A stretch of DNA of 64,000 nucleotides. It comes from Phycisphaerae bacterium. Its GTDB lineage: Bacteria; Planctomycetota; Phycisphaerae; Sedimentisphaerales; Anaerobacaceae. Where the stretch lies: contig DAOWCP010000002.1 of NCBI GenBank assembly GCA_030639495.1, forward strand, positions 10,156-74,155. The letters are read 5' to 3'. The notes under the pieces were generated by a model, which was given only the letters and a program-made list of their open reading frames with translations, was not told the origin of the DNA and searched no databases. The position numbers and the translations under genes were made by a program. Positions 1 through 64,000 of the stretch are shown here, one piece after another; the stretch's first letter is position 1, and every line of letters begins with the position of its first letter.

Positions 1-1
1 T

Positions 2-1672
2 ACGCAAGGTGTAATGGCAACGGCGAATCAGGTTATTAGTCCGGAGGTTGCGGAATTAGTTGCCCTTGAGTTTGGAACAGAGCTTATTGTTGAACGAAAA
101 GCAAGCATCGAAGATGAAATCCAGAAAGAGTTTGAGCAGAAAGAGAAAAATAATCTTGAAAAGCGAAGTGTCATTGTAACAATGTTAGGCCATGTCGACC
201 ATGGTAAGACTTCTTTGCTCGATAAGATAAGGTCAACCCACGTTGCTTCCGGTGAAGCTGGTGGCATCACGCAGCATATTGGTGCCTACCAGGTAAGCGT
301 TGGCGATAGCAAGATAACATTCCTCGATACCCCGGGGCACGAAGCATTTACCGCTATGCGTGCAAGGGGTGCTAATATGACTGACGTTGTTGTTTTGGTT
401 GTTGCTGCTGATGATGGTATTATGCCTCAGACAATAGAGGCCATACACCATGCCAAAGCCGCGGAAGTGCCGGTCATTATAGCTTTAAATAAATGCGACC
501 TGCCGGGATGTGATTTTAACAGAATATACGCTCAGTTCTCTGAGCACGACCTGGTACCTATTGAATGGGGCGGTAAAACTGAAGTGGTTAAGACCTCAGC
601 AATTACAGGTGAGGGCATAGATGAATTGCTTGAGCATCTCGACTATACTACCGAACTTCTTGAGCTAAAAGCAGACAATACTGTTCCTGCGAGCGGTTGG
701 GTTGTTGAGGCGGAAATGGATCCCAAACGAGGTCCGGTTGCTACTTTACTCATAAAAGAAGGTATGCTTGGCAAAGGTGACGTTGTACTTGCCGGTTCTG
801 CTTATGGCAGGATAAAAGCTATGAAAAACAGCTACGGCAGGAGTTTAAAAGGTGCAACAAGTTCAATGCCTGTAGAGGTGACCGGCCTAAATGCTGTGCC
901 GCAGGCGGGCGATAAATTTTACAGACTTGAGGATATAAACCGTGCTAAAAATGCTGCGGAAGAAAGTACATTCAGATTGCGAGAAGATGCGTTGGCTGAA
1001 CGAACCCAGGTAACACTTGAGAATCTGTTTAGTCAGATAGAAGCTGGTAATGTAAAAGAACTCAATATAATTATCCGTGCTGATGTTCAGGGTTCCGTTG
1101 ATGTTCTTATGAAATATCTCTCCGAGTTAAGCACAGAAGAAGTGAAGATTAAAATTCTCCACGCTTCAACAGGTGGAATTACAGAAGGTGACGTTGTGCT
1201 TGCCGAAGCGTCAAATGCGATTATTATTGGTTTTAATGTCATCGCTGATGACTATGTAGCAAAGCAGGCAGAATCTCATGGCGTTGATGTAAGACTTTAT
1301 ACCATCATATACCAAATAACCGAAGAGCTTCGCAAGTCTATGGAAGGTCTCCTTGAGCCTGAAGAACAGGAAAAAAGCGTTGGAAGAGCTGTTATCAGAA
1401 ACACTTTCAAGGTTTCCAGGCTCGGCACCATTGCCGGTTGCTATGTAAATGACGGGGTGGTTCGCAAAAATGCTAAAGTAAGGCTCATAAGAGATAGTGT
1501 TATCATCCGTGACAACCTTACAATAGAAACTCTCAAGCACTTCAAAGATGATGTACGCGAAGTCAAAACAGGGCTTGAATGTGGTATCAAGGTTGCCAAA
1601 TTCGATGATGTCAAAATTGATGATATTTTCGATCTGTACGAAATAGTAGAGATTGCGAGAACTCTTTCTTAA
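2..1672 (+). CDS. infB: translation initiation factor IF-2, C-terminal ~550 aa (the 5' part of the gene lies upstream of the window)
   Basis: GTPase motifs [13 protein letters not shown] and NKCD are present. The N-terminal stretch [17 protein letters not shown] aligns with the internal E. coli IF-2 region AMATINQVIDQETAQLVA. The reading frame stays open to position 2, so the gene is truncated by the window edge. Confidence 0.95.
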
Positions 1673-1728
1673 AATAAGGAAAAGGTGTTCTTTGGATTAT
1701 TCAGTTTCAAGATGAAGCTTTAAAAGAT

Positions 1729-2115
1729 ATGGAAACAAGAAGACAAAAAAAAGTATCACGTGTCATAAAAGAGGTTGCCAGTGATGCTATAACTAACCAT
1801 CTCAGCGACCCCCGAATAGAAGGTTTTGTCTCAATTACTAAAGTTGATGTTTCGCCGAATTTAAAAACGGTTGACGTTTATCTCAGTATTTTCGGTGCTG
1901 ATGAGAAATCGCAGAAAAAAACATTCGTCGCGATAAAACATGCTACGCCAAAAATACATTTTATGCTTGCAAAAAGACTTACCAGCAAGTTTTGTCCATC
2001 GCTGCATTTTAAAATGGATGAAAGTCTTAAAAAGACGATGGAGACGATGAAGATCATAAACGACGTTGCAAGTGAATATGAAATTGAAGAAGATGAAGAT
2101 GGTAATCAGGTTTGA
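1729..2115 (+). CDS. rbfA: ribosome-binding factor A
   Basis: 128 aa with the RbfA-like core RVxxxIKEVASDAI...PRIEGFVSITKVDVSPNLKTVDVYLSIFG. It sits directly after infB, the conserved gene order. Confidence 0.85.
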   Translation: METRRQKKVSRVIKEVASDAITNHLSDPRIEGFVSITKVDVSPNLKTVDVYLSIFGADEKSQKKTFVAIKHATPKIHFMLAKRLTSKFCPSLHFKMDESLKKTMETMKIINDVASEYEIEEDEDGNQV

Positions 2116-2170
2116 TCCTGAAAAACAACTTTGTAACTGATGGAGTTTATTTCGATAGACAGAGGTTATT

Positions 2171-3004
2171 ATGAAAAACAGCAAGAGCTATTCTGATAAG
2201 ATTAAAAAACTGTATAAATCGCTGAAGAAAAAATATCCGAAGATAGAGCCTATAACGCATGATACGGTTACGGAGTCTCTGGTTTATGGTGCAATATCTG
2301 AGTATCTTACAGATAAAGGTACACAGGATACATTTGCTAATATACTTGGCTATTTTACTAATTTTAATGAATTGAGGGTCTCAAGAACGGAGGAGATCGT
2401 AGAAGTAATAAATTATAAGGATGAAGAGCTTGCCCGTGAAGTTGCACATTCTATTATAAGGGTACTTGCCAGTGTTTTCGCCGGCTTTAACTGCATTGAC
2501 CTTGAGAGCCTGAAAAAACTTGGAAAGCGTCCCGCAAGACAGGCACTTGAAGAAATCGAAGGCATCACGGTTTTCATGATAGATTATTGTATGTTTACTG
2601 CTTTGAGTGGACATGCCATCCCGCTTAATACAGCAATGATAGATTATCTTATTGGTGAGGAATTCGTGTATCCTTCCTCAGAGCAGAAAGACATCGAAGG
2701 TTTTTTAACCAGGCTTATTTCTGCTAACCAGGGTTATGAGTTTTATTCACTTCTCAGGCAGGAAAGTGAAACTTATAAACCTAAAAAGAAAAAAACCACC
2801 GGGAAAGGCAAAGCTGCTTTAAAAAAAGAAGTTGCTCCAAAGAAAACCACTAAGGCAAAAGCAGCTAAAAAGGCTGCTAAGAAAAAAACCGTAACCAAAA
2901 AAACAACTAAGAAAGTAGCTAAGAAAAAAGCTGCTAAAAAGGCAGTTAAAAAAGCTAAAACAAAAGCTGTCAAAAAAAAGACTAAGAAGAAAACTAAGAA
3001 GTAA
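2171..3004 (+). CDS. hypothetical protein with a ~200-aa N-terminal domain and a ~75-aa histone-H1-like lysine/alanine-rich C-terminal tail; putative DNA-binding or nucleoid protein
   Basis: The C-terminus is almost pure K/A/T/V repeats (KKAAKKKTVTKKTTKKVAKKKAAKKAVKKAKTKAVKKK). This resembles the tails of chlamydial Hc1, Bordetella BpH1 and AlgP. I could not assign the N-terminal domain to a family. The antisense ORF 2773-3018 is an artefact of the low-complexity repeat. Confidence 0.6.
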   Translation: MKNSKSYSDKIKKLYKSLKKKYPKIEPITHDTVTESLVYGAISEYLTDKGTQDTFANILGYFTNFNELRVSRTEEIVEVINYKDEELAREVAHSIIRVLASVFAGFNCIDLESLKKLGKRPARQALEEIEGITVFMIDYCMFTALSGHAIPLNTAMIDYLIGEEFVYPSSEQKDIEGFLTRLISANQGYEFYSLLRQESETYKPKKKKTTGKGKAALKKEVAPKKTTKAKAAKKAAKKKTVTKKTTKKVAKKKAAKKAVKKAKTKAVKKKTKKKTKK

Positions 3005-3022
3005 GAAAGGATTGACAATTAA

Positions 3023-3898
3023 ATGTCAAATGAAGTATTGAGATTAGGTATCCCCGCGGGCAGTTTGTACAAATCGACTGTAGAGCTTTTTGCCAAAGCA
3101 GGGTTTCGTATCGTAGATAGCAAAAGAAACTATCTTCCGCAGATAGATGATGACCAGATCGAGCTTATCATGCTCCGTGCACAGGAGATGAGTAAGTATG
3201 TTGCTGACGGCGTTATCGACGCTGGTATCACCGGCCATGACTGGGTTATAGAAAACGATTCCGATGTGATAGAAATTTGCGAATTGGCCTATAGCAAAGC
3301 AACAAGCAAACCAACGAAATGGGTGCTGGCAGTTCCCAATGAATCTGATATCACCAAGCCCGAGCAATTGAAAGGCGGGATCGTTGCTACCGAACTTGTC
3401 AATGCAACTAAAAAGTATTTCGCTGATAAAAAAATCGATGTCAAAGTCGAATTCAGCTGGGGTGCTACTGAAGTAAAAGCCAGGCTTGTTGATGCTATCG
3501 TTGAACTGACAGAAACCGGTTCTTCTATAAGAGCAAACAACCTGAGGATAATCGATACCCTCATAGTTTCGACAACAAGATTTATCACTAATAAGCAGGC
3601 ATGGGAAGATGATTTTAAGCGTGAGAAAATTGAAAATATTTCTATTCTTCTCCAGGCTGCTATAGATGCCAGGAACAAAGTTGGTTTAAAGCTTAATATC
3701 GTAAAAGACAACCTGCCGAAGATACTTAAAATTTTACCGGCAGAAAAAAGTCCGACTATTTCAAGCCTTGCAGACGATAAGTATATCGCTATCGAAGTAA
3801 TTATCGACAGCGATATCGAAAGAAAACTTGTTCCTGCTTTGAAACGTGCTGGTGCTTCGGGGATAATTACTTATCCTCTTAACAAAGTCATTCACTGA
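3023..3898 (+). CDS. hisG: ATP phosphoribosyltransferase, long form with C-terminal regulatory domain
   Basis: 291 aa. The HisG architecture is present, with ...GIPAGSLYKSTVELF...DAGITGHDW...ELTETGSSIRANNL... and a C-terminal HisG_C regulatory domain. Confidence 0.9.
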   Translation: MSNEVLRLGIPAGSLYKSTVELFAKAGFRIVDSKRNYLPQIDDDQIELIMLRAQEMSKYVADGVIDAGITGHDWVIENDSDVIEICELAYSKATSKPTKWVLAVPNESDITKPEQLKGGIVATELVNATKKYFADKKIDVKVEFSWGATEVKARLVDAIVELTETGSSIRANNLRIIDTLIVSTTRFITNKQAWEDDFKREKIENISILLQAAIDARNKVGLKLNIVKDNLPKILKILPAEKSPTISSLADDKYIAIEVIIDSDIERKLVPALKRAGASGIITYPLNKVIH

Positions 3899-3910
3899 TT
3901 TTTAATATAC

Positions 3911-3958
3911 CAAAAATAAAAACCGGCCTTGATATTACTCAAGACCGGTTTTTTTTGT
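3911..3958. terminator. bidirectional rho-independent terminator between hisG (+) and the convergent secreted-protein gene (-)
   Basis: Hairpin aaccgg-c-cttg[atattact]caag-a-ccggtt. An A-run (aaaaataaaa) lies upstream and a T-run (ttttttttg) downstream, so it can terminate transcripts from both strands. Confidence 0.7.
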
Positions 3959-3968
3959 TCTCTCATTC

Positions 3969-5807
3969 TTACTTTATATTTTGTGCGTCAAGATATTTGT
4001 ATTGGAAATTAAAACCTTCTGCTGTGCTGAGTCCCTGAAATACTGAAACGCCGAAGTACTTGCTAACAGTTTCGAATTCCGGCAACAATTCGGGTTTGAT
4101 GGGGCCTAAAATGCTGAATCCTGCACCCTGGAAATTATCATCAGAATCATTTCCTTGTTTGGCTATTTCCGCAAATTGCTTAATTGTCCACCATATTACC
4201 TCAGCAGCTGCACAGCTGTCTTCTATAATAGCGGCTCCAACAGAAGAAGGATTGATATTTGATTTGGCATCATTAAACCATTTCGTTGAATTCAGAGAAG
4301 CAGCTTCTTTGCTGTTTAAGTTTCTGACAGCGTTTTCGACCGATTCTTCCGAACCTATTATTAAATGTGTATCAAGGACTGTAAAGGCAAAGTTTGGCAT
4401 ATCTACCTCACCGCCCGGCTCCTCCGGATCGTCGCCGGGGCTGCGCGTAGCGAACATAGGCAGATTTTTCATTTTAAGAATATAAATAGTATGGCCTAAA
4501 AGCTCTTTTGTTGAGTCCGGCTCATTGACCGCCAGCAGTTTTCCATGAATTTCTTTCAGTGATTTTTCAAGATTAATGTGGTCCGTTGTTTCTATTGCAA
4601 CTGTCGCATTCGTTGGTGATTTTCCTTTTTTGAAAGGCTTGTTCATCTGCTGAGCGTAAATAACCTGTGAACCTAAATAATCTATTATCGAAGTTTTAAG
4701 TTGCAATGAAGGCTGATCCGGTTGTGATGGCGGGACCAAAGGAGTGTTGAGCATAGCGGCAAAACCTGGACTGAAAGATGCGATTATTTTATACAATTCA
4801 GAATATGCGTTGGGCAGATCGACATTGACTACTATCATCGAATACACCGAAGCCGGCAAAAATGCAGGAGCTTTAACGGGTGCCGATTTTAAGTCGAGCA
4901 TTTTGAAAATGCCCTTTTTCTCGCCTTGGATTTTAACGTTCATCTTCGCTGAAAACGAACAGCCTGGTTTTCTCGCTACGGAAGCCGCCGCTACTATATT
5001 TGACAGGTTATCAATTCCAAGATTATCAACGATCGTTTTAAACTGACCGGATGTATCATTGCCGGAGAGGACCTGAATAATCTTTTTTATATTAATAAAA
5101 AAGTCAACGTCGTGATTTGGGCCTACAGATTTTATTGCATTGTTATAGCTGTCATTATCGAAAAGAGTTTCACTTGTAGCACCTTTGATATGGGCGATCA
5201 TGAATTTCAGTACTTCGATATCTTCCGAACCTAAAAGCACATCGTCGATAAAACAGTAACTCAAATTTCCAGCGAAACCAAAGCTAAGTCTTTTGGAACC
5301 TTCAGATGAGATGGTTCTTATTTTGACTGAGCGGTATTCGTCAGTTTTGATGCGCCAGCCTTGCTCATCTGCTTTGGTTAGCGACTCATTGATAAGCTCT
5401 TTTATCTTTTCAAGGTTTTCTCCCCATTGCAGGATAAAAAGTGCGGTCGGTTCATTATTTTCAACAGCTGTGGCATCCATAACAAGTGCGAAACTCACTC
5501 TGCCCCTCGGCAACAATTCGGAATCTGCGATCGATTTAACAAAAATGTTATCTTCACCTTCGATGCCCTTTTTGAATTTGTTTTTTATCTCATCAAAAAA
5601 AGCCTTCATCGCCGGTTCTTTGTATATTTTGTATAAAGACGTTTTTTCAAATTGGCTTTGAAGCTCGCTGAAATTTTCAACTTCAAGAAGTGCAACCGTG
5701 TCAGCGGGGATAAGCTTTGCTGTTTTGGGTAAAGGCTTGGCAGTCAATGTTGATGATAAAGCGACAGTTACTATTGTGATGAAGACAAGTTTGTTTAGAT
5801 ATTTCAC
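3969..5807 (-). CDS. secreted hypothetical protein (612 aa) with an N-terminal signal peptide
   Basis: N-terminus MKYLNKLVFITIVTVALSSTLTA is a signal peptide. No catalytic motifs were recognised. It is convergent with hisG and shares the terminator. Confidence 0.5.
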   Translation of the reverse strand: MKYLNKLVFITIVTVALSSTLTAKPLPKTAKLIPADTVALLEVENFSELQSQFEKTSLYKIYKEPAMKAFFDEIKNKFKKGIEGEDNIFVKSIADSELLPRGRVSFALVMDATAVENNEPTALFILQWGENLEKIKELINESLTKADEQGWRIKTDEYRSVKIRTISSEGSKRLSFGFAGNLSYCFIDDVLLGSEDIEVLKFMIAHIKGATSETLFDNDSYNNAIKSVGPNHDVDFFINIKKIIQVLSGNDTSGQFKTIVDNLGIDNLSNIVAAASVARKPGCSFSAKMNVKIQGEKKGIFKMLDLKSAPVKAPAFLPASVYSMIVVNVDLPNAYSELYKIIASFSPGFAAMLNTPLVPPSQPDQPSLQLKTSIIDYLGSQVIYAQQMNKPFKKGKSPTNATVAIETTDHINLEKSLKEIHGKLLAVNEPDSTKELLGHTIYILKMKNLPMFATRSPGDDPEEPGGEVDMPNFAFTVLDTHLIIGSEESVENAVRNLNSKEAASLNSTKWFNDAKSNINPSSVGAAIIEDSCAAAEVIWWTIKQFAEIAKQGNDSDDNFQGAGFSILGPIKPELLPEFETVSKYFGVSVFQGLSTAEGFNFQYKYLDAQNIK

Positions 5808-5840
5808 TTTGCAGGCCTTTCGAGAAGCAAAAATTGGTTT

Positions 5841-6806
5841 TTATTTTTTCCGGAAATCGGGCTTTTGTTCATTTTTTCTGCTGTCAGGCTGAAGGTATTT
5901 GTAGCCTGTATTGGGTGCGTCTTTGTCGTATGCGAATGATTCTCTGTTTTCGATGAAGTGTTTTATATAGTTGACCGGGATGGCAAAACCGAGTCCTCCG
6001 AAGAAGATGTAGCCCATATTTGTCACACCTATGACTTCGCCGGCAAGGTTGAACAACGGGCCTCCGGAGTTGCCTGGGTTGATGTCGGCATTTGTCTGTA
6101 GATATACCAACCCTTCAAAAGATCTGTTCTTTGTGCTAATGACGCCGTCGGTTACAGTTCTTTCCAGCCCCAATGGTGTGCCGATAGCAAATACCTGCTG
6201 ACCTACATTGATATCTTCGAGATCGCCGAGGCAGACATATTTTATTTCTGCACCTTCGAGGTCTTCGACTTTCAATAGTGCCAGATCGACGAATGGGTTC
6301 AGTGCTTCGATCTTTACCTTTTTGAATTTTTTCTTTTCAAAGCCGTTCGGACCTTTCTGGAAAACTGTTACTTCGATCTTTGTTTCCTGCTCGATCACGT
6401 GGCAGTTGGTTATCAGGTAGCCTTGCTCATTGATGAAAAACCCAGAGCCGAGCCCGCCGGGGGTTGAAACTTTTACGACTGCTTCTGCTACTTTTTCAAC
6501 ACATTTTTCGATAGACATTTTTTTGAGGTCGGCAGTTCTGTAGAGTTGATGGTTTGAGACAGCCGAGGCTGACGGTTCGTTGATGTCAGCAGCCTGCCCG
6601 TTGGTATCATTTGTGTATTGGTATTGGGTGATGTCATCTTTTGAAATCGACAGAGCGGTGTAGCCGATGTCGAGGATGAGCAGGTTGTCTTTGTCCGCGA
6701 GGATGTCACCGGTCAGGGTTTGGCCTTGCTTTAGCGTTACTACATCAGCTAAAGCAGCGACGGCTATTATCAATACCACCAGGATACCTATCGTTAACGA
6801 TCTCAT
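5841..6806 (-). CDS. membrane-anchored trypsin-like serine protease (S1C, HtrA/DegP-like protease domain; no PDZ domain seen)
   Basis: N-terminal TM segment LTIGILVVLIIAVAALA. Catalytic-triad context is present: ...YLITNCHVIEQ... and ...NPGNSGGPLFNLAGEVIGV... (GNSGGPL serine motif). Confidence 0.8.
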   Translation of the reverse strand: MRSLTIGILVVLIIAVAALADVVTLKQGQTLTGDILADKDNLLILDIGYTALSISKDDITQYQYTNDTNGQAADINEPSASAVSNHQLYRTADLKKMSIEKCVEKVAEAVVKVSTPGGLGSGFFINEQGYLITNCHVIEQETKIEVTVFQKGPNGFEKKKFKKVKIEALNPFVDLALLKVEDLEGAEIKYVCLGDLEDINVGQQVFAIGTPLGLERTVTDGVISTKNRSFEGLVYLQTNADINPGNSGGPLFNLAGEVIGVTNMGYIFFGGLGFAIPVNYIKHFIENRESFAYDKDAPNTGYKYLQPDSRKNEQKPDFRKK

Positions 6807-6939
6807 AAATTACTCCAATATCGAATTATGTGCAGTTATTTTCTTTATTTAAAGATATCTTAATTACTAAACAAAGCGAAGGCAATTATAAAATGGTTGC
6901 CCTTGATTTTGCTCGTTATTGTTGTTTTTATTTTTAGAT

Positions 6940-6969
6940 ATACCCTTGAAGGCTAATAAATCCCCGCGA
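6940..6969. promoter_or_regulatory. conserved ~30-nt motif ATACCCTTGAAGGCTAA-N-AAAT-CCGCGA, copy 1, 134-163 bp upstream of the S1C protease gene
   Basis: A near-identical copy lies at 7930-7959, upstream of the neighbouring EF-hand lipoprotein gene. Both copies have the same orientation and sit at similar distances from the start codons. Confidence 0.5.
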
Positions 6970-7266
6970 TAAAAACCCTAAAACACGATTTTATAATTGT
7001 TTACCCGCGAATAAACGGGGAAACTCAATCGCGAGCAGTATACATCTCTATATACTGCTGAAATTGCATATTGGTTTCAGCTTATTTTGTGTTTACAGCA
7101 GCAAAAGTTGTGATATTTGGCTTATTGGCGGTTAAAAATTGTTTTCCCCCCGGTTTTTGTCACGATTTTCTTTTTTTGGTAGGAATAACGGGGTGGGTAA
7201 ATCGGTGCATTATAACCTCTCGCCAAGTGTCCGTTATCCGTTTTAGCACCTGAGGTGCCGTCCTTT

Positions 7267-7782
7267 TTATTCCCTGGCCCAGTTGCCCCATACTCTGAGA
7301 TACTCAGGTAAAGTTAACATTCCGTCTGCATTCATATCGAATTCATCGAAAACATCTTTCGCCTTAAATTCATCTTTTGTCAGTTTGCCGTCATTATTTT
7401 TGTCCATCTGTTCATAGATCGATTTGGCTTCATCGGTAATTATTCTGTTGTTAACATACTCAGCTTCGGTTGCTATACCGTCTTTGTTACGGTCTGTCGC
7501 AGCGAAAATCTTTCTCCTGACCATTTCATTCATGTGCCTTGAGTTTTTTACATATTGCTCCTCGGTCAGTTGACCATCTCCATCGGCGTCCATCCTGCCG
7601 AAGATATTTTTATATTGCTGAATATCCTGCTCGGATGCCGCTTCTGTCCCTTTTGCTCCCATCATGGCAAGTATCTGACGATGGTTTTTTGGCGCAACTG
7701 AATTATCTTTACCACATCCTGAAATTATAAAAATCAGCATAGATGTGAATATGGCTATATACAAAGTCAATGGCCTGAACAT
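7267..7782 (-). CDS. EF-hand calcium-binding lipoprotein
   Basis: Lipobox ...IFIISGCGKDN. Four canonical EF-hand loops are present: DADGDGQLTEEQ, DRNKDGIATEAE, DKNNDGKLTKDE and DMNADGMLTLPE. Confidence 0.8.
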   Translation of the reverse strand: MFRPLTLYIAIFTSMLIFIISGCGKDNSVAPKNHRQILAMMGAKGTEAASEQDIQQYKNIFGRMDADGDGQLTEEQYVKNSRHMNEMVRRKIFAATDRNKDGIATEAEYVNNRIITDEAKSIYEQMDKNNDGKLTKDEFKAKDVFDEFDMNADGMLTLPEYLRVWGNWARE

Positions 7783-7929
7783 GTGCGATCTCCTGTCTGC
7801 AAAAATGTCTCGTTAATTATTATATCTTGTCCAACTCAAACTTGCCCAACTCAAAAGCAGAATCCGATTACATCAAAGAATCTCTATGGAACCACAAATT
7901 TAGCATAAGTTTTTACAAAATCAAATATT

Positions 7930-7959
7930 ATACCCTTGAAGGCTAAGAAAATTCCGCGA
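7930..7959. promoter_or_regulatory. conserved ~30-nt motif, copy 2, 148-177 bp upstream of the EF-hand lipoprotein gene
   Basis: TATACCCTTGAAGGCTAAGAAAATTCCGCGA against copy 1 TATACCCTTGAAGGCTAATAAATCCCCGCGA. Confidence 0.5.
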
Positions 7960-7999
7960 ATGGGCCAGATTTGCTGAAATCGATTTTCAAAAATTTACC

Positions 8000-8410
8000 T
8001 TTTTTCACCTTTTTTCTGCTTTTTTTCCTTTTTTTGCGAAAAATAACAGGAAATAACGGTTTTTGAGCAAAAATAACAGTGGGTAAAATGGTGTTTTGTG
8101 GATTTTTGGGTTAAAAACGAGGATTATTTTTGGGATTTGGCGAAATTCGGGGTGAATTTTTGTGCTCGGCAGGGATTAAAGTGGGTTTTTGGGCGAATCG
8201 GCAGGATTTTCCCAATTTTTCCCGGATTTTACGGTTTTTTTTGGTTTTTTACGGTTTTTTCAGAGAAATGACAAGAAATGATGAAAAATCACAAGAAATA
8301 ACGAAAAATATCAGGAAATGATGAAAAATCACAAGAAATGACAGGAAATGACAAGAAATGACGAGAAATGATGAAAAATATCAGGAAATGACGAAAAATA
8401 ACAAGAAATG
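8000..8410. repeat. non-coding region of about 410 bp with strict 10-bp periodicity: phased T-tracts, AAATAACAG repeats, and 15 tandem decamers with consensus ACAAGAAATG
   Basis: Decamers read in phase across 8000-8040 (ttttttcacc, ttttttctgc, tttttttcct, ttttttgcga). 8041-8080 carries three AAATAACAG units. 8191-8260 has T-tract decamers (gcaggatttt, cccaattttt, cccggatttt, acggtttttt, ttggtttttt, acggtttttt). 8261-8410 has 15 A-rich decamers (cagagaaatg, acaagaaatg, atgaaaaatc and so on). No codon-like structure. Confidence 0.85.
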
Positions 8411-8792
8411 TAAATTTGGTTGTCGGGAAATGGTGCTGTAATCGGCATAATCGTTACAGGCGGAATTTTTGGATGCAGATAAGCCTTGTAGACAGGCTGA
8501 GGGGGCTGGGTTTTTCGCATATGCGAAATTTACGGCCAGGAAGGAAAGTGTGTTGGCCGTGGATTGCGTGGATTTCCGTTTCGGGCTTCTCGCTTCGCTT
8601 CGTGTCGCGGATTAAAAGGGAAGACCCTGCGAATGAATCGCAGGGCTAACTATGGGAGTGTGGGTGTAGGCAAGCACAAGACCTGCCATTACAAAGAGGT
8701 GGTATTACGCCCGGGATTGAAAGGCGTGAAGAAAAGATGGAAATTATGAATTGGGGGAATATGACTCCCGCAGAGGGGCAAAGGAAAGATGA

Positions 8793-8891
8793 AAAAAGGT
8801 GAAGGTGATTCAGGGTGACTTGAATTATGACGGCATGGTCGATCTGGTAGATTTTGCGATTTTTGCCGGACAGTGGTTGGAAGGGATATAA
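8793..8891 (+). pseudogene. remnant of a C-terminal dockerin-like or calcium-binding module (KKVKVIQGDLNYDGMVDLVDFAIFAGQWLEGI*) with no upstream coding body
   Basis: A D-x-N-x-D-G-x-V-D repeat is followed by a hydrophobic/aromatic tail and a stop. In-frame stops lie immediately upstream. It sits inside a GC-richer stretch of the intergenic region. Confidence 0.3.
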
Positions 8892-9278
8892 TTGCTCCAG
8901 GACTGATTATTGGTGCGGTGATGTTAGGAAAAAGACGATAAAATAACAAATGTCAGTTGGCTTATCTTCACTTTCCTTTTCCAACGACCACTTGACTGGC
9001 AGTCTCCAGAACCCATAACGCTTTTGCTGCTCGGCTTAGGGGATGGACTTCTCTCTCCCCATAAATGACAGGTACGTAATGGATGGGGATTTTCTGGTCC
9101 AAATATGAAGAGTCTGAGCATTGATTTTGATATTGATTTTTCTGAAAATTGCAGTAAACTTCAATACAAGTCAAACTTGTGTGATTTTTATAACTCTTTG
9201 CAAATAAACAAGGTGTGAATTTTTGAGAAAACAATTACTGTTAAGGTCAACAAAATTAAATGTGACTGAGATTCTGGT

Positions 9279-10484
9279 ATGAAGTATGCGAGCAAGATAA
9301 TCCTTTTAGTTATTGCTCTTGTCGTTCTTACGGTAATGATTCTGGTGAGAATCTCACTGCATAAACCAAGGCATGAAATTAATAAAGAGGTAGTCGTTGA
9401 TATTCAGCGAAAAGGGTTAATGGGTAAGGAGAATGGTTGGCCTATGTTTCATGGCGGGCCTGAATTGCGGGGGTATACACAAAATGTTTTGCCTGATTCG
9501 TTGACGGTTCTTTGGAAATTTAAGACAGATGATGAAATCAAGTCATCGCCTGTGATTGATGAAGGCCTGGTTTTTATTGGTTCGGCTGACGCGAATGTCT
9601 ATGCGATTGACCTGGAAAATGGTAATCAGGTATGGAGTTATAAAACCGGTGGTGCTGTCGAGGCAACAGCTTGTGTGGTAGATGGTTCTGTTTTCATAGG
9701 CTCGGCAGACAGTTTTCTGTATGCTCTTGATATGAAAACCGGACAGCTTAAGTGGAAGTACGAAACCGGAGGAAAAATATTAGGCTCGGCAAACTGGATA
9801 CACAGCGATAATGAGCAGGATATACAGATAGTTGTTGGAAGCTACGATAGTCAATTGTATTGTTTGAATTCAAAAGATGGTAAGGTTATATGGAGTTACA
9901 GAACAGACAGCTATATTAATGGAACAGCTGCCATCTCTGACGGGAAAATAGTTTTCGGCGGATGTGACGGGATGATACATGTGGTTTCGGTAAAGGACGG
10001 CGCAGGCATCAGTCTTATAGACGCGGGCGCATATATTGCCGGAGCAGCAGCGGTTTCGGGGGGTAATGCTTATGTGGGCAACTATGAAAATGCTTTTATA
10101 AAAACCGATATCGAATCGGGGAAGATTTTGTGGAAATATACGGGCTCCGATGAGCCTTATTTTTCTTCACCGGCAGTCACAAACGGGCGGGTGGTGTTTG
10201 GCGGAAGAGATAATCGAATTCACTGTTTAGAAGCAGATAGCGGCAAAGAAGTGTGGACATTCCAGACGCTGGGAGAGGTGGATAGTTCACCTGTGATCTG
10301 TGGCGGGAGGGTTGTTGTCGGTTGTGAGGATGGAAGGCTATATATGGTTAGACTATCAGACGGCAGTAAAATCTGGTCATTTGAAATTGGTCAGGCGATT
10401 ACTTCTTCACCGGCAGTTGCCGACGGTGTGGTTGTTGTGGGCTGTGATGATGGGTATGTATACGCGTTTGGGCCTGGGCAATAG
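9279..10484 (+). CDS. membrane-anchored PQQ-like beta-propeller repeat protein (BamB/YfgL-like fold)
   Basis: N-terminal TM anchor. Entry motif WPMFHGGPELRG. Repeated blades of the type G-x-VF/YIGSADxxLYALDxxTGxxxWxY. Confidence 0.8.
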   Translation: MKYASKIILLVIALVVLTVMILVRISLHKPRHEINKEVVVDIQRKGLMGKENGWPMFHGGPELRGYTQNVLPDSLTVLWKFKTDDEIKSSPVIDEGLVFIGSADANVYAIDLENGNQVWSYKTGGAVEATACVVDGSVFIGSADSFLYALDMKTGQLKWKYETGGKILGSANWIHSDNEQDIQIVVGSYDSQLYCLNSKDGKVIWSYRTDSYINGTAAISDGKIVFGGCDGMIHVVSVKDGAGISLIDAGAYIAGAAAVSGGNAYVGNYENAFIKTDIESGKILWKYTGSDEPYFSSPAVTNGRVVFGGRDNRIHCLEADSGKEVWTFQTLGEVDSSPVICGGRVVVGCEDGRLYMVRLSDGSKIWSFEIGQAITSSPAVADGVVVVGCDDGYVYAFGPGQ

Positions 10485-10498
10485 ATGGGAGTGGTTTT

Positions 10499-11293
10499 AT
10501 GAGAATAGCTCTAATAGTAGCCGGTGTGGGAGATACCTCGACATGCGTAAACTGTTTGCGTGACGCAGCTTTGATTCGAGAATTTCGCAAACTGGGTCAT
10601 GAAGTATTGGTTGTCCCTTTGTATTTGCCGTTTCGACCCCAGGGTCAGAAACCAGCTGGCCAGGTACCGATTTTTTTTGGCGGGATAAATGTGTATCTGC
10701 AACAAAAATCAATTTTTTTTCGTAAAACCCCTCGCTGGTTTGACCGGATTTTTGATAATCGAAAGCTCCTGGAATGGGCAAGCGGGAAATTTCAGATGGT
10801 CGATGCACAGTTTTTAGGCCAAACAACAGTGTCAATGTTAAAAGGCAGGGATGGTTATCAGGTTAAAGAGCTTGGCCGTCTTAGTCGATGGCTTAATAAA
10901 AAGGAGAACATGCCCGATGTTATATGCCTGTCGAATGCGTTGCTCGCGGGGTTGGCAGAAGCTCTTAAGCTGACGGTCGCTATGCCGGTAGTATGTTTGC
11001 TTCAGGGTGAAGATAAGTTTCTGGACGAACTTGCGCCGCCATATAACCAGCAGGGATGGAGTATCCTTTCCGACTGTGTTTGTGAAATCGATGGTTTTAT
11101 TGCAGTTGGCGAACATTATGCTGATGTTATGAAAAGGAGGCTGGAAATCGGACGGGATAAAATGCACGTTGTTTATGCTGATAATTCAGATGCAAAAGAA
11201 GGTGTGAGATATAATATTGACAAGCTATCAGAGAAAATAGCATTTGTATTTACAAAAATATTGAAAAACTTTACTGAGGGCGATCATGCTTGA
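10499..11293 (+). CDS. hypothetical protein resembling the N-terminal half of a GT4-type glycosyltransferase; the C-terminal catalytic half is not evident
   Basis: Begins MRIALIVAGVGD...LGHEVLVV. Only 264 aa. The 3' end overlaps the ABC ATPase gene by 8 nt. Confidence 0.35.
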   Translation: MRIALIVAGVGDTSTCVNCLRDAALIREFRKLGHEVLVVPLYLPFRPQGQKPAGQVPIFFGGINVYLQQKSIFFRKTPRWFDRIFDNRKLLEWASGKFQMVDAQFLGQTTVSMLKGRDGYQVKELGRLSRWLNKKENMPDVICLSNALLAGLAEALKLTVAMPVVCLLQGEDKFLDELAPPYNQQGWSILSDCVCEIDGFIAVGEHYADVMKRRLEIGRDKMHVVYADNSDAKEGVRYNIDKLSEKIAFVFTKILKNFTEGDHA

Positions 11294-11978
11294 ACTGATA
11301 AATATCAGAAAGGAATATCGATCACCGGTAGAAGATCGAAGTGTCGTTGTTTTGAACGATATAAGTCTAAAAGTCAGTGAGGGACAATCTTTGGCAATAG
11401 TAGGGCCCTCTGGTAGTGGAAAAAGTACACTGCTTAATATCATTGGAACGCTTGACAGCCCCACTGCCGGGCGTGTGCTTTTCGATGATACGGACCTGGC
11501 GAAAGTTAATGATAGCCAACTTGCAAAAATGCGCAATGAGCAGATAGGATTTGTTTTTCAGCTGCACCATCTTCTGCCGCAATGCAGTGTGCTTGAGAAT
11601 GTTTTGATACCTACGCTTGTAGGGGAAAAAGTGACTTCCAGAAAAGCATTTGAGCAAAGGGCTGTTGGTTTGCTTGAACATGTTGGTCTAAAAGATTTGC
11701 TGTATCACAGACCATCAGAGCTTTCAGCAGGCCAGAGACAGCGGGTAGCGGTTGTCAGGGCTTTAATAAATAAGCCGAAATTGCTGCTGGCTGATGAGCC
11801 GACCGGCTCGCTCGATGCTGAGGCTTCAGAGACGATAGCGGAATTGTTGGTAGAGTTAAACAAAAGCGAAAAGGTAACGTTGCTTGTTGTAACACATTCC
11901 AACAGACTTGCTGAGCGTATGGGTCAGGTGTTAGCTATCGAAAAAGGTAAACTTGTTAAGAGGAAAAGCGGAGAGTAA
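11286..11978 (+). CDS. ABC transporter ATP-binding protein of the FtsE/LolD/MacB family
   Basis: Walker A GPSGSGKST. Signature LSAGQRQRVAVVRAL. Walker B LLLADEPTGSLD. The Q-loop and H-loop (VTHS) are also present. Confidence 0.9.
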   Translation: MLELINIRKEYRSPVEDRSVVVLNDISLKVSEGQSLAIVGPSGSGKSTLLNIIGTLDSPTAGRVLFDDTDLAKVNDSQLAKMRNEQIGFVFQLHHLLPQCSVLENVLIPTLVGEKVTSRKAFEQRAVGLLEHVGLKDLLYHRPSELSAGQRQRVAVVRALINKPKLLLADEPTGSLDAEASETIAELLVELNKSEKVTLLVVTHSNRLAERMGQVLAIEKGKLVKRKSGE

Positions 11979-11983
11979 TAATA

Positions 11984-14900
11984 TTGTCACTGATTAAAAA
12001 AAGTCTTACTTTTTATTGGAGAACCAACATTGGCGTGCTGCTGGCGGTTATTGTTGGTACTGCTGTTCTGGCTGGGTCGCTTTTTGTAGGTGACTCGGTA
12101 GAATACAGCCTGAAAATGACAGTCGAAAGAAGGCTTGGAAGTACCGAACTTGCTTTGATGACCGGCGACAGGTTCTTTACAAATGAGCTGACAGAGAGAT
12201 TGGCTGATAAATTGGACGCTCAGACGGCAGGTGTGCTGGGAGTCAGGGGGATGGTTGCAAACAGCGACGGGACCGGGCGGGCTAACAGAGTTGAGATACT
12301 TGGCGTTGATGCGAGATTTTATGAGATTACAGCGGCAAGTAATAATCCCTTTCAAAATGGTGATAATTCCGGTGTTATTATAAATGAATCGCTTGCTGAT
12401 CGAATCGGAGTAAAAGCAGGTGATGAGGTTTTGCTTCGAATCGCAAAGCCGGCTTCGATGTCACGAGAGATCGTGTTGACGCCGAAATCTGATTTAACGA
12501 TTGCTTTTCGATTAAAAGTAACCGCTATCGCCAATCAGTCACAGTCCGGGTTATTTAGTTTACAGGCGAACCAGATCTCACCGTTGAACGCATTTGTTCC
12601 GCTGCAATGGCTGCAGGAGAAATCGGGACGTGAGAGTCAGGCTAATATGTTGCTGGTCGCTTCGGGCACAGAAGCCGGGATAAGTACTGAAAAAGCAAAT
12701 GAATCCATCAGAGAATGTTTACAGCTTGGGGATATGGGATTGGAAGTTCGTAGTAATGCTGAAAGAGATTCACTCGAGTTGCGCAGCAACAGGATATTTA
12801 TAGATAGCCGGATTGGAGATGTCTCTGTCGAAAGCGGCAAAGAAGCAGTTGGAGTTCTGACGTATTTTGTGAACCGATTGCGAGCGGGCGGCAAGACAAC
12901 TCCATATTCCATGGTTACCGCTATGAGCACCTCGGACGATAAAAACAGCTTGATCCCCATGGATATGACCGATGATGAAATAATCATAAACCAATGGCTT
13001 TGTGATGACCTGGAGACAAGAGCCGGTGATTTTATCGAGGTGGACTATTTCGTTATTTCCAGCGGTAGAAAGCTCACAGAAAATACCGCTAAATTTCGTG
13101 TGCGTGCGGTAGTGCCGCTTGATGGGCCGGCTGGTGATCCTGATTTGATGCCCGATTTTCCCGGATTGGCAGAGATGGACAATTGCAGGGACTGGGACAC
13201 GGGCATACCAATCGATTTGGATGAAATACGTGACAAAGACGAAAAGTATTGGGACAGCTTTGGGGGAACACCAAAAGCCTTTATCACATTAAAGGCGGGG
13301 CAAAAAATATGGGCTAACAGGTATGGAAACCTGACGGCGGTGCGGTATCCGTTAAACGAAAACAGCGGAGAAAAACTTACCCAAAGCCTTCTGAGCAGAA
13401 TCGATCCTGCACTGTCAGGGTTATATTTTCAACCTGTGCGAAGATTGGGGATAAGGGCAAGTAATGAAGGTACCGACTTCGGCCAGCTTTTTATAGGTTT
13501 TAGTATGTTTATTATTGCGGCGGCATTGGTTCTTTTGGGGCTACTTTTTGTTTTTGGAGTTGAAAAACGATGCAGCGAGATCGGAATATTGCTTGCGGTC
13601 GGTTTTGAAGAAAAAAATATCAAGCGAATGTTTCTGACCGAAGCGATAGTACTGACTTTAATCGGCACCGTTTCCGGGATAGTGACGGGTTTAGTTTATA
13701 CCAATGCCATGCTATATGGCCTTGGAAGTATCTGGCGAACGGCTGTAAGCAACTGGCGAATAAGTTTTTACGTAGAGCCAACAACCTTGTTAAAGGTTGC
13801 TTTGATAGCCGTGACTGTCTGCATGGCTGCAATATGGTTTGCTTTTCGTAAACAGATGCGTAAATCCGCCAGGCAACTTCTCGATGAAAACCTCGAATGG
13901 CAATTTCTGACGACAAACCCTCTTTCAAAGGGACGATTGGCATTGTCTGTGTCAGGATTTTTTGCTGCGGCTGCGGTAATATTTCTCATTCTTATGGGCA
14001 GAGGTGATGAGGGTATTTCGGCAGGTGCTTTTTTTGGCGCGGGCGGACTTTTGTTAATCGCTTCAATTGCGTTGACCCATGCATTATTGAAAATATTCGC
14101 CGGCAGTAAGATCAGACCTGCGGTTTCAATAGCAGCTCTTGCATGGCGAAACTCTTTGAGACGAAGAGGAAGAAGCCTTGCGGTTGTTACGATGCTTGCA
14201 TGCGGAGTTTTTATTGTTATTGCCGTTGGAGCAAACAAACATGATCCGTTAGCCGGCCTGCAAACAAATCAATCAGGTACGGGAGGTTTTAGCTTGATGG
14301 GCGAATCTGCCATAGGTGTTTTGCATGATCTCAACAGTAAATCCGGACGAAAATCGGTCGGACTCGATGCAAAGGAGAGCGAAGATACTGAGATAGTACA
14401 ATTGCGGGTTCGTGATGGCGACGACGCCAGTTGTTTTAATTTAAACAGGGCGCAGCAGCCTCGCTTGTTTGGTATTAATCCAAAAAAACTGCAGCAGCGA
14501 AAATCTTTTTTGTTCACAAGGACAATAGAAGAAAACGGACCAGCTGGTTGGAACTTACTTAATCTTAATTTGGGAGATGATGTAGTTGCAGCGATCGGAG
14601 ATGAGGCTACAATCAAATGGGGCCTTGGTAAATCCGTAGGTGATGAGATTGTATATAGCAACGACAATGGTAAAAGGTTTCGGGTGCGATTAGTCGGTAT
14701 GCTGAAGAACTCAATATTGCAGGGCAGTCTTTTAATTGCTGAAGAAGATTTCATCAGACATTTTCCAACCGAGGCAGGTTACCGGCTGTTTTTCGTTGAC
14801 ACACCAGAGAAAAAGACAAGAAGTATTTCCGAGACACTATCAACAAGATTGAAAGATTATGGGCTGGAAGTAACTACTACTGCCCAAAAACTTGCCGCTT

Positions 14901-15298
14901 TTAGTGCCGTTGAAAATAGTTATTTATCGATTTTTCAACTGTTGGGGAGTTTCGGATTGATTCTTGGAAGTGTTGGTCTTGGTGTGGTTGTTGGGCGAAA
15001 TGTCCTTGACCGAAGGGGCGAGTTGGCAATGCTAAGAGCGATCGGGTTTAACAGGAAAACTTTAAAACTAATGGTGTTCTATGAGCATGTTGGGCTTTTG
15101 TTCTGGGGTTTGTTTCTTGGAAGCATAACAGCATTAATAGCGATTTTTCCCGTACTGAACGAATCAGTGACAGAAGTTCCTTATTTATCATTGATATTAT
15201 CAATAATGGCAATAGCCGTCAGCGGTGTTATATGGATATGGATAGGAACTTCTATTGCTTTAAGCGGCAAAATCATTGACGGGCTCAGGAGAGAATAA
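11984..15298 (+). CDS. large ABC transporter permease with two FtsX-type 4-TM domains and large extracytoplasmic domains (MacB/LolCE-like, 1104 aa)
   Basis: N-terminal TM. Two FtsX-domain TM bundles at about aa 490-640 and 950-1104, with long periplasmic regions between them. It immediately follows the cognate ATPase. Confidence 0.85.
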   Translation: MSLIKKSLTFYWRTNIGVLLAVIVGTAVLAGSLFVGDSVEYSLKMTVERRLGSTELALMTGDRFFTNELTERLADKLDAQTAGVLGVRGMVANSDGTGRANRVEILGVDARFYEITAASNNPFQNGDNSGVIINESLADRIGVKAGDEVLLRIAKPASMSREIVLTPKSDLTIAFRLKVTAIANQSQSGLFSLQANQISPLNAFVPLQWLQEKSGRESQANMLLVASGTEAGISTEKANESIRECLQLGDMGLEVRSNAERDSLELRSNRIFIDSRIGDVSVESGKEAVGVLTYFVNRLRAGGKTTPYSMVTAMSTSDDKNSLIPMDMTDDEIIINQWLCDDLETRAGDFIEVDYFVISSGRKLTENTAKFRVRAVVPLDGPAGDPDLMPDFPGLAEMDNCRDWDTGIPIDLDEIRDKDEKYWDSFGGTPKAFITLKAGQKIWANRYGNLTAVRYPLNENSGEKLTQSLLSRIDPALSGLYFQPVRRLGIRASNEGTDFGQLFIGFSMFIIAAALVLLGLLFVFGVEKRCSEIGILLAVGFEEKNIKRMFLTEAIVLTLIGTVSGIVTGLVYTNAMLYGLGSIWRTAVSNWRISFYVEPTTLLKVALIAVTVCMAAIWFAFRKQMRKSARQLLDENLEWQFLTTNPLSKGRLALSVSGFFAAAAVIFLILMGRGDEGISAGAFFGAGGLLLIASIALTHALLKIFAGSKIRPAVSIAALAWRNSLRRRGRSLAVVTMLACGVFIVIAVGANKHDPLAGLQTNQSGTGGFSLMGESAIGVLHDLNSKSGRKSVGLDAKESEDTEIVQLRVRDGDDASCFNLNRAQQPRLFGINPKKLQQRKSFLFTRTIEENGPAGWNLLNLNLGDDVVAAIGDEATIKWGLGKSVGDEIVYSNDNGKRFRVRLVGMLKNSILQGSLLIAEEDFIRHFPTEAGYRLFFVDTPEKKTRSISETLSTRLKDYGLEVTTTAQKLAAFSAVENSYLSIFQLLGSFGLILGSVGLGVVVGRNVLDRRGELAMLRAIGFNRKTLKLMVFYEHVGLLFWGLFLGSITALIAIFPVLNESVTEVPYLSLILSIMAIAVSGVIWIWIGTSIALSGKIIDGLRRE

Positions 15299-15313
15299 AG
15301 GAATGGCATATAG

Positions 15314-16717
15314 ATGAAAAACTTTCTTATAGCAAGAGTAATACCAATCTTTTTGGGATTATTGGGCGCTTTTCTGATATTTATTTGGCTTAGAAGCGAT
15401 GTTGCGACCGAATTTACGCTGCGACTGCCCGGCGAAGACGGTAGCGATCGCAATGTTTCTACTGAAACCGAGCCGATAGAAATTGAAGGGGAACTAATTA
15501 AGTTTGAGGGCACAACGACCAATTTGCCCGGCGCATGGCCCCGATTTAGAGGGTCTAATTTTGATGGCGTCAGCCGTCAGAAAATGCAACTTGCCACCGG
15601 ATGGCCCGAACAGGGCCCGCCGTTGCTTTGGTCCATCGATGTCGGCGAAGGATATGCAGGAGCTGCTGTTTTAGCGGGACGGGTCTATGTTTTTGATTAT
15701 GACCGTGAGAATAAATCCGATGTTATTCGTTGTTTGTCACTTGCCGACGGCAAAGATATATGGAGGTATTCTTATCCGGTAAAAGTTAAGCGCAATCATG
15801 GAATGAGCCGAACTGTTTCTGCAGTTACTGAAAAGTACATCGTAACTTTGGGGCCGAAATGCCATGTTACATGTCTCGATTCCGTTACAGGCGAATTTCG
15901 ATGGATGATAAATCTCGTCAGGGAATTCAACACCAAAGTTCCGCAGTGGTATGCAGGCCAATGCCCTTTGATTGAAGGCGACAAGGCAATAATAGCTCCG
16001 GGCGGTGATTCACTTATGATAGCTGTTGATTGCCTGACTGGTGAAATCGTATGGCAAACCCCTAATCCGAATGAATGGAAGATGACGCATTCCTCTATAA
16101 TCCCCGCTGAATTTATGGGCAAACGAATGTATATTTATTGCGCAAGCGGAGCAGTGGTAGGAGTCGATGCTGATGATGGTACTATTTTATGGGAAACAAC
16201 TGACTGGAAAATTCGTATCGCAAATGTACCCTCACCAGTTCTCGCAGGTGATGGTTTGATCTTTCTTTCGGGCGGCTATAACGCAGGCAGTATGATGCTT
16301 CAATTAAAATCTGAAGAAGCGAAAATAATTGCTGATCCCCTTTTCAAACTGGCTCCAGAGGTGTTCGGATCTGCGCAACAGACGCCAATATTTTATAACG
16401 GTTATATTTATGGAGTTCGGCCGGATGGACAATTAACATGTCTTGATTTGACGGGAAAGGTCATGTGGACGAGCACAAGTGCGGAGAAATTCGGCCTCGG
16501 ACCTTATGTCATTATTAATGACTTAATATATGTGATGAATGATTCGGGACTGCTCACTTTAGCAAAGGCTACAGCTGAAAGTTTTTTTAAGCTTGCTCAA
16601 GCAAAAGTTCTCGAAGGGCCGGATTCATGGGGACCTATGGCGTTCGCCGGCGGGAAATTGATCTTGCGAGATATGAATCGAATGATATGTCTGGATATCA
16701 GCGAATATAAAAAGTGA
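15314..16717 (+). CDS. membrane-anchored PQQ-like beta-propeller repeat protein
   Basis: TM anchor. Entry motif WPRFRGSNFDG. Propeller blades as in the 9279 paralog. Confidence 0.8.
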   Translation: MKNFLIARVIPIFLGLLGAFLIFIWLRSDVATEFTLRLPGEDGSDRNVSTETEPIEIEGELIKFEGTTTNLPGAWPRFRGSNFDGVSRQKMQLATGWPEQGPPLLWSIDVGEGYAGAAVLAGRVYVFDYDRENKSDVIRCLSLADGKDIWRYSYPVKVKRNHGMSRTVSAVTEKYIVTLGPKCHVTCLDSVTGEFRWMINLVREFNTKVPQWYAGQCPLIEGDKAIIAPGGDSLMIAVDCLTGEIVWQTPNPNEWKMTHSSIIPAEFMGKRMYIYCASGAVVGVDADDGTILWETTDWKIRIANVPSPVLAGDGLIFLSGGYNAGSMMLQLKSEEAKIIADPLFKLAPEVFGSAQQTPIFYNGYIYGVRPDGQLTCLDLTGKVMWTSTSAEKFGLGPYVIINDLIYVMNDSGLLTLAKATAESFFKLAQAKVLEGPDSWGPMAFAGGKLILRDMNRMICLDISEYKK

Positions 16718-16794
16718 CCATATTGCATTAGATAGCGTTAAAAGTTATAATGAACTTTTATTCCTGTTAACAGTAGATATTAAAAAAACGTTAA

Positions 16795-17820
16795 ATGGTA
16801 AGAATATTAAAAAATAAGACATTGGTGGGGTTATTGATAGCGGCTTCAGTAGTTGCCGGTATTGCAGCCATCGTGCTTTTCGATATAACAGGGGAAAAAG
16901 GCAGCGGGTTGGGAAAAGAGTTTGTCTATGATATTGAGGACATTATAAAGATAGACCCGAATCTGATTATTTATGCCCAATCTTCTGAGCCTATATATAC
17001 CGGCTTTGAGGTATCTCGTGGGATCACAGTAGATACCAATGGCACTATTTATGCAGCAGGTGACAACGCCATTCGTTTATTTGACAGTAGTAGTAATTTA
17101 CAGGGAGAAATTCGACTCGATAGCAGCCCCCGATGTATTGCCGTAAGCAAGGACGGTAAAATATATATAGGGCTGAAAAATCAGGTTCAGGTGTACGACA
17201 GCAATAAAAAACGTTTGGCAAGTTGGCCGCATTTGAATAGTGATGCTGTCCTTACCAGCATAGCTGTTTTGAAAAATGATGTGTTCGTTGCCGATGCGGG
17301 CAATCGAATTGTTCTGCACTATGATACTAATGGGAAATTGCTTAACCGTATAGGCGGCAAAAACAAAGAGAGAAATATTCCCGGCTTTGTGATACCCAGT
17401 CCTTACTTCGATCTTGCTATTGCCGAAGACGGACTTTTACGTGTAGTAAATCCAGGCAGACACAGGATCGAGGCGTATACTTTTGATGGTGATCTTGAAT
17501 TCTGGTGGGGGTTCTACTCTCCGAATATTGAAGGATTCTGCGGTTGCTGCAATCCCGTAAATTTTACCATTCTCGAAGATGGCAGTTTTGTTACAGTCGA
17601 AAAGGGCCTGGTTCGAGTAAAGGTATATGATATAGATGGTAATTTTGTATGTGTTGTGGCTGGACCTGAGCAGTTAATCGAGTCAGATGAGGCGAAAATC
17701 TGCCAAATTCCTGCAAATTGTCAGGCCGGTGGTTTTGATTTGGCCGTTGATAACAAACAACAAATCCTCATATTGGATACGATTAGAAATGTCATAAGGA
17801 CATTTGCAAAGACAAGGTGA
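16795..17820 (+). CDS. membrane-anchored NHL/six-bladed beta-propeller-like protein with a CGCC cysteine cluster
   Basis: TM anchor LVGLLIAASVVAGIAAIVLF. Repeated blade-like segments (IYAAGDNAIRLFD, IYIGLKNQVQVYD, VFVADAGNRIVLHYD). Cysteine cluster EGFCGCCNP. Confidence 0.5.
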   Translation: MVRILKNKTLVGLLIAASVVAGIAAIVLFDITGEKGSGLGKEFVYDIEDIIKIDPNLIIYAQSSEPIYTGFEVSRGITVDTNGTIYAAGDNAIRLFDSSSNLQGEIRLDSSPRCIAVSKDGKIYIGLKNQVQVYDSNKKRLASWPHLNSDAVLTSIAVLKNDVFVADAGNRIVLHYDTNGKLLNRIGGKNKERNIPGFVIPSPYFDLAIAEDGLLRVVNPGRHRIEAYTFDGDLEFWWGFYSPNIEGFCGCCNPVNFTILEDGSFVTVEKGLVRVKVYDIDGNFVCVVAGPEQLIESDEAKICQIPANCQAGGFDLAVDNKQQILILDTIRNVIRTFAKTR

Positions 17821-18079
17821 AATAGTGGGCGAATATTCTATGAAAATGCGAAACCGCCGTCAAATAATGACAGGTACTTTGCGATACGCAGTATTGGGCT
17901 TAGTTGGTTTTTTTGCGGGCTCAGCAATTGTAAAAAGACGCAGATTGATAAAGGAAGGCAAGTGCATTAATCTGGGAATATGCCGGGACTGCAAACTCTA
18001 CGAAAGCTGTAGATTGCCTCCAGCCTTGTCAAAAAAACAATTCTTTATAAAAAAAGACAATGTCAAAAGAAAAAATTAA
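17804..18079 (+). CDS. small single-TM protein with a C-x5-C-x2-C-x5-C cysteine motif; the real start is probably the internal Met near 17840
   Basis: TM helix LRYAVLGLVGFFAGSAIV is followed by KCINLGICRDCKLYESC. Its ends overlap both flanking genes, a pattern consistent with translational coupling inside the operon. Confidence 0.4.
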   Translation: MQRQGEIVGEYSMKMRNRRQIMTGTLRYAVLGLVGFFAGSAIVKRRRLIKEGKCINLGICRDCKLYESCRLPPALSKKQFFIKKDNVKRKN

Positions 18080-18620
18080 CAGACGAAAATTCTTGAAGGA
18101 TGGACTTTGGGGAAGTTGCTTAACGGGCTTAACCGTCATAGCTGGTGTCTTCATATCTAAAAAACGCAACGATGAAATGGTATGGCAGCTTGACCCGTAT
18201 AAATGTGTTGCCTGCGGAAATTGTGCCACCTATTGTGTACTGGAAGAGTCGGCTGTCAAGTGTGTGCATTCATACGCGATGTGCGGCTACTGCGATCTTT
18301 GTACTGGTTTTTTTGAACCAGAACCAAGAGAGCTTGACACGGGAGCTGAAAACCAACTCTGCCCTACCGGTGCAATAAAACGCAGTTTTATTGAAGACCC
18401 GTATTATGAATACACGATTGACGAGCCACTTTGTATCGGCTGCGCGAAATGTGTTAAGGGTTGTAACGCATTCGGGAACGGGTCATTGTTTTTACAGGTT
18501 CGGCACGACCGTTGTTTGAATTGCAATGAATGTTCCATCGCAGCAGCCTGCCCTTCGCAGGCGTTTAAGCGAGTTTCAGCTAATGAGCCTTATTTAATTA
18601 AACAGATGGGGCACGCTTAA
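18060..18620 (+). CDS. TAT-signal 4Fe-4S polyferredoxin (NapG/MauM-like periplasmic ferredoxin)
   Basis: Twin-arginine motif NRRKFLKDG followed by a hydrophobic region. Four Cys clusters of the CxxCxxCxxxC type (CVACGNCATYC, CGYCDLC, CIGCAKCVKGC, CLNCNECSIAAACP). Confidence 0.7.
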   Translation: MSKEKINRRKFLKDGLWGSCLTGLTVIAGVFISKKRNDEMVWQLDPYKCVACGNCATYCVLEESAVKCVHSYAMCGYCDLCTGFFEPEPRELDTGAENQLCPTGAIKRSFIEDPYYEYTIDEPLCIGCAKCVKGCNAFGNGSLFLQVRHDRCLNCNECSIAAACPSQAFKRVSANEPYLIKQMGHA

Positions 18621-19948
18621 TGTTACGTTTCAGTTCTATCTTAATATCTATCTTCATCCCCATTGTTTTATGCAGTGTTGTGTTCGGGGCAGAGCGATTT
18701 CCACCCCCGGATTTTGAAGAAAGTGGTCATAAACTGCCGTCAACAGATTATATAACCAACATTACATCTCGTCATCTTATTTACGAATATTTGGATGTAG
18801 TGGTATTGGTGGCGGCCCTTTCATTGGCATCTTATCTCGTTCTAAAAAAACGATCAAGACGTTCGGTATTTATTTTAATGGTGTTCTCATTACTTTATTT
18901 CGGTTTCTGGCGGAAAGGTTGTATATGCTCGATAGGAGCAATTCAAAACTTTGCTTTATCGATCTTCGATAATAATTATGCTCTTCCAATTTCGGCTATA
19001 ATATTTTTGATATTGCCGTTGATCTTCACTTTGTTTTTTGGACGAACCTTTTGTGCTGGTGTATGTCCGCTTGGCGCTATTCAGGATTTAGTCGTGTTGC
19101 GTCCCGTAAAAGTTCCAGTACCGCTGGAAAGCAGCCTGCGATTATTTGCATATATATACCTTGCTGCCGCGATTCTTTTTGCCTCCACTGGCAGTGCTTT
19201 TATAATATGCCGATATGACCCGTTTATATCTTTCTTTCGCCTGTCGGGGCATCTGAGCACATTGATACTTGGTTGCTGTTTCTTAATTATTGGAATGTTC
19301 GTAGGTCGTCCTTATTGCCGATTTATCTGTCCGTATGGTGTTATTCTCCGGCAGTTTTCCAGGCTCTCGAAATGGAAAGTCACAATCACCCCGGACGAGT
19401 GTATTAAATGCAAACTGTGCGAAGATTCCTGTCCGTTTGGTGCTATTACAAAACCAACAGTTGAATGGCCGCAAATCGGTTACACTAAAAGCAGGAGGTT
19501 GTTAGCTTTATTGATCCTTCTTTTGCCGGTGTTGATGTTTTCAGGCGGCTTCGGCGGCGCAAGCCTTAACCGGTCATGGTCACGGATGCATACGACTGTC
19601 AGATTAGCAGAACGCATTTACATAGAAAACCAGGACATGCTAAGCGAAACTACGGATGCAAGTTCTGCGTTCAGAGCAACGGGAGAACCTATCGAAGATC
19701 TCTATGCCCAGGCCTCTGTAATCAGAAAACAGTTTAGATTTGGAGGCTGGTTGTTGGGTGCTTTAATAGGTTTAATTGCGGGTCTTAAACTCATAATCCC
19801 ATCGATCAGAAGACAGAGGGCGGATTTTCAGGCTGACGATGCGAGCTGTTTAGCCTGCGGCAGGTGTTTTAAGTCCTGCCCCAGGGAGCACGTCAGATTA
19901 AAAAGTTTAAGAGAAAAACAGGACAAGGCAGATGACGACAAAATATGA
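18620..19948 (+). CDS. integral-membrane 4Fe-4S protein of the NapH/MauN/CcoG family
   Basis: Multiple TM helices. Hallmark CX3CP motifs FCAGVCPLG and CRFICPYG. Two cytoplasmic ferredoxin motifs, CIKCKLCEDSCP and CLACGRCFKSCP. Confidence 0.75.
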   Translation: MLRFSSILISIFIPIVLCSVVFGAERFPPPDFEESGHKLPSTDYITNITSRHLIYEYLDVVVLVAALSLASYLVLKKRSRRSVFILMVFSLLYFGFWRKGCICSIGAIQNFALSIFDNNYALPISAIIFLILPLIFTLFFGRTFCAGVCPLGAIQDLVVLRPVKVPVPLESSLRLFAYIYLAAAILFASTGSAFIICRYDPFISFFRLSGHLSTLILGCCFLIIGMFVGRPYCRFICPYGVILRQFSRLSKWKVTITPDECIKCKLCEDSCPFGAITKPTVEWPQIGYTKSRRLLALLILLLPVLMFSGGFGGASLNRSWSRMHTTVRLAERIYIENQDMLSETTDASSAFRATGEPIEDLYAQASVIRKQFRFGGWLLGALIGLIAGLKLIIPSIRRQRADFQADDASCLACGRCFKSCPREHVRLKSLREKQDKADDDKI

Positions 19949-21656
19949 TAATCAAAATACGGGTAGCAGTACCAAATCTTCCTGGTATGAGGCAGCTAAA
20001 GGTGCTGCTATTGTAGCAGGTGTATTTATCGTAATAATCCTCGGGCTACTCGTTTTAAATTATCTTCAAATAAAATTACTTGATCCTATGCGTACAGAGA
20101 GACTGGAGAATTGGAAGGTAGAGTTGCTTGGGCAGCCTAAAAACGAACAACTGATAACCAAAATTCGCCAGCTTGACCTGCAATTAAGGAAAGACAAAGT
20201 TCGCCGTATTCAATTTTCGCAAAGAGGAACTATCTTACTGCTTGGGGCTGTTGCGGTTTTTCTTATTGGAATAAAATCAGCCAAAGCATTCAAAGAAAAA
20301 CTTCCTTGTCCATCGACTGTTACTGATCAGCAGGGGCAACAAATCCGGCAAGCTATACTCACGCGCAGGATTACAGTTGCAAGTTTGGCGGTTTTAGTTT
20401 TAGCCATTTTGTTTTTTATTAATACCCCAAAAATTGATTTTATAAAGGCAGGTGCGTCTTATCCTTCGGATGAAGAAATTGCCAAAAACTGGGCCGGTTT
20501 TCGCGGACCTGGGGGGAGCGGCGTAAGCGCTTATACTAATATACCAACTAAGTGGGACGGCAAAACAGGTCAGAAAATTATGTGGAAAGCAAATGTGCCG
20601 CTGTCAGGTCATAACTCGCCGATAGTCTGGGGGGATCGTGTTTTTCTTTCAGGTGCAACCAGGCAAAAGCGTCAGGTTTATTGTTTTGATGCAATTTCGG
20701 GAAAGTTGTTGTGGCAGGCTGATATGAAAGCTCCTCCTGTAACTGCCGGCGAGCCAATCGAATTGGAGGACGAGACCGGCTATGCCGCACCGACCGTTGC
20801 AACGGACGGCACCAGGGTCTATGCAATTTTTCCAACTGGTGATGTCGGCTGTTTCGATTTTGAAGGCAAAGCGTTATGGTCAAGAAATTTGGGAATGCCT
20901 GACAGTGCTTATGGCTATGCTTCTTCGCTTGCTATGTATCAAAATCTGCTTTTAATTCAGTATGATCAGGCAACTGCTGAGGATAATAAATCAAAAATAA
21001 TAGCTTTAGATACTTTTTCAGGCGTAACGGTTTGGGAAACCAATCGTCCGGTTCCTAATTCATGGACTTCTCCAATAGTAGCCAAAATCGCCGGCCAGAG
21101 TCAATTGATCACCTGCGCCGACCCATGGATAATAGCTTATAACCCATCGAATGGAGCCGAACTTTGGCGAGCAGAGTGTCTTGGAACAGATGTAGCTCCT
21201 TCTCCGATCTATGCGGGCGGTTTAGTATTCGGCATACATCCCTATACCTCGCTGGTCGCAATAAAACCCATGGGCCAAGGCGACGTGACCAAAACACATA
21301 TTGCATGGAAGGCAACCGACAACATCCCTGACATTGGTTCGCCGGTCAGCAATGGCAAATTGATATTTCTACTTGAAACATACGGAATACTTACCTGTTA
21401 TAAGGTTAGCGATGGTACAAAACTTTGGGAGCAGGATTTGAAAACAAGTTTCACGGCTTCGCCGAGCCTGGTTGGCGATAAGCTGTACCTGCTAAGCGAA
21501 AAGGGTATTATGTTCATAGCTAAAGTTGGAAACGAATATACAGAACTGGTTAAAAGCCCCTTAGGTGAAAAGTGTTATGCCTCGCCAGCTTTTGCTGACG
21601 GTCGTATTTATATTCGTGGTGTTGAAAATCTCTATTGCATTGGTGACAAAAAATAA
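19932..21656 (+). CDS. PQQ-like beta-propeller repeat protein with three N-terminal TM helices
   Basis: TM segments in the first ~170 aa. Entry motif WAGFRGPGGSG. Propeller blades (VFLSGATRQKRQVYCFDAISGKLLWQ and similar). Confidence 0.8.
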   Translation: MTTKYDNQNTGSSTKSSWYEAAKGAAIVAGVFIVIILGLLVLNYLQIKLLDPMRTERLENWKVELLGQPKNEQLITKIRQLDLQLRKDKVRRIQFSQRGTILLLGAVAVFLIGIKSAKAFKEKLPCPSTVTDQQGQQIRQAILTRRITVASLAVLVLAILFFINTPKIDFIKAGASYPSDEEIAKNWAGFRGPGGSGVSAYTNIPTKWDGKTGQKIMWKANVPLSGHNSPIVWGDRVFLSGATRQKRQVYCFDAISGKLLWQADMKAPPVTAGEPIELEDETGYAAPTVATDGTRVYAIFPTGDVGCFDFEGKALWSRNLGMPDSAYGYASSLAMYQNLLLIQYDQATAEDNKSKIIALDTFSGVTVWETNRPVPNSWTSPIVAKIAGQSQLITCADPWIIAYNPSNGAELWRAECLGTDVAPSPIYAGGLVFGIHPYTSLVAIKPMGQGDVTKTHIAWKATDNIPDIGSPVSNGKLIFLLETYGILTCYKVSDGTKLWEQDLKTSFTASPSLVGDKLYLLSEKGIMFIAKVGNEYTELVKSPLGEKCYASPAFADGRIYIRGVENLYCIGDKK

Positions 21657-24010
21657 TGGATGAGCTTGATTTGACATTTGTAGACGAGGCTGTCGAGCAA
21701 ATCGGGGCAGGCCAAGAGAAAGTTCTTGAGATCGCTCAGAGCATACAGGGACATTTCGGATATCTGCCCAAAGAAGCTCTTGAGCGGGTATGCGAATTGA
21801 CAGATATCACACCCGCATCCATTGTCGGAGTTACAACTTTTTACGACCAGTTTCGGCAACAACCGGCTGGCAAACACATAATAAAAATTTGCATTGGAAC
21901 TGCCTGTCACGTTAAAGGAGCGAGTTCCATTTATGATGCGTTTCAAAGGCATCTGGGTATTACCGGCGATGAAGATACTGATGAGCAGGGGTTGTTTACA
22001 CTCGAAAAGGTAGCATGTCTGGGCTGCTGTACTTTAGCTCCGGCGGTACAGATCGGTAATGTCACTTATGGCCACCTGACGACTGATACTGTTGGCAAGG
22101 TTACTAAGGATTACCTGAGGTATTTGAAGACCAATAAAGGTAAATCGAAAACTGCTGAAAAAATCGAAACTAAAAAGCAGGGCTATGGTGAGATTCGAAT
22201 TGGTCTTGGTTCCTGCTGTGTTGCACGCGGCAGTGGTAAGCTTGAGCAGGCGATCGAAAAGGTAATTGAAGAAACGGCTATCAAGGCTGTGATAAAACGT
22301 GTAGGATGCGTGGGGATGTGTTACCAGACGCCTCTTCTTGAAGTTATTACCGCTGAGAGGGAATCTTATCTTTATACTAAGGTAAGACCTGAAGATACCA
22401 AGTCTATAATACTAAAGCATTTTAAGCCAGGAACCTTCAGAAAAAGAATTTCCAATAAGGTTACCGGCATACTGGACAAAATTATTACCGACAAATTAGG
22501 TGAACCCCTTTTGCATTACCCTGTAAATATCAGGGACCCGCAGGTAGCAGATTTCATGGGGAAACAAGAGCATATTACTACCGAACATTGTGGATTCATA
22601 GACCCGCTTGATATCGATGAATATCAGAGCAAAGGCGGCTTTGAAGCACTGCGTAAATGTTTCAGTCAGATGACCGGTGATGAAGTGATCGATCAGATTC
22701 GCAATAGCGGACTTCGCGGAAGAGGTGGCGCAGGCTATCCGACATATCTTAAATGGTCAACTATTCGTAAAAATAATGCTAAAGAAAAATATGTGATTTG
22801 TAATGGTGATGAAGGTGATCCCGGCGCTTTTATGGACCGAATGCTGATGGAGTCTTATCCGTACCGAATTATCGAGGCGGTCACAATAGCAGCCTATGTA
22901 GTTGGTGCAAGCAAGGGGATGTTTTATATCCGTTCGGAATATCCTCTGGCACTGATGCGAATGAGCAAAGCCTTGGAAAACTGCCGAGAGAGGGGCTTTC
23001 TTGGCAATGACATTTTCCAAAGTGGTTTCAATTTGGAGCTGAAAATAGTTACCGGTGCCGGTGCATTTGTTTGTGGTGAAGAAACTGCTCTTATGGCCAG
23101 TATAGAAGGCCGTCGCGGCATGCCCCGGCTTAGACCTCCCTATCCAACTGAAAGAGGACTTTGGTCAAAGCCAACGCTTATTAATAACGTAGAGACTTTT
23201 GCTTCAATACCATGGATTTTACATAACGGTCCGAAAACTTTCGCCTCTCTGGGGACATCGGCCAGTAAAGGAACAAAGGTTTTCGCTCTTGCCGGGAAAG
23301 TTGCCAGAGGCGGTTTAATTGAAGTGCCAATGGGGATTACCATAAGAGAGATCGTAGAAGATATTGGCGGCGGAATAGGAGAAGACAAGCGATTCAAAGC
23401 TGTACTGATTGGGGGCCCTTCCGGAGGTTGTGTACCTGCTGAACTGTCAGATATTTCAGTAGATTATGAATCGTTAAATGAAGCTGGTGCAATTATGGGT
23501 TCCGGGGGTTTGGTTGTACTGGATGAGTCAGACTGCATTGTTGACATCGCAAAGTATTTCCTTGAATTCACCCAAAACCAATCCTGCGGAAAATGTACAT
23601 TCTGTCGGATAGGAACTCGGCGAATGCTTGATATTCTTGAAAGGCTTTGTGATGGCAACGGCAAGAGCGGTGATATCGAAGAATTAGAAAAAATGGCGCA
23701 GATGATAAAAAAGGCAAGCCTTTGCGGCCTGGGAAAAACCGCTCCAAACCCCGTCCTTTCAACAATCAGATATTTTCGAAATGAGTATGAAGCTCATATT
23801 GAAAAACGCTGTCCTGCCGGCAAATGTAAAGCACTGATTACATATTCGGTTACAGACGACTGTATTGGGTGCACTTTGTGCGCACAACATTGTCCGGTTG
23901 ATGCTATCGAGATGAGGCCTTATGAAAAACACGAAATAGACAACGAAAAATGTATCCGATGTAATACATGCAAAAACGTATGTCCAACTGACGCGATAAA
24001 GGTTGAGTAA
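21656..24010 (+). CDS. NAD(P)H-binding flavo-iron-sulfur protein: NuoE-like 2Fe-2S domains fused to a NuoF core and a C-terminal 2x[4Fe-4S] ferredoxin (HndC/HymB/HoxF-like)
   Basis: Thioredoxin-like 2Fe-2S motifs CIGTACHVKG...CLGCC and GSCC...GCVGMC. NuoF core GLRGRGGAGYPTYLKW with a glycine-rich NADH site and SLBB domain. 4Fe-4S motif CGKCTFCRIG. C-terminal CIGCTLCAQHCP and CIRCNTCKNVCP. Confidence 0.85.
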   Translation: MDELDLTFVDEAVEQIGAGQEKVLEIAQSIQGHFGYLPKEALERVCELTDITPASIVGVTTFYDQFRQQPAGKHIIKICIGTACHVKGASSIYDAFQRHLGITGDEDTDEQGLFTLEKVACLGCCTLAPAVQIGNVTYGHLTTDTVGKVTKDYLRYLKTNKGKSKTAEKIETKKQGYGEIRIGLGSCCVARGSGKLEQAIEKVIEETAIKAVIKRVGCVGMCYQTPLLEVITAERESYLYTKVRPEDTKSIILKHFKPGTFRKRISNKVTGILDKIITDKLGEPLLHYPVNIRDPQVADFMGKQEHITTEHCGFIDPLDIDEYQSKGGFEALRKCFSQMTGDEVIDQIRNSGLRGRGGAGYPTYLKWSTIRKNNAKEKYVICNGDEGDPGAFMDRMLMESYPYRIIEAVTIAAYVVGASKGMFYIRSEYPLALMRMSKALENCRERGFLGNDIFQSGFNLELKIVTGAGAFVCGEETALMASIEGRRGMPRLRPPYPTERGLWSKPTLINNVETFASIPWILHNGPKTFASLGTSASKGTKVFALAGKVARGGLIEVPMGITIREIVEDIGGGIGEDKRFKAVLIGGPSGGCVPAELSDISVDYESLNEAGAIMGSGGLVVLDESDCIVDIAKYFLEFTQNQSCGKCTFCRIGTRRMLDILERLCDGNGKSGDIEELEKMAQMIKKASLCGLGKTAPNPVLSTIRYFRNEYEAHIEKRCPAGKCKALITYSVTDDCIGCTLCAQHCPVDAIEMRPYEKHEIDNEKCIRCNTCKNVCPTDAIKVE

Positions 24011-25565
24011 AATGGTCAAACTTGTAATTGATAATATCAATGTTGAAGTTGATGATGGTGCAACTGTACTCGATGCTGCTCAAAAGCTTGGGATAGAAAT
24101 TCCTACGATGTGCTTTCTCAAAGGCTATGCCGCTTCAACCAGTTGTATGATATGCATTGTAAAAATTGCCGGTATCGAATCGTTTATGCCGGCGTGCGGG
24201 ACAATCGCAACAGACGGGATGGAAGTCGAAACATCTTCTGAAGAAATCCATCAAGCCCGGAAAGTTGCCCTGGAATTGTTGTTAAGCGACCACCTTGGTG
24301 ACTGCATGGGGCCTTGTCAGGTTATCTGCCCGGCGGGTTTGGATATACCACTGATGATCAGGCAGATCAGGGATGGCAAATTAAAAGATGCTATTGTTAC
24401 GGTAAAGCGTGACATCGCGTTACCCGCGGTGTTGGGTAGGATTTGCCCGGCTCCGTGTGAAAACGGATGTAGACGTGCGAAATTTGATCAGCCGGTTTCA
24501 ATTTGTCTGCTGAAACGATATGTGGCGGATGTTGATTTGTTCTCAGATAGGCCTTATCTGCCAGTCTGTGAAGCTGAAAAAGGCAAACGTGTAGCTATTA
24601 TTGGGGCTGGACCTGCGGGTTTGGCTGCTGCGTATTATCTGCTCCAAAAAGGATACGCCTGCACAGTGTATGATGACCACGACAAGCTGGGAGGAATGCT
24701 CAGGTATAGTGATTGTTCAAAAATATTAGACAGTGAGGTGCTGGAAAAGGAAGTTGACCTTATCAAACAACTCGGGGGTGAATTTTTAGGCCAAACTAAA
24801 ATTGATTCTGCCTCATCTCTTGAAAAGTTGCGTCAGGAATTTGATGCCGTTTTTGTGGCTGTAGGAGAATTGCCCGGCAATAACGAATACCTGGGTTTAG
24901 CTATGGGGCAAAAGGGAGTTAAGATAAACAATACGTACCAAACGAATATTCCTGGCGTCTTTGCAGGTGGTGATGTTGTTAGTAAACGAAGGCTTGCGGT
25001 TCGCTCTGTTGCCGATGGTAAGAAAGCAGCTATCGCTATTGATCAGTTTCTATCGGGCGGGGAAGTAATCGGGCCGCAAAAAAAGTTTAATAATCGTATT
25101 GGTAAATTGCTGGACAATGAGATAGATAATTTTATGTTGACGGCGGATAATCCTTCACGTGTATCGCCTTTACGCAAGAGTGAAGGATTTACCGAGAGCC
25201 AAGCTAAACAGGAATCCGCCCGTTGTTTGCATTGTGACTGTCGTAAAACCGATAGCTGTAAGCTGAGGGAATACAGCCGGCAATACCAGGTCAGGCAGAA
25301 CAGGTACAAGGGCAAAAGAAATTTATTTAGCCAACAGATTCAACATCCCTGTATAATTTATGAACCCGGCAAATGTATAAAATGCAACCTCTGCATTCAG
25401 ATAGCGACCGAAGCAAAAGAAAAACTTGGGCTGACGTTCATAGGCAGGGGTTTTGATGTGAAAGTTGCTGTACCATTTGATAAAGCTCTCGCTGAAGGGC
25501 TTAGCCATATTGGCTATAAATGTGTCGAAGCGTGCCCGACATCTGCGTTAGCTTTAAAGGATTAG
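24003..25565 (+). CDS. 2Fe-2S ferredoxin domain fused to a GltD-like FAD/NAD(P)H oxidoreductase with 4Fe-4S clusters (NfnB/SudA/GltD-like)
   Basis: N-terminal plant-type 2Fe-2S fold (CFLKG...C..C). GltD-like Fe-S region CPAGLDIP...CPAPCENGC. Rossmann motif VAIIGAGPAGLAAAYYL. C-terminal CIKCNLC. Confidence 0.75.
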   Translation: MSKMVKLVIDNINVEVDDGATVLDAAQKLGIEIPTMCFLKGYAASTSCMICIVKIAGIESFMPACGTIATDGMEVETSSEEIHQARKVALELLLSDHLGDCMGPCQVICPAGLDIPLMIRQIRDGKLKDAIVTVKRDIALPAVLGRICPAPCENGCRRAKFDQPVSICLLKRYVADVDLFSDRPYLPVCEAEKGKRVAIIGAGPAGLAAAYYLLQKGYACTVYDDHDKLGGMLRYSDCSKILDSEVLEKEVDLIKQLGGEFLGQTKIDSASSLEKLRQEFDAVFVAVGELPGNNEYLGLAMGQKGVKINNTYQTNIPGVFAGGDVVSKRRLAVRSVADGKKAAIAIDQFLSGGEVIGPQKKFNNRIGKLLDNEIDNFMLTADNPSRVSPLRKSEGFTESQAKQESARCLHCDCRKTDSCKLREYSRQYQVRQNRYKGKRNLFSQQIQHPCIIYEPGKCIKCNLCIQIATEAKEKLGLTFIGRGFDVKVAVPFDKALAEGLSHIGYKCVEACPTSALALKD

Positions 25566-25784
25566 CTTAACAACTACCTCCTTTCAAGGTGTTTTTTTGT
25601 AATAAAGCTATATTCTTGATTTTTTTATTGAACCTTATACGTTCAAATTATTATATACATAAGTGTGATAATATAATTTGCGAAACAAACCATCCTATAA
25701 GGCGGTTTAAGCCAAGGTTGGCTTTTCTGGTCAACTTTGATACAATGTTGTGGAAATTTATGTACTGTTTTAAGGAATCACTAT

Positions 25785-28220
25785 ATGAAAACACAGAGTA
25801 AAATCACAAAACGTTTATTGGTTGCGGTATTTTTTATATTAATCGGCTTTTGTAAAGTTTCAGATGCCGCCGACTGGCCTAACTGGCGGGGTCCGAATTA
25901 TGACGGCATATCTGTAGAAAAGGATTGGGATCCTTTAAAGATCAAAGACGGTATGAAACCTTTGTGGAAGGCTTCGATTGGGATTGGTTTTTCAACAATT
26001 TCGGTAAGTGATGGTCGGGCTTATACAATGGGCAACACCGGCGTCAAGGGTGAGGATAAAAGCAAACACAATGACATTACTTTCTGCTTTGACGCTGAGA
26101 CCGGCAAAGAGATGTGGAGGCACACTTATCCTCAGCAGCTGGATCCAAAGTATTACGAGGGAGGCTCATTAGCTACTCCCACAGTTAGCGGCGGCAAAGT
26201 TTATACTATTAGTAAGGATGGAAAGACCTTTTGCCTTGATGCGAAAACCGGCAAGGTGATATGGCAAAAGAATCTGTTGGATGAATTGGGAATCAAGCGT
26301 ACCACATGGGGGCATTCTGGTTCGCCGGTAGTTATCGACAATATGGTTATTTATAGCGCGGGCAGGATGGGGGTTGCTCTTAGTAAAGACAACGGTAGTT
26401 TGATCTGGGAAGGCAGCAAGGAGCGAGGCGGATACGCAACGGCGGTGCCTTTCATGATGGGTAATCAAAAATGTATCGCACTGTTTGGATTCGAAGATAT
26501 TATTGGATTAGTTGCGGCAACGGGAAAGGAGTTGTGGAGATTTCCCTGGAAGACAAAACATGATGTCAATGCCGCCGACCCGATTATTGTCGGCAGTAAG
26601 ATATTTATATCCTCTGGATACGGTACCGGATGCGCGCTGTTGAAAATCGAAAATGAAAATGTCACCGAATTATGGCGCAATAAAAACATGCGTAGTAAAA
26701 TGAATGGTTCTGTTTTTTGGAAAGGCCATATTTACGGCGTTGATGAAGGGGGCGATTTGAGATGTCTGGATATTAAAACAGGTGAGATTGCATGGAGTGA
26801 GAAGGGATTTGGTCAGGGTAGTATTACGATTGCCGACGATAAACTCATCGTTCTGGGTGAAAAGGGTAATTTAGTTATCGCTGAACCCACACCTGACGGC
26901 TATAAGGTTATTTCCCAAGCGAAAATACTTTCGCCCAGATGTTGGAGCGTTCCGGTTCTGGCAAATGGTAGGCTTTATGCCCGTAATGCTGCAGGTGATA
27001 TGGTTTGTTTAGACGTCAGCAAAAAGGCGGCTAAGGCAATTTCGACAGGGAAAAACTGGGCTCAGTGGCGTGGGCCAAACCGTGACGGTAAATCAACTGA
27101 GACAGGACTTTTGAAGGAATGGCCTGAGGGTGGACCAGAACTTTTGTGGTCAGTAGAGGGGTTGGGCGAAGGGTTCTCAACGGTTTCTATTGCAGATGGT
27201 GTTGTTTATACAACGGGAATAATAGATAAGCAGGGAGTACTTTTCGCCTTAGACCTCCAGGGTAAATTAAAGTGGAAGAAAATATATGGTCCTGAATGGA
27301 CAGGGTCGCATTCGGGTACGCGTAGTACGCCAACGGTTGATGGTGACAGGATATATGTTTTCAGCGGCCAGGCCGCTTTGTACTGTCTTGATGCAAAAAC
27401 AGGAGTCGCCAAATGGTCCGTAGATACTCTGGATAAGTTTGGCGGAAAGCTCTTGCGATGGGGTGTGGCGGAATCGGTGTTAATTGACGGCAATAAAGTG
27501 ATCTGTTCACCCGGCGGAGAAGATGCCAGTGTAGTTGCTCTGAATAAAATAACAGGGGAAACAATCTGGACAACTAAAGGCTTAAGCGAAAAAAGTGGTT
27601 TTTGTTCGCCGATCCTTGTTGAGCGTGGCGGGAAAAGGCTTATCGTAACAATGCTGGCTAAATCTGTGGTTGGTATTGATATCGAGACAGGAAAACTCGT
27701 TTGGAGCACACCTGCGAAAACTTCTGTGCGAAGAGGTAGAGGCAGTAATCCCATTACTCCTTTATATCTTGATGGTGAAATCTACACCACCAGCGGATAC
27801 GGCAAAGGCGGCGCAATGTTTGAACTTTCAGCCGACGGCTCAGGTGTTACCACTAAATGGAGTGATAAAATTCTTGATGTCCATCATGGCGGTGTTGTGG
27901 TTGTCGATGAGTACATTTACGGGTCAAGACACAATGGCAACTGGGTGTGTCTGGATTGGAACAGCGGCGAGGTGAAATATGAAAACGACAAAAAGGGTAA
28001 GGGCTCAATAACTACAGCCGAAGGTATGTTGTATTGCTATGATGAAAAAAAAGGCACGGTCAAGCTGGTGAAGGCGACTCCTGAAAAATTTGATATTGTC
28101 AGCTCTTTTAAGGTTCCAATGGGAACAGATGAATATTGGGCACATCCGGTGATTTGTGACGGAAAATTGTATATCCGCCATGGTGAAGCTTTGATGGCTT
28201 ATGATATAAAAGCAAAATAA
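25785..28220 (+). CDS. secreted tandem (double) PQQ-like beta-propeller protein
   Basis: Signal peptide MKTQSKITKRLLVAVFFILIGFCKVSDA. Two propeller units, each opening with a W-x-x-W-R-G-P-N-x-D-G motif (WPNWRGPNYDG and WAQWRGPNRDG). The TTG start at 25737 in the ORF track was rejected in favour of the ATG at 25785. Confidence 0.8.
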   Translation: MKTQSKITKRLLVAVFFILIGFCKVSDAADWPNWRGPNYDGISVEKDWDPLKIKDGMKPLWKASIGIGFSTISVSDGRAYTMGNTGVKGEDKSKHNDITFCFDAETGKEMWRHTYPQQLDPKYYEGGSLATPTVSGGKVYTISKDGKTFCLDAKTGKVIWQKNLLDELGIKRTTWGHSGSPVVIDNMVIYSAGRMGVALSKDNGSLIWEGSKERGGYATAVPFMMGNQKCIALFGFEDIIGLVAATGKELWRFPWKTKHDVNAADPIIVGSKIFISSGYGTGCALLKIENENVTELWRNKNMRSKMNGSVFWKGHIYGVDEGGDLRCLDIKTGEIAWSEKGFGQGSITIADDKLIVLGEKGNLVIAEPTPDGYKVISQAKILSPRCWSVPVLANGRLYARNAAGDMVCLDVSKKAAKAISTGKNWAQWRGPNRDGKSTETGLLKEWPEGGPELLWSVEGLGEGFSTVSIADGVVYTTGIIDKQGVLFALDLQGKLKWKKIYGPEWTGSHSGTRSTPTVDGDRIYVFSGQAALYCLDAKTGVAKWSVDTLDKFGGKLLRWGVAESVLIDGNKVICSPGGEDASVVALNKITGETIWTTKGLSEKSGFCSPILVERGGKRLIVTMLAKSVVGIDIETGKLVWSTPAKTSVRRGRGSNPITPLYLDGEIYTTSGYGKGGAMFELSADGSGVTTKWSDKILDVHHGGVVVVDEYIYGSRHNGNWVCLDWNSGEVKYENDKKGKGSITTAEGMLYCYDEKKGTVKLVKATPEKFDIVSSFKVPMGTDEYWAHPVICDGKLYIRHGEALMAYDIKAK

Positions 28221-28221
28221 A

Positions 28222-29049
28222 TTGAAAAGGCTGAAAATGCTTCTTTTTTGTAATTGCGGTTATTCAGACATAATTGACTCCGAGCTGAAAGATCATATAC
28301 TAAATAAGCTGGTAACCACAAAGCTTGATTTCGAAGTGGTACAGGATTTATGTGGACTATCGGCGAAAAAAGACACTAAGCTTAAATCCTGGAGACAGGC
28401 TGAGTCACTAACAATTGTCGCTTGTTACCGGCGGACGTTAAAATGGCTCTTTAACTATGCAGACGCTGCGCTGGATCCTGAAAAAACCCAATTTCTCAAC
28501 ATGAGGACAAGTTCTGCTGAGGAAATTCTCTCATCCTTATTTAACGAAGAAACTCCTTTCGGGGATAAGCAGGAAATTCAACTTGAAGAAAAAGGAGACT
28601 GGATACCATGGTTTCCGGTAATTGACTACGACCGATGTGAAAATTGCAAACAGTGCCTCAACTTTTGTCTTTTTGGTGTTTACGAACTTTCTCAAGACGA
28701 GCAGGTTCAGGTAACCAATCCTACCGGCTGTAAGACAAACTGTCCAGCTTGCGCAAGACTTTGCCCTTGTAATGCTATTATATTTCCAAAATACGATGAC
28801 AGTCCGATCAATGGCGATGAGGTTGGTGACAGCAAAAAAACAGATATGAATCCTGATGAAATTTACGAAATACTTAAACGGCGAAGCAAAACTAAAAAAC
28901 GATTTGAAAAAGACAGAGCGGACCAGCAGGAAATAGATTTAACAAAACTAAAAGATCAACTGGGAATTCCTTCGGAGGTTTTAGAATCTCTAAGGCCGGC
29001 AGAAGTGACTAAGTTGCAAAAAAAGTCGGAGAAGAAGAACCGTGAGTAA
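28222..29049 (+). CDS. 4Fe-4S ferredoxin-domain protein (likely a dedicated electron donor)
   Basis: CENCKQCLNFC and CKTNCPACARLCPCNAI cluster motifs. Stop and start overlap with the next gene. Confidence 0.65.
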   Translation: MKRLKMLLFCNCGYSDIIDSELKDHILNKLVTTKLDFEVVQDLCGLSAKKDTKLKSWRQAESLTIVACYRRTLKWLFNYADAALDPEKTQFLNMRTSSAEEILSSLFNEETPFGDKQEIQLEEKGDWIPWFPVIDYDRCENCKQCLNFCLFGVYELSQDEQVQVTNPTGCKTNCPACARLCPCNAIIFPKYDDSPINGDEVGDSKKTDMNPDEIYEILKRRSKTKKRFEKDRADQQEIDLTKLKDQLGIPSEVLESLRPAEVTKLQKKSEKKNRE

Positions 29050-30562
29050 ACAACGACTGAGGCCATTAGTAGTTCTTGTCGCCGACAGGACGCTTAGTGC
29101 TGACTATAAAATATTGTTTGAAGGCATCTTTGCCACTATGCAGACTACGCATGTCCCCGAAGTCGCGATGAGATACTTTGTTTCGCCGCGAGTTGCTGTA
29201 GATAGTGACGGGCGGGCAAGGACAGCACCTCTGGGATTGCGCCGAGTTGAATCTGCGCTTCTTGAATATACTGACTTGAAGGCTGAAGATATTGTTTGTA
29301 CGACTCCTGAAGCTTTGCCGGGAGTGTTGGGGCCTTGGGTAAAAATAGTTGGTTTCAGTTCCAGCGATCCTTTGGGAAAGGGGATGAGCAATACTACGAC
29401 GGATAATTTCTGGCCTGGTGAGCTTTATACGAGGTACTGGACGCGGAATACGCTTGAGAAGATTCTTGATGCCAAGAGAAAGCATCACTTTAAAGTAGTT
29501 GCAGGTGGTGCGGGTGCATGGCAGCTTGCTCGTTATGATGATAAGGTTGCGAATGAGTGTATTGATGTGATTTTTGAGGGTTATTTTGAGGAACTTGGCC
29601 CTGGGCTTTTTACGGACATCTTAAACGATAAAACCGTGGAGACACATATCTGTGAAAAAGGCTCATCGGTTGAAAAAGTCAGGCCTATAAAACGTGCTTC
29701 GATGCTTGGTATTATAGAGCTTTCCAGGGGTTGCGGGAGAGGGTGTAAGTTCTGTACGATGGCTAGTAAGAAAATGGAGCATCTACCGGCGAGTACGATT
29801 TTGGCTGATTTGGAGACGAATGTTTCTAATGGTGTCACTTCGGTTGTTAGCGGCAGTGAGGATTTTTTCAGGTATGGCGCGAAAGGGTTAAAGCCTGAGT
29901 TTGATAAGCTGCAAAAACTCCTTGAGCAGATGCGGGAAATTGAAAATCTTTCTTTTATGCAGATAGATCATGCCAATATTACAAGCGTGATGCAGATGAC
30001 AGATGAGCAATTGATCGAAACCAGAAGGCTTCTTTCGTGGAACAAGAAAACTGATTTCCTGTGGGTTAATATGGGCGTTGAAAGTGCTAATGGGCATTTG
30101 GTTTTTGCTAACTGTCCGGGTAAGATATCGCCATTTGAAGCGGGTGATTGGGAAGATCTGGTACGTCAGACGGCTGAGCGTATGAAGAGGACGGGGTTCT
30201 TTTCTGTGTTTAGTTTGATTTTGGGCCTGCCTGGTGAGACTGCTGATGATGTCCAGCGAACTCTTAAGCTTGCTAAGTATCTTGGGACGCAAAATGCGGT
30301 GATCTTCCCGGTTTTTTATGAGCCTTTGAGTGAAGACCAGAAGCCTTTTAAGATTGATGATATGCGGCTCGATCATCTTGAGTTGTATAGCACGTGTTAT
30401 GAGATTAATTTCAAAATGGTTCCACGGCTGTATTGGGACAATCAGCGAGCGGGTGGTGTGCCTTGGATTAAACGAGCAGCTATACGCGTCCTGGGCAAAA
30501 CGGAAGTTGCAGCATGGAGAAAAAGTTTCAGGAAAATTAGAAAGCAACTTCAAAGCAGCTAA
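29042..30562 (+). CDS. radical SAM enzyme with an N-terminal B12-binding-like domain (class B radical SAM; candidate isoprenoid or hopanoid tailoring enzyme of the HpnP/HpnR/HpnJ type)
   Basis: CxxxCxxC motif in ELSRGCGRGCKFCTM. Elp3-like LGLPGET. N-terminal Rossmann-like B12-binding region. The gene is embedded between a ferredoxin and terpenoid genes. Confidence 0.8.
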   Translation: MSKQRLRPLVVLVADRTLSADYKILFEGIFATMQTTHVPEVAMRYFVSPRVAVDSDGRARTAPLGLRRVESALLEYTDLKAEDIVCTTPEALPGVLGPWVKIVGFSSSDPLGKGMSNTTTDNFWPGELYTRYWTRNTLEKILDAKRKHHFKVVAGGAGAWQLARYDDKVANECIDVIFEGYFEELGPGLFTDILNDKTVETHICEKGSSVEKVRPIKRASMLGIIELSRGCGRGCKFCTMASKKMEHLPASTILADLETNVSNGVTSVVSGSEDFFRYGAKGLKPEFDKLQKLLEQMREIENLSFMQIDHANITSVMQMTDEQLIETRRLLSWNKKTDFLWVNMGVESANGHLVFANCPGKISPFEAGDWEDLVRQTAERMKRTGFFSVFSLILGLPGETADDVQRTLKLAKYLGTQNAVIFPVFYEPLSEDQKPFKIDDMRLDHLELYSTCYEINFKMVPRLYWDNQRAGGVPWIKRAAIRVLGKTEVAAWRKSFRKIRKQLQSS

Positions 30563-30581
30563 GCTGTTGGAAAAATTAAAA

Positions 30582-32255
30582 ATGTCTAACGATAGTAAAA
30601 ATAAAACTGAATTAAAGCCAGGGCAGGAAAAAGTGCCGCAATCAAAAGATATGCGGGATAAGCTTGTCGGCTTTGCCGGGGAATATGTTCGCGAACATAA
30701 ACTTATTGCTCCTTTGCCGTTAGGGCAATTGCAAAAGCATTGTTTGGCGATAATTAAAGAGCGGGGCGTAAGTGAGTCTTATATTGATTTTCTTGCGGTT
30801 GTTGTGAATAATCAGTTGTGGCGTGAAGCTGTAGCAGCCACTCCTTACGAGAAACGGCTGCTTTTACTACCAAAATGTTTGCGTGACAATGAAAATTGCC
30901 CGGCAGAGTTTGATCAGTTGGGTCTGGCTTGTGAAAATTGTGGTCGCTGCGTGATTGGCGATATAAAATCACAGGCTGAAGAGCTCGGGCTTATGGTTCT
31001 GGTTGCTGAGGGTTCACCTATCGTAATGTCACTTATACAGACGGGCAAGATCGAAGCGGTTATCGGGGTTAGCTGTCTTAGTGTGCTTGAAAAGACGTTC
31101 CCTTATATTGAAGCTGGGGCTGTGCCGTCTCTGGCAATCCCACTATTATACGATGGTTGTGTCAATACCAACGTAGATGTCGATTGGGTGCTCGATGCTA
31201 TTTATGAAAAAAGCAATGACGGTAAAAGTCGGCTTGACTTGCGGGATTTACGTGACAAAGTAAACAGTTTGTTTGAAGAGGATTCTTTGAAAGCATTTTT
31301 GGCAATAGGTGACAGTCAAACTGAAGCCTTGGCGTTGCGGTTTCTTTTAGGTGATGGTAAAAGATGGCGTCCCTTGCTGGTTGCGTATGCACACAAGGCG
31401 ATCGCATTTGAAACTGATAACGACCTTTGCAAAGACCTTTGTAAAACTGCAATTGCTGTAGAATGTTTCCATAAGGCCTCTTTGATACATGATGACATAG
31501 AAGACGGAGACCTTTTGAGATATGGCAAAAGGACGATGCATGCTGAATTTGGGATTCCAATTGCGCTGAATGTTGGTGATTTTTTGCTTGGAGAAGGTTA
31601 CCGTCTTCTGGCGGAACTTGAACTGTCACAAGACATAAAAGTAGAAATGTTAAATGTCTCAGCCCAAGGACACAGGGAGCTTTGCCTTGGACAGGGCAAG
31701 GAGCTTGAATGGGTTAGAAGCCCAAAGCCTTTGTCAATTGCCAAGGTGATCGACATCTTCCAGAAAAAAACTTCTCCTGCGTTTGAAGTAGCCTTAAAAC
31801 TGGGCATGTTATCAACGGGCAAAAAAACGGGGTTAGATGCACTTATAAAAAAATACTCAAATGCCCTTGGGATTGCTTACCAGATTAAAGACGACATAAA
31901 CGATTTTGATTCGAACACAGATTTTGATGATATTACCAGGAGTCGACCTTGTGTATTGCTGGCGATTGCCTGGGAAAAAGCTCAAACCCAGGATAGGCAA
32001 CTACTTGAGTCGCTTTGGCAAAACCAGCAGCAATCTGACGCTTTGAGAGAATCGGTTGCAGAAATGGTTGCCAGGCTGAGAATTAAAACAATTGCGATGA
32101 AACTGATGGAGACTTATAAAGACAAGGCAATCTCTTCTCTTGAGTCTATGGAAGATATCTCCTTTAAAGGTTTGCTGAGGAGAATCGTTAGTAAAATATT
32201 CAATGAAATCGATATTATGGGTTGCTGCGATGACTATAAGACTGGAAATGATTGA
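30582..32255 (+). CDS. fusion of an N-terminal cysteine-motif domain (CENCGRC; DUF116-like) with a trans-polyprenyl diphosphate synthase
   Basis: Two aspartate-rich motifs, IHDDIEDGD (FARM) and KDDINDF (SARM). Start chosen at the first ATG after the upstream stop. The ORF-track start at 30330 would overlap the radical SAM gene by 230 nt. Confidence 0.75.
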   Translation: MSNDSKNKTELKPGQEKVPQSKDMRDKLVGFAGEYVREHKLIAPLPLGQLQKHCLAIIKERGVSESYIDFLAVVVNNQLWREAVAATPYEKRLLLLPKCLRDNENCPAEFDQLGLACENCGRCVIGDIKSQAEELGLMVLVAEGSPIVMSLIQTGKIEAVIGVSCLSVLEKTFPYIEAGAVPSLAIPLLYDGCVNTNVDVDWVLDAIYEKSNDGKSRLDLRDLRDKVNSLFEEDSLKAFLAIGDSQTEALALRFLLGDGKRWRPLLVAYAHKAIAFETDNDLCKDLCKTAIAVECFHKASLIHDDIEDGDLLRYGKRTMHAEFGIPIALNVGDFLLGEGYRLLAELELSQDIKVEMLNVSAQGHRELCLGQGKELEWVRSPKPLSIAKVIDIFQKKTSPAFEVALKLGMLSTGKKTGLDALIKKYSNALGIAYQIKDDINDFDSNTDFDDITRSRPCVLLAIAWEKAQTQDRQLLESLWQNQQQSDALRESVAEMVARLRIKTIAMKLMETYKDKAISSLESMEDISFKGLLRRIVSKIFNEIDIMGCCDDYKTGND

Positions 32256-33114
32256 GGCTGTTAGTCGTTCGAAGGCGGTGATGGGTGATTCGGTTTCTTC
32301 GGTCGTTAACTTTCTAACAGCAAGCATTAATCCTGATGGCGGTTTTAAAGGACGCGACAAGCAAAGCGATTTATACTATACCGTTTTCGGGCTTGAAGCT
32401 TTGCTCGCCTTAGGTGGAACTTTTCCGCGAAATAAAATCTTTAATTTTGTTCAAGGATTTATTGATAAGGACACGGTAGATTTGGTTCATTTAGCAGCAG
32501 CTATACGTTGTTGTGTGAATCTTTCGGAAGGTGATATTGAAAAAAGCCTTCGCGAAAAGTTCATAAAAGACCTTGAGCGGTTTCGCAGTAAAGATGGTGG
32601 ATTTGCTAATGAAATGGGCGTTGAACATGGTACAGCTTATGGTTGCTTTTTTGCATTGATTGCTTACCAGGACTTACAGACAGATATGCCGGCTCATACC
32701 AAGGTAGCGCAATGCATTGGGGCCTTAGCGATTCCTGATGGTGGGTTTACTAACAATGCCAAAATCAAAACTGCCTCGACTAACGCAACTGCAGCGGCTA
32801 TGATAGTCCTAAACCATCTGCATCAATCATCGGATAAAAAAAACGCAGACTGGCTATTTAATCAATGTACTTCAGATGGTGGCTTTGTCGCAATGCCGAT
32901 GGCTCCGATACCTGATTTGCTTTCAACTGCTACTGCTCTGCATGGGTTGGCCGTTACAGGGTTTGAAATTGATACCATCAAGGAGAGGTGTTTGGATTTT
33001 GTTGACAGCCTCTGGTGCGGCAAAGGTGGTTTTTACGGCAATTGGACGGATGATATTGTTGATTGTGAATACACCTATTATGGCTTACTGGCTTTGGGGC
33101 ATCTTGGGAAATGA
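32248..33114 (+). CDS. prenyltransferase / squalene-oxidase-repeat (alpha/alpha-toroid) protein, ~290 aa
   Basis: Repeated DGGF/GG(F/W) motifs (NPDGGFKG, SKDGGFAN, IPDGGFTN, TSDGGFVA, GKGGFYG). Start chosen at the ATGATTGA overlap with the upstream stop; alternative starts at 32203 or 32230 are possible. Confidence 0.6.
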   Translation: MIEAVSRSKAVMGDSVSSVVNFLTASINPDGGFKGRDKQSDLYYTVFGLEALLALGGTFPRNKIFNFVQGFIDKDTVDLVHLAAAIRCCVNLSEGDIEKSLREKFIKDLERFRSKDGGFANEMGVEHGTAYGCFFALIAYQDLQTDMPAHTKVAQCIGALAIPDGGFTNNAKIKTASTNATAAAMIVLNHLHQSSDKKNADWLFNQCTSDGGFVAMPMAPIPDLLSTATALHGLAVTGFEIDTIKERCLDFVDSLWCGKGGFYGNWTDDIVDCEYTYYGLLALGHLGK

Positions 33115-34994
33115 TTATAGATATTAACGAAGAGACTCTTGGTAAAAGTATCCAGGGACTGGAAAAACGTTTGCTTGAATCCAGAACGCCACATGGGTTT
33201 TGGCAGGGACGTTTGTCAAGCAGCGCTCTTTCTACTGCTACTGCGGTTTTCGCTTTGACAATGGTTGATGAAAAAAAATACCAAACGCAAATTCAGCGAG
33301 GACTAAAATGGCTTCGTGATAACTCGAACAGCGATGGGGGCTGGGGTGACACACCTCTAAGCATTAGCAATATCAGCACAACAATGCTCTGCTGGGCAGC
33401 TTTTAAACAGACCGAGATCGCACCTGAATATGAAAAAACAGTAACTGATACAGAGAAATGGCTTATAAAAAATGCCGGCAGTCTCGAACCAGAGCAGTTG
33501 CTAAAGACTGTCAATGCAAAGTATGGCAAAGACAGAACTTTCTCTTCGCCTATTCTGATGATGTGCGCTCTGGCGGGTATGTTAAACGGGGCTGAAGATA
33601 TTTGGAAATTGCTTAAGCCTTTGCCGTTTGAATTGGCAATTGTGCCGCATAAGTTTTATAAGTTTCTGCGATTGCCGGTAGTAAGTTATGCATTACCTGC
33701 ATTGATCGCCATTGGTCAGCTTCAATTTCACCGTCGCAAACCTGCAAATCCGATTACCAGACTTCTAAGATATTTAACACAGGACAAAACTTATAACATA
33801 CTAAAAAAAATTCAGCCGGAAAATGGCGGCTTCCTCGAAGCTGCACCATTAACAAGCTTTGTAGTTATAAGCCTGGCTGCTACAGGAAAAAAAGACAGCA
33901 TCGTCACAAAAAGGGGAATCGGGTTTCTCCTGGATTTGGTAAGGGAAGATGGCAGCTGGCCTATTGATACGAATCTTGCCACATGGGTAACAACTTTATC
34001 TATCAATGCGCTTGCCGGGAATCCTGATTTTAAGAATATTCTCCCAACTAAGGAACGCAAAGATTTACAGCAATGGCTGCTCGTTCAACAACATCGAAAA
34101 GTACACCCTTACACCAACGCCGCTCCCGGGGGTTGGGCATGGACCGATGCGCCGGGGGCAGTTCCTGATGCTGATGATACTGCTGGTGTGCTTATTGCAC
34201 TTTACAATCTTGATTTGGTTGATGACAATGTGACCGAAGCCGTTAGACTAGCTATCGAATGGCTTTTGGACATACAGAATAAAGACGGCGGAATACCGAC
34301 TTTTTGTAAAGGATGGAATAAATTACCTTTCGACCGCAGTGCTGCTGATATCACCGCCCATGTAATAACTGCTATGAAACTATGGTTAGGTTTTTTGCCG
34401 GATTCTATGCAAAGATTGGTAAGAGCTGCAATTAAAAAAGCTCTTGGCTACCTCCAGCAAACACAACAAGGCAATGGTTCGTGGCTTCCCTTATGGTTTG
34501 GCAATCAGTTTGAATCTCAGCAGCAAAATCCTGTTTATGGAACAGCTAAAGTTCTAATATCTTTGTCCCAATTCATCAACACTGACAGCAATATTTCCGA
34601 AAGGATGTTTTCTGATTCTGTTAAATGGCTTCTGGAGGCACAAAATCATGATGGTGGATGGGGGCCGAGCAAATCAATAATATCATCTATAGAAGAGACA
34701 TCGCTCGCTGTAGATGCTCTTGTTAGCCTTATAAACCAGTTAGCCCAGCGCTCAAAAAAGGCGTGCGATTTGTTTCACAATCTTGAGCAAATGCGATCGG
34801 CGGTCTTAACAGGAACAGCCTGGCTCATAAAAAGAACTGACAAAAGTTTTACTGCTGCTCCGATTGGTTTATATTTTGCCCGACTTTGGTATTTTGAAGA
34901 GTTATATCCTGTTATTTTTGCATTATCTGCTATGAAAAAAATGAAATTAGAAAGCTACTTCAGAAACGTAATATCCCTTAGAAACTCAAAATGA
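33111..34994 (+). CDS. shc: squalene-hopene cyclase-like class II triterpene cyclase
   Basis: DxDDTA catalytic motif in VPDADDTAGV. Multiple QW/DGGW repeats (SDGGWGD, KDGGIP, HDGGWGP). 627 aa. ATGA start/stop overlap with the upstream gene. Confidence 0.85.
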   Translation: MIIDINEETLGKSIQGLEKRLLESRTPHGFWQGRLSSSALSTATAVFALTMVDEKKYQTQIQRGLKWLRDNSNSDGGWGDTPLSISNISTTMLCWAAFKQTEIAPEYEKTVTDTEKWLIKNAGSLEPEQLLKTVNAKYGKDRTFSSPILMMCALAGMLNGAEDIWKLLKPLPFELAIVPHKFYKFLRLPVVSYALPALIAIGQLQFHRRKPANPITRLLRYLTQDKTYNILKKIQPENGGFLEAAPLTSFVVISLAATGKKDSIVTKRGIGFLLDLVREDGSWPIDTNLATWVTTLSINALAGNPDFKNILPTKERKDLQQWLLVQQHRKVHPYTNAAPGGWAWTDAPGAVPDADDTAGVLIALYNLDLVDDNVTEAVRLAIEWLLDIQNKDGGIPTFCKGWNKLPFDRSAADITAHVITAMKLWLGFLPDSMQRLVRAAIKKALGYLQQTQQGNGSWLPLWFGNQFESQQQNPVYGTAKVLISLSQFINTDSNISERMFSDSVKWLLEAQNHDGGWGPSKSIISSIEETSLAVDALVSLINQLAQRSKKACDLFHNLEQMRSAVLTGTAWLIKRTDKSFTAAPIGLYFARLWYFEELYPVIFALSAMKKMKLESYFRNVISLRNSK

Positions 34995-35049
34995 GCATGG
35001 CAAGAATTTTCAAGGTTGCTCCCTCCCAAATATTCCTGTAAAATCGAAA

Positions 35050-35133
35050 TGGGCCAGGCTGGATTCGAACCAGCGTAAGCTTACGCTAATGGGTTTACAG
35101 CCCATTCCCTTTAGCCACTCGGGCACTGACCCC
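35050..35133 (-). tRNA. tRNA-Tyr (anticodon GTA) with long variable arm; CCA not encoded
   Basis: The reverse complement folds as acceptor GGGTCAG/CTGGCCC, D-arm CCCGAGTGGCTAAAGGGA, anticodon loop CTGTAAA (GUA), long variable arm and T-loop GGTTCGAATCC. It is close to E. coli tRNA-Tyr. Confidence 0.9.
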
Positions 35134-35438
35134 TTGATGCCGATTAAAGCACCAAAACCGCTAACTTACTGATTTTAAAACAGATTGCAAGAAAAAAGAT
35201 TACAGCTAATGCCCATATTTGTAAAAATTATTGTCTTTGCCATGACATTTTTTTTATTTTCATAAAATCCTTCTCAAAACTCGCTTTGAGCAACAGGCCC
35301 TTTAACCCGTGGTTGTTTAATTTTCAGCAAATAAGGCATAAAATACAACCTGAAATTATATTGATATTCGTCTGGATTGAGTATACATTATTTTTTGTAA
35401 ACTTTAGTTATTTAAGATAAATTTCAGGAGAACCAGTA

Positions 35439-36602
35439 ATGTCTATGAGTTCCAAGCAACGTCTTTTGGCTGCTATACAAGGCGGCAAACCTGATAGATT
35501 GCCCGTAACTACACATCAGCTCATGCCTTACTTTCTTAATAAACATATGGGCGGTATTTCCAATGATGAGTTTTTTGAACAAATGGGAATGGATGGGATA
35601 GTCTGGATTGTCCCTCACAAGCCTGATGAAAGCAGGGGTGAGTATTGTGATCCCAGTCAAGGCGAGCCGGGCTTTTTGGAGAGCAAAAGAATAAGCACTG
35701 ACAACTGGCGTATCTCATCTGAAGAGCTGGAACATCCTAATTATAAAACCGTAAGATTTACTATTACAACGCCTAAAGGCAATCTTACAACTGTATTGCA
35801 GTCTAATGAGATGACGACTTGGGTATCGGAACATTTGATAAAAGAAAAAACTGACATTGATATCATTGCGGAATTTATGACCTCGCCGACCTGTGATATT
35901 GATGAAGTTAACAGAACTGCTCAGCGGTATGGCGACAAGGCATTGATAAGGGGACATATTCCCTGCTTTGATATTTTTGGTCAGCCGGGGACTTGGCAGG
36001 ATGCGTGTTGTCTTGTCGGTACGGAAAAAATGATAATGGCCACTTTCGATGATCCGAAATGGGTTCATAGTCTTTTGAAAATGCTTCAGCAACGGAAGAT
36101 CGATTTTATGAAGACAACTAAGGGCGCAAATTATGATATATGGGAGCTTGGCGGTGGAGATGCTTCGACATCTGTTATTTCGCCGGATATGTTCAATGAA
36201 TATGTAGCTGGTTATGATACCGGAATAATCGCGGCGGTTCACCAGGCAGGCCAGCGTGTTGTTTACCATACCTGCGGAGGGATGATGCCGATACTTGAAG
36301 ATATCGCAGCTATGGGCCCGGATGCAATGGAGACATTTACTCCGCCTGATATGGGTGGCGACAGTGATCTGGCTGAGGCTAAAAAACGTATAGGCAGCAA
36401 AGTCTGCATGATCGGAGGCTGGGATCAGTTCCATTATTTTGAAGACTGCACAGAAGAAGAAACCCGCAGACAGGTTCGCAATTGCTTTGAACAGGCAGGT
36501 GAGGGTGGCGGTTATATTCTGTCGCCTTCTGATCACTTCTTCGATGCAGATGTTGAATTGATCAAAGCCTTTGCTGATGAAGCCCGCAAGTGTGTGTATT
36601 AG
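35439..36602 (+). CDS. uroporphyrinogen-decarboxylase (URO-D)-like family protein (MtaA/CmuA-type methyltransferase fold)
   Basis: 387 aa TIM-barrel-like sequence with an overall URO-D family resemblance. AGGAGA Shine-Dalgarno sequence 8 nt upstream. Confidence 0.55.
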   Translation: MSMSSKQRLLAAIQGGKPDRLPVTTHQLMPYFLNKHMGGISNDEFFEQMGMDGIVWIVPHKPDESRGEYCDPSQGEPGFLESKRISTDNWRISSEELEHPNYKTVRFTITTPKGNLTTVLQSNEMTTWVSEHLIKEKTDIDIIAEFMTSPTCDIDEVNRTAQRYGDKALIRGHIPCFDIFGQPGTWQDACCLVGTEKMIMATFDDPKWVHSLLKMLQQRKIDFMKTTKGANYDIWELGGGDASTSVISPDMFNEYVAGYDTGIIAAVHQAGQRVVYHTCGGMMPILEDIAAMGPDAMETFTPPDMGGDSDLAEAKKRIGSKVCMIGGWDQFHYFEDCTEEETRRQVRNCFEQAGEGGGYILSPSDHFFDADVELIKAFADEARKCVY

Positions 36603-36661
36603 TCTGTCATATTCAAGACAGCAATTAATAAATATTATCCGGTTGGTTAAGGAGAATAAAA

Positions 36662-38389
36662 ATGGCTAAAAAAAGCTCAGCGGTTAAGTTGCCGTCTATC
36701 AGGAAAGCTAATCCCAAAGCTCCTGTTATAGGTGTATTCTCAGCAGGTGATCCTCGTGTTGACAAAGACAGCAGAGGCCGATGTCAAAATATTGTTAAGA
36801 TGGCTGCCGAAGTGATAAGCGGGTCGGTGTTTTTGCCGGACAAGACAGAAGTATCTGTAGTGTATTCGGATATTCTCGTAGATGGTGAACCTCAGGCGGA
36901 TATTGTTGCTGGTCAGTTTAGAAAAGCCGGCGTTGATATACTGGTATGTGTGCCGGATACATGGGCGTTTCCACAGTTGACAACTATTTCACTTTTGCAG
37001 CAGTTCCCCAAAGAGACACCGATAAATATAACCTGCGGCAACAGTGCACCTAAGCCGGGCGTTGTTTATGCGCACGCTTTGAACGGGGCGATAAGTCAGT
37101 ACGGGAAGATGGTGACTTTAAATGTGGGCAACTGGGCCGACAAAGGCGCTAACCCAATGATGAGCGATGCAACTGCAACGGCTCTTATAGATTGGTGTTA
37201 TGCAGCTGTTACTGCTGTTGCTCTTAAAGGCAGAAGGGTAGTGATCTTCGGTCATGATTCGATGGGCATGGAAACCGCTTTGGCTCATATTCTCCCGACG
37301 AGAAATACTTTCGGTTTGGAAATTACCCGTCTCGATATGAAACTTCTCGCTGACATGGTGCAGAAGAAGGCTTATAACGAAAAGGAGCTGAAAGGACTTC
37401 GAAGCTGGATAAATAGATATGTTGGCAAAAGGCTTGAACTTCAAAGCGATGCCGACAGCGAAAGATTCGATATGAGTCTTGGTATGTACCTGATAGTTCG
37501 TGATTTGATGGCGGATTTAAAAGCTGTCGGCGGCGGATTCATGAGCCAGCTCGAATGGGGCAGCGATTTCAGAGGTTTGCCTTTGCCGGTAGCTGATACT
37601 ATGGAGTCTTTGTTCAACAGCACATTTGACCACAATGGCAGGAAGGCCCCAATCCCCTATGCTACCGAAGCAGATGTTCAGGGGCTTTTGACGATGCTTT
37701 TCATGACATATCTTAGCGGCAGTAACCCTCCGTTGTTTATGGATTTCAGAAAAGTATGGGAAAGCTGGGAGTTGAAGCAGCTTGCTGATAAAATAGGTTT
37801 GAAGAAATACAACAAAAAAGCAGACTGGATCACTAAGGGTCTGGTTGACGGAAACAATTCCGGAAGCGCATCATTTGACTGGGCTGCTTTGCCGGGGGCT
37901 TCTATAAAGAAAATTATGGACGGAGTTTCAATGCCGTTGGCGAGTAAAGAATACTTCCCCGGCGGCGGCAACTCGGTGACATTTATGACTCCTGCGGGCA
38001 TTGATGGTATTGCCGGTCGTATGGCATACAGCAGTTTGACGGGATTATTCTCTATGATCTGGGATGAGGCAGTGACAACGGAACTGCCTGAAGCTCTTGG
38101 TAAGGAAGTTTGCAGCCTGTCTGATGCTGGGTGGCCTCACACTTTTGTTTCGCCGAAGTATGCATCAATGACAGAGTATAAACAATATCCGCCAGCAAAC
38201 CATTTGCACATGACATGGGGTTTGCCGGTAGCAAGGCTGCAGCACTGGATGGATCTAATGGGTGTTTTGAGTGTTACACCCTGGGCGGCAAGACCGAAAT
38301 TTATTGAGGGAGTTGACAGGGCGCAGCCTTTGGTTCACCTTATCAATGGCGGAGAAAATATGTACAAGCAGATTATTTCTCGTGGTTAA
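36662..38389 (+). CDS. L-fucose isomerase family protein (FucI-like)
   Basis: Aligns by eye with E. coli FucI: STFDHNGRKAPIPYATEADVQG against [23 protein letters not shown], and FPGGGNSVTF against FRGGGYSSRF. The length of 575 aa also fits. Confidence 0.55.
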   Translation: MAKKSSAVKLPSIRKANPKAPVIGVFSAGDPRVDKDSRGRCQNIVKMAAEVISGSVFLPDKTEVSVVYSDILVDGEPQADIVAGQFRKAGVDILVCVPDTWAFPQLTTISLLQQFPKETPINITCGNSAPKPGVVYAHALNGAISQYGKMVTLNVGNWADKGANPMMSDATATALIDWCYAAVTAVALKGRRVVIFGHDSMGMETALAHILPTRNTFGLEITRLDMKLLADMVQKKAYNEKELKGLRSWINRYVGKRLELQSDADSERFDMSLGMYLIVRDLMADLKAVGGGFMSQLEWGSDFRGLPLPVADTMESLFNSTFDHNGRKAPIPYATEADVQGLLTMLFMTYLSGSNPPLFMDFRKVWESWELKQLADKIGLKKYNKKADWITKGLVDGNNSGSASFDWAALPGASIKKIMDGVSMPLASKEYFPGGGNSVTFMTPAGIDGIAGRMAYSSLTGLFSMIWDEAVTTELPEALGKEVCSLSDAGWPHTFVSPKYASMTEYKQYPPANHLHMTWGLPVARLQHWMDLMGVLSVTPWAARPKFIEGVDRAQPLVHLINGGENMYKQIISRG

Positions 38390-38404
38390 TGAAAGGATTC
38401 CATT

Positions 38405-40393
38405 ATGAAAAGGTTTTTATTCTTTACTACTGTTTTGATTATGATACAAAGCAGCTTCGTTGTCGGGGCAGAGAAGCTTACTTATATTGATCTTATAGGC
38501 AAACTTACGGATCTTGAGTATCTGGCTACATTGCCGCAGCCAGGACAAAAATCTCAGATGGCTTCGAGCTATGACCGCGCGAGTAAGTATGATGCTGTCA
38601 ATGACAAGTATGTGAACTGGACAGCCAATGCTGACGGGTGGAATTTTGTTAGTAAAGACAATGGTGAATTGGTAATGGCTGACATTAAGGGGCCTGGGGT
38701 TATTTGGAGAATATGGTCTGCGCAGGCAAAAGAGGGACACGTCAAATTTTATTTTGATGGCAGTGATATTCCAGCTATTGATATGCCTTGGGAAGATTAT
38801 TTTAACAGAACAGTTCCACCATTTGACAGGAGCGAACTTGTTTACACCAGCGCTAAAGGCTTAAATATTTACCTGCCGATACCGTTCCGGAAATCATGTA
38901 AGATAGTTGCCCAGGGCAACTGGGGATTGTATTATCACATTAACTACACTACATATCCGCAGGAAACGGAGCTGACGACATTTAAAATGTCACTTAGCGA
39001 AGAAGAATCTATAGCTTTAGATAACGCTAATGAAATTCTTGCAGCTGGCGGTCTCGATCCTTCGCCGAAGCGTAAATCTCAAAAGACGATCAAGAAAACA
39101 ATTACAATTGCCCCGGGCCAAACGGAGAGTATATTGGACCTTAAAGGCAAGTACGCAATAACTGCTTTGAAAGTGAAAATTGAAAAGCCTAATAGAGAGA
39201 TTCTTCGCCAGCTGGCGTTGAGCATGTACTGGGATGGCGAAAAAAGCCCTTCGGTATGGTCGCCGATAGGTGATTTTTTCGGCTCAGCTCCGGGAGTTAA
39301 TCTCTACAAATCTTTGCCGCTGGGTATGACAGCTGACGGATTTTACAGCTACTGGTATATGCCTTTTAAAAAGTCAGCACTATTGCAGATAACCAACGAC
39401 GGCAAAGAAAGCAGAAACGTTACTTTTGCTGTGACGTATGCAAAATTGGATAAGCCTATAAACGATCTTGGTAGATTTCATGCTAAATGGCACCGAGACG
39501 CTTTTTTGCCTAAAGAAAAAGAACGTTGGATCGACTGGACGATATTAAAGACCAAAGGCAGAGGAAGATTTTGCGGGACATTGCTCAATGTGTGGAATCC
39601 CAGAGGCTCATGGTGGGGCGAAGGGGATGAGAAATTCTTTGTTGACGATGAGAATTTTCCATCTACATTCGGCACAGGCACTGAAGATTATTTTGGTTAT
39701 GCATGGGGCAACGGCACTTTGTTTGACCAGGCTTATAATAACCAGACTGTCTGCACTTCCAACCGTGGACATATTTCGGTGAGCAGATGGCACATCAGTG
39801 ACAACGTGCCTTTCCAGGGGGCTTTTGAGGGTTATATTGAAAAGTATTACAAAGAAGAATTGTGGGACACTCGTTATGATGCAGTTGCATACTGGTATCT
39901 GGATGAATCTAAAAGTGATGACTATCATATTGTCTCTCTGGATGATCGACTTGGTTACTGGACCGAGCCTAAAGGGATTATTGAAGGCGAAACTCTTAAG
40001 GTTATTTCAAAAACTGTCGGCAGTGTGGGTGAGCAAAAATTAAGCGAAGCCTGGAGTGGCGGGGCACATTTGTTCTGGGCAGGCGTTAAGGTCGGAGCGA
40101 AGCTGGATGTTGCTTTTGACATTAAAAAGAAAGGCAAATATCGTTTGAAAACCCAATTGACCAAAGCCACTAATTATGCGATGGTTCAGTTGTATATTGA
40201 TGGTAAGAAGATTGGCAAGCCTATTGATCTTTATCTTGGATATGTATACCTGACACCAGTTATGATCCTTGGTGAGTTTGATTTTACTGCTGGTGAGCAT
40301 ACCATGACGATTGAGATTGTGGGAGTTAATAAAAAAGCTGGCGAGCATAATGCCGCTGGAATTGATTATCTACAGATCGAAAAGTTGAAATAG
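38405..40393 (+). CDS. secreted DUF2961/GH172-like protein with a C-terminal beta-sandwich (putative carbohydrate-binding) domain
   Basis: Signal peptide. The motif region GDEKFFVDDE...GTGTEDYFGYAWG is reminiscent of DUF2961. Family assignment is tentative. Confidence 0.3.
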   Translation: MKRFLFFTTVLIMIQSSFVVGAEKLTYIDLIGKLTDLEYLATLPQPGQKSQMASSYDRASKYDAVNDKYVNWTANADGWNFVSKDNGELVMADIKGPGVIWRIWSAQAKEGHVKFYFDGSDIPAIDMPWEDYFNRTVPPFDRSELVYTSAKGLNIYLPIPFRKSCKIVAQGNWGLYYHINYTTYPQETELTTFKMSLSEEESIALDNANEILAAGGLDPSPKRKSQKTIKKTITIAPGQTESILDLKGKYAITALKVKIEKPNREILRQLALSMYWDGEKSPSVWSPIGDFFGSAPGVNLYKSLPLGMTADGFYSYWYMPFKKSALLQITNDGKESRNVTFAVTYAKLDKPINDLGRFHAKWHRDAFLPKEKERWIDWTILKTKGRGRFCGTLLNVWNPRGSWWGEGDEKFFVDDENFPSTFGTGTEDYFGYAWGNGTLFDQAYNNQTVCTSNRGHISVSRWHISDNVPFQGAFEGYIEKYYKEELWDTRYDAVAYWYLDESKSDDYHIVSLDDRLGYWTEPKGIIEGETLKVISKTVGSVGEQKLSEAWSGGAHLFWAGVKVGAKLDVAFDIKKKGKYRLKTQLTKATNYAMVQLYIDGKKIGKPIDLYLGYVYLTPVMILGEFDFTAGEHTMTIEIVGVNKKAGEHNAAGIDYLQIEKLK

Positions 40394-40416
40394 TCGAATT
40401 TTTAATAGAGGAAATT

Positions 40417-41736
40417 ATGGAAGAATCATTGTTGAACGCTGAAAATCTGCCAAGCCTGGATATTGAAACTGTGGGTCAGGCAAATATCAAATCCCCACTT
40501 GAAGATGTCCGCTTTGTTGATGACAGCGAAAAAGTGGTTCTCTATTCTCATTATGACCATTTAAAAAAGTTTATCGAAAAAGACCAGGAGCTGCCGGCCT
40601 TTGAAAGGGCGGGGCCTCGCAGGAATCTTTATTTTGAGCCTTCAAAATTAAATTGCGGCATAGTAACTTGCGGCGGTTTGTGTCCGGGGCTCAATGATGT
40701 AATCCGAACAGTTGTGCTTTCTCTTATATGGGAATATGGTGTAAGGAAAGTTTATGGCTTCAGGTATGGTTATAACGGCCTGACGAATAATCCATATTGT
40801 GAGCCTCTTATTTTAACTCCTGAGCTTGTAGAAGATATTCATCTCAGAGGAGGTGACATACTATCCTCTTCCAGAGGGCCTCAGAATGTTGAAGAGATGG
40901 TTGATAATCTTGTCAAAAGGGATATTGGTCTTTTGTTTGTTATCGGCGGTGATGGAACATTGCATGGTGCTGCGGAAATGGCACAGGCAATAAAAAGAAG
41001 AAATCTGAAAATATCCATCGTCGGTATTCCCAAAACTATAGATAATGATATTTACGGCGTAGAGAGGACTTTTGGTTTTTCGACAGCAGTTGAAGCAGCA
41101 AGAACCGCGATAAATGTTGCCCATGAAGAAGCCAAAGGTGCGTGGGATGGCGTAGGACTGGTAAAACTGATGGGTAGAGATTCAGGTTTTATCTCCGCAT
41201 ATGCTACTCTTGCAAACAGTGACGTTAATTTCTGTTTCATTCCTGAAGTTCCTCTGGTTCTTGATGGTGAACATGGTTTTTTAAAATCTTTGGAGAAAAG
41301 ACTCGATCGCAAGCACCACGCTCTGATCGTTGTCGCGGAAGGTGTGGGGCAATCTCTTGCAAATCAGAAAGATATGTCTGGTAATGTGAAAAGGCAGGAT
41401 ATCGGCATTTTGCTGAAAACAAAAATAGTGGATTATTTCAAAAATATCGATAAGCCTTTGGTGCTGAAGTACATTGACCCCAGTTATACCATCCGCGGCT
41501 GTCCAGCTAATAGTTTTGATTCAGCTTTTTGTCTGATGCTTGGTCAAAACGCAGTTCATGCAGGGATGGCGGGCAAGACTAACATGATAGCAGGCTTTTG
41601 GAACCGTTACTTTACACATGTCCCCATATCCCTTGCGGTTATGGAAAGAAAAAAAGTCAATCTGCAAGGCGATCTGTGGCAGACTGTTATTCAGACTACA
41701 GGCCAGGCAAAGAAAAAACCAGTCAGGCCTTTCTAA
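40417..41736 (+). CDS. pfk: 6-phosphofructokinase (ATP- or PPi-dependent)
   Basis: GIVTCGGLCPGLNDVIR and GGDGTLHGA motifs; PKTIDND region. Confidence 0.9.
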   Translation: MEESLLNAENLPSLDIETVGQANIKSPLEDVRFVDDSEKVVLYSHYDHLKKFIEKDQELPAFERAGPRRNLYFEPSKLNCGIVTCGGLCPGLNDVIRTVVLSLIWEYGVRKVYGFRYGYNGLTNNPYCEPLILTPELVEDIHLRGGDILSSSRGPQNVEEMVDNLVKRDIGLLFVIGGDGTLHGAAEMAQAIKRRNLKISIVGIPKTIDNDIYGVERTFGFSTAVEAARTAINVAHEEAKGAWDGVGLVKLMGRDSGFISAYATLANSDVNFCFIPEVPLVLDGEHGFLKSLEKRLDRKHHALIVVAEGVGQSLANQKDMSGNVKRQDIGILLKTKIVDYFKNIDKPLVLKYIDPSYTIRGCPANSFDSAFCLMLGQNAVHAGMAGKTNMIAGFWNRYFTHVPISLAVMERKKVNLQGDLWQTVIQTTGQAKKKPVRPF

Positions 41737-41794
41737 GCTGACTTTATTAATCTGGTCAGGTTGTGTACTATCTATTAAGGCAATGGTGCAATTT

Positions 41795-42823
41795 TTATTT
41801 AGATGCGCTGTAAGCGAAGAGCATAATCGCTATTACAAGAATTCCCAACCCACAGCCCATTAATTTTCTGGTTATAGTCGAAGTATTTTTCCATTCACCC
41901 TGTATAATGCCCCATGTCCCCGCAACAGCGATCGACATCGCGATGAAAACTGACCAGCCTATAACCGAACCCCAGTTGCCCATTATGGAAGCACCCACGC
42001 CATAAAGAACAAAACTGCTGATCCATAACAATGATGTTATCGCCATCAAAAACAGATTTTTAAGAAATCCCGCGTTTTTATAGTCTTTGAACGAATCATT
42101 CTTTTTAAACAGATAGCTGCAATACACAAGATTAGCAATTGCGCCGGATGTAAACATGATAGTCCAGACGCTGTTAGCTGCCCATTTTGGGTTAGTCTGA
42201 AATTCCTCTGCCAGCTTTATCAAAGACTCGCTCAATGCAAAACCGACATTAGGGAAACACGAAAAAACTCCACCGATTATACAGATAATAATACCAAGCT
42301 TCATCGATGCTTTTGATAGTTCAGTTATCCTGCCGGTTTTTTCGCCTTGTTCTTTTTCTTTTCTTATTCCCGCTTTGCCGAAAACCGCGATCCCTGCTAC
42401 CATCACGACCACACCGATAATAATAATTATTCCTTTAGTCGTAAAAATATCACCCGGATGCAAAATGACCATTGGAATGAAAGCACCCAGGCTTAAAACC
42501 AAAGCCATGATAATGGCGTATCCCAATGCAAGCCCAACAGCTGCGATTCCAAGTCCGAAACCGATCGCACCAATGCCCCAGCAAAATCCAAAAAAAGCTG
42601 GTATTATAAAATCCATCGTTGTTGCTTTGGCATAAATATCTGTCAGCTGCGGTATCGTGGAAAAACCAAGTATCCAGTTAAAAACGATCATTCCGAGAAT
42701 GGAGAACACCATCCATGAGTTTTCCCATTTCCAGTTTTTAACATAAGTCATAGGAACCATAAAGCAACCCTGTACTATAGCGGCCAATACGACCACTGCC
42801 AGACCTAACACTAATTCCGCCAT
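41795..42823 (-). CDS. L-rhamnose/L-fucose:H+ symporter of the RhaT family (10 TM)
   Basis: 342 aa multi-TM protein. The N-terminus VPMTYVKNWKWENSWMV parallels E. coli RhaT APFKKVKKWSWETMWSV. Confidence 0.65.
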   Translation of the reverse strand: MAELVLGLAVVVLAAIVQGCFMVPMTYVKNWKWENSWMVFSILGMIVFNWILGFSTIPQLTDIYAKATTMDFIIPAFFGFCWGIGAIGFGLGIAAVGLALGYAIIMALVLSLGAFIPMVILHPGDIFTTKGIIIIIGVVVMVAGIAVFGKAGIRKEKEQGEKTGRITELSKASMKLGIIICIIGGVFSCFPNVGFALSESLIKLAEEFQTNPKWAANSVWTIMFTSGAIANLVYCSYLFKKNDSFKDYKNAGFLKNLFLMAITSLLWISSFVLYGVGASIMGNWGSVIGWSVFIAMSIAVAGTWGIIQGEWKNTSTITRKLMGCGLGILVIAIMLFAYSASK

Positions 42824-42853
42824 TTTATATTCCTTAAAAAAATTCAGAATTTT

Positions 42854-45532
42854 CTATTCAGCGTCGACCACGCATCTGAATCCGATAGTAGATGCTCTTT
42901 CTATTCCCGGATACAATCTTATTAACTTAAAGTGATGAGTGTTAGGTCTGGGGCCGCCGTCAAAGTAGTACCGTTGACCTTTGTCATTTCCGGTTCCATC
43001 GAAGAAACTTCCACCTCTTATCATAAAGAATCGTGTATGCCCATCATCTCTACAGCTTTCAGTTATCTCATAAACATTACCGCACATATTGTAGCAGCCA
43101 TAAGGGCTTCTGCCCTGCGGGTAAGATTTTACCGGCTCAGCATGGTCATTCGTTGTATTACATTTGTTTTTGTCAAACTCATCGCCCCAAGGCCACTTCC
43201 GACCATCTGTTCCCTGTACTGCCAGGTGCCATTGCGGTTCGGTCGGTAATCTCTTACCAGCCCACTTAGCATACGCTCTGGCGTCATCAATATCAACATA
43301 AACTACCGGATAATCTGCCAACTCCGCAGGCATTTTTCCATTGCACCAGTGCTTGAGGAAATTATCCTTACACTCAGGCTCATACCCCGCAGCATCTAAG
43401 AACTCTTTAAATTGTGCGTTGGTAACTTCTGTTTCATCAATGAAAAATCCCTCTACATCTACCGTATAATCGTGTTTCCTTGGAGCCCCCCATTGCCATC
43501 TGCCCCGGATAAAATCATCGATTCTTTCTGCCGGCGTTCCCGGGTCAGGATAACAACCATGCTCATTGGAAATATGCTCAAGTTTTAATCTTACTTTATT
43601 AGCAGGCACGAAGACCATTCCATCTATTTTTGAATCTTTGCTTACTTTTTTAGTAGGCTTAACCGTCTCAGGTATCATCAAAGATTTAGCAAAGTTGCGT
43701 TTGTCTTTGCCGAGTTTTTGTTTGGCAAGTTTGCGTTGTTTTTTTACAAGTTTTTCAAGCTTATCATTTTTCTCAGCAGCAACTCCAATACAGCCCACGC
43801 CATCAACTGAACCTATAAGACATATTTTTGAATCGGATATTTTTTCAACTTTTAATTTCTCACCTGTCCACAGGTTATAGTAATAATTCTTAGTTTTAGA
43901 AGGTTCCGATTCAATTTCGATTAGCTTGCCGTCTTTTATAGCCTGCCCCATATTGCGCAGCGTAAACACGGTGACATCATCGCCTCCCCAGCGGTTTGCA
44001 TAAAGCTTCTCATTCAACGTAGGATAGTAAGGCTGCCATTTCTTTCCGCTGAAGTTTTCTGAAAAAGTCCTGAGGATATTTGTTGCCGTTTTCCACATCT
44101 TACGGTCCTTGGCGTTCCACGGATTATAGGTACCGAAAATATTTTCCCATATCAACATTCCGCTGCCATTAAAAAATGTTATCTTAATATCTTCCTCATG
44201 ATCTCTGTCCCATCTATTTATCCTGTGCGCCATATGTCGGTGCTCGATCCATTTCAATTTGTAAATTCCCGGAGGTGTCGGATCTGGTGTTCCCTGGTTC
44301 CATGATGCGCTGCATATCGGAAGCTGGCTTACGGGCGGCGATGACTCAGGCTCGAAACAAACACCTCTTTTAGCGGCATCAATAGTATTCCTCAATACAG
44401 GCGAACCTGCTACCATGGTATCAAGAAATATACCATCGGCATCTATTGCCAATACCAACTCTGCTAAAGCTTCCTCATCGCTTTTGCCTTCTCTTCTGGT
44501 TAATGTGTCCCATGGATTAAAATCAATGAAAACTTTCACACCTTTTTTCTGGAACTTGTGAACAACCTCTCTTAGGCCCTTTAGACCGCCTGGCATAAGA
44601 CGATACATATCGAACTGATTACGTTTATCAATACCAAGTATCGGATATCCCTGCCAAAACACAACAGAATCATATCCGCCGAATTCCTTTTTGCCGTCCT
44701 TTAAAAATGAATCGATAAGATAGCCTTTTTCAGGGTCATAAAAACTGCTGTCATACATGAATGTAAAATGACACGAAAAGTTTTTCGTTACCCATTCAAG
44801 TTCAGGCCTATCATAAATACTAAGATCCAGCTTTGTACTGTAATTTGGATTACTCTTAATCAGTTTTGTTACAGCACCATTTCTTTTCTTATCGTTTACA
44901 GAGATATCAATTTTTCTGATATCAATTTTTCCTGCCGTTTTATCGTATGTTGCATCCATCCCAAAAATTGGAATGACCCACTGTGTTTCACAGTCAAACT
45001 CAGGCACAACTACCTTTGTCACGTATGTGCTGAATTTCCTATCCTTTTTAATAGCAATATGCTTTACTACAGATGACCAGCCTTTCTTGGAATTGTCAAC
45101 TTTATCATGAACATCAAAAGCAATACAAAAGTTGTTATTTCCCTCAACCCAGCGGGCATCTATAGTAACAACAATTTCTTCTCTCCTTTTAAGACCAAGT
45201 GTTTTTGCGATTATCTGGTCGGTTCTTATCCACGCTCTTGGTGGCTTATAATCGATAATTATTTTCTGAAAATTTTTGCCGTTTATAACATCTTGCCTGT
45301 ACTTGTGAAGGTTTTTCAACCACAACTCATAATCAATATCTTTGCTCGGCGGGGCAATAAATCGCCCGTATTTCTTACCAAGCTCGACCCCTTCAACCTT
45401 GAGCTTATCCCACTTACAACTTTTATCACCCTGATAGCTGTTCAAAGGGATTCCCGCTTCTAAAATAGTAAAAGTCATTAATGTTGCAAAAAAGATTTGT
45501 AATAATAACCCAAGCCGGCTTTTTGACCTCAT
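42854..45532 (-). CDS. large secreted protein (892 aa) with a C-terminal formylglycine-generating-enzyme (FGE/SUMF1) domain and an N-terminal uncharacterised, possibly glycoside-hydrolase-like, region
   Basis: Signal peptide. The C-terminal ~300 aa carry FGE hallmarks (YPVVYVDIDDARAYAKWAGKRLPTEPQW...GCYNMCGNVYEITE...RGGSF). It is adjacent to a Cys-type sulfatase. Confidence 0.7.
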   Translation of the reverse strand: MRSKSRLGLLLQIFFATLMTFTILEAGIPLNSYQGDKSCKWDKLKVEGVELGKKYGRFIAPPSKDIDYELWLKNLHKYRQDVINGKNFQKIIIDYKPPRAWIRTDQIIAKTLGLKRREEIVVTIDARWVEGNNNFCIAFDVHDKVDNSKKGWSSVVKHIAIKKDRKFSTYVTKVVVPEFDCETQWVIPIFGMDATYDKTAGKIDIRKIDISVNDKKRNGAVTKLIKSNPNYSTKLDLSIYDRPELEWVTKNFSCHFTFMYDSSFYDPEKGYLIDSFLKDGKKEFGGYDSVVFWQGYPILGIDKRNQFDMYRLMPGGLKGLREVVHKFQKKGVKVFIDFNPWDTLTRREGKSDEEALAELVLAIDADGIFLDTMVAGSPVLRNTIDAAKRGVCFEPESSPPVSQLPICSASWNQGTPDPTPPGIYKLKWIEHRHMAHRINRWDRDHEEDIKITFFNGSGMLIWENIFGTYNPWNAKDRKMWKTATNILRTFSENFSGKKWQPYYPTLNEKLYANRWGGDDVTVFTLRNMGQAIKDGKLIEIESEPSKTKNYYYNLWTGEKLKVEKISDSKICLIGSVDGVGCIGVAAEKNDKLEKLVKKQRKLAKQKLGKDKRNFAKSLMIPETVKPTKKVSKDSKIDGMVFVPANKVRLKLEHISNEHGCYPDPGTPAERIDDFIRGRWQWGAPRKHDYTVDVEGFFIDETEVTNAQFKEFLDAAGYEPECKDNFLKHWCNGKMPAELADYPVVYVDIDDARAYAKWAGKRLPTEPQWHLAVQGTDGRKWPWGDEFDKNKCNTTNDHAEPVKSYPQGRSPYGCYNMCGNVYEITESCRDDGHTRFFMIRGGSFFDGTGNDKGQRYYFDGGPRPNTHHFKLIRLYPGIERASTIGFRCVVDAE

Positions 45533-45738
45533 ATTAAATTCTCCATATTAAAAATTAAGCAAATAGCATTCTTAAAAGATTATTATTCAAAACGATTATA
45601 TTTTCGTTTCTCCTTGATCCTGGCGGTAAGATTGCAAAACATAAAGTTATCAGAAACAGCGAGACAAACACTGCATCAGACCATTGGTCTGTAGTTGTTG
45701 AAATTAAACAATAAGATTTTTAATCAGCTTTTAACCTT

Positions 45739-47826
45739 TTAACAGCCTTCGTATGATTTTTCAATATCACAATTGCTTAAATTGCCCCGATGCAGTCTTA
45801 CAGATTCGATCAATCCTTTGAAGCCTTTGCTGGATATCTTTTTATAAACGGGGTTGTTTGTGTCGCGGCCTACCTGGAAGCCTTCATGGGCGTCCCATCT
45901 CATCATGTTAAGCAGTTCTGTTGTTGCAGCTTCTTTGCCGTTGACATATATCGTTACGGTATTTCTGGTAGCAACGCCAACAATGTGTGTCCATTTGCCG
46001 ATGCATTTTTCTGTTGCTTTGGCGGTAAAGTTCATTGAGTAATTTCTAACCGTAAAGCAAGGCCTACCATCTTCGATAAACAGCATGTATCCGAGTTTTT
46101 CGCCGCCTTGAGCTGCTATCACACCATCGGCATCTGGTTTAATCGATGCCTGCGCCGACCAGGTTTGCATTGAAGGGTCGAGGCTTGGAGAGTTTTTTAC
46201 ATCGACATATTCCTTGCCCGTAAATTTAAGGGCTTTAGACTTTTTACCATCAACCACTAAAGCGTTATTGATGATCTTACCGTTATTACCATTGCCTGAA
46301 TTGTCTTTAACGATGTTGTCTTTAATGTCATCGAAATTAAAATCGAGCATTGTCCCTTCAGGTTTTAATTTGGTAGCAACCGCGGTATCGTCTTTATATT
46401 TTTTCTGCAGTTTTTTGATCTTAGCTTTTAGTTTTTTAACAATTTTCGCATATTTAGGGTTGTCATAGACGTTATTCAATTCGTTTGGATCTTTCTGTAG
46501 ATCGAAAAGCTCCCACGCGTCGATGTCATCATAAAAATGGATCAGCTTATATCTACTTGTCCGAACTCCGTAATGCTTTTTCACTACATGGTGCCCTGGG
46601 TACATATAGTAATGATAATAAAATGCATCTCTCCAGCCCCAAGGTCGTTGACCATTTAGTAATGGTCTAAGTGATTCACCCTGCATGTCATCGGGGATTT
46701 TCACTCCTGCAAAATCAAGGAAAGTCTCCGCGAAATCGACATTGGAAACTATATCATCATTAGTAGTTCCAGCTTTAACCCCTTTCGGATACCGCACGAC
46801 CAAAGGCATCCGAAGCGATTCTTCGTACATAAATCTTTTATCATACCAGCCGTGGTCGCCGAGGAAAAATCCCTGGTCGGAGGTATAAACAACGATGGTA
46901 TTATCCTCCAGGCCTTCGGCTTTAAGAAGCTCCATCATCCTGCCGATGTTGTCATCTACAGACGCGATACACCTGAGGTAGTCTTTAATATATCTTTGAT
47001 ACTTCCATTTTTTTAGTTCATGGCCTTTGAGATCAGCTGGTGGGTCAAATTTAAGATCCTGTTTGTTGAAATGTTTTTCAACTGTCATTTCCTGCTGTCT
47101 GGCAGCATCGCTTCTGGTTGCATAATCATCATCAAAAGTTTCAGGCAATGGTATGTCAATGTCTTCATACATCTTTGCATGCTTTTCGTCAGGTTCCCAT
47201 GATCTATGAGGCGCTTTATGATGATACATCAAGCAGAAAGGCCTATTCTTATCTCTGTTTTTCACCCACTCAATGCAATCATCAGTTATGATGTCAGTTA
47301 CATAGCCCTTTTCCTGAACATACTTGCCGTCCTCTTTAAATTTTGGATCAAAATATGTCCCCTGACCGCCGTAGGCAGACAAAACCTTCCAGTGGTCGAA
47401 TCCCTGTGGGTCACTCGCCAGGTGCCATTTGCCTATCATCGCAGTCTGATAGCCAGCTTGGCCGAGAAGCTTGGGAAAACTCTGCTGGCCACTGTCAAAC
47501 TTGTCACCATTTTTCATAAAACCATTCTTATGGCTATATTTGCCCGTCAGGATTACCGCTCTGCTGGGCCCGCATATCGAATTCGTGCAGAAGCAGTTAT
47601 TGAATCTCATCCCCTGCTCAGCAATTCGATCAATATTAGGCGTCTTATTAATTCGACTCCCATAACAGCTTATAGCATGCGCCGCATGGTCATCGGACAT
47701 TATGAATAATATGTTTGGTCTGTTTTTGTCTTCTGCAATCGCCGGCAGTGTTAAAGAAAGTGCTGTCCCTAAAGCAACTGTTCTGCTGGCTGATCTTAAA
47801 AATTCCCTTCTGCTTATCGATTTCAT
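45739..47826 (-). CDS. arylsulfatase-family sulfatase with a TAT signal and a C-terminal LamG/concanavalin-like domain
   Basis: Twin-arginine signal [11 protein letters not shown]. Sulfatase signature [18 protein letters not shown] (C-x-P-x-R). Metal-binding DDHA region. 695 aa. Confidence 0.9.
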
Positions 47827-47827
47827 T

Positions 47828-48703
47828 TTAATTCTCCATCATTTGTTTTACACCCGCAAGAAATTCTTTCACTCCCCCTCGAACATAACCTGTTCTGCCG
47901 ACTAATTGCCCATCGGGATTAAGTATGATAACGCTGGGATAGCCTCTAATATCAAATTTTTTCGCAAGTGCATTATTTTCTGCTGCAGCTTTTTTGTGGA
48001 GCGGTTTTTTTCTCGGGAAATCTATTTCTACCAGCACAAGTTTTTTCCTGGCGTATTTTCTGAAACCTCCTCGCTCAAAGACTTCTTGTTTTAGCCTTTT
48101 GCACCAGATACACCAGTCACTTCCTGTAAAGTTTATCAGTATGTGCCGCCCGGTTTTCTCTGCGATCATTTCTGCCGCTTTGAAGTTATCGATCCATTGA
48201 CCTTTGTATTTGTCTGGTAACAGTTGATACACTTTTTTTAATAAGACAGCCGGGTCATCTGAAGTCGGATTAACCCTGAAAACTTCTTCACCGGTTTTAC
48301 TGTTAATCAGCATAAACTGAAGAGGTCTTTTCTTTATTTTATATTTCTTGACGAATTCTGTGACCTCTTTGAATTCTTGTTCTGTTGAATTACTTTTCAG
48401 AGGAAACTCCAGCTTAATAGCAGTCAGAGATTTTTGAGTAAAATCGATAAAAAACGGATTACTTAAGAGGTTTTTAAGATATTGCTCATGAACAGATTGC
48501 AATCCATTGGTTAATATCAGCAGTTGAGGCGTGTCAGTCTTAGCGGCATTTTTTTTGCCCTCGAGAAGAGAGGTAAATAGCTTAATTGTTTTCGTGTCAT
48601 TTGCGTCAGCAGTCGTATCGTTATTGTTTAAAGCATTTTGCGCCGGGCAAAATTGAATAAACACAGTCAGAATAAAAATCTGAAAGAGTTGTTTCAGGTG
48701 CAT
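47828..48703 (-). CDS. secreted thioredoxin-fold protein
   Basis: Signal peptide. CxxC active site [13 protein letters not shown]. Confidence 0.55.
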
Positions 48704-48871
48704 AATGTTTTCCCAGACTAATTATAAGTTAATATAACAACTTCCATGATTGTACTCGTAATGGCGGCAATAGTCAAACATAACCAAAGTTTGGTGAGAA
48801 CATTCTCGCAGTATTTTTTTATTCAGTTAAAAGGTAGGTAGTGCCAGGTAGAGTGGATTTACTAAGAACCC

Positions 48872-49999
48872 TCAAATAGTATTGCTTGTTCTTACTTTTT
48901 GTGTTTTTTTGATTTGTTCGAGTGCGGCCTTTATTCTTTCCTTGCTGGTCTGTGTTTTAAGAGCAATATCAGTTTCCTGAAGCTTGCCGATAGCTCGCAA
49001 TTTTTTATATCTTGCTTCAATGAGCTTATCAGGATTGATTTTTTTGAACTGCTTTAGCGATTTAACAATATATTTTTCTACGTTATAAACCGTGTCATGG
49101 ATATTTCTATGAGCACCGCCGAGAGGTTCTTTGATGACATCATCCACCAGTCCAAGACTATGCAGATCTTTGCTTGTCAGCTTCAAAGCTTCCGCTGCCA
49201 GATCAGCTTTTGAACCATCGCGCCAAAGTATCGCAGCACAACCTTCGGGTGAGATAACAGAATAATAGGCGAATTCCAGCATGGCAAACTTATCACCAAC
49301 GCCGATACCCAACGCTCCGCCTGATCCGCCTTCACCAATGCATACGCAAACGACAGGAACTTTAAGCCTGGACATTTCCATAAGATTGATCGCTATCGCC
49401 TGAGCCTGACCTCGTTCTTCAGCACCAATACCAGGATATGCTCCTGGAGTATCTATGAGGGTTACGACAGGGATGCCGTATTTCTCAGCGAATTTCATTT
49501 TGGCCATTGCTTTTCTATAACCTTCGGGGTTTGGACACCCGAAGTTACAGGATATTTTCTCTTTTGTGGTTCTGCCTTTATCCTGACCGACGACAAGGAC
49601 CTTTTCTCTGCCTATCTTACCAAGACCTGTAATTATCGCCCGGTCATCACCAAAAGTTCTGTCCCCGTGCAGTTCACGGAAATCCTTAACCATAAGATTA
49701 AGGTAATCGCCAAAAAGGGGTCTTTGGGGATGTCTTGCGACTTTTACGGTTTGCCATGCAGTCAAATTTGAATAGATACTTTTCAGTTCAGCTACCTGCT
49801 CTTTTTGTAAGCCACGTATTTCTTCGGAATAGCTGATACCTTTCAAAGAGCTAAGCTTTCTCAACTCTTCCATCTGCATATCAAAATCGGCGACTTTATT
49901 TTCAAAGTCCAGATAATCGCCACCATTATTATTTTTATTATTTTTAGCTGTCATAATAAGCAAATATTTTTTTACACTCTGCTCAAATACCGACTGCAT
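48872..49999 (-). CDS. accA: acetyl-CoA carboxylase carboxyltransferase alpha subunit
   Basis: Strong similarity by eye to E. coli AccA: ARHPQRP, TPGAYPGIGAEERGQ and VPVVCVCIGEGGSGGAL. Confidence 0.95.
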   Translation of the reverse strand: MQSVFEQSVKKYLLIMTAKNNKNNNGGDYLDFENKVADFDMQMEELRKLSSLKGISYSEEIRGLQKEQVAELKSIYSNLTAWQTVKVARHPQRPLFGDYLNLMVKDFRELHGDRTFGDDRAIITGLGKIGREKVLVVGQDKGRTTKEKISCNFGCPNPEGYRKAMAKMKFAEKYGIPVVTLIDTPGAYPGIGAEERGQAQAIAINLMEMSRLKVPVVCVCIGEGGSGGALGIGVGDKFAMLEFAYYSVISPEGCAAILWRDGSKADLAAEALKLTSKDLHSLGLVDDVIKEPLGGAHRNIHDTVYNVEKYIVKSLKQFKKINPDKLIEARYKKLRAIGKLQETDIALKTQTSKERIKAALEQIKKTQKVRTSNTI

Positions 50000-50149
50000 C
50001 TCTTCCGACTGGTCAGCTTATGAGCTATTTACAAAAAAATCCTGCCTGCACAATACAGGCTGGACAAATCATGAATCGCCATATCCATAGGCCAATTCCC
50101 ATCAGGCTCTAAATAATACCAATTTTAACTGATAAATCAAAGAAAAAAA

Positions 50150-50176
50150 TTGACATTCGGCTCTGCTTGCTATACT
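50150..50176 (+). promoter_or_regulatory. sigma70-like promoter candidate for tyrA (TTGACA-N15-TATACT)
   Basis: Consensus -35 and near-consensus -10, but the spacer is a short 15 nt. It sits ~45 nt upstream of the likely tyrA start. Confidence 0.35.
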
Positions 50177-50222
50177 TTTTAGTAGTGTGTATTCTGAGTT
50201 CAAAAACCATAAGGCCTTTATT

Positions 50223-51095
50223 ATGAAAGACTTAAAGCAAATAACTGTTATAGGACTCGGCCTCTTAGGGGGGTCGATTACTTCTACAGTTTTACGCTGT
50301 TTTTCCGGTGTAAAAGTTGTAGGTTATGCGCATAGACCCTCAACTCGCGAAAAAGCCCGCGAGCTGATGATCACAGATGAAGTGACCGGTAACCTCAAAA
50401 AAAGCGTCGCAGATTCGGATATTGTGATACTTGCCAGCCCGATATATATCTTCAAATCGATATTTGCTGAGATAGCAGAGAGCTTAAAAGCCGGTTGTAT
50501 TGTTACTGATGTAGGCTCTACTAAAATGTTGCCTCACAAGTGGGCTCAAAAGTATCTGCCTGGCCATGTTCATTATGTTGGTTCCCATCCCATAGCAGGT
50601 TCCGAACAAAGGGGCGTTGAGTATTCAAGAGATGACATGTTTGACCGGGCAATGTGTATAATAACATCCACCAGCAAAACCAATTCCGCTGCTGCTTTGA
50701 AGATAGAAAAATTCTGGCGTGGGCTTGGCTGTCATATTAGTCGCATGAGCCCGGCAGTTCATGACAGGATATTTGCCAATGTAAGCCATCTGCCTCATAT
50801 GATGGCAGCTTCTCTGATTAATGCGGCAAAGACTGACGAGCTTAAGTTTGCTGGTAAAGGGTTTATTGATACATCGAGAGTCGCTTCGGGGCCGGCAAAT
50901 ATCTGGACAGATATACTGCTCGCCAATGACCGCAACCTGATAAAGGGAATTGATCGGGTTATAAAAGAGTTAAGCAAACTCAGCCAGGCTGTGAAAGATA
51001 GAGACAGAAAACGCATTCACGCTTTGCTTGAGAAAGCAAGAAACAAACGTGCTGAGCTGATAAATTATAAAATTGAAAAGAAGGAACTATTATAG
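50223..51095 (+). CDS. tyrA: prephenate/arogenate dehydrogenase
   Basis: ITVIGLGLLGGSI Rossmann motif and VGSHPIAGSEQ motif. Start taken at MKDLKQ; the ORF-track start at 50187 may be a 5' over-extension. Confidence 0.85.
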   Translation: MKDLKQITVIGLGLLGGSITSTVLRCFSGVKVVGYAHRPSTREKARELMITDEVTGNLKKSVADSDIVILASPIYIFKSIFAEIAESLKAGCIVTDVGSTKMLPHKWAQKYLPGHVHYVGSHPIAGSEQRGVEYSRDDMFDRAMCIITSTSKTNSAAALKIEKFWRGLGCHISRMSPAVHDRIFANVSHLPHMMAASLINAAKTDELKFAGKGFIDTSRVASGPANIWTDILLANDRNLIKGIDRVIKELSKLSQAVKDRDRKRIHALLEKARNKRAELINYKIEKKELL

Positions 51096-53977
51096 TGAAA
51101 CAATGGCGTTTTGAAGTTTTTAATCGCACCAATTGTGTTGACGTGCATGGCGACGGCATTGGCGATGAAATACGTGAATTAGGTATTACCACAGTCGAGG
51201 CGGTATCATCTGCAACTGTCTTTCTGATCGAAGCAGATTTTGATAATAATTTCGCTGAGAAGGTGGCTTGTGAGTTGCTTGCTGATCCGGTTTCTCAGGA
51301 GTATTACATTGGTAAAAGTCAGGAGCCTGTTGGTCTGGCGAAGGCAACTTTAATAGAGGTGCACCTTAAAAGCGGTGTTACTGACCCGGTTGCTCAGTCT
51401 GTAGTGACAGCATTGGTGGACATGGGTGCAAAGCCTGAAAGTGTCCGCACCGCCCGCAAGTATGTTTTGCTTGGTGAAATTTCCGAATCTCAGATAAATG
51501 AGATTTGTAAAAGAGTTCTCGCCAACGACTGCATTGAGGACAGTGTTATAGGCCATGAAGCCGAGCCGCCGAGCCCGCATCTTGAGCCTTATGAATTTGA
51601 GCTTAACCATTGGCCTATACTCGATCTTGATGATGACGGTTTGATGGCTTTGAGCAAAGCTAAGGACCTGTTCCTTGACATTAAAGAAATGAAAACTGTC
51701 CAGACTTATTTTAAAAGCCTTGACAGAGAACCAACAGATATTGAGCTTGAGTCATTAGCCCAGACCTGGAGCGAACACTGCGTTCATAAGACCCTTAAAA
51801 GTGCGGTGGATATGGATTATGACGGTCAGCATTTCAAGTTTGATAATCTGATGAAAGATACCATATTCAAAGCGACTAAGGACCTCGACAAAGACTGGTG
51901 CATATCAGTATTTGAAGATAATGCGGGCGTTGTTGAGTTTGATGATGAAAACGCAATCTGCTTCAAAGTTGAAACACACAATCATCCATCCGCTTTGGAT
52001 CCTTACGGCGGAGCGGCAACAGGGATAGGCGGCGTTATCCGCGATCCGATGGGTACAGGCATGGGCGCAAAGCCGATTGCCAATACTGATATCTTCTGTT
52101 TTGGTCAGCCGGACAAAAAACTAAAAGACGTTCCCAAAGGCGTTCTGCACCCAAGGCGTATTATGAAAGGCGTTGTTTCCGGTGTGCGTGATTATGGCAA
52201 CAGGATGGGGATACCGACTGTAAACGGCGCGGTTTATTTTGATGATCGTTATATAGCCAACCCATTGGTATTCTGCGGCAACGTTGGGATCATGGACAAG
52301 GATAAATGCTTTAAGAATACCCAACCCGGCAATTTGGTTGTAGTAGTTGGTGGCCAGACCGGTCGGGACGGCATCCATGGTGCTACATTCTCTTCAGGTG
52401 AGATGACCCATGAGCACGAGACGATCTTCTCTCATGCGGTTCAGATTGGTAATCCGATCGTTGAGAAGAAGACGCTGGATGTTCTTCTGCAGGCAAGAGA
52501 TGCGGATCTTTATGAGTCAATTACTGACTGCGGTGCCGGCGGGCTTAGCTCGGCTGTTGGTGAGATGGGCGAAAAGCTTGGCGTTGAAGTTGACCTGGAA
52601 AAAGTACCCTTAAAATATGCCGGCCTGAACTACACCGAAATCTGGATCAGCGAAGCACAGGAAAGAATGGTTATTGCTGTCAAACCGGAAAAACTCGAAG
52701 AGATAACGAAGGTTTTTGAAAGTGAAAATGTTCAGTCGACCGTGATAGGAACGTTTACTAATGATAAAAAGCTGACATTGAGATATAAAGGCCAACAGGT
52801 AGCTTGTCTTGATATGGAGTTCCTCCATGATGGCGTTCCGAAATATTCACGGCAGGCAAGCTGGTCGGCGGCTGATCTTTCCGAGCCTAAGTTGCCGGTA
52901 AAAGACAGTTACGATGAAGATTTGATGTCTATACTGTCAAGCTATAACGTGGCAAGCAAGGAATGGGTTATCCGCCAGTACGACCATGAAGTCCAGGGCA
53001 GTTCGGTTATTAAGCCTTTGACCGGTGTTGAAAACGACGGCCCAGCTGATGCTGCGGTTGTCAGACCAAAGTATAACTCGGACAAGGGTATCGCTATCAG
53101 TTGTGGTATGAACCCGCTGTATGGTGACATCGACCCATACTGGATGGCAATGTCGGGGATCGATGAAGCAGTAAGAAACCTTATCTGTGTTGGTGGACGT
53201 TTTGACAGGATTGCATTGCTGGATAATTTCTGCTGGGGCAATTGCACAAGAGAAAAAACTTTCGGCTCTTTAGTTCGTGCTGCACAAGCTTGTTATGACG
53301 GTGCTATGGCTTATCAAGCTCCTTTCATCTCCGGTAAAGATTCACTCAACAACGAATTTGTTTGCGATGACGGCTCACAGATAATCATCCCGCCGACACT
53401 ATTGATAAGTGCGATGAGCATTGTAAACGATGTCAATAAGTGCGTAACGATGGACGTTAAAAAAGAAAATAACGTTATCTTCATGGTCGGTGTGACCAAA
53501 AATGAGCTTGGCGGTTCTCATTATTACAAAGTAAATGGTCAGCTTGGTTGTAATGTTCCCACTGTTGATCTTGAGCTGGCTCCAAAGATAGCAAAACATG
53601 TCAATCAGGCGATCGAGCAAGGTCTGGTCGAAAGTTGTCATGATTGCAGTGAAGGCGGATTGGCTGTTGCGTTGGCGGAGATGGCATTTGCCGGTGGTTT
53701 AGGAATCCAGGCCGACCTCAGAGGTTTGCCGAAAGATGGTGATTGCAACTCAACCGGGCAGCAGTTATTCAGCGAATCAAATTCACGTTACATCGTCGAA
53801 GTTGAGCTTGATAAATTTGACGCATTTGCAAAACTTATGCTGAACTTGCCGTTTGGTCAGATCGGCAAAGTGACAAGTGAGAAGAAACTCATAATTAAAA
53901 CAGATACAGGTCAGGTCGTGATCGATTCACAGCTTAGCGAATTGAAAAACGCATGGCAAAAGCCGTTCAACTGGTAA
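51095..53977 (+). CDS. purL: phosphoribosylformylglycinamidine synthase, large subunit (PurL with N-terminal extension)
   Basis: 960 aa with paired AIRS and AIRS_C domains. Confidence 0.9.
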   Translation: MKQWRFEVFNRTNCVDVHGDGIGDEIRELGITTVEAVSSATVFLIEADFDNNFAEKVACELLADPVSQEYYIGKSQEPVGLAKATLIEVHLKSGVTDPVAQSVVTALVDMGAKPESVRTARKYVLLGEISESQINEICKRVLANDCIEDSVIGHEAEPPSPHLEPYEFELNHWPILDLDDDGLMALSKAKDLFLDIKEMKTVQTYFKSLDREPTDIELESLAQTWSEHCVHKTLKSAVDMDYDGQHFKFDNLMKDTIFKATKDLDKDWCISVFEDNAGVVEFDDENAICFKVETHNHPSALDPYGGAATGIGGVIRDPMGTGMGAKPIANTDIFCFGQPDKKLKDVPKGVLHPRRIMKGVVSGVRDYGNRMGIPTVNGAVYFDDRYIANPLVFCGNVGIMDKDKCFKNTQPGNLVVVVGGQTGRDGIHGATFSSGEMTHEHETIFSHAVQIGNPIVEKKTLDVLLQARDADLYESITDCGAGGLSSAVGEMGEKLGVEVDLEKVPLKYAGLNYTEIWISEAQERMVIAVKPEKLEEITKVFESENVQSTVIGTFTNDKKLTLRYKGQQVACLDMEFLHDGVPKYSRQASWSAADLSEPKLPVKDSYDEDLMSILSSYNVASKEWVIRQYDHEVQGSSVIKPLTGVENDGPADAAVVRPKYNSDKGIAISCGMNPLYGDIDPYWMAMSGIDEAVRNLICVGGRFDRIALLDNFCWGNCTREKTFGSLVRAAQACYDGAMAYQAPFISGKDSLNNEFVCDDGSQIIIPPTLLISAMSIVNDVNKCVTMDVKKENNVIFMVGVTKNELGGSHYYKVNGQLGCNVPTVDLELAPKIAKHVNQAIEQGLVESCHDCSEGGLAVALAEMAFAGGLGIQADLRGLPKDGDCNSTGQQLFSESNSRYIVEVELDKFDAFAKLMLNLPFGQIGKVTSEKKLIIKTDTGQVVIDSQLSELKNAWQKPFNW

Positions 53978-54783
53978 TAGCAAAAAGGATTTTATTAATG
54001 GCACAGGTAAAAGCTTTAGTTTTAAGAGCTGCAGGTATAAATTGTGATATGGAAACCGTTCATGCGTTTGAATTGGCTGGTGCCCAAACTCAGGCAATAC
54101 ACGTAAACGCGATAATAGAAAACAAGTCTGTCCTTGAGCAGTTTCAAATAATTGTTTTTCCGGGTGGTTTTAGCTATGGCGATGATGTTGCTGCCGGTAA
54201 GATTCTCAGCAACCAGATAATTCACCATCTTTGTGAGCCTTTAAAAAAGTTTATCGATGACGGCAAGCTGATCCTCGGCATATGTAACGGATTTCAGGTA
54301 CTGGTTAAAACCGGCCTTTTACCAGGTCTTGACCCTCTCGGCAAACAGCAGTCAGTAACTATCAGCTACAATGACAGCGGCAAGTTCGAAGACCGCTGGG
54401 TTTATCTCGCCCCGCAGACCGACCGTTGTGTATTCATCGAGCCTGGCCGGCAGATATACCTGCCGATAGCTCATGGCGAGGGAAAAGTCCTCACCAAAGA
54501 CCAGGCTACGCTGGAAAAATTAAAATCCGATGGCCATATAGCCTTCAAATACGTCGATGCTGACGGCAATGAGGGCAGCTTCCCCATAAATCCTAATGGC
54601 TCAACAGAGTCAATCGCAGGTCTCTGCGATACTACAGGCAGGGTGATGGGGCTCATGCCGCATCCCGAAAGATTTGTCAGGGGCACCCAGCATCCACGCT
54701 GGACACGCCTAAAAGGCAAAGCCGGCAATGACGGTATGACAATATTCGATAATGCGGTAAAGTATATTCGGCAGAACTTTTAA
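53953..54783 (+). CDS. purQ: phosphoribosylformylglycinamidine synthase glutaminase subunit
   Basis: Class I glutamine amidotransferase with LILGICNGFQVL (catalytic Cys) and a His/Glu in the C-terminal region. The start probably lies at MAQVKALVL (53998). Confidence 0.9.
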   Translation: MAKAVQLVIAKRILLMAQVKALVLRAAGINCDMETVHAFELAGAQTQAIHVNAIIENKSVLEQFQIIVFPGGFSYGDDVAAGKILSNQIIHHLCEPLKKFIDDGKLILGICNGFQVLVKTGLLPGLDPLGKQQSVTISYNDSGKFEDRWVYLAPQTDRCVFIEPGRQIYLPIAHGEGKVLTKDQATLEKLKSDGHIAFKYVDADGNEGSFPINPNGSTESIAGLCDTTGRVMGLMPHPERFVRGTQHPRWTRLKGKAGNDGMTIFDNAVKYIRQNF

Positions 54784-54882
54784 CTGTTTTCGTTGGCAAA
54801 ACTGGCTGTTTTAAAAGACTATCGAATATTTTTACTTGCAATGGATGAAACTTTGATGTAGATTATCCGCCTTGAGAAGCAC

Positions 54883-54955
54883 GGGCCCGTAGCTCAGCGG
54901 TTAGAGCAGTGGACTCATAATCCATTGGTCGCTGGTTCGAATCCAGCTGGGCCCA
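54883..54955 (+). tRNA. tRNA with anticodon CAT (elongator Met, or lysidine-type tRNA-Ile2)
   Basis: Folds as acceptor GGGCCCG/TGGGCCC, D-arm GCTCAGCGGTTAGAGC, anticodon loop CTCATAA and T-loop GGTTCGAATCC. A G1:C72 pair argues against initiator tRNA. The variable loop and T-arm (TGGTCGCTGGTTC...TCCAGC) closely resemble E. coli tRNA-Ile2. Confidence 0.85.
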
Positions 54956-55001
54956 GTATTATTAGAGCTTATGTCAGTTGGTGACATAGGCTCTTTTTTT
55001 A

Positions 55002-56354
55002 TTGCCTGAACATCTCGCAGCAACACAATTAACTAAATCGTTGTTTTTGCCATTTGTCTTATTATCACTACCTATTGCAACCAAAGACCAGCCCGCGTAT
55101 AATGAGCAATATTACGGAAAGACAGAAAGCATGGACGCAAAGAAATTTATAAAGAGATGGCGATTTACATTTATCCTGATATTGGCCGTTACAACCGGCG
55201 CTTTGTTGGGTTATATGATCGGGCCTAAATCCATAACTTTGAAACCTTTGGGAGATGTGTTTTTAAATCTGTTGTTTACCGCTGTAGTTCCGCTCGTGTT
55301 TTTTTCTCTATCCTCAGCAGTAGCAGCAAATCCCAATCTCAAGCGTCTGGGTCGAATAGCAGGTCTAATGCTGATAGTATTTGTGATAACAGGAATAATA
55401 TCATCAACCCTGATGTTGCTGACTGTAAAGGTTTTTGATCCTGCTAAGGGTTTAACAATCGAGCTTGCCCAACCGCCAACTCCCGATACAAACGGCCTTG
55501 CAACTAAAATTGTCAACACTATTACAGTCAACGACTTTTCCAACCTACTGAACCGCCGCAATATTCTCGCCCTGATTGTTTTTTCTATTTTAACGGGTCT
55601 TGCCTCACAGGCAGCTGGTGACAAGGGACGAGCTTTCCGGGAGTTCCTGATCTCAGGCTCGGAGGTGATGGCTCAACTCATAAAACTGATAATGCTCTAC
55701 GCGCCGATAGGTCTGGGGGCATATTTTGCGTATCTGGTTGGAGTATTCGGACCGCAAATAATAGGCTCATACGCCAGGGTAGTCGCGCTCTACTATCCTT
55801 TGGCAATTCTCTATTTTGTATTCGGTTTTTCGTTTTATGCTTTCGCCGCTGAAGGACGTAAAGGTATCAAAAGTTTCTGGACACACATTCCACCAGCAGC
55901 GCTGACAGCATTGGGAACAGGAAGCTCTCTGGCGGCACTACCGGCTAATCTTGAAGCAGCTGAAAAGATTGGCATACCAGATGATGTGCGCGAAATAGTA
56001 CTTCCGCTCGGCACAACGATTCACATGGACGGCTCTTGTCTGGCGGCGATTATGAAAATTGCTGTGCTGTTCTCGCTGTTTGGTCGGGACTTTTCCGGAT
56101 TCAGTACTTTAGCTGGAGCCATCGGCGTGGCGATTCTTTGCGGCCTCGTAATGAGCGGCATCCCCGGAGGCGGATTGCTCGGCGAGGCTTTGATAGTATC
56201 GCCTTACGGATTTGGACCAGAAGCCTTGCCCATTATTTCAATGCTTGGCACTTTAATTGACCCGCCGGCAACAATGATAAATTCTACCGGCGACACTGTT
56301 GCAGCGATGATGGTAAACCGCCTGATGAGACGCAAAACAGAACATCTAGCCTAA
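55002..56354 (+). CDS. dicarboxylate/amino acid:cation symporter (DAACS family: GltP/DctA/SstT-like)
   Basis: Multi-TM protein with re-entrant-loop regions typical of the family (GSSLAALP, PLGTTIHMDG, STGDTVAAM). The real start is probably MDAKKFIKRW (55131). Confidence 0.85.
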   Translation: MPEHLAATQLTKSLFLPFVLLSLPIATKDQPAYNEQYYGKTESMDAKKFIKRWRFTFILILAVTTGALLGYMIGPKSITLKPLGDVFLNLLFTAVVPLVFFSLSSAVAANPNLKRLGRIAGLMLIVFVITGIISSTLMLLTVKVFDPAKGLTIELAQPPTPDTNGLATKIVNTITVNDFSNLLNRRNILALIVFSILTGLASQAAGDKGRAFREFLISGSEVMAQLIKLIMLYAPIGLGAYFAYLVGVFGPQIIGSYARVVALYYPLAILYFVFGFSFYAFAAEGRKGIKSFWTHIPPAALTALGTGSSLAALPANLEAAEKIGIPDDVREIVLPLGTTIHMDGSCLAAIMKIAVLFSLFGRDFSGFSTLAGAIGVAILCGLVMSGIPGGGLLGEALIVSPYGFGPEALPIISMLGTLIDPPATMINSTGDTVAAMMVNRLMRRKTEHLA

Positions 56355-56360
56355 ATAGCT

Positions 56361-56401
56361 CAAAAAAAAAGCTCCCTGTTTTTGAGCAGAGAGCTTTATT
56401 T
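56361..56401. terminator. bidirectional rho-independent terminator between the DAACS transporter (+) and flotillin (-) genes
   Basis: A9 run, then hairpin gctccctg[tttttgag]cagagagc with 7 of 8 bp paired, then tttatttt. Confidence 0.6.
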
Positions 56402-56424
56402 TAAAAACATCAATCAGATCATTT

Positions 56425-57951
56425 TTATTTTTTACCCTGCGGCTTAGCTTCTGCGCTGCCTTTGTTAAGCTTGCCGCTTAAAATTGTCCCCATCAAAGCA
56501 TCGGACATTCCGCTTTGACTCGAACCACCTACCATAACATCAGGCGTAATTCTGATATTCTCAGAAGCTATAAGCTTCATGATCTCGATCAGGGCAGCAT
56601 TATCAGAACCGATAACGTTCGCAACGAGTTCGTAAGCCTTCGCCTGTGCTTGGGCGGTAACTTTTATCATTTCTGCCTGAGCCTGAGCATCGATGATCAT
56701 TCTCTTCTTATCCTCTTCAGCAACTTTTACGCCATAAGCAGCAATTGCAAGACGTTTTTCTTCTTCAGCTTCCTGCTCTGTTTTCAGAAGAGCTTTTTCT
56801 TTTTCAGCGGCTCTTTGCTGTTCTTCAAAGGTAGCTTGCTTTTGCAAAGCGATTTCCCTGTCTGTCTGAGTTTTCAAGAGAGCACCGAGGGTTTTCTCGT
56901 CACCAATATCACCAATTCTAACCGCCAATATCGTGACACCATACTTCGAGAGCTCTGCTACAAGCATCTTTGCACTTTGGGTCTCCTGCTCAGATCTTTT
57001 CTGTACATACTCAAGAGCTTTGACTTTTTCAGCATTATTTCTGAAAACCGCTCGAACTGCCGGCGTTACGAGCTTATTTAAAACAAGAGCATCATCACCA
57101 ACGGTGGCTACGACTTTCGGGGCATCCTGAGTATCGATCCTGTATGTAATTCTTACATCAACAGGGAAAGTAAATCCATCTTTACTACGCACAGTAATAG
57201 GCTTTAAAGGTTGTGCACCCACCCCCTCGCCACGTTCAGTAGCAGCGGTATAACTGACTTTTACTTGCCTGATGCTTACCATAGTAACTTCATAAGCATT
57301 AGTGTTCATATAAAATTGTCCCTCAGTCAATGCTTTGCGCCAAATACCCCTTTGCCCCTCATCAACAAGCCTGTCAGGAGTTTCGACTCTTTCGCCAACA
57401 TTACTTTTGATAACCGCTACCATACCAACCTTAACATTGATCGCAGGCACAGGAGTAACTGTAAATAAGTTCGTATTCAAACGATATTTACCCGGATTCA
57501 GAACGGTAAGCTGTGGCCCTTTATACCCCTGACCTTCGCCTAAAAAATATGCGGCATCACTCATCTTATCAGGGTCAGCCCACGGAGGAGCATATATAGT
57601 ATCCGTTGGTAAGCTTCTGCCATCAGCAGCCTGAACTATCCCAACATAACCTTCCTTGATTTCCGTCACCTTAACTTTAGTAATATCATATTGCCAGGGC
57701 CAATAGAAAAAATGCCAACCCGGCATAAGAACCTGCGATTGAATACCATTTTCGCCATCAACCGCCAATATTCTTCCACTGCTAAGCTTACCGCCCCCAA
57801 ATTTTTTCTCTACAATGCCGACCTTGCTGCCATCGATACTAACCAGCGAACTGCCTATCGCTATTGCTATTACCGCAATAACGATAGCAATCCCTATCAG
57901 GATCGAAATGCCTTTACCAAAATTTTGTCTGACCTGATATACATTTTCCAT
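56425..57951 (-). CDS. SPFH/band-7 domain protein, flotillin-like (YqiK/FloT family)
   Basis: N-terminal TM. SPFH domain. Long E/A/K/Q-rich coiled coil (EEQQRAAEKEKALLKTEQEAEEEKRLA). Confidence 0.85.
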   Translation of the reverse strand: MENVYQVRQNFGKGISILIGIAIVIAVIAIAIGSSLVSIDGSKVGIVEKKFGGGKLSSGRILAVDGENGIQSQVLMPGWHFFYWPWQYDITKVKVTEIKEGYVGIVQAADGRSLPTDTIYAPPWADPDKMSDAAYFLGEGQGYKGPQLTVLNPGKYRLNTNLFTVTPVPAINVKVGMVAVIKSNVGERVETPDRLVDEGQRGIWRKALTEGQFYMNTNAYEVTMVSIRQVKVSYTAATERGEGVGAQPLKPITVRSKDGFTFPVDVRITYRIDTQDAPKVVATVGDDALVLNKLVTPAVRAVFRNNAEKVKALEYVQKRSEQETQSAKMLVAELSKYGVTILAVRIGDIGDEKTLGALLKTQTDREIALQKQATFEEQQRAAEKEKALLKTEQEAEEEKRLAIAAYGVKVAEEDKKRMIIDAQAQAEMIKVTAQAQAKAYELVANVIGSDNAALIEIMKLIASENIRITPDVMVGGSSQSGMSDALMGTILSGKLNKGSAEAKPQGKK

Positions 57952-58059
57952 AAAAAAGCCTCCTTAATAAAATAAACATCTCTTAAAAATTGTTGTTATT
58001 GGAATGGTAACTTACAAAAGCCTGTTATGAAAGCTTTTTATTTATTTAAATATGCATTA

Positions 58060-58998
58060 TTAATAGCTGCTGAACTTTCTCATCCAGTCAGGCCATTTAT
58101 CATATGTAGCCCCGCCAGCATTGGTCCAGGGGCCATTCGTATCAAATTTACGATGCCATTTCAGCTTCCATAATTCTTTTAGCTCGACTTTTCTCGCAGA
58201 TGAATCCATAAATAAATGATTAACAAATCTATCATGTCGATTTATGCAAAAATGACGCATCTCAGCACTATAACCATCATAATCATCTTCATTCACAGGC
58301 GGATTACCCTGCGTGCATTCCTCGGCATAAGGGCCTCCCCCACGCCACATGCAATCACCAAACACCGGAATCCTGCTGGCATTACGTATATTATTAGTCC
58401 TCCAGTTCCACGCTACCGGACGACTTTGTACTGTTACCACTTTTGCTCCGTCTTCATCTTTATCTGGAAAATTGTAAAGCCAGCAATTGGCCCCATAACT
58501 GCAATCCTCACCTTCAGCCTCCCCCACCTCAGCAGGCATTAAATAAGTTTTATATTTGTCTTTTGCATATTTTTCGTCATCTGGATGTCCTTCTCTTTTG
58601 GTAGCCATCGGACATCGCATAATTTCCTCTTTCGTATTGTATAAAGACCTTAAAGGAAGTATCCATGTACCTCGTATCCAGCCTTCCTCTAAAGTGCCAC
58701 TTGGAAAATAAGAATCGTTATCCTGGGTGTACATTTGCCAGATAAGCCCCCACTGATGTAAATTTACCAGGCATTTAACAGCCCGGCTTTGCCTTCTGAC
58801 TTTAGATAACGTAGGCATTAATATCGCCATCAACAACGATATTATAGATATGACCACAAGCAACTCAACCAAAGTAAAAGCCCTTGATTTGATCTTGCTA
58901 ATATATTTTAATGTAATAATCATAAAGTACCCAAAACCCCAAAATACTAACAAACACAAATATACAATCAGTATATCACATTTTCTGATTAAACACAA
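58060..58998 (-). CDS. prepilin-type N-terminal cleavage/methylation-domain protein with a DUF1559 (H-X9-DG) domain
   Basis: Type IV pilin-like leader and helix KSRAFTLVELLVVISIISLLMAILMPTL. This is typical of PVC-group genomes. The real start probably lies downstream of the ORF-track start. Confidence 0.8.
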   Translation of the reverse strand: MCLIRKCDILIVYLCLLVFWGFGYFMIITLKYISKIKSRAFTLVELLVVISIISLLMAILMPTLSKVRRQSRAVKCLVNLHQWGLIWQMYTQDNDSYFPSGTLEEGWIRGTWILPLRSLYNTKEEIMRCPMATKREGHPDDEKYAKDKYKTYLMPAEVGEAEGEDCSYGANCWLYNFPDKDEDGAKVVTVQSRPVAWNWRTNNIRNASRIPVFGDCMWRGGGPYAEECTQGNPPVNEDDYDGYSAEMRHFCINRHDRFVNHLFMDSSARKVELKELWKLKWHRKFDTNGPWTNAGGATYDKWPDWMRKFSSY

Positions 58999-59053
58999 TT
59001 GCCCTTTAACAAAAAGGTTTAGCCCTGCGCAGCCTTAGACAGCTCAAATTTTT

Positions 59054-60604
59054 TTATTCCGCAGAATCGTAGCGTTGATGTTTAGTTTGAGTTGGCGTTG
59101 CCATCGTGACAGGAAGATCAACTTTTATCCTGTTTGCGGAACGAATAACCCTGCCGAGTTTTTCACCCGTCAGCTTCACGGCATTTGTCGTAAATTCAGG
59201 AACCGTAAAACCATCCCTGCATGTGTCAAAATATTTCGGATCTTTCACAGGCAGCAAAAAAGGCTTTGACACATTGCCCTGACCATCAAGATAAGATATA
59301 TATGTTCGAGTAAATGTTCCGTTGCGTCTCTTACTGCTGAAAACTATCCAGCTGTTATTGCTTGAAAAGCTATGCCACGATTCACTTTGCTTACTATTGA
59401 TCTTTAGCTGTCGAGGTTTAATATTTTCAGCGCTAAGATCAGCGATCCACAAATCACTCGATGGACTATGTGATGGGAAGCAGCCGTAATCGGTCATGCA
59501 GAAAAGAAGCCATCTACCATCAGGGCTGATACGAGGCAGAAGATTGCTCTTGCCCGTCAATGATGCAGCAATTACGGTTTCAACGTGGCCCCACTTGTCA
59601 CTGTCAATATCATAAGAAACGCGAACAATATCGTATTTCATTTCTTTATAACGAGGAGGAGGCAATTGTTTTTCGTCGTGCCAGAGCATTGGCGCAGAAC
59701 AGAAGTAAAGATATTTGCCATCAGGTGAAAAACACGGATAAGTTTCCTGCCTGTCTTTGCTGGAAATAACATCAGCGGTTTTGACCTTTCTTTCACGCCG
59801 AACATAGTAGGCGAGCATAGAATCAAGGTCGAAAACTTCACGGAACTCTTTGCCCGCGGTGTTCACAAACTGCACAACTTTATTAACAGAATAAACGACA
59901 AGTTTTTTTGATGGATGCCAACTGTTATAACCTATTTTCAAATCAACATTTTGCACCTCGTCACCATCTATAAACAAAGTACTGTCGCCAATATTTCTGC
60001 TTCTGATTCCTATTGACATAACTCGGCTATCACCTCCGGCGAAGTTATGGCAATTGAGACAGCCGCCATAATAATAAGCATTAGTCAGTATCAATTTTTC
60101 GCTATAATTTGTAAGATTTCGCTGATAGATACCAATTGACGTATCAATATATATTCTTACCGGAGGCATTCGCCTGTAGGTCAGATAGTTATCTATAGGC
60201 TTGTCTGCTATCTTATTTGTTATCGATTTATATTTATGCCATCGGCCATTACTTAACGTGAACACCTCAAAATTAATCTTTTTGCCTTTATTAGCTGCCA
60301 GTAAAGATTTCCATTTTTTTATCGGGATTACGACATCGCCATTTTTGCAATAGACATTAAAGCTGTCACTTGATATAGAAACCTTAACAAAATAGTTATC
60401 TGCCTTTTCTTTTATGGTAAAATTTAGCGGAGCAATATTAAAAGGCACAACTGTATTATAGTAATCCGGGCTTATCTTCGGCATTCGATCAAGCAAAGTG
60501 GGATTTGTCGGCTCAGCCTTACCCATAAAGGATAAAGCCCCGCTTAAAGCCGTAAAAGCAATAACGACCATCGCAAATATAATTATCATTTTTTTCTTGA
60601 TCAT
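59054..60604 (-). CDS. secreted hypothetical protein with TolB-like PD40 beta-propeller repeats
   Basis: Signal peptide. Repeated motifs SPDGKYLYFCS and SPDGRWLLFCM. Confidence 0.5.
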   Translation of the reverse strand: MIKKKMIIIFAMVVIAFTALSGALSFMGKAEPTNPTLLDRMPKISPDYYNTVVPFNIAPLNFTIKEKADNYFVKVSISSDSFNVYCKNGDVVIPIKKWKSLLAANKGKKINFEVFTLSNGRWHKYKSITNKIADKPIDNYLTYRRMPPVRIYIDTSIGIYQRNLTNYSEKLILTNAYYYGGCLNCHNFAGGDSRVMSIGIRSRNIGDSTLFIDGDEVQNVDLKIGYNSWHPSKKLVVYSVNKVVQFVNTAGKEFREVFDLDSMLAYYVRRERKVKTADVISSKDRQETYPCFSPDGKYLYFCSAPMLWHDEKQLPPPRYKEMKYDIVRVSYDIDSDKWGHVETVIAASLTGKSNLLPRISPDGRWLLFCMTDYGCFPSHSPSSDLWIADLSAENIKPRQLKINSKQSESWHSFSSNNSWIVFSSKRRNGTFTRTYISYLDGQGNVSKPFLLPVKDPKYFDTCRDGFTVPEFTTNAVKLTGEKLGRVIRSANRIKVDLPVTMATPTQTKHQRYDSAE

Positions 60605-62490
60605 TTAGCGCCTGAAAATCCATACATGCAATAAAAGTAATATGTCTTGCCAAAATCTTTCGCCAGCTCCCACACCGCCGGCTCTCTCTTATTATACTTA
60701 CTGAAAATAGTCATATAATTCTGATAAAATATAAACTGCTCCTGTGAGATGGGATATTTTTTTATTTTCTTGTCTCTGTCTGCCCTATTGGAATAATAAG
60801 TTACTATTGCCTGCTGCCAAAGAGGAGGCAACACTTTATAGTTAAAATTCCCAATGTACTCATCAAAAGTATCTACAAATTTCTGAAGATTATTCATAAG
60901 CATATAAAAACTCAGCAGATACTCAAAAGCCATCCTGTTGCCAGACCTCTTCTTCAACAGCTCAATTATCATTTCCTCGCTCAAAGCAGGATTGCGCTCA
61001 AGAAAGAAAGACGCATAAGCCTTACTTGCTGAATCATCCAGCATCATACCTCGCAGATATCTTATATCTCCCAAATTGCTCAACGTCGGATCCGTCTCGA
61101 TCTTCTTTAAATAATGACTCGCCCATTCGTTATAAAAAAATAACTTTTTCAATCGCTTAAGATAAATAACTGCATTGGGCAGATTATCTTTGGCCATATA
61201 TATCAGCACGAGCCTCTGATAAATCGCAGGTCTCTCGCCCACAACTTCCAAAGCCTCCAGCAACTGATGCTCTGCCATATTCAAAAGCCCCATATCCATA
61301 TAAATATCCGCACGCCTTGAATAAGCAAACCTTGCCTTCATAGACAAAAACAAAGTGCGAGGGTTTTGCGGATATAAGAACAGGTCATAGCCCATCCGGT
61401 TAAGATTACAAAGAGCAAGATTCGCGGAAGTTATAACATAATTATTAGCATTGTAGCCAAGAAAGTTACGACCTGGGGACCCGACATATTCATTTACATA
61501 ATCTATCAGCTGCTCCCACTTTTTTTCAGCTGCATAATAATCAGTTCTGAAAACAGCCTGCATTATTTTATCATGATAACCAAGGCAAAGCCCCGCGGTT
61601 GTGCAAATCACAATAAGATTGCCCACAACAAAACCAGCAACTTTTAATCTCATACTGCCCGCAAAGCCAGTCGCTGTTTTTCTAAAAGCGCCTCTTAAAA
61701 AACCTGTAAATATTAACGCAACTGGTAAGACAAATAAAATATACAGGGGAATCAATGTTAAAGGCCGGGGTTCAAACACTTGTATATTGGGCGTAAAACC
61801 CAACAGACCAGAATAAGCAATTAAAATGTTCTGATTCAAAATTACGCAACTTAGAACATAAGGCAGCAGCAATCCTGTTAATAATAAAACCGCACTATCT
61901 CGCCAGGATTTCCTTATAAGCAATTCATAAATGCCGGCAACCAGAGCAAAAATTATCCCCCCGCCCTGGCAAAGCCAATAAGCAGCAATACAGAAAAATA
62001 CAACTAATAAAACTTTTCTCACACCGACGACATCTGAAAATCTCAAATAAATACATATTAAAAGCAGTGTCAGCACTATCGCCAATTGCTCGTTAAAGAA
62101 AAACGTGTATCGCAGGTAAAGACAAAGCAAAACCACCGGAGCGGTAAACCTTAGAAAATTGAACCCCGAGTTAGTTTTCCTAATAACATACAACAACTGC
62201 CTGCACATCACAAAACCAAGCAATGCTATTATCAACGAACCCAACCAGTTCAAATAGAAAAATTGTGCGAGAAAAGAAGAAGCAAACCTGACCAATCCTC
62301 CCGGCGAAAACGCAAATTTATTAAATGTCTCCATCCCCTGAAAAAACGCGGGCCCAGATGTTATCGCCCCGCCGCCATGATAAATAACACGCATATTAAT
62401 TACATAGAAAAGATAAAGGAATAGGAACAAAGCGAATAGTAAATCCGCTATTATCAGCCGGAATCCGTCTGTTTTAACGTTTTTTTTCAT
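60601..62490 (-). CDS. polytopic membrane protein with a C-terminal TPR-like soluble domain
   Basis: About 10 predicted TM helices in the first ~330 aa. The remainder is alpha-helical and TPR-like. No catalytic motifs recognised. Confidence 0.4.
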   Translation of the reverse strand: MKKNVKTDGFRLIIADLLFALFLFLYLFYVINMRVIYHGGGAITSGPAFFQGMETFNKFAFSPGGLVRFASSFLAQFFYLNWLGSLIIALLGFVMCRQLLYVIRKTNSGFNFLRFTAPVVLLCLYLRYTFFFNEQLAIVLTLLLICIYLRFSDVVGVRKVLLVVFFCIAAYWLCQGGGIIFALVAGIYELLIRKSWRDSAVLLLTGLLLPYVLSCVILNQNILIAYSGLLGFTPNIQVFEPRPLTLIPLYILFVLPVALIFTGFLRGAFRKTATGFAGSMRLKVAGFVVGNLIVICTTAGLCLGYHDKIMQAVFRTDYYAAEKKWEQLIDYVNEYVGSPGRNFLGYNANNYVITSANLALCNLNRMGYDLFLYPQNPRTLFLSMKARFAYSRRADIYMDMGLLNMAEHQLLEALEVVGERPAIYQRLVLIYMAKDNLPNAVIYLKRLKKLFFYNEWASHYLKKIETDPTLSNLGDIRYLRGMMLDDSASKAYASFFLERNPALSEEMIIELLKKRSGNRMAFEYLLSFYMLMNNLQKFVDTFDEYIGNFNYKVLPPLWQQAIVTYYSNRADRDKKIKKYPISQEQFIFYQNYMTIFSKYNKREPAVWELAKDFGKTYYFYCMYGFSGAK

Positions 62491-62575
62491 TGAAACCCAT
62501 CCTGAATCTTTTTACTAATACCAACAAAGATTATATCAAAACCTGTCAGTTATAGAAACACTTTATGCGATTTAT

Positions 62576-62604
62576 TTGCAATACAAAAACAATTGTGGTA
62601 TAAT
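62576..62604 (+). promoter_or_regulatory. near-consensus sigma70 promoter TTGCAA-N17-(TG)G-TATAAT for the PqaA-like gene
   Basis: -35 TTGCAA at 62576-62581, a 17-nt spacer ending in TGG (extended -10-like), and -10 TATAAT at 62599-62604. GAGGG Shine-Dalgarno ~8 nt before the ATG at 62630. Confidence 0.6.
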
Positions 62605-62629
62605 CAACGATTTGCAGAGGGTTAAATTG

Positions 62630-64000
62630 ATGAAAAAGAAAATAGCAGTAATACTAATTCTGATTAGCTTGTTTTCGGCCATATCACTTGCAAATGCTCT
62701 TGACGATTACGTTTACAATGATGACGGCAACTACAGCTACAGCCTGCATTCGACAAAGAACCAGTACATCTATATGTACTATGTTCTAAACATGACATCC
62801 CAGAAATGGTTAACAACTGCCGAAGTAAACAAAACTTTATGGCAGCACTGGGTGCACGTTATCATCCCTTCATCTGTCACTACAGATAAAGCGTTGCTTT
62901 TTATCTCAGGCGGAAGCAATTCTTTGACCCCTGAAAGTGATGTGGAAACTTTGCTTGCATATGTAGCAACCCAGACTAACTCTGTTGTCGCGTATCTTGA
63001 GACTGTGCCGAATCAGCCCTTGACTTTTACCGATGAAAGCGAGAGCAGGGTTGAAGATGAAATAATCGCTTATTCATGGGATAAATTCTTAACGACACTC
63101 GACCCGAACTGGATCGCTCAGCTTCCGATGACCAAAGCAGCGGTAAAAGCAATGGATACCATCGAAAATTTCTGTACAACAAAAGGCAAAACCATAAATG
63201 ACTTTGTAGTGGCTGGCGCATCTAAAAGAGGCTGGGCAACCTGGCTCACTGCCGCTGTTGACACAAGAGTCGTTGCCTGCCTGCCGATAGTGATCGATAT
63301 GCTTAATATGGAGTTATCTTTCAGACACCATTTTGCGGCCTATGGATTCTGGGCACCAGCAATACATGACTATGAAGATATGAATATTTTCGACAGACTC
63401 GACACAGAAGAAATGCAGCAACTGGAACAAATCATTGATCCTTATGCATATAAAGATCGCCTTACAATGCCCAAGCTGATGCTATACTCCTCCGGCGACG
63501 ATTTCTTTTTGCCGGACTCATCGCAATTCTATTTTGATGACCTGCCCGGACAAAAATACCTTCGATATGTACCGAACACAAATCATGGCATGGGCGATCT
63601 GGATGGCTACAGCGAAGCTTTTGCAAACCTGTTTACTTTTTACCAGGCAATATTAGCCGGCTCTGCGCTGCCTCAGTTCAGCTTCACTGCCGACAGCAAC
63701 GCAATCACGGTACAGACCATAACCATACCGTCAGCAGTAAAATTGTGGCAAGCATACAACGCTACAGACAGAGACTTTAGAATGTCAACCATCGGTCAAA
63801 CATGGACATCGACTACGCTGACAGACCAGGGAGGCGGAACTTATATCGCTGCCCTGACTGAACCAGCAACCGGATACAAAGCGTATTTCGTCGAGCTGGA
63901 ATTTGCGAGCGGCTTTTCATCACCTCACAAATTTACAACATCAATTTATGTCGCCCCTGACTATCTGCCTTACGAATGCGACTTCAACTTTGACAACCTG
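62630..64000 (+). CDS. PhoPQ-activated pathogenicity-related (PqaA-type) alpha/beta-hydrolase family protein; the 3' end lies beyond the window
   Basis: Signal peptide MKKKIAVILILISLFSAISLANA. GASKRGW motif typical of the PhoPQ_related family. The frame is open to the end of the window. It is absent from the ORF track because no stop codon falls inside the window. Confidence 0.55.
   Translation, partial: MKKKIAVILILISLFSAISLANALDDYVYNDDGNYSYSLHSTKNQYIYMYYVLNMTSQKWLTTAEVNKTLWQHWVHVIIPSSVTTDKALLFISGGSNSLTPESDVETLLAYVATQTNSVVAYLETVPNQPLTFTDESESRVEDEIIAYSWDKFLTTLDPNWIAQLPMTKAAVKAMDTIENFCTTKGKTINDFVVAGASKRGWATWLTAAVDTRVVACLPIVIDMLNMELSFRHHFAAYGFWAPAIHDYEDMNIFDRLDTEEMQQLEQIIDPYAYKDRLTMPKLMLYSSGDDFFLPDSSQFYFDDLPGQKYLRYVPNTNHGMGDLDGYSEAFANLFTFYQAILAGSALPQFSFTADSNAITVQTITIPSAVKLWQAYNATDRDFRMSTIGQTWTSTTLTDQGGGTYIAALTEPATGYKAYFVELEFASGFSSPHKFTTSIYVAPDYLPYECDFNFDNL

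What the first reader, a model, noticed from the sequence alone, without database searches (positions are those of the whole stretch)
28222..34994. Non-canonical terpenoid block: ferredoxin, B12-radical-SAM, Cys-domain-polyprenyl synthase fusion, a small alpha/alpha-toroid protein and an SHC-like cyclase
The cyclase has the DxDDTA motif (class II, protonation-initiated). Instead of squalene-synthase genes (hpnCDE), the cyclase follows a trans-polyprenyl diphosphate synthase fused to an N-terminal cysteine-motif domain (CENCGRC), plus a separate ~290-aa prenyltransferase-repeat protein. This arrangement recalls sesquarterpene (C35) pathways, where a polyprenyl synthase feeds an SHC homologue, rather than classical hopanoid loci. 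The adjacent B12-radical-SAM enzyme with its own ferredoxin suggests C-methylation or another radical tailoring step of HpnP/HpnR/HpnJ type. Methylated cyclic isoprenoids are used as biomarkers, which makes the product identity worth establishing.
Basis: partly seen in the sequence, partly recalled or inferred. Interest (0 to 1): 0.75.

Follow-up and report, generated by a model that had tools for sequence, protein, structure and literature searches.

The report
Non-squalene cyclic terpenoid operon, PVC bacteria
Five tightly packed genes in a sediment planctomycete pair a dedicated polyprenyl-chain synthase with a divergent squalene-hopene-cyclase relative from a recognised but uncharacterised enzyme clade, so the locus probably makes a still-unidentified cyclic isoprenoid lipid rather than a hopanoid.

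Summary
The five genes are real and sit at the stated coordinates. The fusion gene starts at 30582, not 30330.

**What they encode**
- A ferredoxin-like protein: a 4-Cys N-domain plus two [4Fe-4S] motifs.
- A radical SAM enzyme with a flavodoxin-like N-domain.
- A DUF116 (seven invariant Cys) fused to a trans-polyprenyl diphosphate synthase.
- A prenyltransferase-beta-like alpha/alpha toroid that lacks the zinc-ligand Cys.
- A 627-aa class II cyclase with DADDTA.

**Conservation**
- The same cassette recurs in the same order with different flanks in Sedimentisphaerales.
- All components recur, rearranged, in Verrucomicrobiota and Planctomycetia. At least 552 species genomes encode the fusion.
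- In those lineages the radical SAM is replaced by an unrelated SPASM-type one.

**Identity**
- The cyclase fails every curated SHC, OSC and tetrahymanol-synthase cut-off.
- It fits the published "SHC-like/Unk" clade, whose substrate is unknown.
- The radical SAM matches no hopanoid-tailoring family.
- No squalene-synthesis gene lies in the 64 kb window.

**Verdict**
A 2020 paper had already hinted at it.
- The HpnP/R/J-type methylation idea is not supported.
- Product and accessory chemistry remain inferred.
- This is a new variant of a known kind, of moderately high interest.

The parts
28222..29049 (+). Ferredoxin-like electron-transfer protein. N-terminal 4-Cys domain (C10, C12, C44, C68), then two [4Fe-4S] motifs (nt 28636-28668 and 28729-28767), then a Lys/Glu-rich tail. 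The start may be the ATG at 28237.
   Evidence: Fer4_10, Fer4_6 and Fer4_7 hits at residues 130-190; motifs; N-domain Cys conserved in 49 sequences. It is split into two genes in Verrucomicrobia loci. Present in 9/9 S-type and 22/23 V-type loci that have full flanks.
29042..30562 (+). Radical SAM enzyme of 506 aa. Flavodoxin-like N-domain (about residues 1-205) plus a radical SAM barrel with CGRGCKFC (nt 29732-29755). It has class-B-like architecture; its cofactor is unknown.
   Evidence: PF04055 E 1.3e-12. TIGR04013 71 bits, below cut-off. AF2 pLDDT 93. Foldseek best hits are MgmA, MiaB/RimO, TsrM, AprD4 and CysS with TM about 0.5. Only one invariant Cys (C86) in the N-domain.
30582..32255 (+). 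DUF116-polyprenyl diphosphate synthase fusion of 557 aa. DUF116 spans nt 30747-31199 with seven invariant Cys, including CENCGRC at nt 30930-30950. The synthase spans nt 31350-32060, with FARM DDIED at 31491-31505 and SARM DDIND at 31890-31904. Invariant signature ECFHKASL(I/V)HDDIED...RYG. Invariant C549 near the C-terminus.
32203..33114 (+). Single-domain alpha/alpha toroid protein, prenyltransferase-beta-like (303-aa ORF; likely 294 aa from the ATG at 32230). Conserved acidic cluster DDxxDxE at nt 33049-33069. Lacks the Zn-ligand Cys.
   Evidence: PF00432 60 bits. Profile against PDB: FTase beta 3e-10, RabGGTase beta 2e-9, drimenyl-PP synthase about 1e-6, SHC about 3e-5. Zn-ligand Cys replaced in both alignment registers. 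Invariant residues. Stop overlaps the cyclase start (ATGA).
33111..34994 (+). Class II (protonation-type) beta-gamma terpenoid cyclase of the uncharacterised 'SHC-like/Unk' clade, 627 aa. DADDTA at nt 34167-34184. Equivalents of SHC H451 (TAH, 34353-34361) and Y495 (YGT, 34536-34544) are present.
   Evidence: PF13243 146 bits and PF13249 52 bits. Fails TIGR01507, TIGR01787, TIGR03463 and TIGR04277 cut-offs. SHC E 2e-15. Motif conservation in 30 sequences. More than 8000 homologues; the named ones are Planctomycetota, Phycisphaerae or Sedimentisphaerales.
25737..28220 (+). Possible sixth linked gene, with weak support: a signal-peptide-bearing double PQQ_2/BamB-like beta-propeller that ends 1 nt before the ferredoxin gene.
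   Evidence: PF13360 200 bits. A homologous propeller gene lies immediately upstream and co-directional in 9 other S-type loci and in L086, but not in L001 or L002.

Best explanation
This is a conserved PVC-superphylum operon for a cyclic isoprenoid lipid that is made without squalene.

**Proposed pathway**
1. The synthase domain of the fusion protein elongates an all-trans polyprenyl diphosphate. Its length is predicted at roughly C25, with C20-C30 not excluded.
2. That chain, directly or after processing of its diphosphate end by the fused Cys-rich (probably Fe-S) DUF116 domain, is handed to the translationally coupled toroid protein and the cyclase.
3. The cyclase starts ring formation by protonating a terminal C=C with its DxDDTA acid, giving a polycyclic 'regular' (head-to-tail) polyprenoid rather than a hopanoid.
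4. The ferredoxin-like protein supplies low-potential electrons to the radical SAM enzyme and/or DUF116, which carry out one reductive or radical step on the isoprenoid.

**Shown**
- Gene content, motifs and folds.
- Gene fusion and three-way conserved linkage.
- Failure of canonical-family tests.

**Inferred**
- Chain length and the order of steps.
- The roles of DUF116, the toroid and the radical SAM.
- The product.
For: - **Order and linkage.** Same order with different flanks in Sedimentisphaerales. All components recur in other orders in Verrucomicrobiota and Planctomycetia.
- **DUF116 and the synthase.** They are fused here and are adjacent separate genes in Pirellulales, a Rosetta-stone link.
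- **Synthase.** FARM and SARM are intact. The invariant residues are A(-5), S(-4) and F(-8), where the P. horikoshii GGPP synthase has Y(-5) and I(-8).
- **Cyclase.** DADDTA plus the equivalents of SHC H451, W489 and Y495 are conserved. It fails the SHC, OSC and tetrahymanol-synthase cut-offs.
- **Window.** No squalene-synthesis or hpn genes.
- **Literature.** The clade is recognised, sister to head-to-tail epoxy-polyprenyl cyclases (Lon15, C40; AtoE, C25), and its substrate is unknown (PMC12324236). Genomic context was said to suggest a non-squalene precursor (PMC7306690).
- **Redox module.** Seven invariant Cys in DUF116, including CxxCxxC. Ferredoxin is present in 31/32 full-flank loci. In V-type loci a CobW GTPase and a cysteine-desulfurase-like gene accompany the cassette.
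Against: - No biochemical data exist for any component.
- Chain length rests on a rule of thumb from archaeal GGPP synthase mutants, recalled from memory. Type III GGPP synthases also carry A/S at -5/-4 yet make C20.
- In Verrucomicrobia only 5 of 23 full-flank loci have the cyclase within 8 kb. The ferredoxin/radical SAM/DUF116-synthase module may therefore have a role that does not need cyclisation.
- The DUF116 fold gave no functional analogue, and its metal could be Zn rather than Fe-S.
- Placement in the published 'SHC-like' clade is inferred from taxonomy, length and divergence, not from a tree with reference sequences.
Confidence: 0.55

Rival explanations
1. Meroterpenoid or prenyl-transfer pathway. 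The toroid protein is a true prenyltransferase that attaches the polyprenyl chain to a non-isoprenoid acceptor (an aromatic acid, quinone precursor, peptide or protein). The cyclase then cyclises the prenyl tail, as MstE or Lon15 do.
For: - The toroid profile is closer to protein prenyltransferase beta subunits (E 3e-10) than to cyclase beta domains.
- It has an invariant acidic cluster, DDxxDxE.
- The sister clade includes the meroterpenoid cyclase Lon15 (PMC12324236).
- Pirellulales loci carry a conserved unknown 176-188-aa protein after the synthase, with a faint UTRA (chorismate-lyase-fold) hint at E 0.09.
Against: - The Zn-ligand Cys that activates the acceptor thiol in protein prenyltransferases is absent.
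- No alpha-subunit gene and no UbiA- or ABBA-type aromatic prenyltransferase is in the cassette.
- No acceptor-biosynthesis gene is conserved across the three arrangements.
- The UTRA hint is not significant, and the PDB search found nothing.
Confidence: 0.15
2. The DUF116-synthase fusion plus ferredoxin and radical SAM is a new reductive, squalene-synthase-independent route to a hydrocarbon substrate. One option is Fe-S-mediated reductive removal of the diphosphate. Another is reductive coupling of two allylic diphosphates held by the dimeric synthase. The cyclase is only a downstream consumer.
For: - DUF116 is always fused or adjacent to the synthase.
- It has seven invariant Cys with a CxxCxxC motif.
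- Ferredoxin is nearly always present.
- A cysteine-desulfurase-like gene and a CobW GTPase sit in V-type loci.
- A stand-alone DUF116 sits beside ispH, SHC, hpnH and a polyprenyl synthase in a Bipolaricaulota isolate, with no squalene synthase listed in that cluster.
- Some anaerobic SHC-bearing groups lack all known squalene synthases (PMC7306690).
- SHC-type cyclases normally take diphosphate-free substrates (general knowledge).
Against: - The argument is purely by association.
- No structural analogue was found for DUF116.
- Pirellulales have the DUF116-synthase-cyclase trio although, according to the literature, planctomycetes also have HpnCDE.
- No precedent exists for such chemistry in a domain of about 150 aa.
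Confidence: 0.15
3. This is an ordinary hopanoid locus. The cyclase is a divergent SHC acting on squalene made elsewhere in the genome. The radical SAM is an HpnP/HpnR/HpnJ-like tailoring enzyme. The synthase is a housekeeping FPP or GGPP synthase.
For: - The DxDDTA motif and SQHop_cyclase domains are present.
- JGI annotates homologues under the SHC orthologue name.
- The rest of the genome could not be searched for hpnCDE or sqs.
Against: - Hopene-cyclase model: 112.7 bits against a cut-off of 431.1. SHC in PDB only at E 2e-15.
- No Hpn-family hit for the radical SAM, and it is replaced by a non-homologous radical SAM in other lineages.
- The synthase lacks the FPPS chain-length signature and is physically fused to DUF116 and linked to the cyclase in three arrangements.
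- No hpn genes in 64 kb.
Confidence: 0.05
4. The ferredoxin, radical SAM and (elsewhere) CobW and cysteine desulfurase are a maturation machinery. They would build a special metal centre on DUF116 or another component, rather than acting on the isoprenoid.
For: - The combination of GTPase, radical SAM, ferredoxin and cysteine-desulfurase-like gene in V-type loci resembles metallocofactor assembly sets (the analogy to HydEFG and NifB is from general knowledge).
- Two unrelated radical SAM types occupy the same slot.
Against: - S-type loci, including this window, lack CobW and the desulfurase.
- The two Pirellulales loci L084 and L085 show none of these genes next to the trio.
- There is no direct evidence.
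Confidence: 0.1

Closest known systems
'SHC-like' / 'Unk' clade of class II terpenoid cyclases (Santana-Molina et al. 2020, PMC7306690; triterpenoid-cyclase phylogeny preprint 2025, PMC12324236)
   Same: - Beta-gamma didomain cyclase of 550-700 aa.
- PVC-centred distribution.
- Catalytic Asp motif retained.
- Far from SHC and OSC.
- Context suggests a non-squalene precursor.
   Different: Nothing contradicts membership, but placement was not tested on a tree. The published main texts do not describe the DUF116 fusion, the toroid partner, the ferredoxin or the two alternative radical SAM modules documented here. The supplement was not available.
Sesquarterpene (sporulenol) pathway of Bacillus: HepS/HepT heptaprenyl-PP synthase, YtpB, SqhC
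   Same: A dedicated long-chain trans-prenyl synthase supplies a head-to-tail substrate to an SHC homologue instead of squalene.
   Different: - No YtpB-type class I synthase.
- The cyclase is not in the SqhC group, which is sister to SHC.
- Extra DUF116, toroid, ferredoxin and radical SAM.
- Predicted shorter chain.
Epoxy-polyprenyl cyclase pathways of actinomycetes (Lon15 in longestin, C40; AtoE in atolypenes, C25)
   Same: According to PMC12324236 this is the sister clade. These are head-to-tail polyprenyl substrates made by a cluster-encoded polyprenyl synthase.
   Different: - Those enzymes use epoxidised substrates, which need O2.
- This cassette sits in anaerobe-type Sedimentisphaerales and keeps the alkene-protonating DxDDTA motif.
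- No epoxidase is in the cassette.
Hopanoid pathway (HpnCDE or Sqs, SHC, HpnH, HpnP, HpnR, HpnJ)
   Same: A class II cyclase with DxDDTA together with a radical SAM enzyme and a membrane-lipid-like product. HpnH is a precedent for a radical SAM acting on the alkene of a cyclised terpenoid (general knowledge).
   Different: - The cyclase fails the SHC model.
- The radical SAM matches no Hpn family.
- No squalene genes nearby.
- The dedicated synthase is not of FPP type.
Protein prenyltransferase beta subunits (FTase, RabGGTase)
   Same: Best sequence-profile match of the 294/303-aa toroid protein. Same PF00432 repeats.
   Different: - The zinc-ligand Cys is replaced.
- No alpha subunit gene.
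- Bacterial, and cyclase-coupled.

Membership tests
Squalene-hopene cyclase (TIGR01507 equivalog) | Whole-protein score above the curated cut-off | tested here: not met
   112.7 bits against a cut-off of 431.1. The general squalene/oxidosqualene cyclase model also fails (121.5 against 322.7), as do OSC (96.8 against 851) and tetrahymanol synthase (67.6 against 500).
Squalene-hopene cyclase (TIGR01507 equivalog) | DxDDTA general-acid motif with the assisting His and Tyr | tested here: met
   DADDTA at residues 353-358 aligns with SHC DVDDTA. TAH and YGT align with SHC H451 and Y495. Conserved in 30 family members.
Squalene-hopene cyclase (TIGR01507 equivalog) | Genomic association with squalene synthesis (HpnCDE or Sqs) or other hpn genes | tested here: not met
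   No SQS_PSY, amine-oxidase or Hpn family among the ORFs of at least 180 aa scanned across the 64-kb window. The rest of the genome was not searchable.
'SHC-like/Unk' cyclase clade (PMC7306690, PMC12324236) | Beta-gamma cyclase of 550-700 aa, PVC/FCB/Acidobacteriota distribution, divergent from SHC and OSC, catalytic residues kept | tested here: met
   627 aa. The homologues that carry a source name are Planctomycetota, Phycisphaerae or Sedimentisphaerales. Cassette relatives occur in Verrucomicrobiota and Planctomycetia. Motifs conserved.
'SHC-like/Unk' cyclase clade (PMC7306690, PMC12324236) | Phylogenetic placement with named clade members (for example the Gemmata obscuriglobus homologue), sister to Lon15 and AtoE | not tested
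The supplement of PMC7306690 is not held.
Hopanoid-tailoring radical SAM enzymes (HpnP, HpnR, HpnJ, HpnH) | Match to a curated Hpn family model | tested here: not met
   13 NCBIfam hits at E <= 0.01, none of them a hopanoid family. The best is TIGR04013 at 71 bits against a cut-off of 251. I did not verify which Hpn models the library holds.
Class B (cobalamin-dependent) radical SAM enzymes | N-terminal Rossmann-type cobalamin-binding domain plus a CxxxCxxC radical SAM core | tested here: inconclusive
   The core motif is present. The model's best structural matches include the B12 enzymes MgmA, TsrM and CysS, but equally MiaB/RimO and the B12-free AprD4, all at TM about 0.5. No Pfam B12-binding hit. 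Cobalamin binding cannot be read from sequence.
Methylthiotransferases (MiaB/RimO) | Three-Cys auxiliary [4Fe-4S] site in the N-terminal domain | tested here: not met
   Only one invariant Cys (C86) before the radical SAM motif in 52 sequences. MTTase models score 25-42 bits against cut-offs above 250.
trans-Polyprenyl diphosphate synthases (PF00348) | Family score above cut-off with intact FARM (DDxxD) and SARM (DDxxD) | tested here: met
   150.3 bits against a cut-off of 27. DDIED and DDIND are invariant.
Farnesyl diphosphate synthase | Bulky aromatic residue at position -5 (and -4) before FARM; equivalog score | tested here: not met
   Ala at -5 and Ser at -4 are invariant in 81 sequences. 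FPPsyn model: 99.9 bits against a cut-off of 275.
Protein prenyltransferase beta subunit | Zn2+ ligand triad Asp/Cys/His | tested here: not met
   The Cys position is Leu (RabGGTase register) or Glu (FTase register). The His position is Tyr in both.
Protein prenyltransferase beta subunit | PF00432 alpha/alpha toroid repeats | tested here: met
   60.1 bits against a cut-off of 26.5. Profile against FTase beta, E 3e-10.
DUF116 (PF01976) | Family score above cut-off; conserved Cys pattern | tested here: met
   126.6 bits against a cut-off of 25. C99, C106, C117, C120, C123, C165 and C193 are invariant in fused and stand-alone members.
Sesquarterpene pathway (HepST-YtpB-SqhC) | YtpB-type synthase converting the prenyl diphosphate to a hydrocarbon before cyclisation | tested here: not met
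   No such gene in the cassette or the window. The heptaprenyl synthase model scores 88.5 bits against a cut-off of 456.

The most novel reading that the evidence does not exclude
The DUF116-synthase fusion, with its ferredoxin and radical SAM partners, is a previously unknown Fe-S/radical route that turns a regular polyprenyl diphosphate into the substrate of the 'SHC-like' cyclases. The products would be polycyclic regular polyprenoids made anaerobically by abundant sediment PVC bacteria. That would make them a biological source for 'orphan' petroleum biomarkers such as the tricyclic terpanes, for which a bacterial tricyclohexaprenol-type precursor has long been postulated but never found (PMC9247107).
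Probability: 0.2. Interest if true: 0.9.

Novelty: new variant of a known kind. Interest (0 to 1): 0.62.

Why it matters
**An open question becomes testable.** The substrate and product of the 'SHC-like/Unk' cyclase clade are explicitly listed as unknown. The 2025 phylogeny preprint says that knowing them would constrain scenarios for the evolution of triterpenoid cyclisation. This locus gives a compact, testable gene set: synthase-DUF116, toroid, cyclase, ferredoxin and radical SAM.

**The accessory genes are conserved.** They recur across Planctomycetota and Verrucomicrobiota, which narrows the experiments needed.

**Annotation surveys may be misled.** Homologues are annotated under the SHC orthologue name. 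Surveys that use that annotation as a hopanoid marker may therefore miscount PVC anaerobes as hopanoid producers.

**Possible biomarker source.** If the products are cyclised regular polyprenoids, they are candidates for orphan sedimentary biomarkers.

**First functional lead for DUF116.** DUF116 has no assigned function. Its obligate pairing with a polyprenyl synthase is a first lead.

Tried and rejected
- **Exact look-up of the window cyclase.** Not on record. A 99%-identical protein gave the matching contig.
- **Literature searches.** Searches for DUF116, PF01976, and combinations of SHC-like, radical SAM, polyprenyl and Planctomycetes found no characterisation of this cassette. The supplement of PMC7306690 that describes the genomic context is not held.
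- **Taxonomy of distant DUF116 clusters.** Most of the ten short representatives looked up carried no name, and two belong to clusters that also hold ~530-aa members, so they are probably fragments of PVC fusions.
- **Radical SAM comparisons.** The window radical SAM shows no detectable similarity to the Verrucomicrobia one. I therefore rejected the idea that they are orthologues. I also rejected MTTase identity, because the N-domain Cys triad is missing.
- **Promoter and terminator scan.** Counts equal the shuffled expectation, so it is uninformative.
- **Pirellulales 176-188-aa accessory protein.** No Pfam or PDB relative. The chorismate-lyase idea is left as an unsupported hint.
- **Neighbour clustering.** All-vs-all clustering of neighbours was blurred by antisense shadow ORFs. 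It was used only to spot the cysteine-desulfurase-like and propeller neighbours.
- **Tes/GDGT-MAS-like identity of the radical SAM.** Considered, but that structure was not among the top 50 fold matches listed.

Full report
**Observation**

The region 28222-34994 holds five co-directional ORFs on the + strand. Pfam and NCBIfam scans and motif mapping give the following.

- **28222-29049, ferredoxin-like protein.** It has two [4Fe-4S] motifs, CENCKQCLNFC and CKTNCPACARLCP. It also has an N-terminal domain with four conserved Cys.
- **29042-30562, radical SAM enzyme, 506 aa.** The cluster motif is CGRGCKFC.
- **DUF116 (PF01976, 126.6 bits) fused to a polyprenyl diphosphate synthase (PF00348, 150.3 bits).** It carries CENCGRC, FARM DDIED and SARM DDIND.
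- **32203-33114, PF00432 alpha/alpha toroid protein.**
- **33111-34994, cyclase, 627 aa.** It has SQHop_cyclase_N and SQHop_cyclase_C domains and DADDTA.

The mechanical ORF for the fusion starts at 30330, inside the radical SAM gene. The real start is the ATG at 30582. Orthologues align from there, and a 99%-identical contig calls a 557-aa product. That contig also aa for the toroid and 270 aa for the ferredoxin.

The genes overlap by 8 nt and 4 nt or are 19 nt apart. A tRNA-Tyr gene on the opposite strand follows the cyclase.

**Origin and conservation**

- The cyclase has more than 8000 homologues. The named ones are Planctomycetota, Phycisphaerae or Sedimentisphaerales.
- The same five genes in the same order, but with unrelated flanks, occur in two long contigs.
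The best 80 are Sedimentisphaerales/Phycisphaerae, many Verrucomicrobiota (Limisphaerales, Pedosphaera-like) and some Planctomycetia.

Searching the ORFs of these loci with the window proteins shows three arrangements.

- **S-type (this window).** Order: ferredoxin, radical SAM, fusion, toroid, cyclase. Among loci with at least 4.5 kb on both sides, 9/9 have the ferredoxin, 9/9 the toroid and 8/9 the cyclase.
- **V-type.** Order: CobW-like GTPase, split ferredoxin, sometimes a 176-aa unknown, a different radical SAM, fusion, toroid. Of 23 full-flank loci, 22 have the ferredoxin, 14 the toroid and 5 the cyclase. A divergently transcribed cysteine-desulfurase-like gene occurs in 11 loci.
- **Pirellulales arrangement.** Order: cyclase, stand-alone DUF116, separate polyprenyl synthase, then a conserved unknown 176-188-aa protein.

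Two further Planctomycetia loci contain the ferredoxin, the V-type radical SAM (621 bits to the Verrucomicrobia enzyme), cyclase, DUF116, synthase and toroid in yet other orders; one of them (L088) also has CobW.

So the whole component set is one conserved functional ensemble. The tightest core is DUF116 plus the synthase, which are either fused or adjacent.

**The cyclase**

- It fails every curated equivalog or subfamily cut-off:

| Model | Score (bits) | Cut-off (bits) |
|---|---|---|
| Hopene cyclase | 112.7 | 431.1 |
| Squalene/oxidosqualene cyclases | 121.5 | 322.7 |
| OSC | 96.8 | 851 |
| Tetrahymanol synthase | 67.6 | 500 |

- Against solved structures it reaches only E 2e-15 to A. 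acidocaldarius SHC. Bacterial drimenyl-PP and ent-copalyl-PP synthases match at E 1e-4 to 1e-5.
- The catalytic apparatus is nonetheless kept. DADDTA aligns with SHC DVDDTA. The equivalents of H451 (TAH), W489 and Y495 (YGT) are conserved in 30 family members from several phyla. The Pirellulales versions have D[AG]DDTP.

This fits the published 'SHC-like' group of Santana-Molina et al. 2020. They wrote that the planctomycete members alone keep critical catalytic residues and that their genomic context suggests precursors other than squalene (PMC7306690).

It also fits the 'Unk' clade of a 2025 preprint. That clade is found in PVC, FCB, Spirochaetota and Acidobacteriota. [quoted passage not shown] Its function and structure are undetermined, and the SHC-type dimer surface shows an elevated substitution rate on its stem (PMC12324236).

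I could not place the window protein on a tree with reference sequences, so clade membership is a well-founded inference rather than a test.

**The synthase**

- FARM and SARM are intact.
- The best solved relative is P. horikoshii GGPP synthase (E 1.6e-25). FPP, hexaprenyl and octaprenyl synthases follow at similar scores, so there is no clear subfamily.
- The signature E-C-F-H-K-A-S-L-[IV]-H-DDIED...R-Y-G is invariant in 81 fusion sequences. Apart from C to T, it is also kept in the separate Pirellulales synthases.
- Position -5 before FARM is Ala, where the GGPP synthase has Tyr and FPP synthases have an aromatic residue. Position -8 is Phe, where the GGPP synthase has Ile.
- By the established chain-length rule for these enzymes, a bulky residue on helix D forms the floor of the elongation pocket and one helical turn corresponds to about one isoprene unit. 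I recall this from the Ohnuma/Nishino mutagenesis work and did not check it here. The rule predicts a product one unit longer than GGPP, about C25.
- Type III GGPP synthases also have Ala/Ser at -5/-4, so C20-C30 cannot be excluded.
- The second Arg of the usual RRG motif is Tyr throughout the family, which is unexplained.

**DUF116**

- The family is small. There are 941 clusters (50% identity) at E <= 1e-3 among 1.84 billion representatives, and most of the best hits are 500-580 aa, meaning fusions.
- Seven Cys are invariant in fused and stand-alone members: C99, C106, C117, C120, C123, C165 and C193. They include a ferredoxin-like CxxCxxC.
- The only literature context I found is a Bipolaricaulota isolate. 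There a stand-alone DUF116 gene lies beside ispH, SHC, hpnH and a polyprenyl synthase.
- I infer a metal centre, probably Fe-S, that acts on or near the diphosphate end of the synthase product. This is an inference from association only.

**The radical SAM**

- The AF2 model is confident (pLDDT 93).
- Its nearest folds are the cobalamin-dependent methylases MgmA, TsrM and CysS. Equally close are the methylthiotransferases MiaB, RimO and MtaB and the B12-free dehydratase AprD4, all at TM about 0.5.
- The N-domain has one invariant Cys (C86), so it lacks the methylthiotransferase auxiliary cluster.
- No hopanoid-tailoring or BchE family appears among its NCBIfam hits.
- 'B12-dependent' is therefore plausible but unproven, and HpnP/R/J affiliation is not supported.
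- In Verrucomicrobiota and Planctomycetia its slot is held by a NirJ/AhbD/SPASM-like radical SAM with no detectable similarity.
- If the two enzymes do the same job, that job is unlikely to be cobalamin-dependent methylation.

**The toroid**

- Its profile matches protein farnesyltransferase beta (E 3e-10) and RabGGTase beta (2e-9) better than cyclase beta domains (about 1e-6 to 3e-5).
- The zinc-ligand Cys is replaced by Leu or Glu, depending on alignment register, and the His by Tyr.
- An acidic cluster, DDxxDxE, is conserved.
- Its stop codon overlaps the cyclase start. I propose that it is a prenyl-chain-binding partner of the cyclase. This could relate to the altered dimer surface reported for the clade, but that is speculative.

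**Context**

No squalene synthase, HpnC/D/E or other hpn gene is present among the ORFs of at least 180 aa scanned across the window. The surroundings are housekeeping and polysaccharide-degradation genes, plus several PQQ-like beta-propellers and an NADH-linked Fe-S flavoprotein module.

**Interpretation**

The best-supported reading (confidence about 0.55) is a squalene-independent pathway.

1. The dedicated synthase makes a regular all-trans polyprenyl chain.
2. DUF116 and the toroid process or hand over that chain.
3. The DxDDTA cyclase cyclises it.
4. The ferredoxin and radical SAM carry out one reductive or radical step.

The rivals are:

- a meroterpenoid or prenyl-transfer route (0.15);
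- a new Fe-S reductive route to a hydrocarbon substrate (0.15);
- a cofactor-maturation role for the redox genes (0.10);
- an ordinary hopanoid locus (0.05).

The low frequency of an adjacent cyclase in V-type loci is the main caveat for the cyclase-centred view.

**Novelty and value**

The cyclase clade and the idea of a non-squalene precursor are already published.

What this analysis adds:
- the defined five-gene cassette;
- the obligate DUF116-synthase pairing;
- the conserved ferredoxin and toroid partners;
- the displacement of one radical SAM type by another;
- the invariant chain-length signature.

The function remains unknown, and the locus offers a compact experimental entry to an acknowledged open question. 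If the products are cyclised regular polyprenoids, they would be candidates for orphan biomarkers such as tricyclic terpanes, whose sources are unknown (PMC9247107).

Noticed in passing
window 25737-28220 (+); also 9279-10484, 15314-16717, 19932-21656: An 827-aa signal-peptide double PQQ_2/BamB-like beta-propeller ends 1 nt before the ferredoxin gene. A homologous propeller gene lies directly upstream of the cassette in 9 other S-type loci and in L086, but not in L001 or L002. The window holds three more such propeller genes.
   Followed up: partly
V-type loci, e.g. L016:2230-3414 (-), L023:1971-3254 (-); L037:3525-4682 (+): A class-V aminotransferase (cysteine-desulfurase-like, Aminotran_5 E 1.7e-83) is divergently transcribed from a CobW-like GTPase at the head of the Verrucomicrobia-type cassette in 11 loci. 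This suggests dedicated metal or sulfur handling.
   Followed up: partly
L084:11891-12457, L085:11900-12430, L087:8922-9461: A conserved 176-188-aa protein follows the polyprenyl synthase in Pirellulales loci. It has no Pfam or PDB relative, apart from a non-significant UTRA hint at E 0.09.
   Followed up: partly
window 35050-35132 (-) and 54883-54955 (+): A tRNA-Tyr(GTA) gene lies on the opposite strand 56 nt after the cyclase stop and marks the 3' end of the operon. A tRNA-Met lies further downstream.
   Followed up: yes
window 21656-24010 and 24003-25565 (+); 18060-19948 (+): A NuoE-NuoF-ferredoxin fusion and a GltD-like Fe-S flavoprotein (an NADH-linked, bifurcating-type module) plus polyferredoxins lie upstream. 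The first two are also upstream in the 99%-identical contig L086. They are not conserved next to the cassette in other loci.
   Followed up: partly
window 32220-32234 (fusion residues 547-551, GCCDD): The C-terminus of the fusion protein carries a [W/C]-C motif. C549 is invariant in 81 fusion sequences, and the motif is absent from the separate Pirellulales synthases. Its role is unknown.
   Followed up: partly
window 31518-31526 (fusion residues 313-315, RYG): The RRG motif that follows FARM in trans-prenyl synthases is R-Y-G in every family member, fused or not. This is an unexplained substitution at a diphosphate-binding position.
   Followed up: partly
window 42854-47826 (-), 38405-40393 (+): An FGE-sulfatase-domain protein, a sulfatase with a Laminin_G_3 domain, a DUF2961 protein and a fucose-isomerase-like gene are present. 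This gene content is typical of sulfated-polysaccharide degradation in Sedimentisphaerales-like anaerobes.
   Followed up: no
homologues of window 33111-34994: JGI annotates many of these divergent cyclases as 'squalene-hopene/tetraprenyl-beta-curcumene cyclase'. Surveys that use that orthologue name as a hopanoid marker would therefore count these organisms.
   Followed up: no
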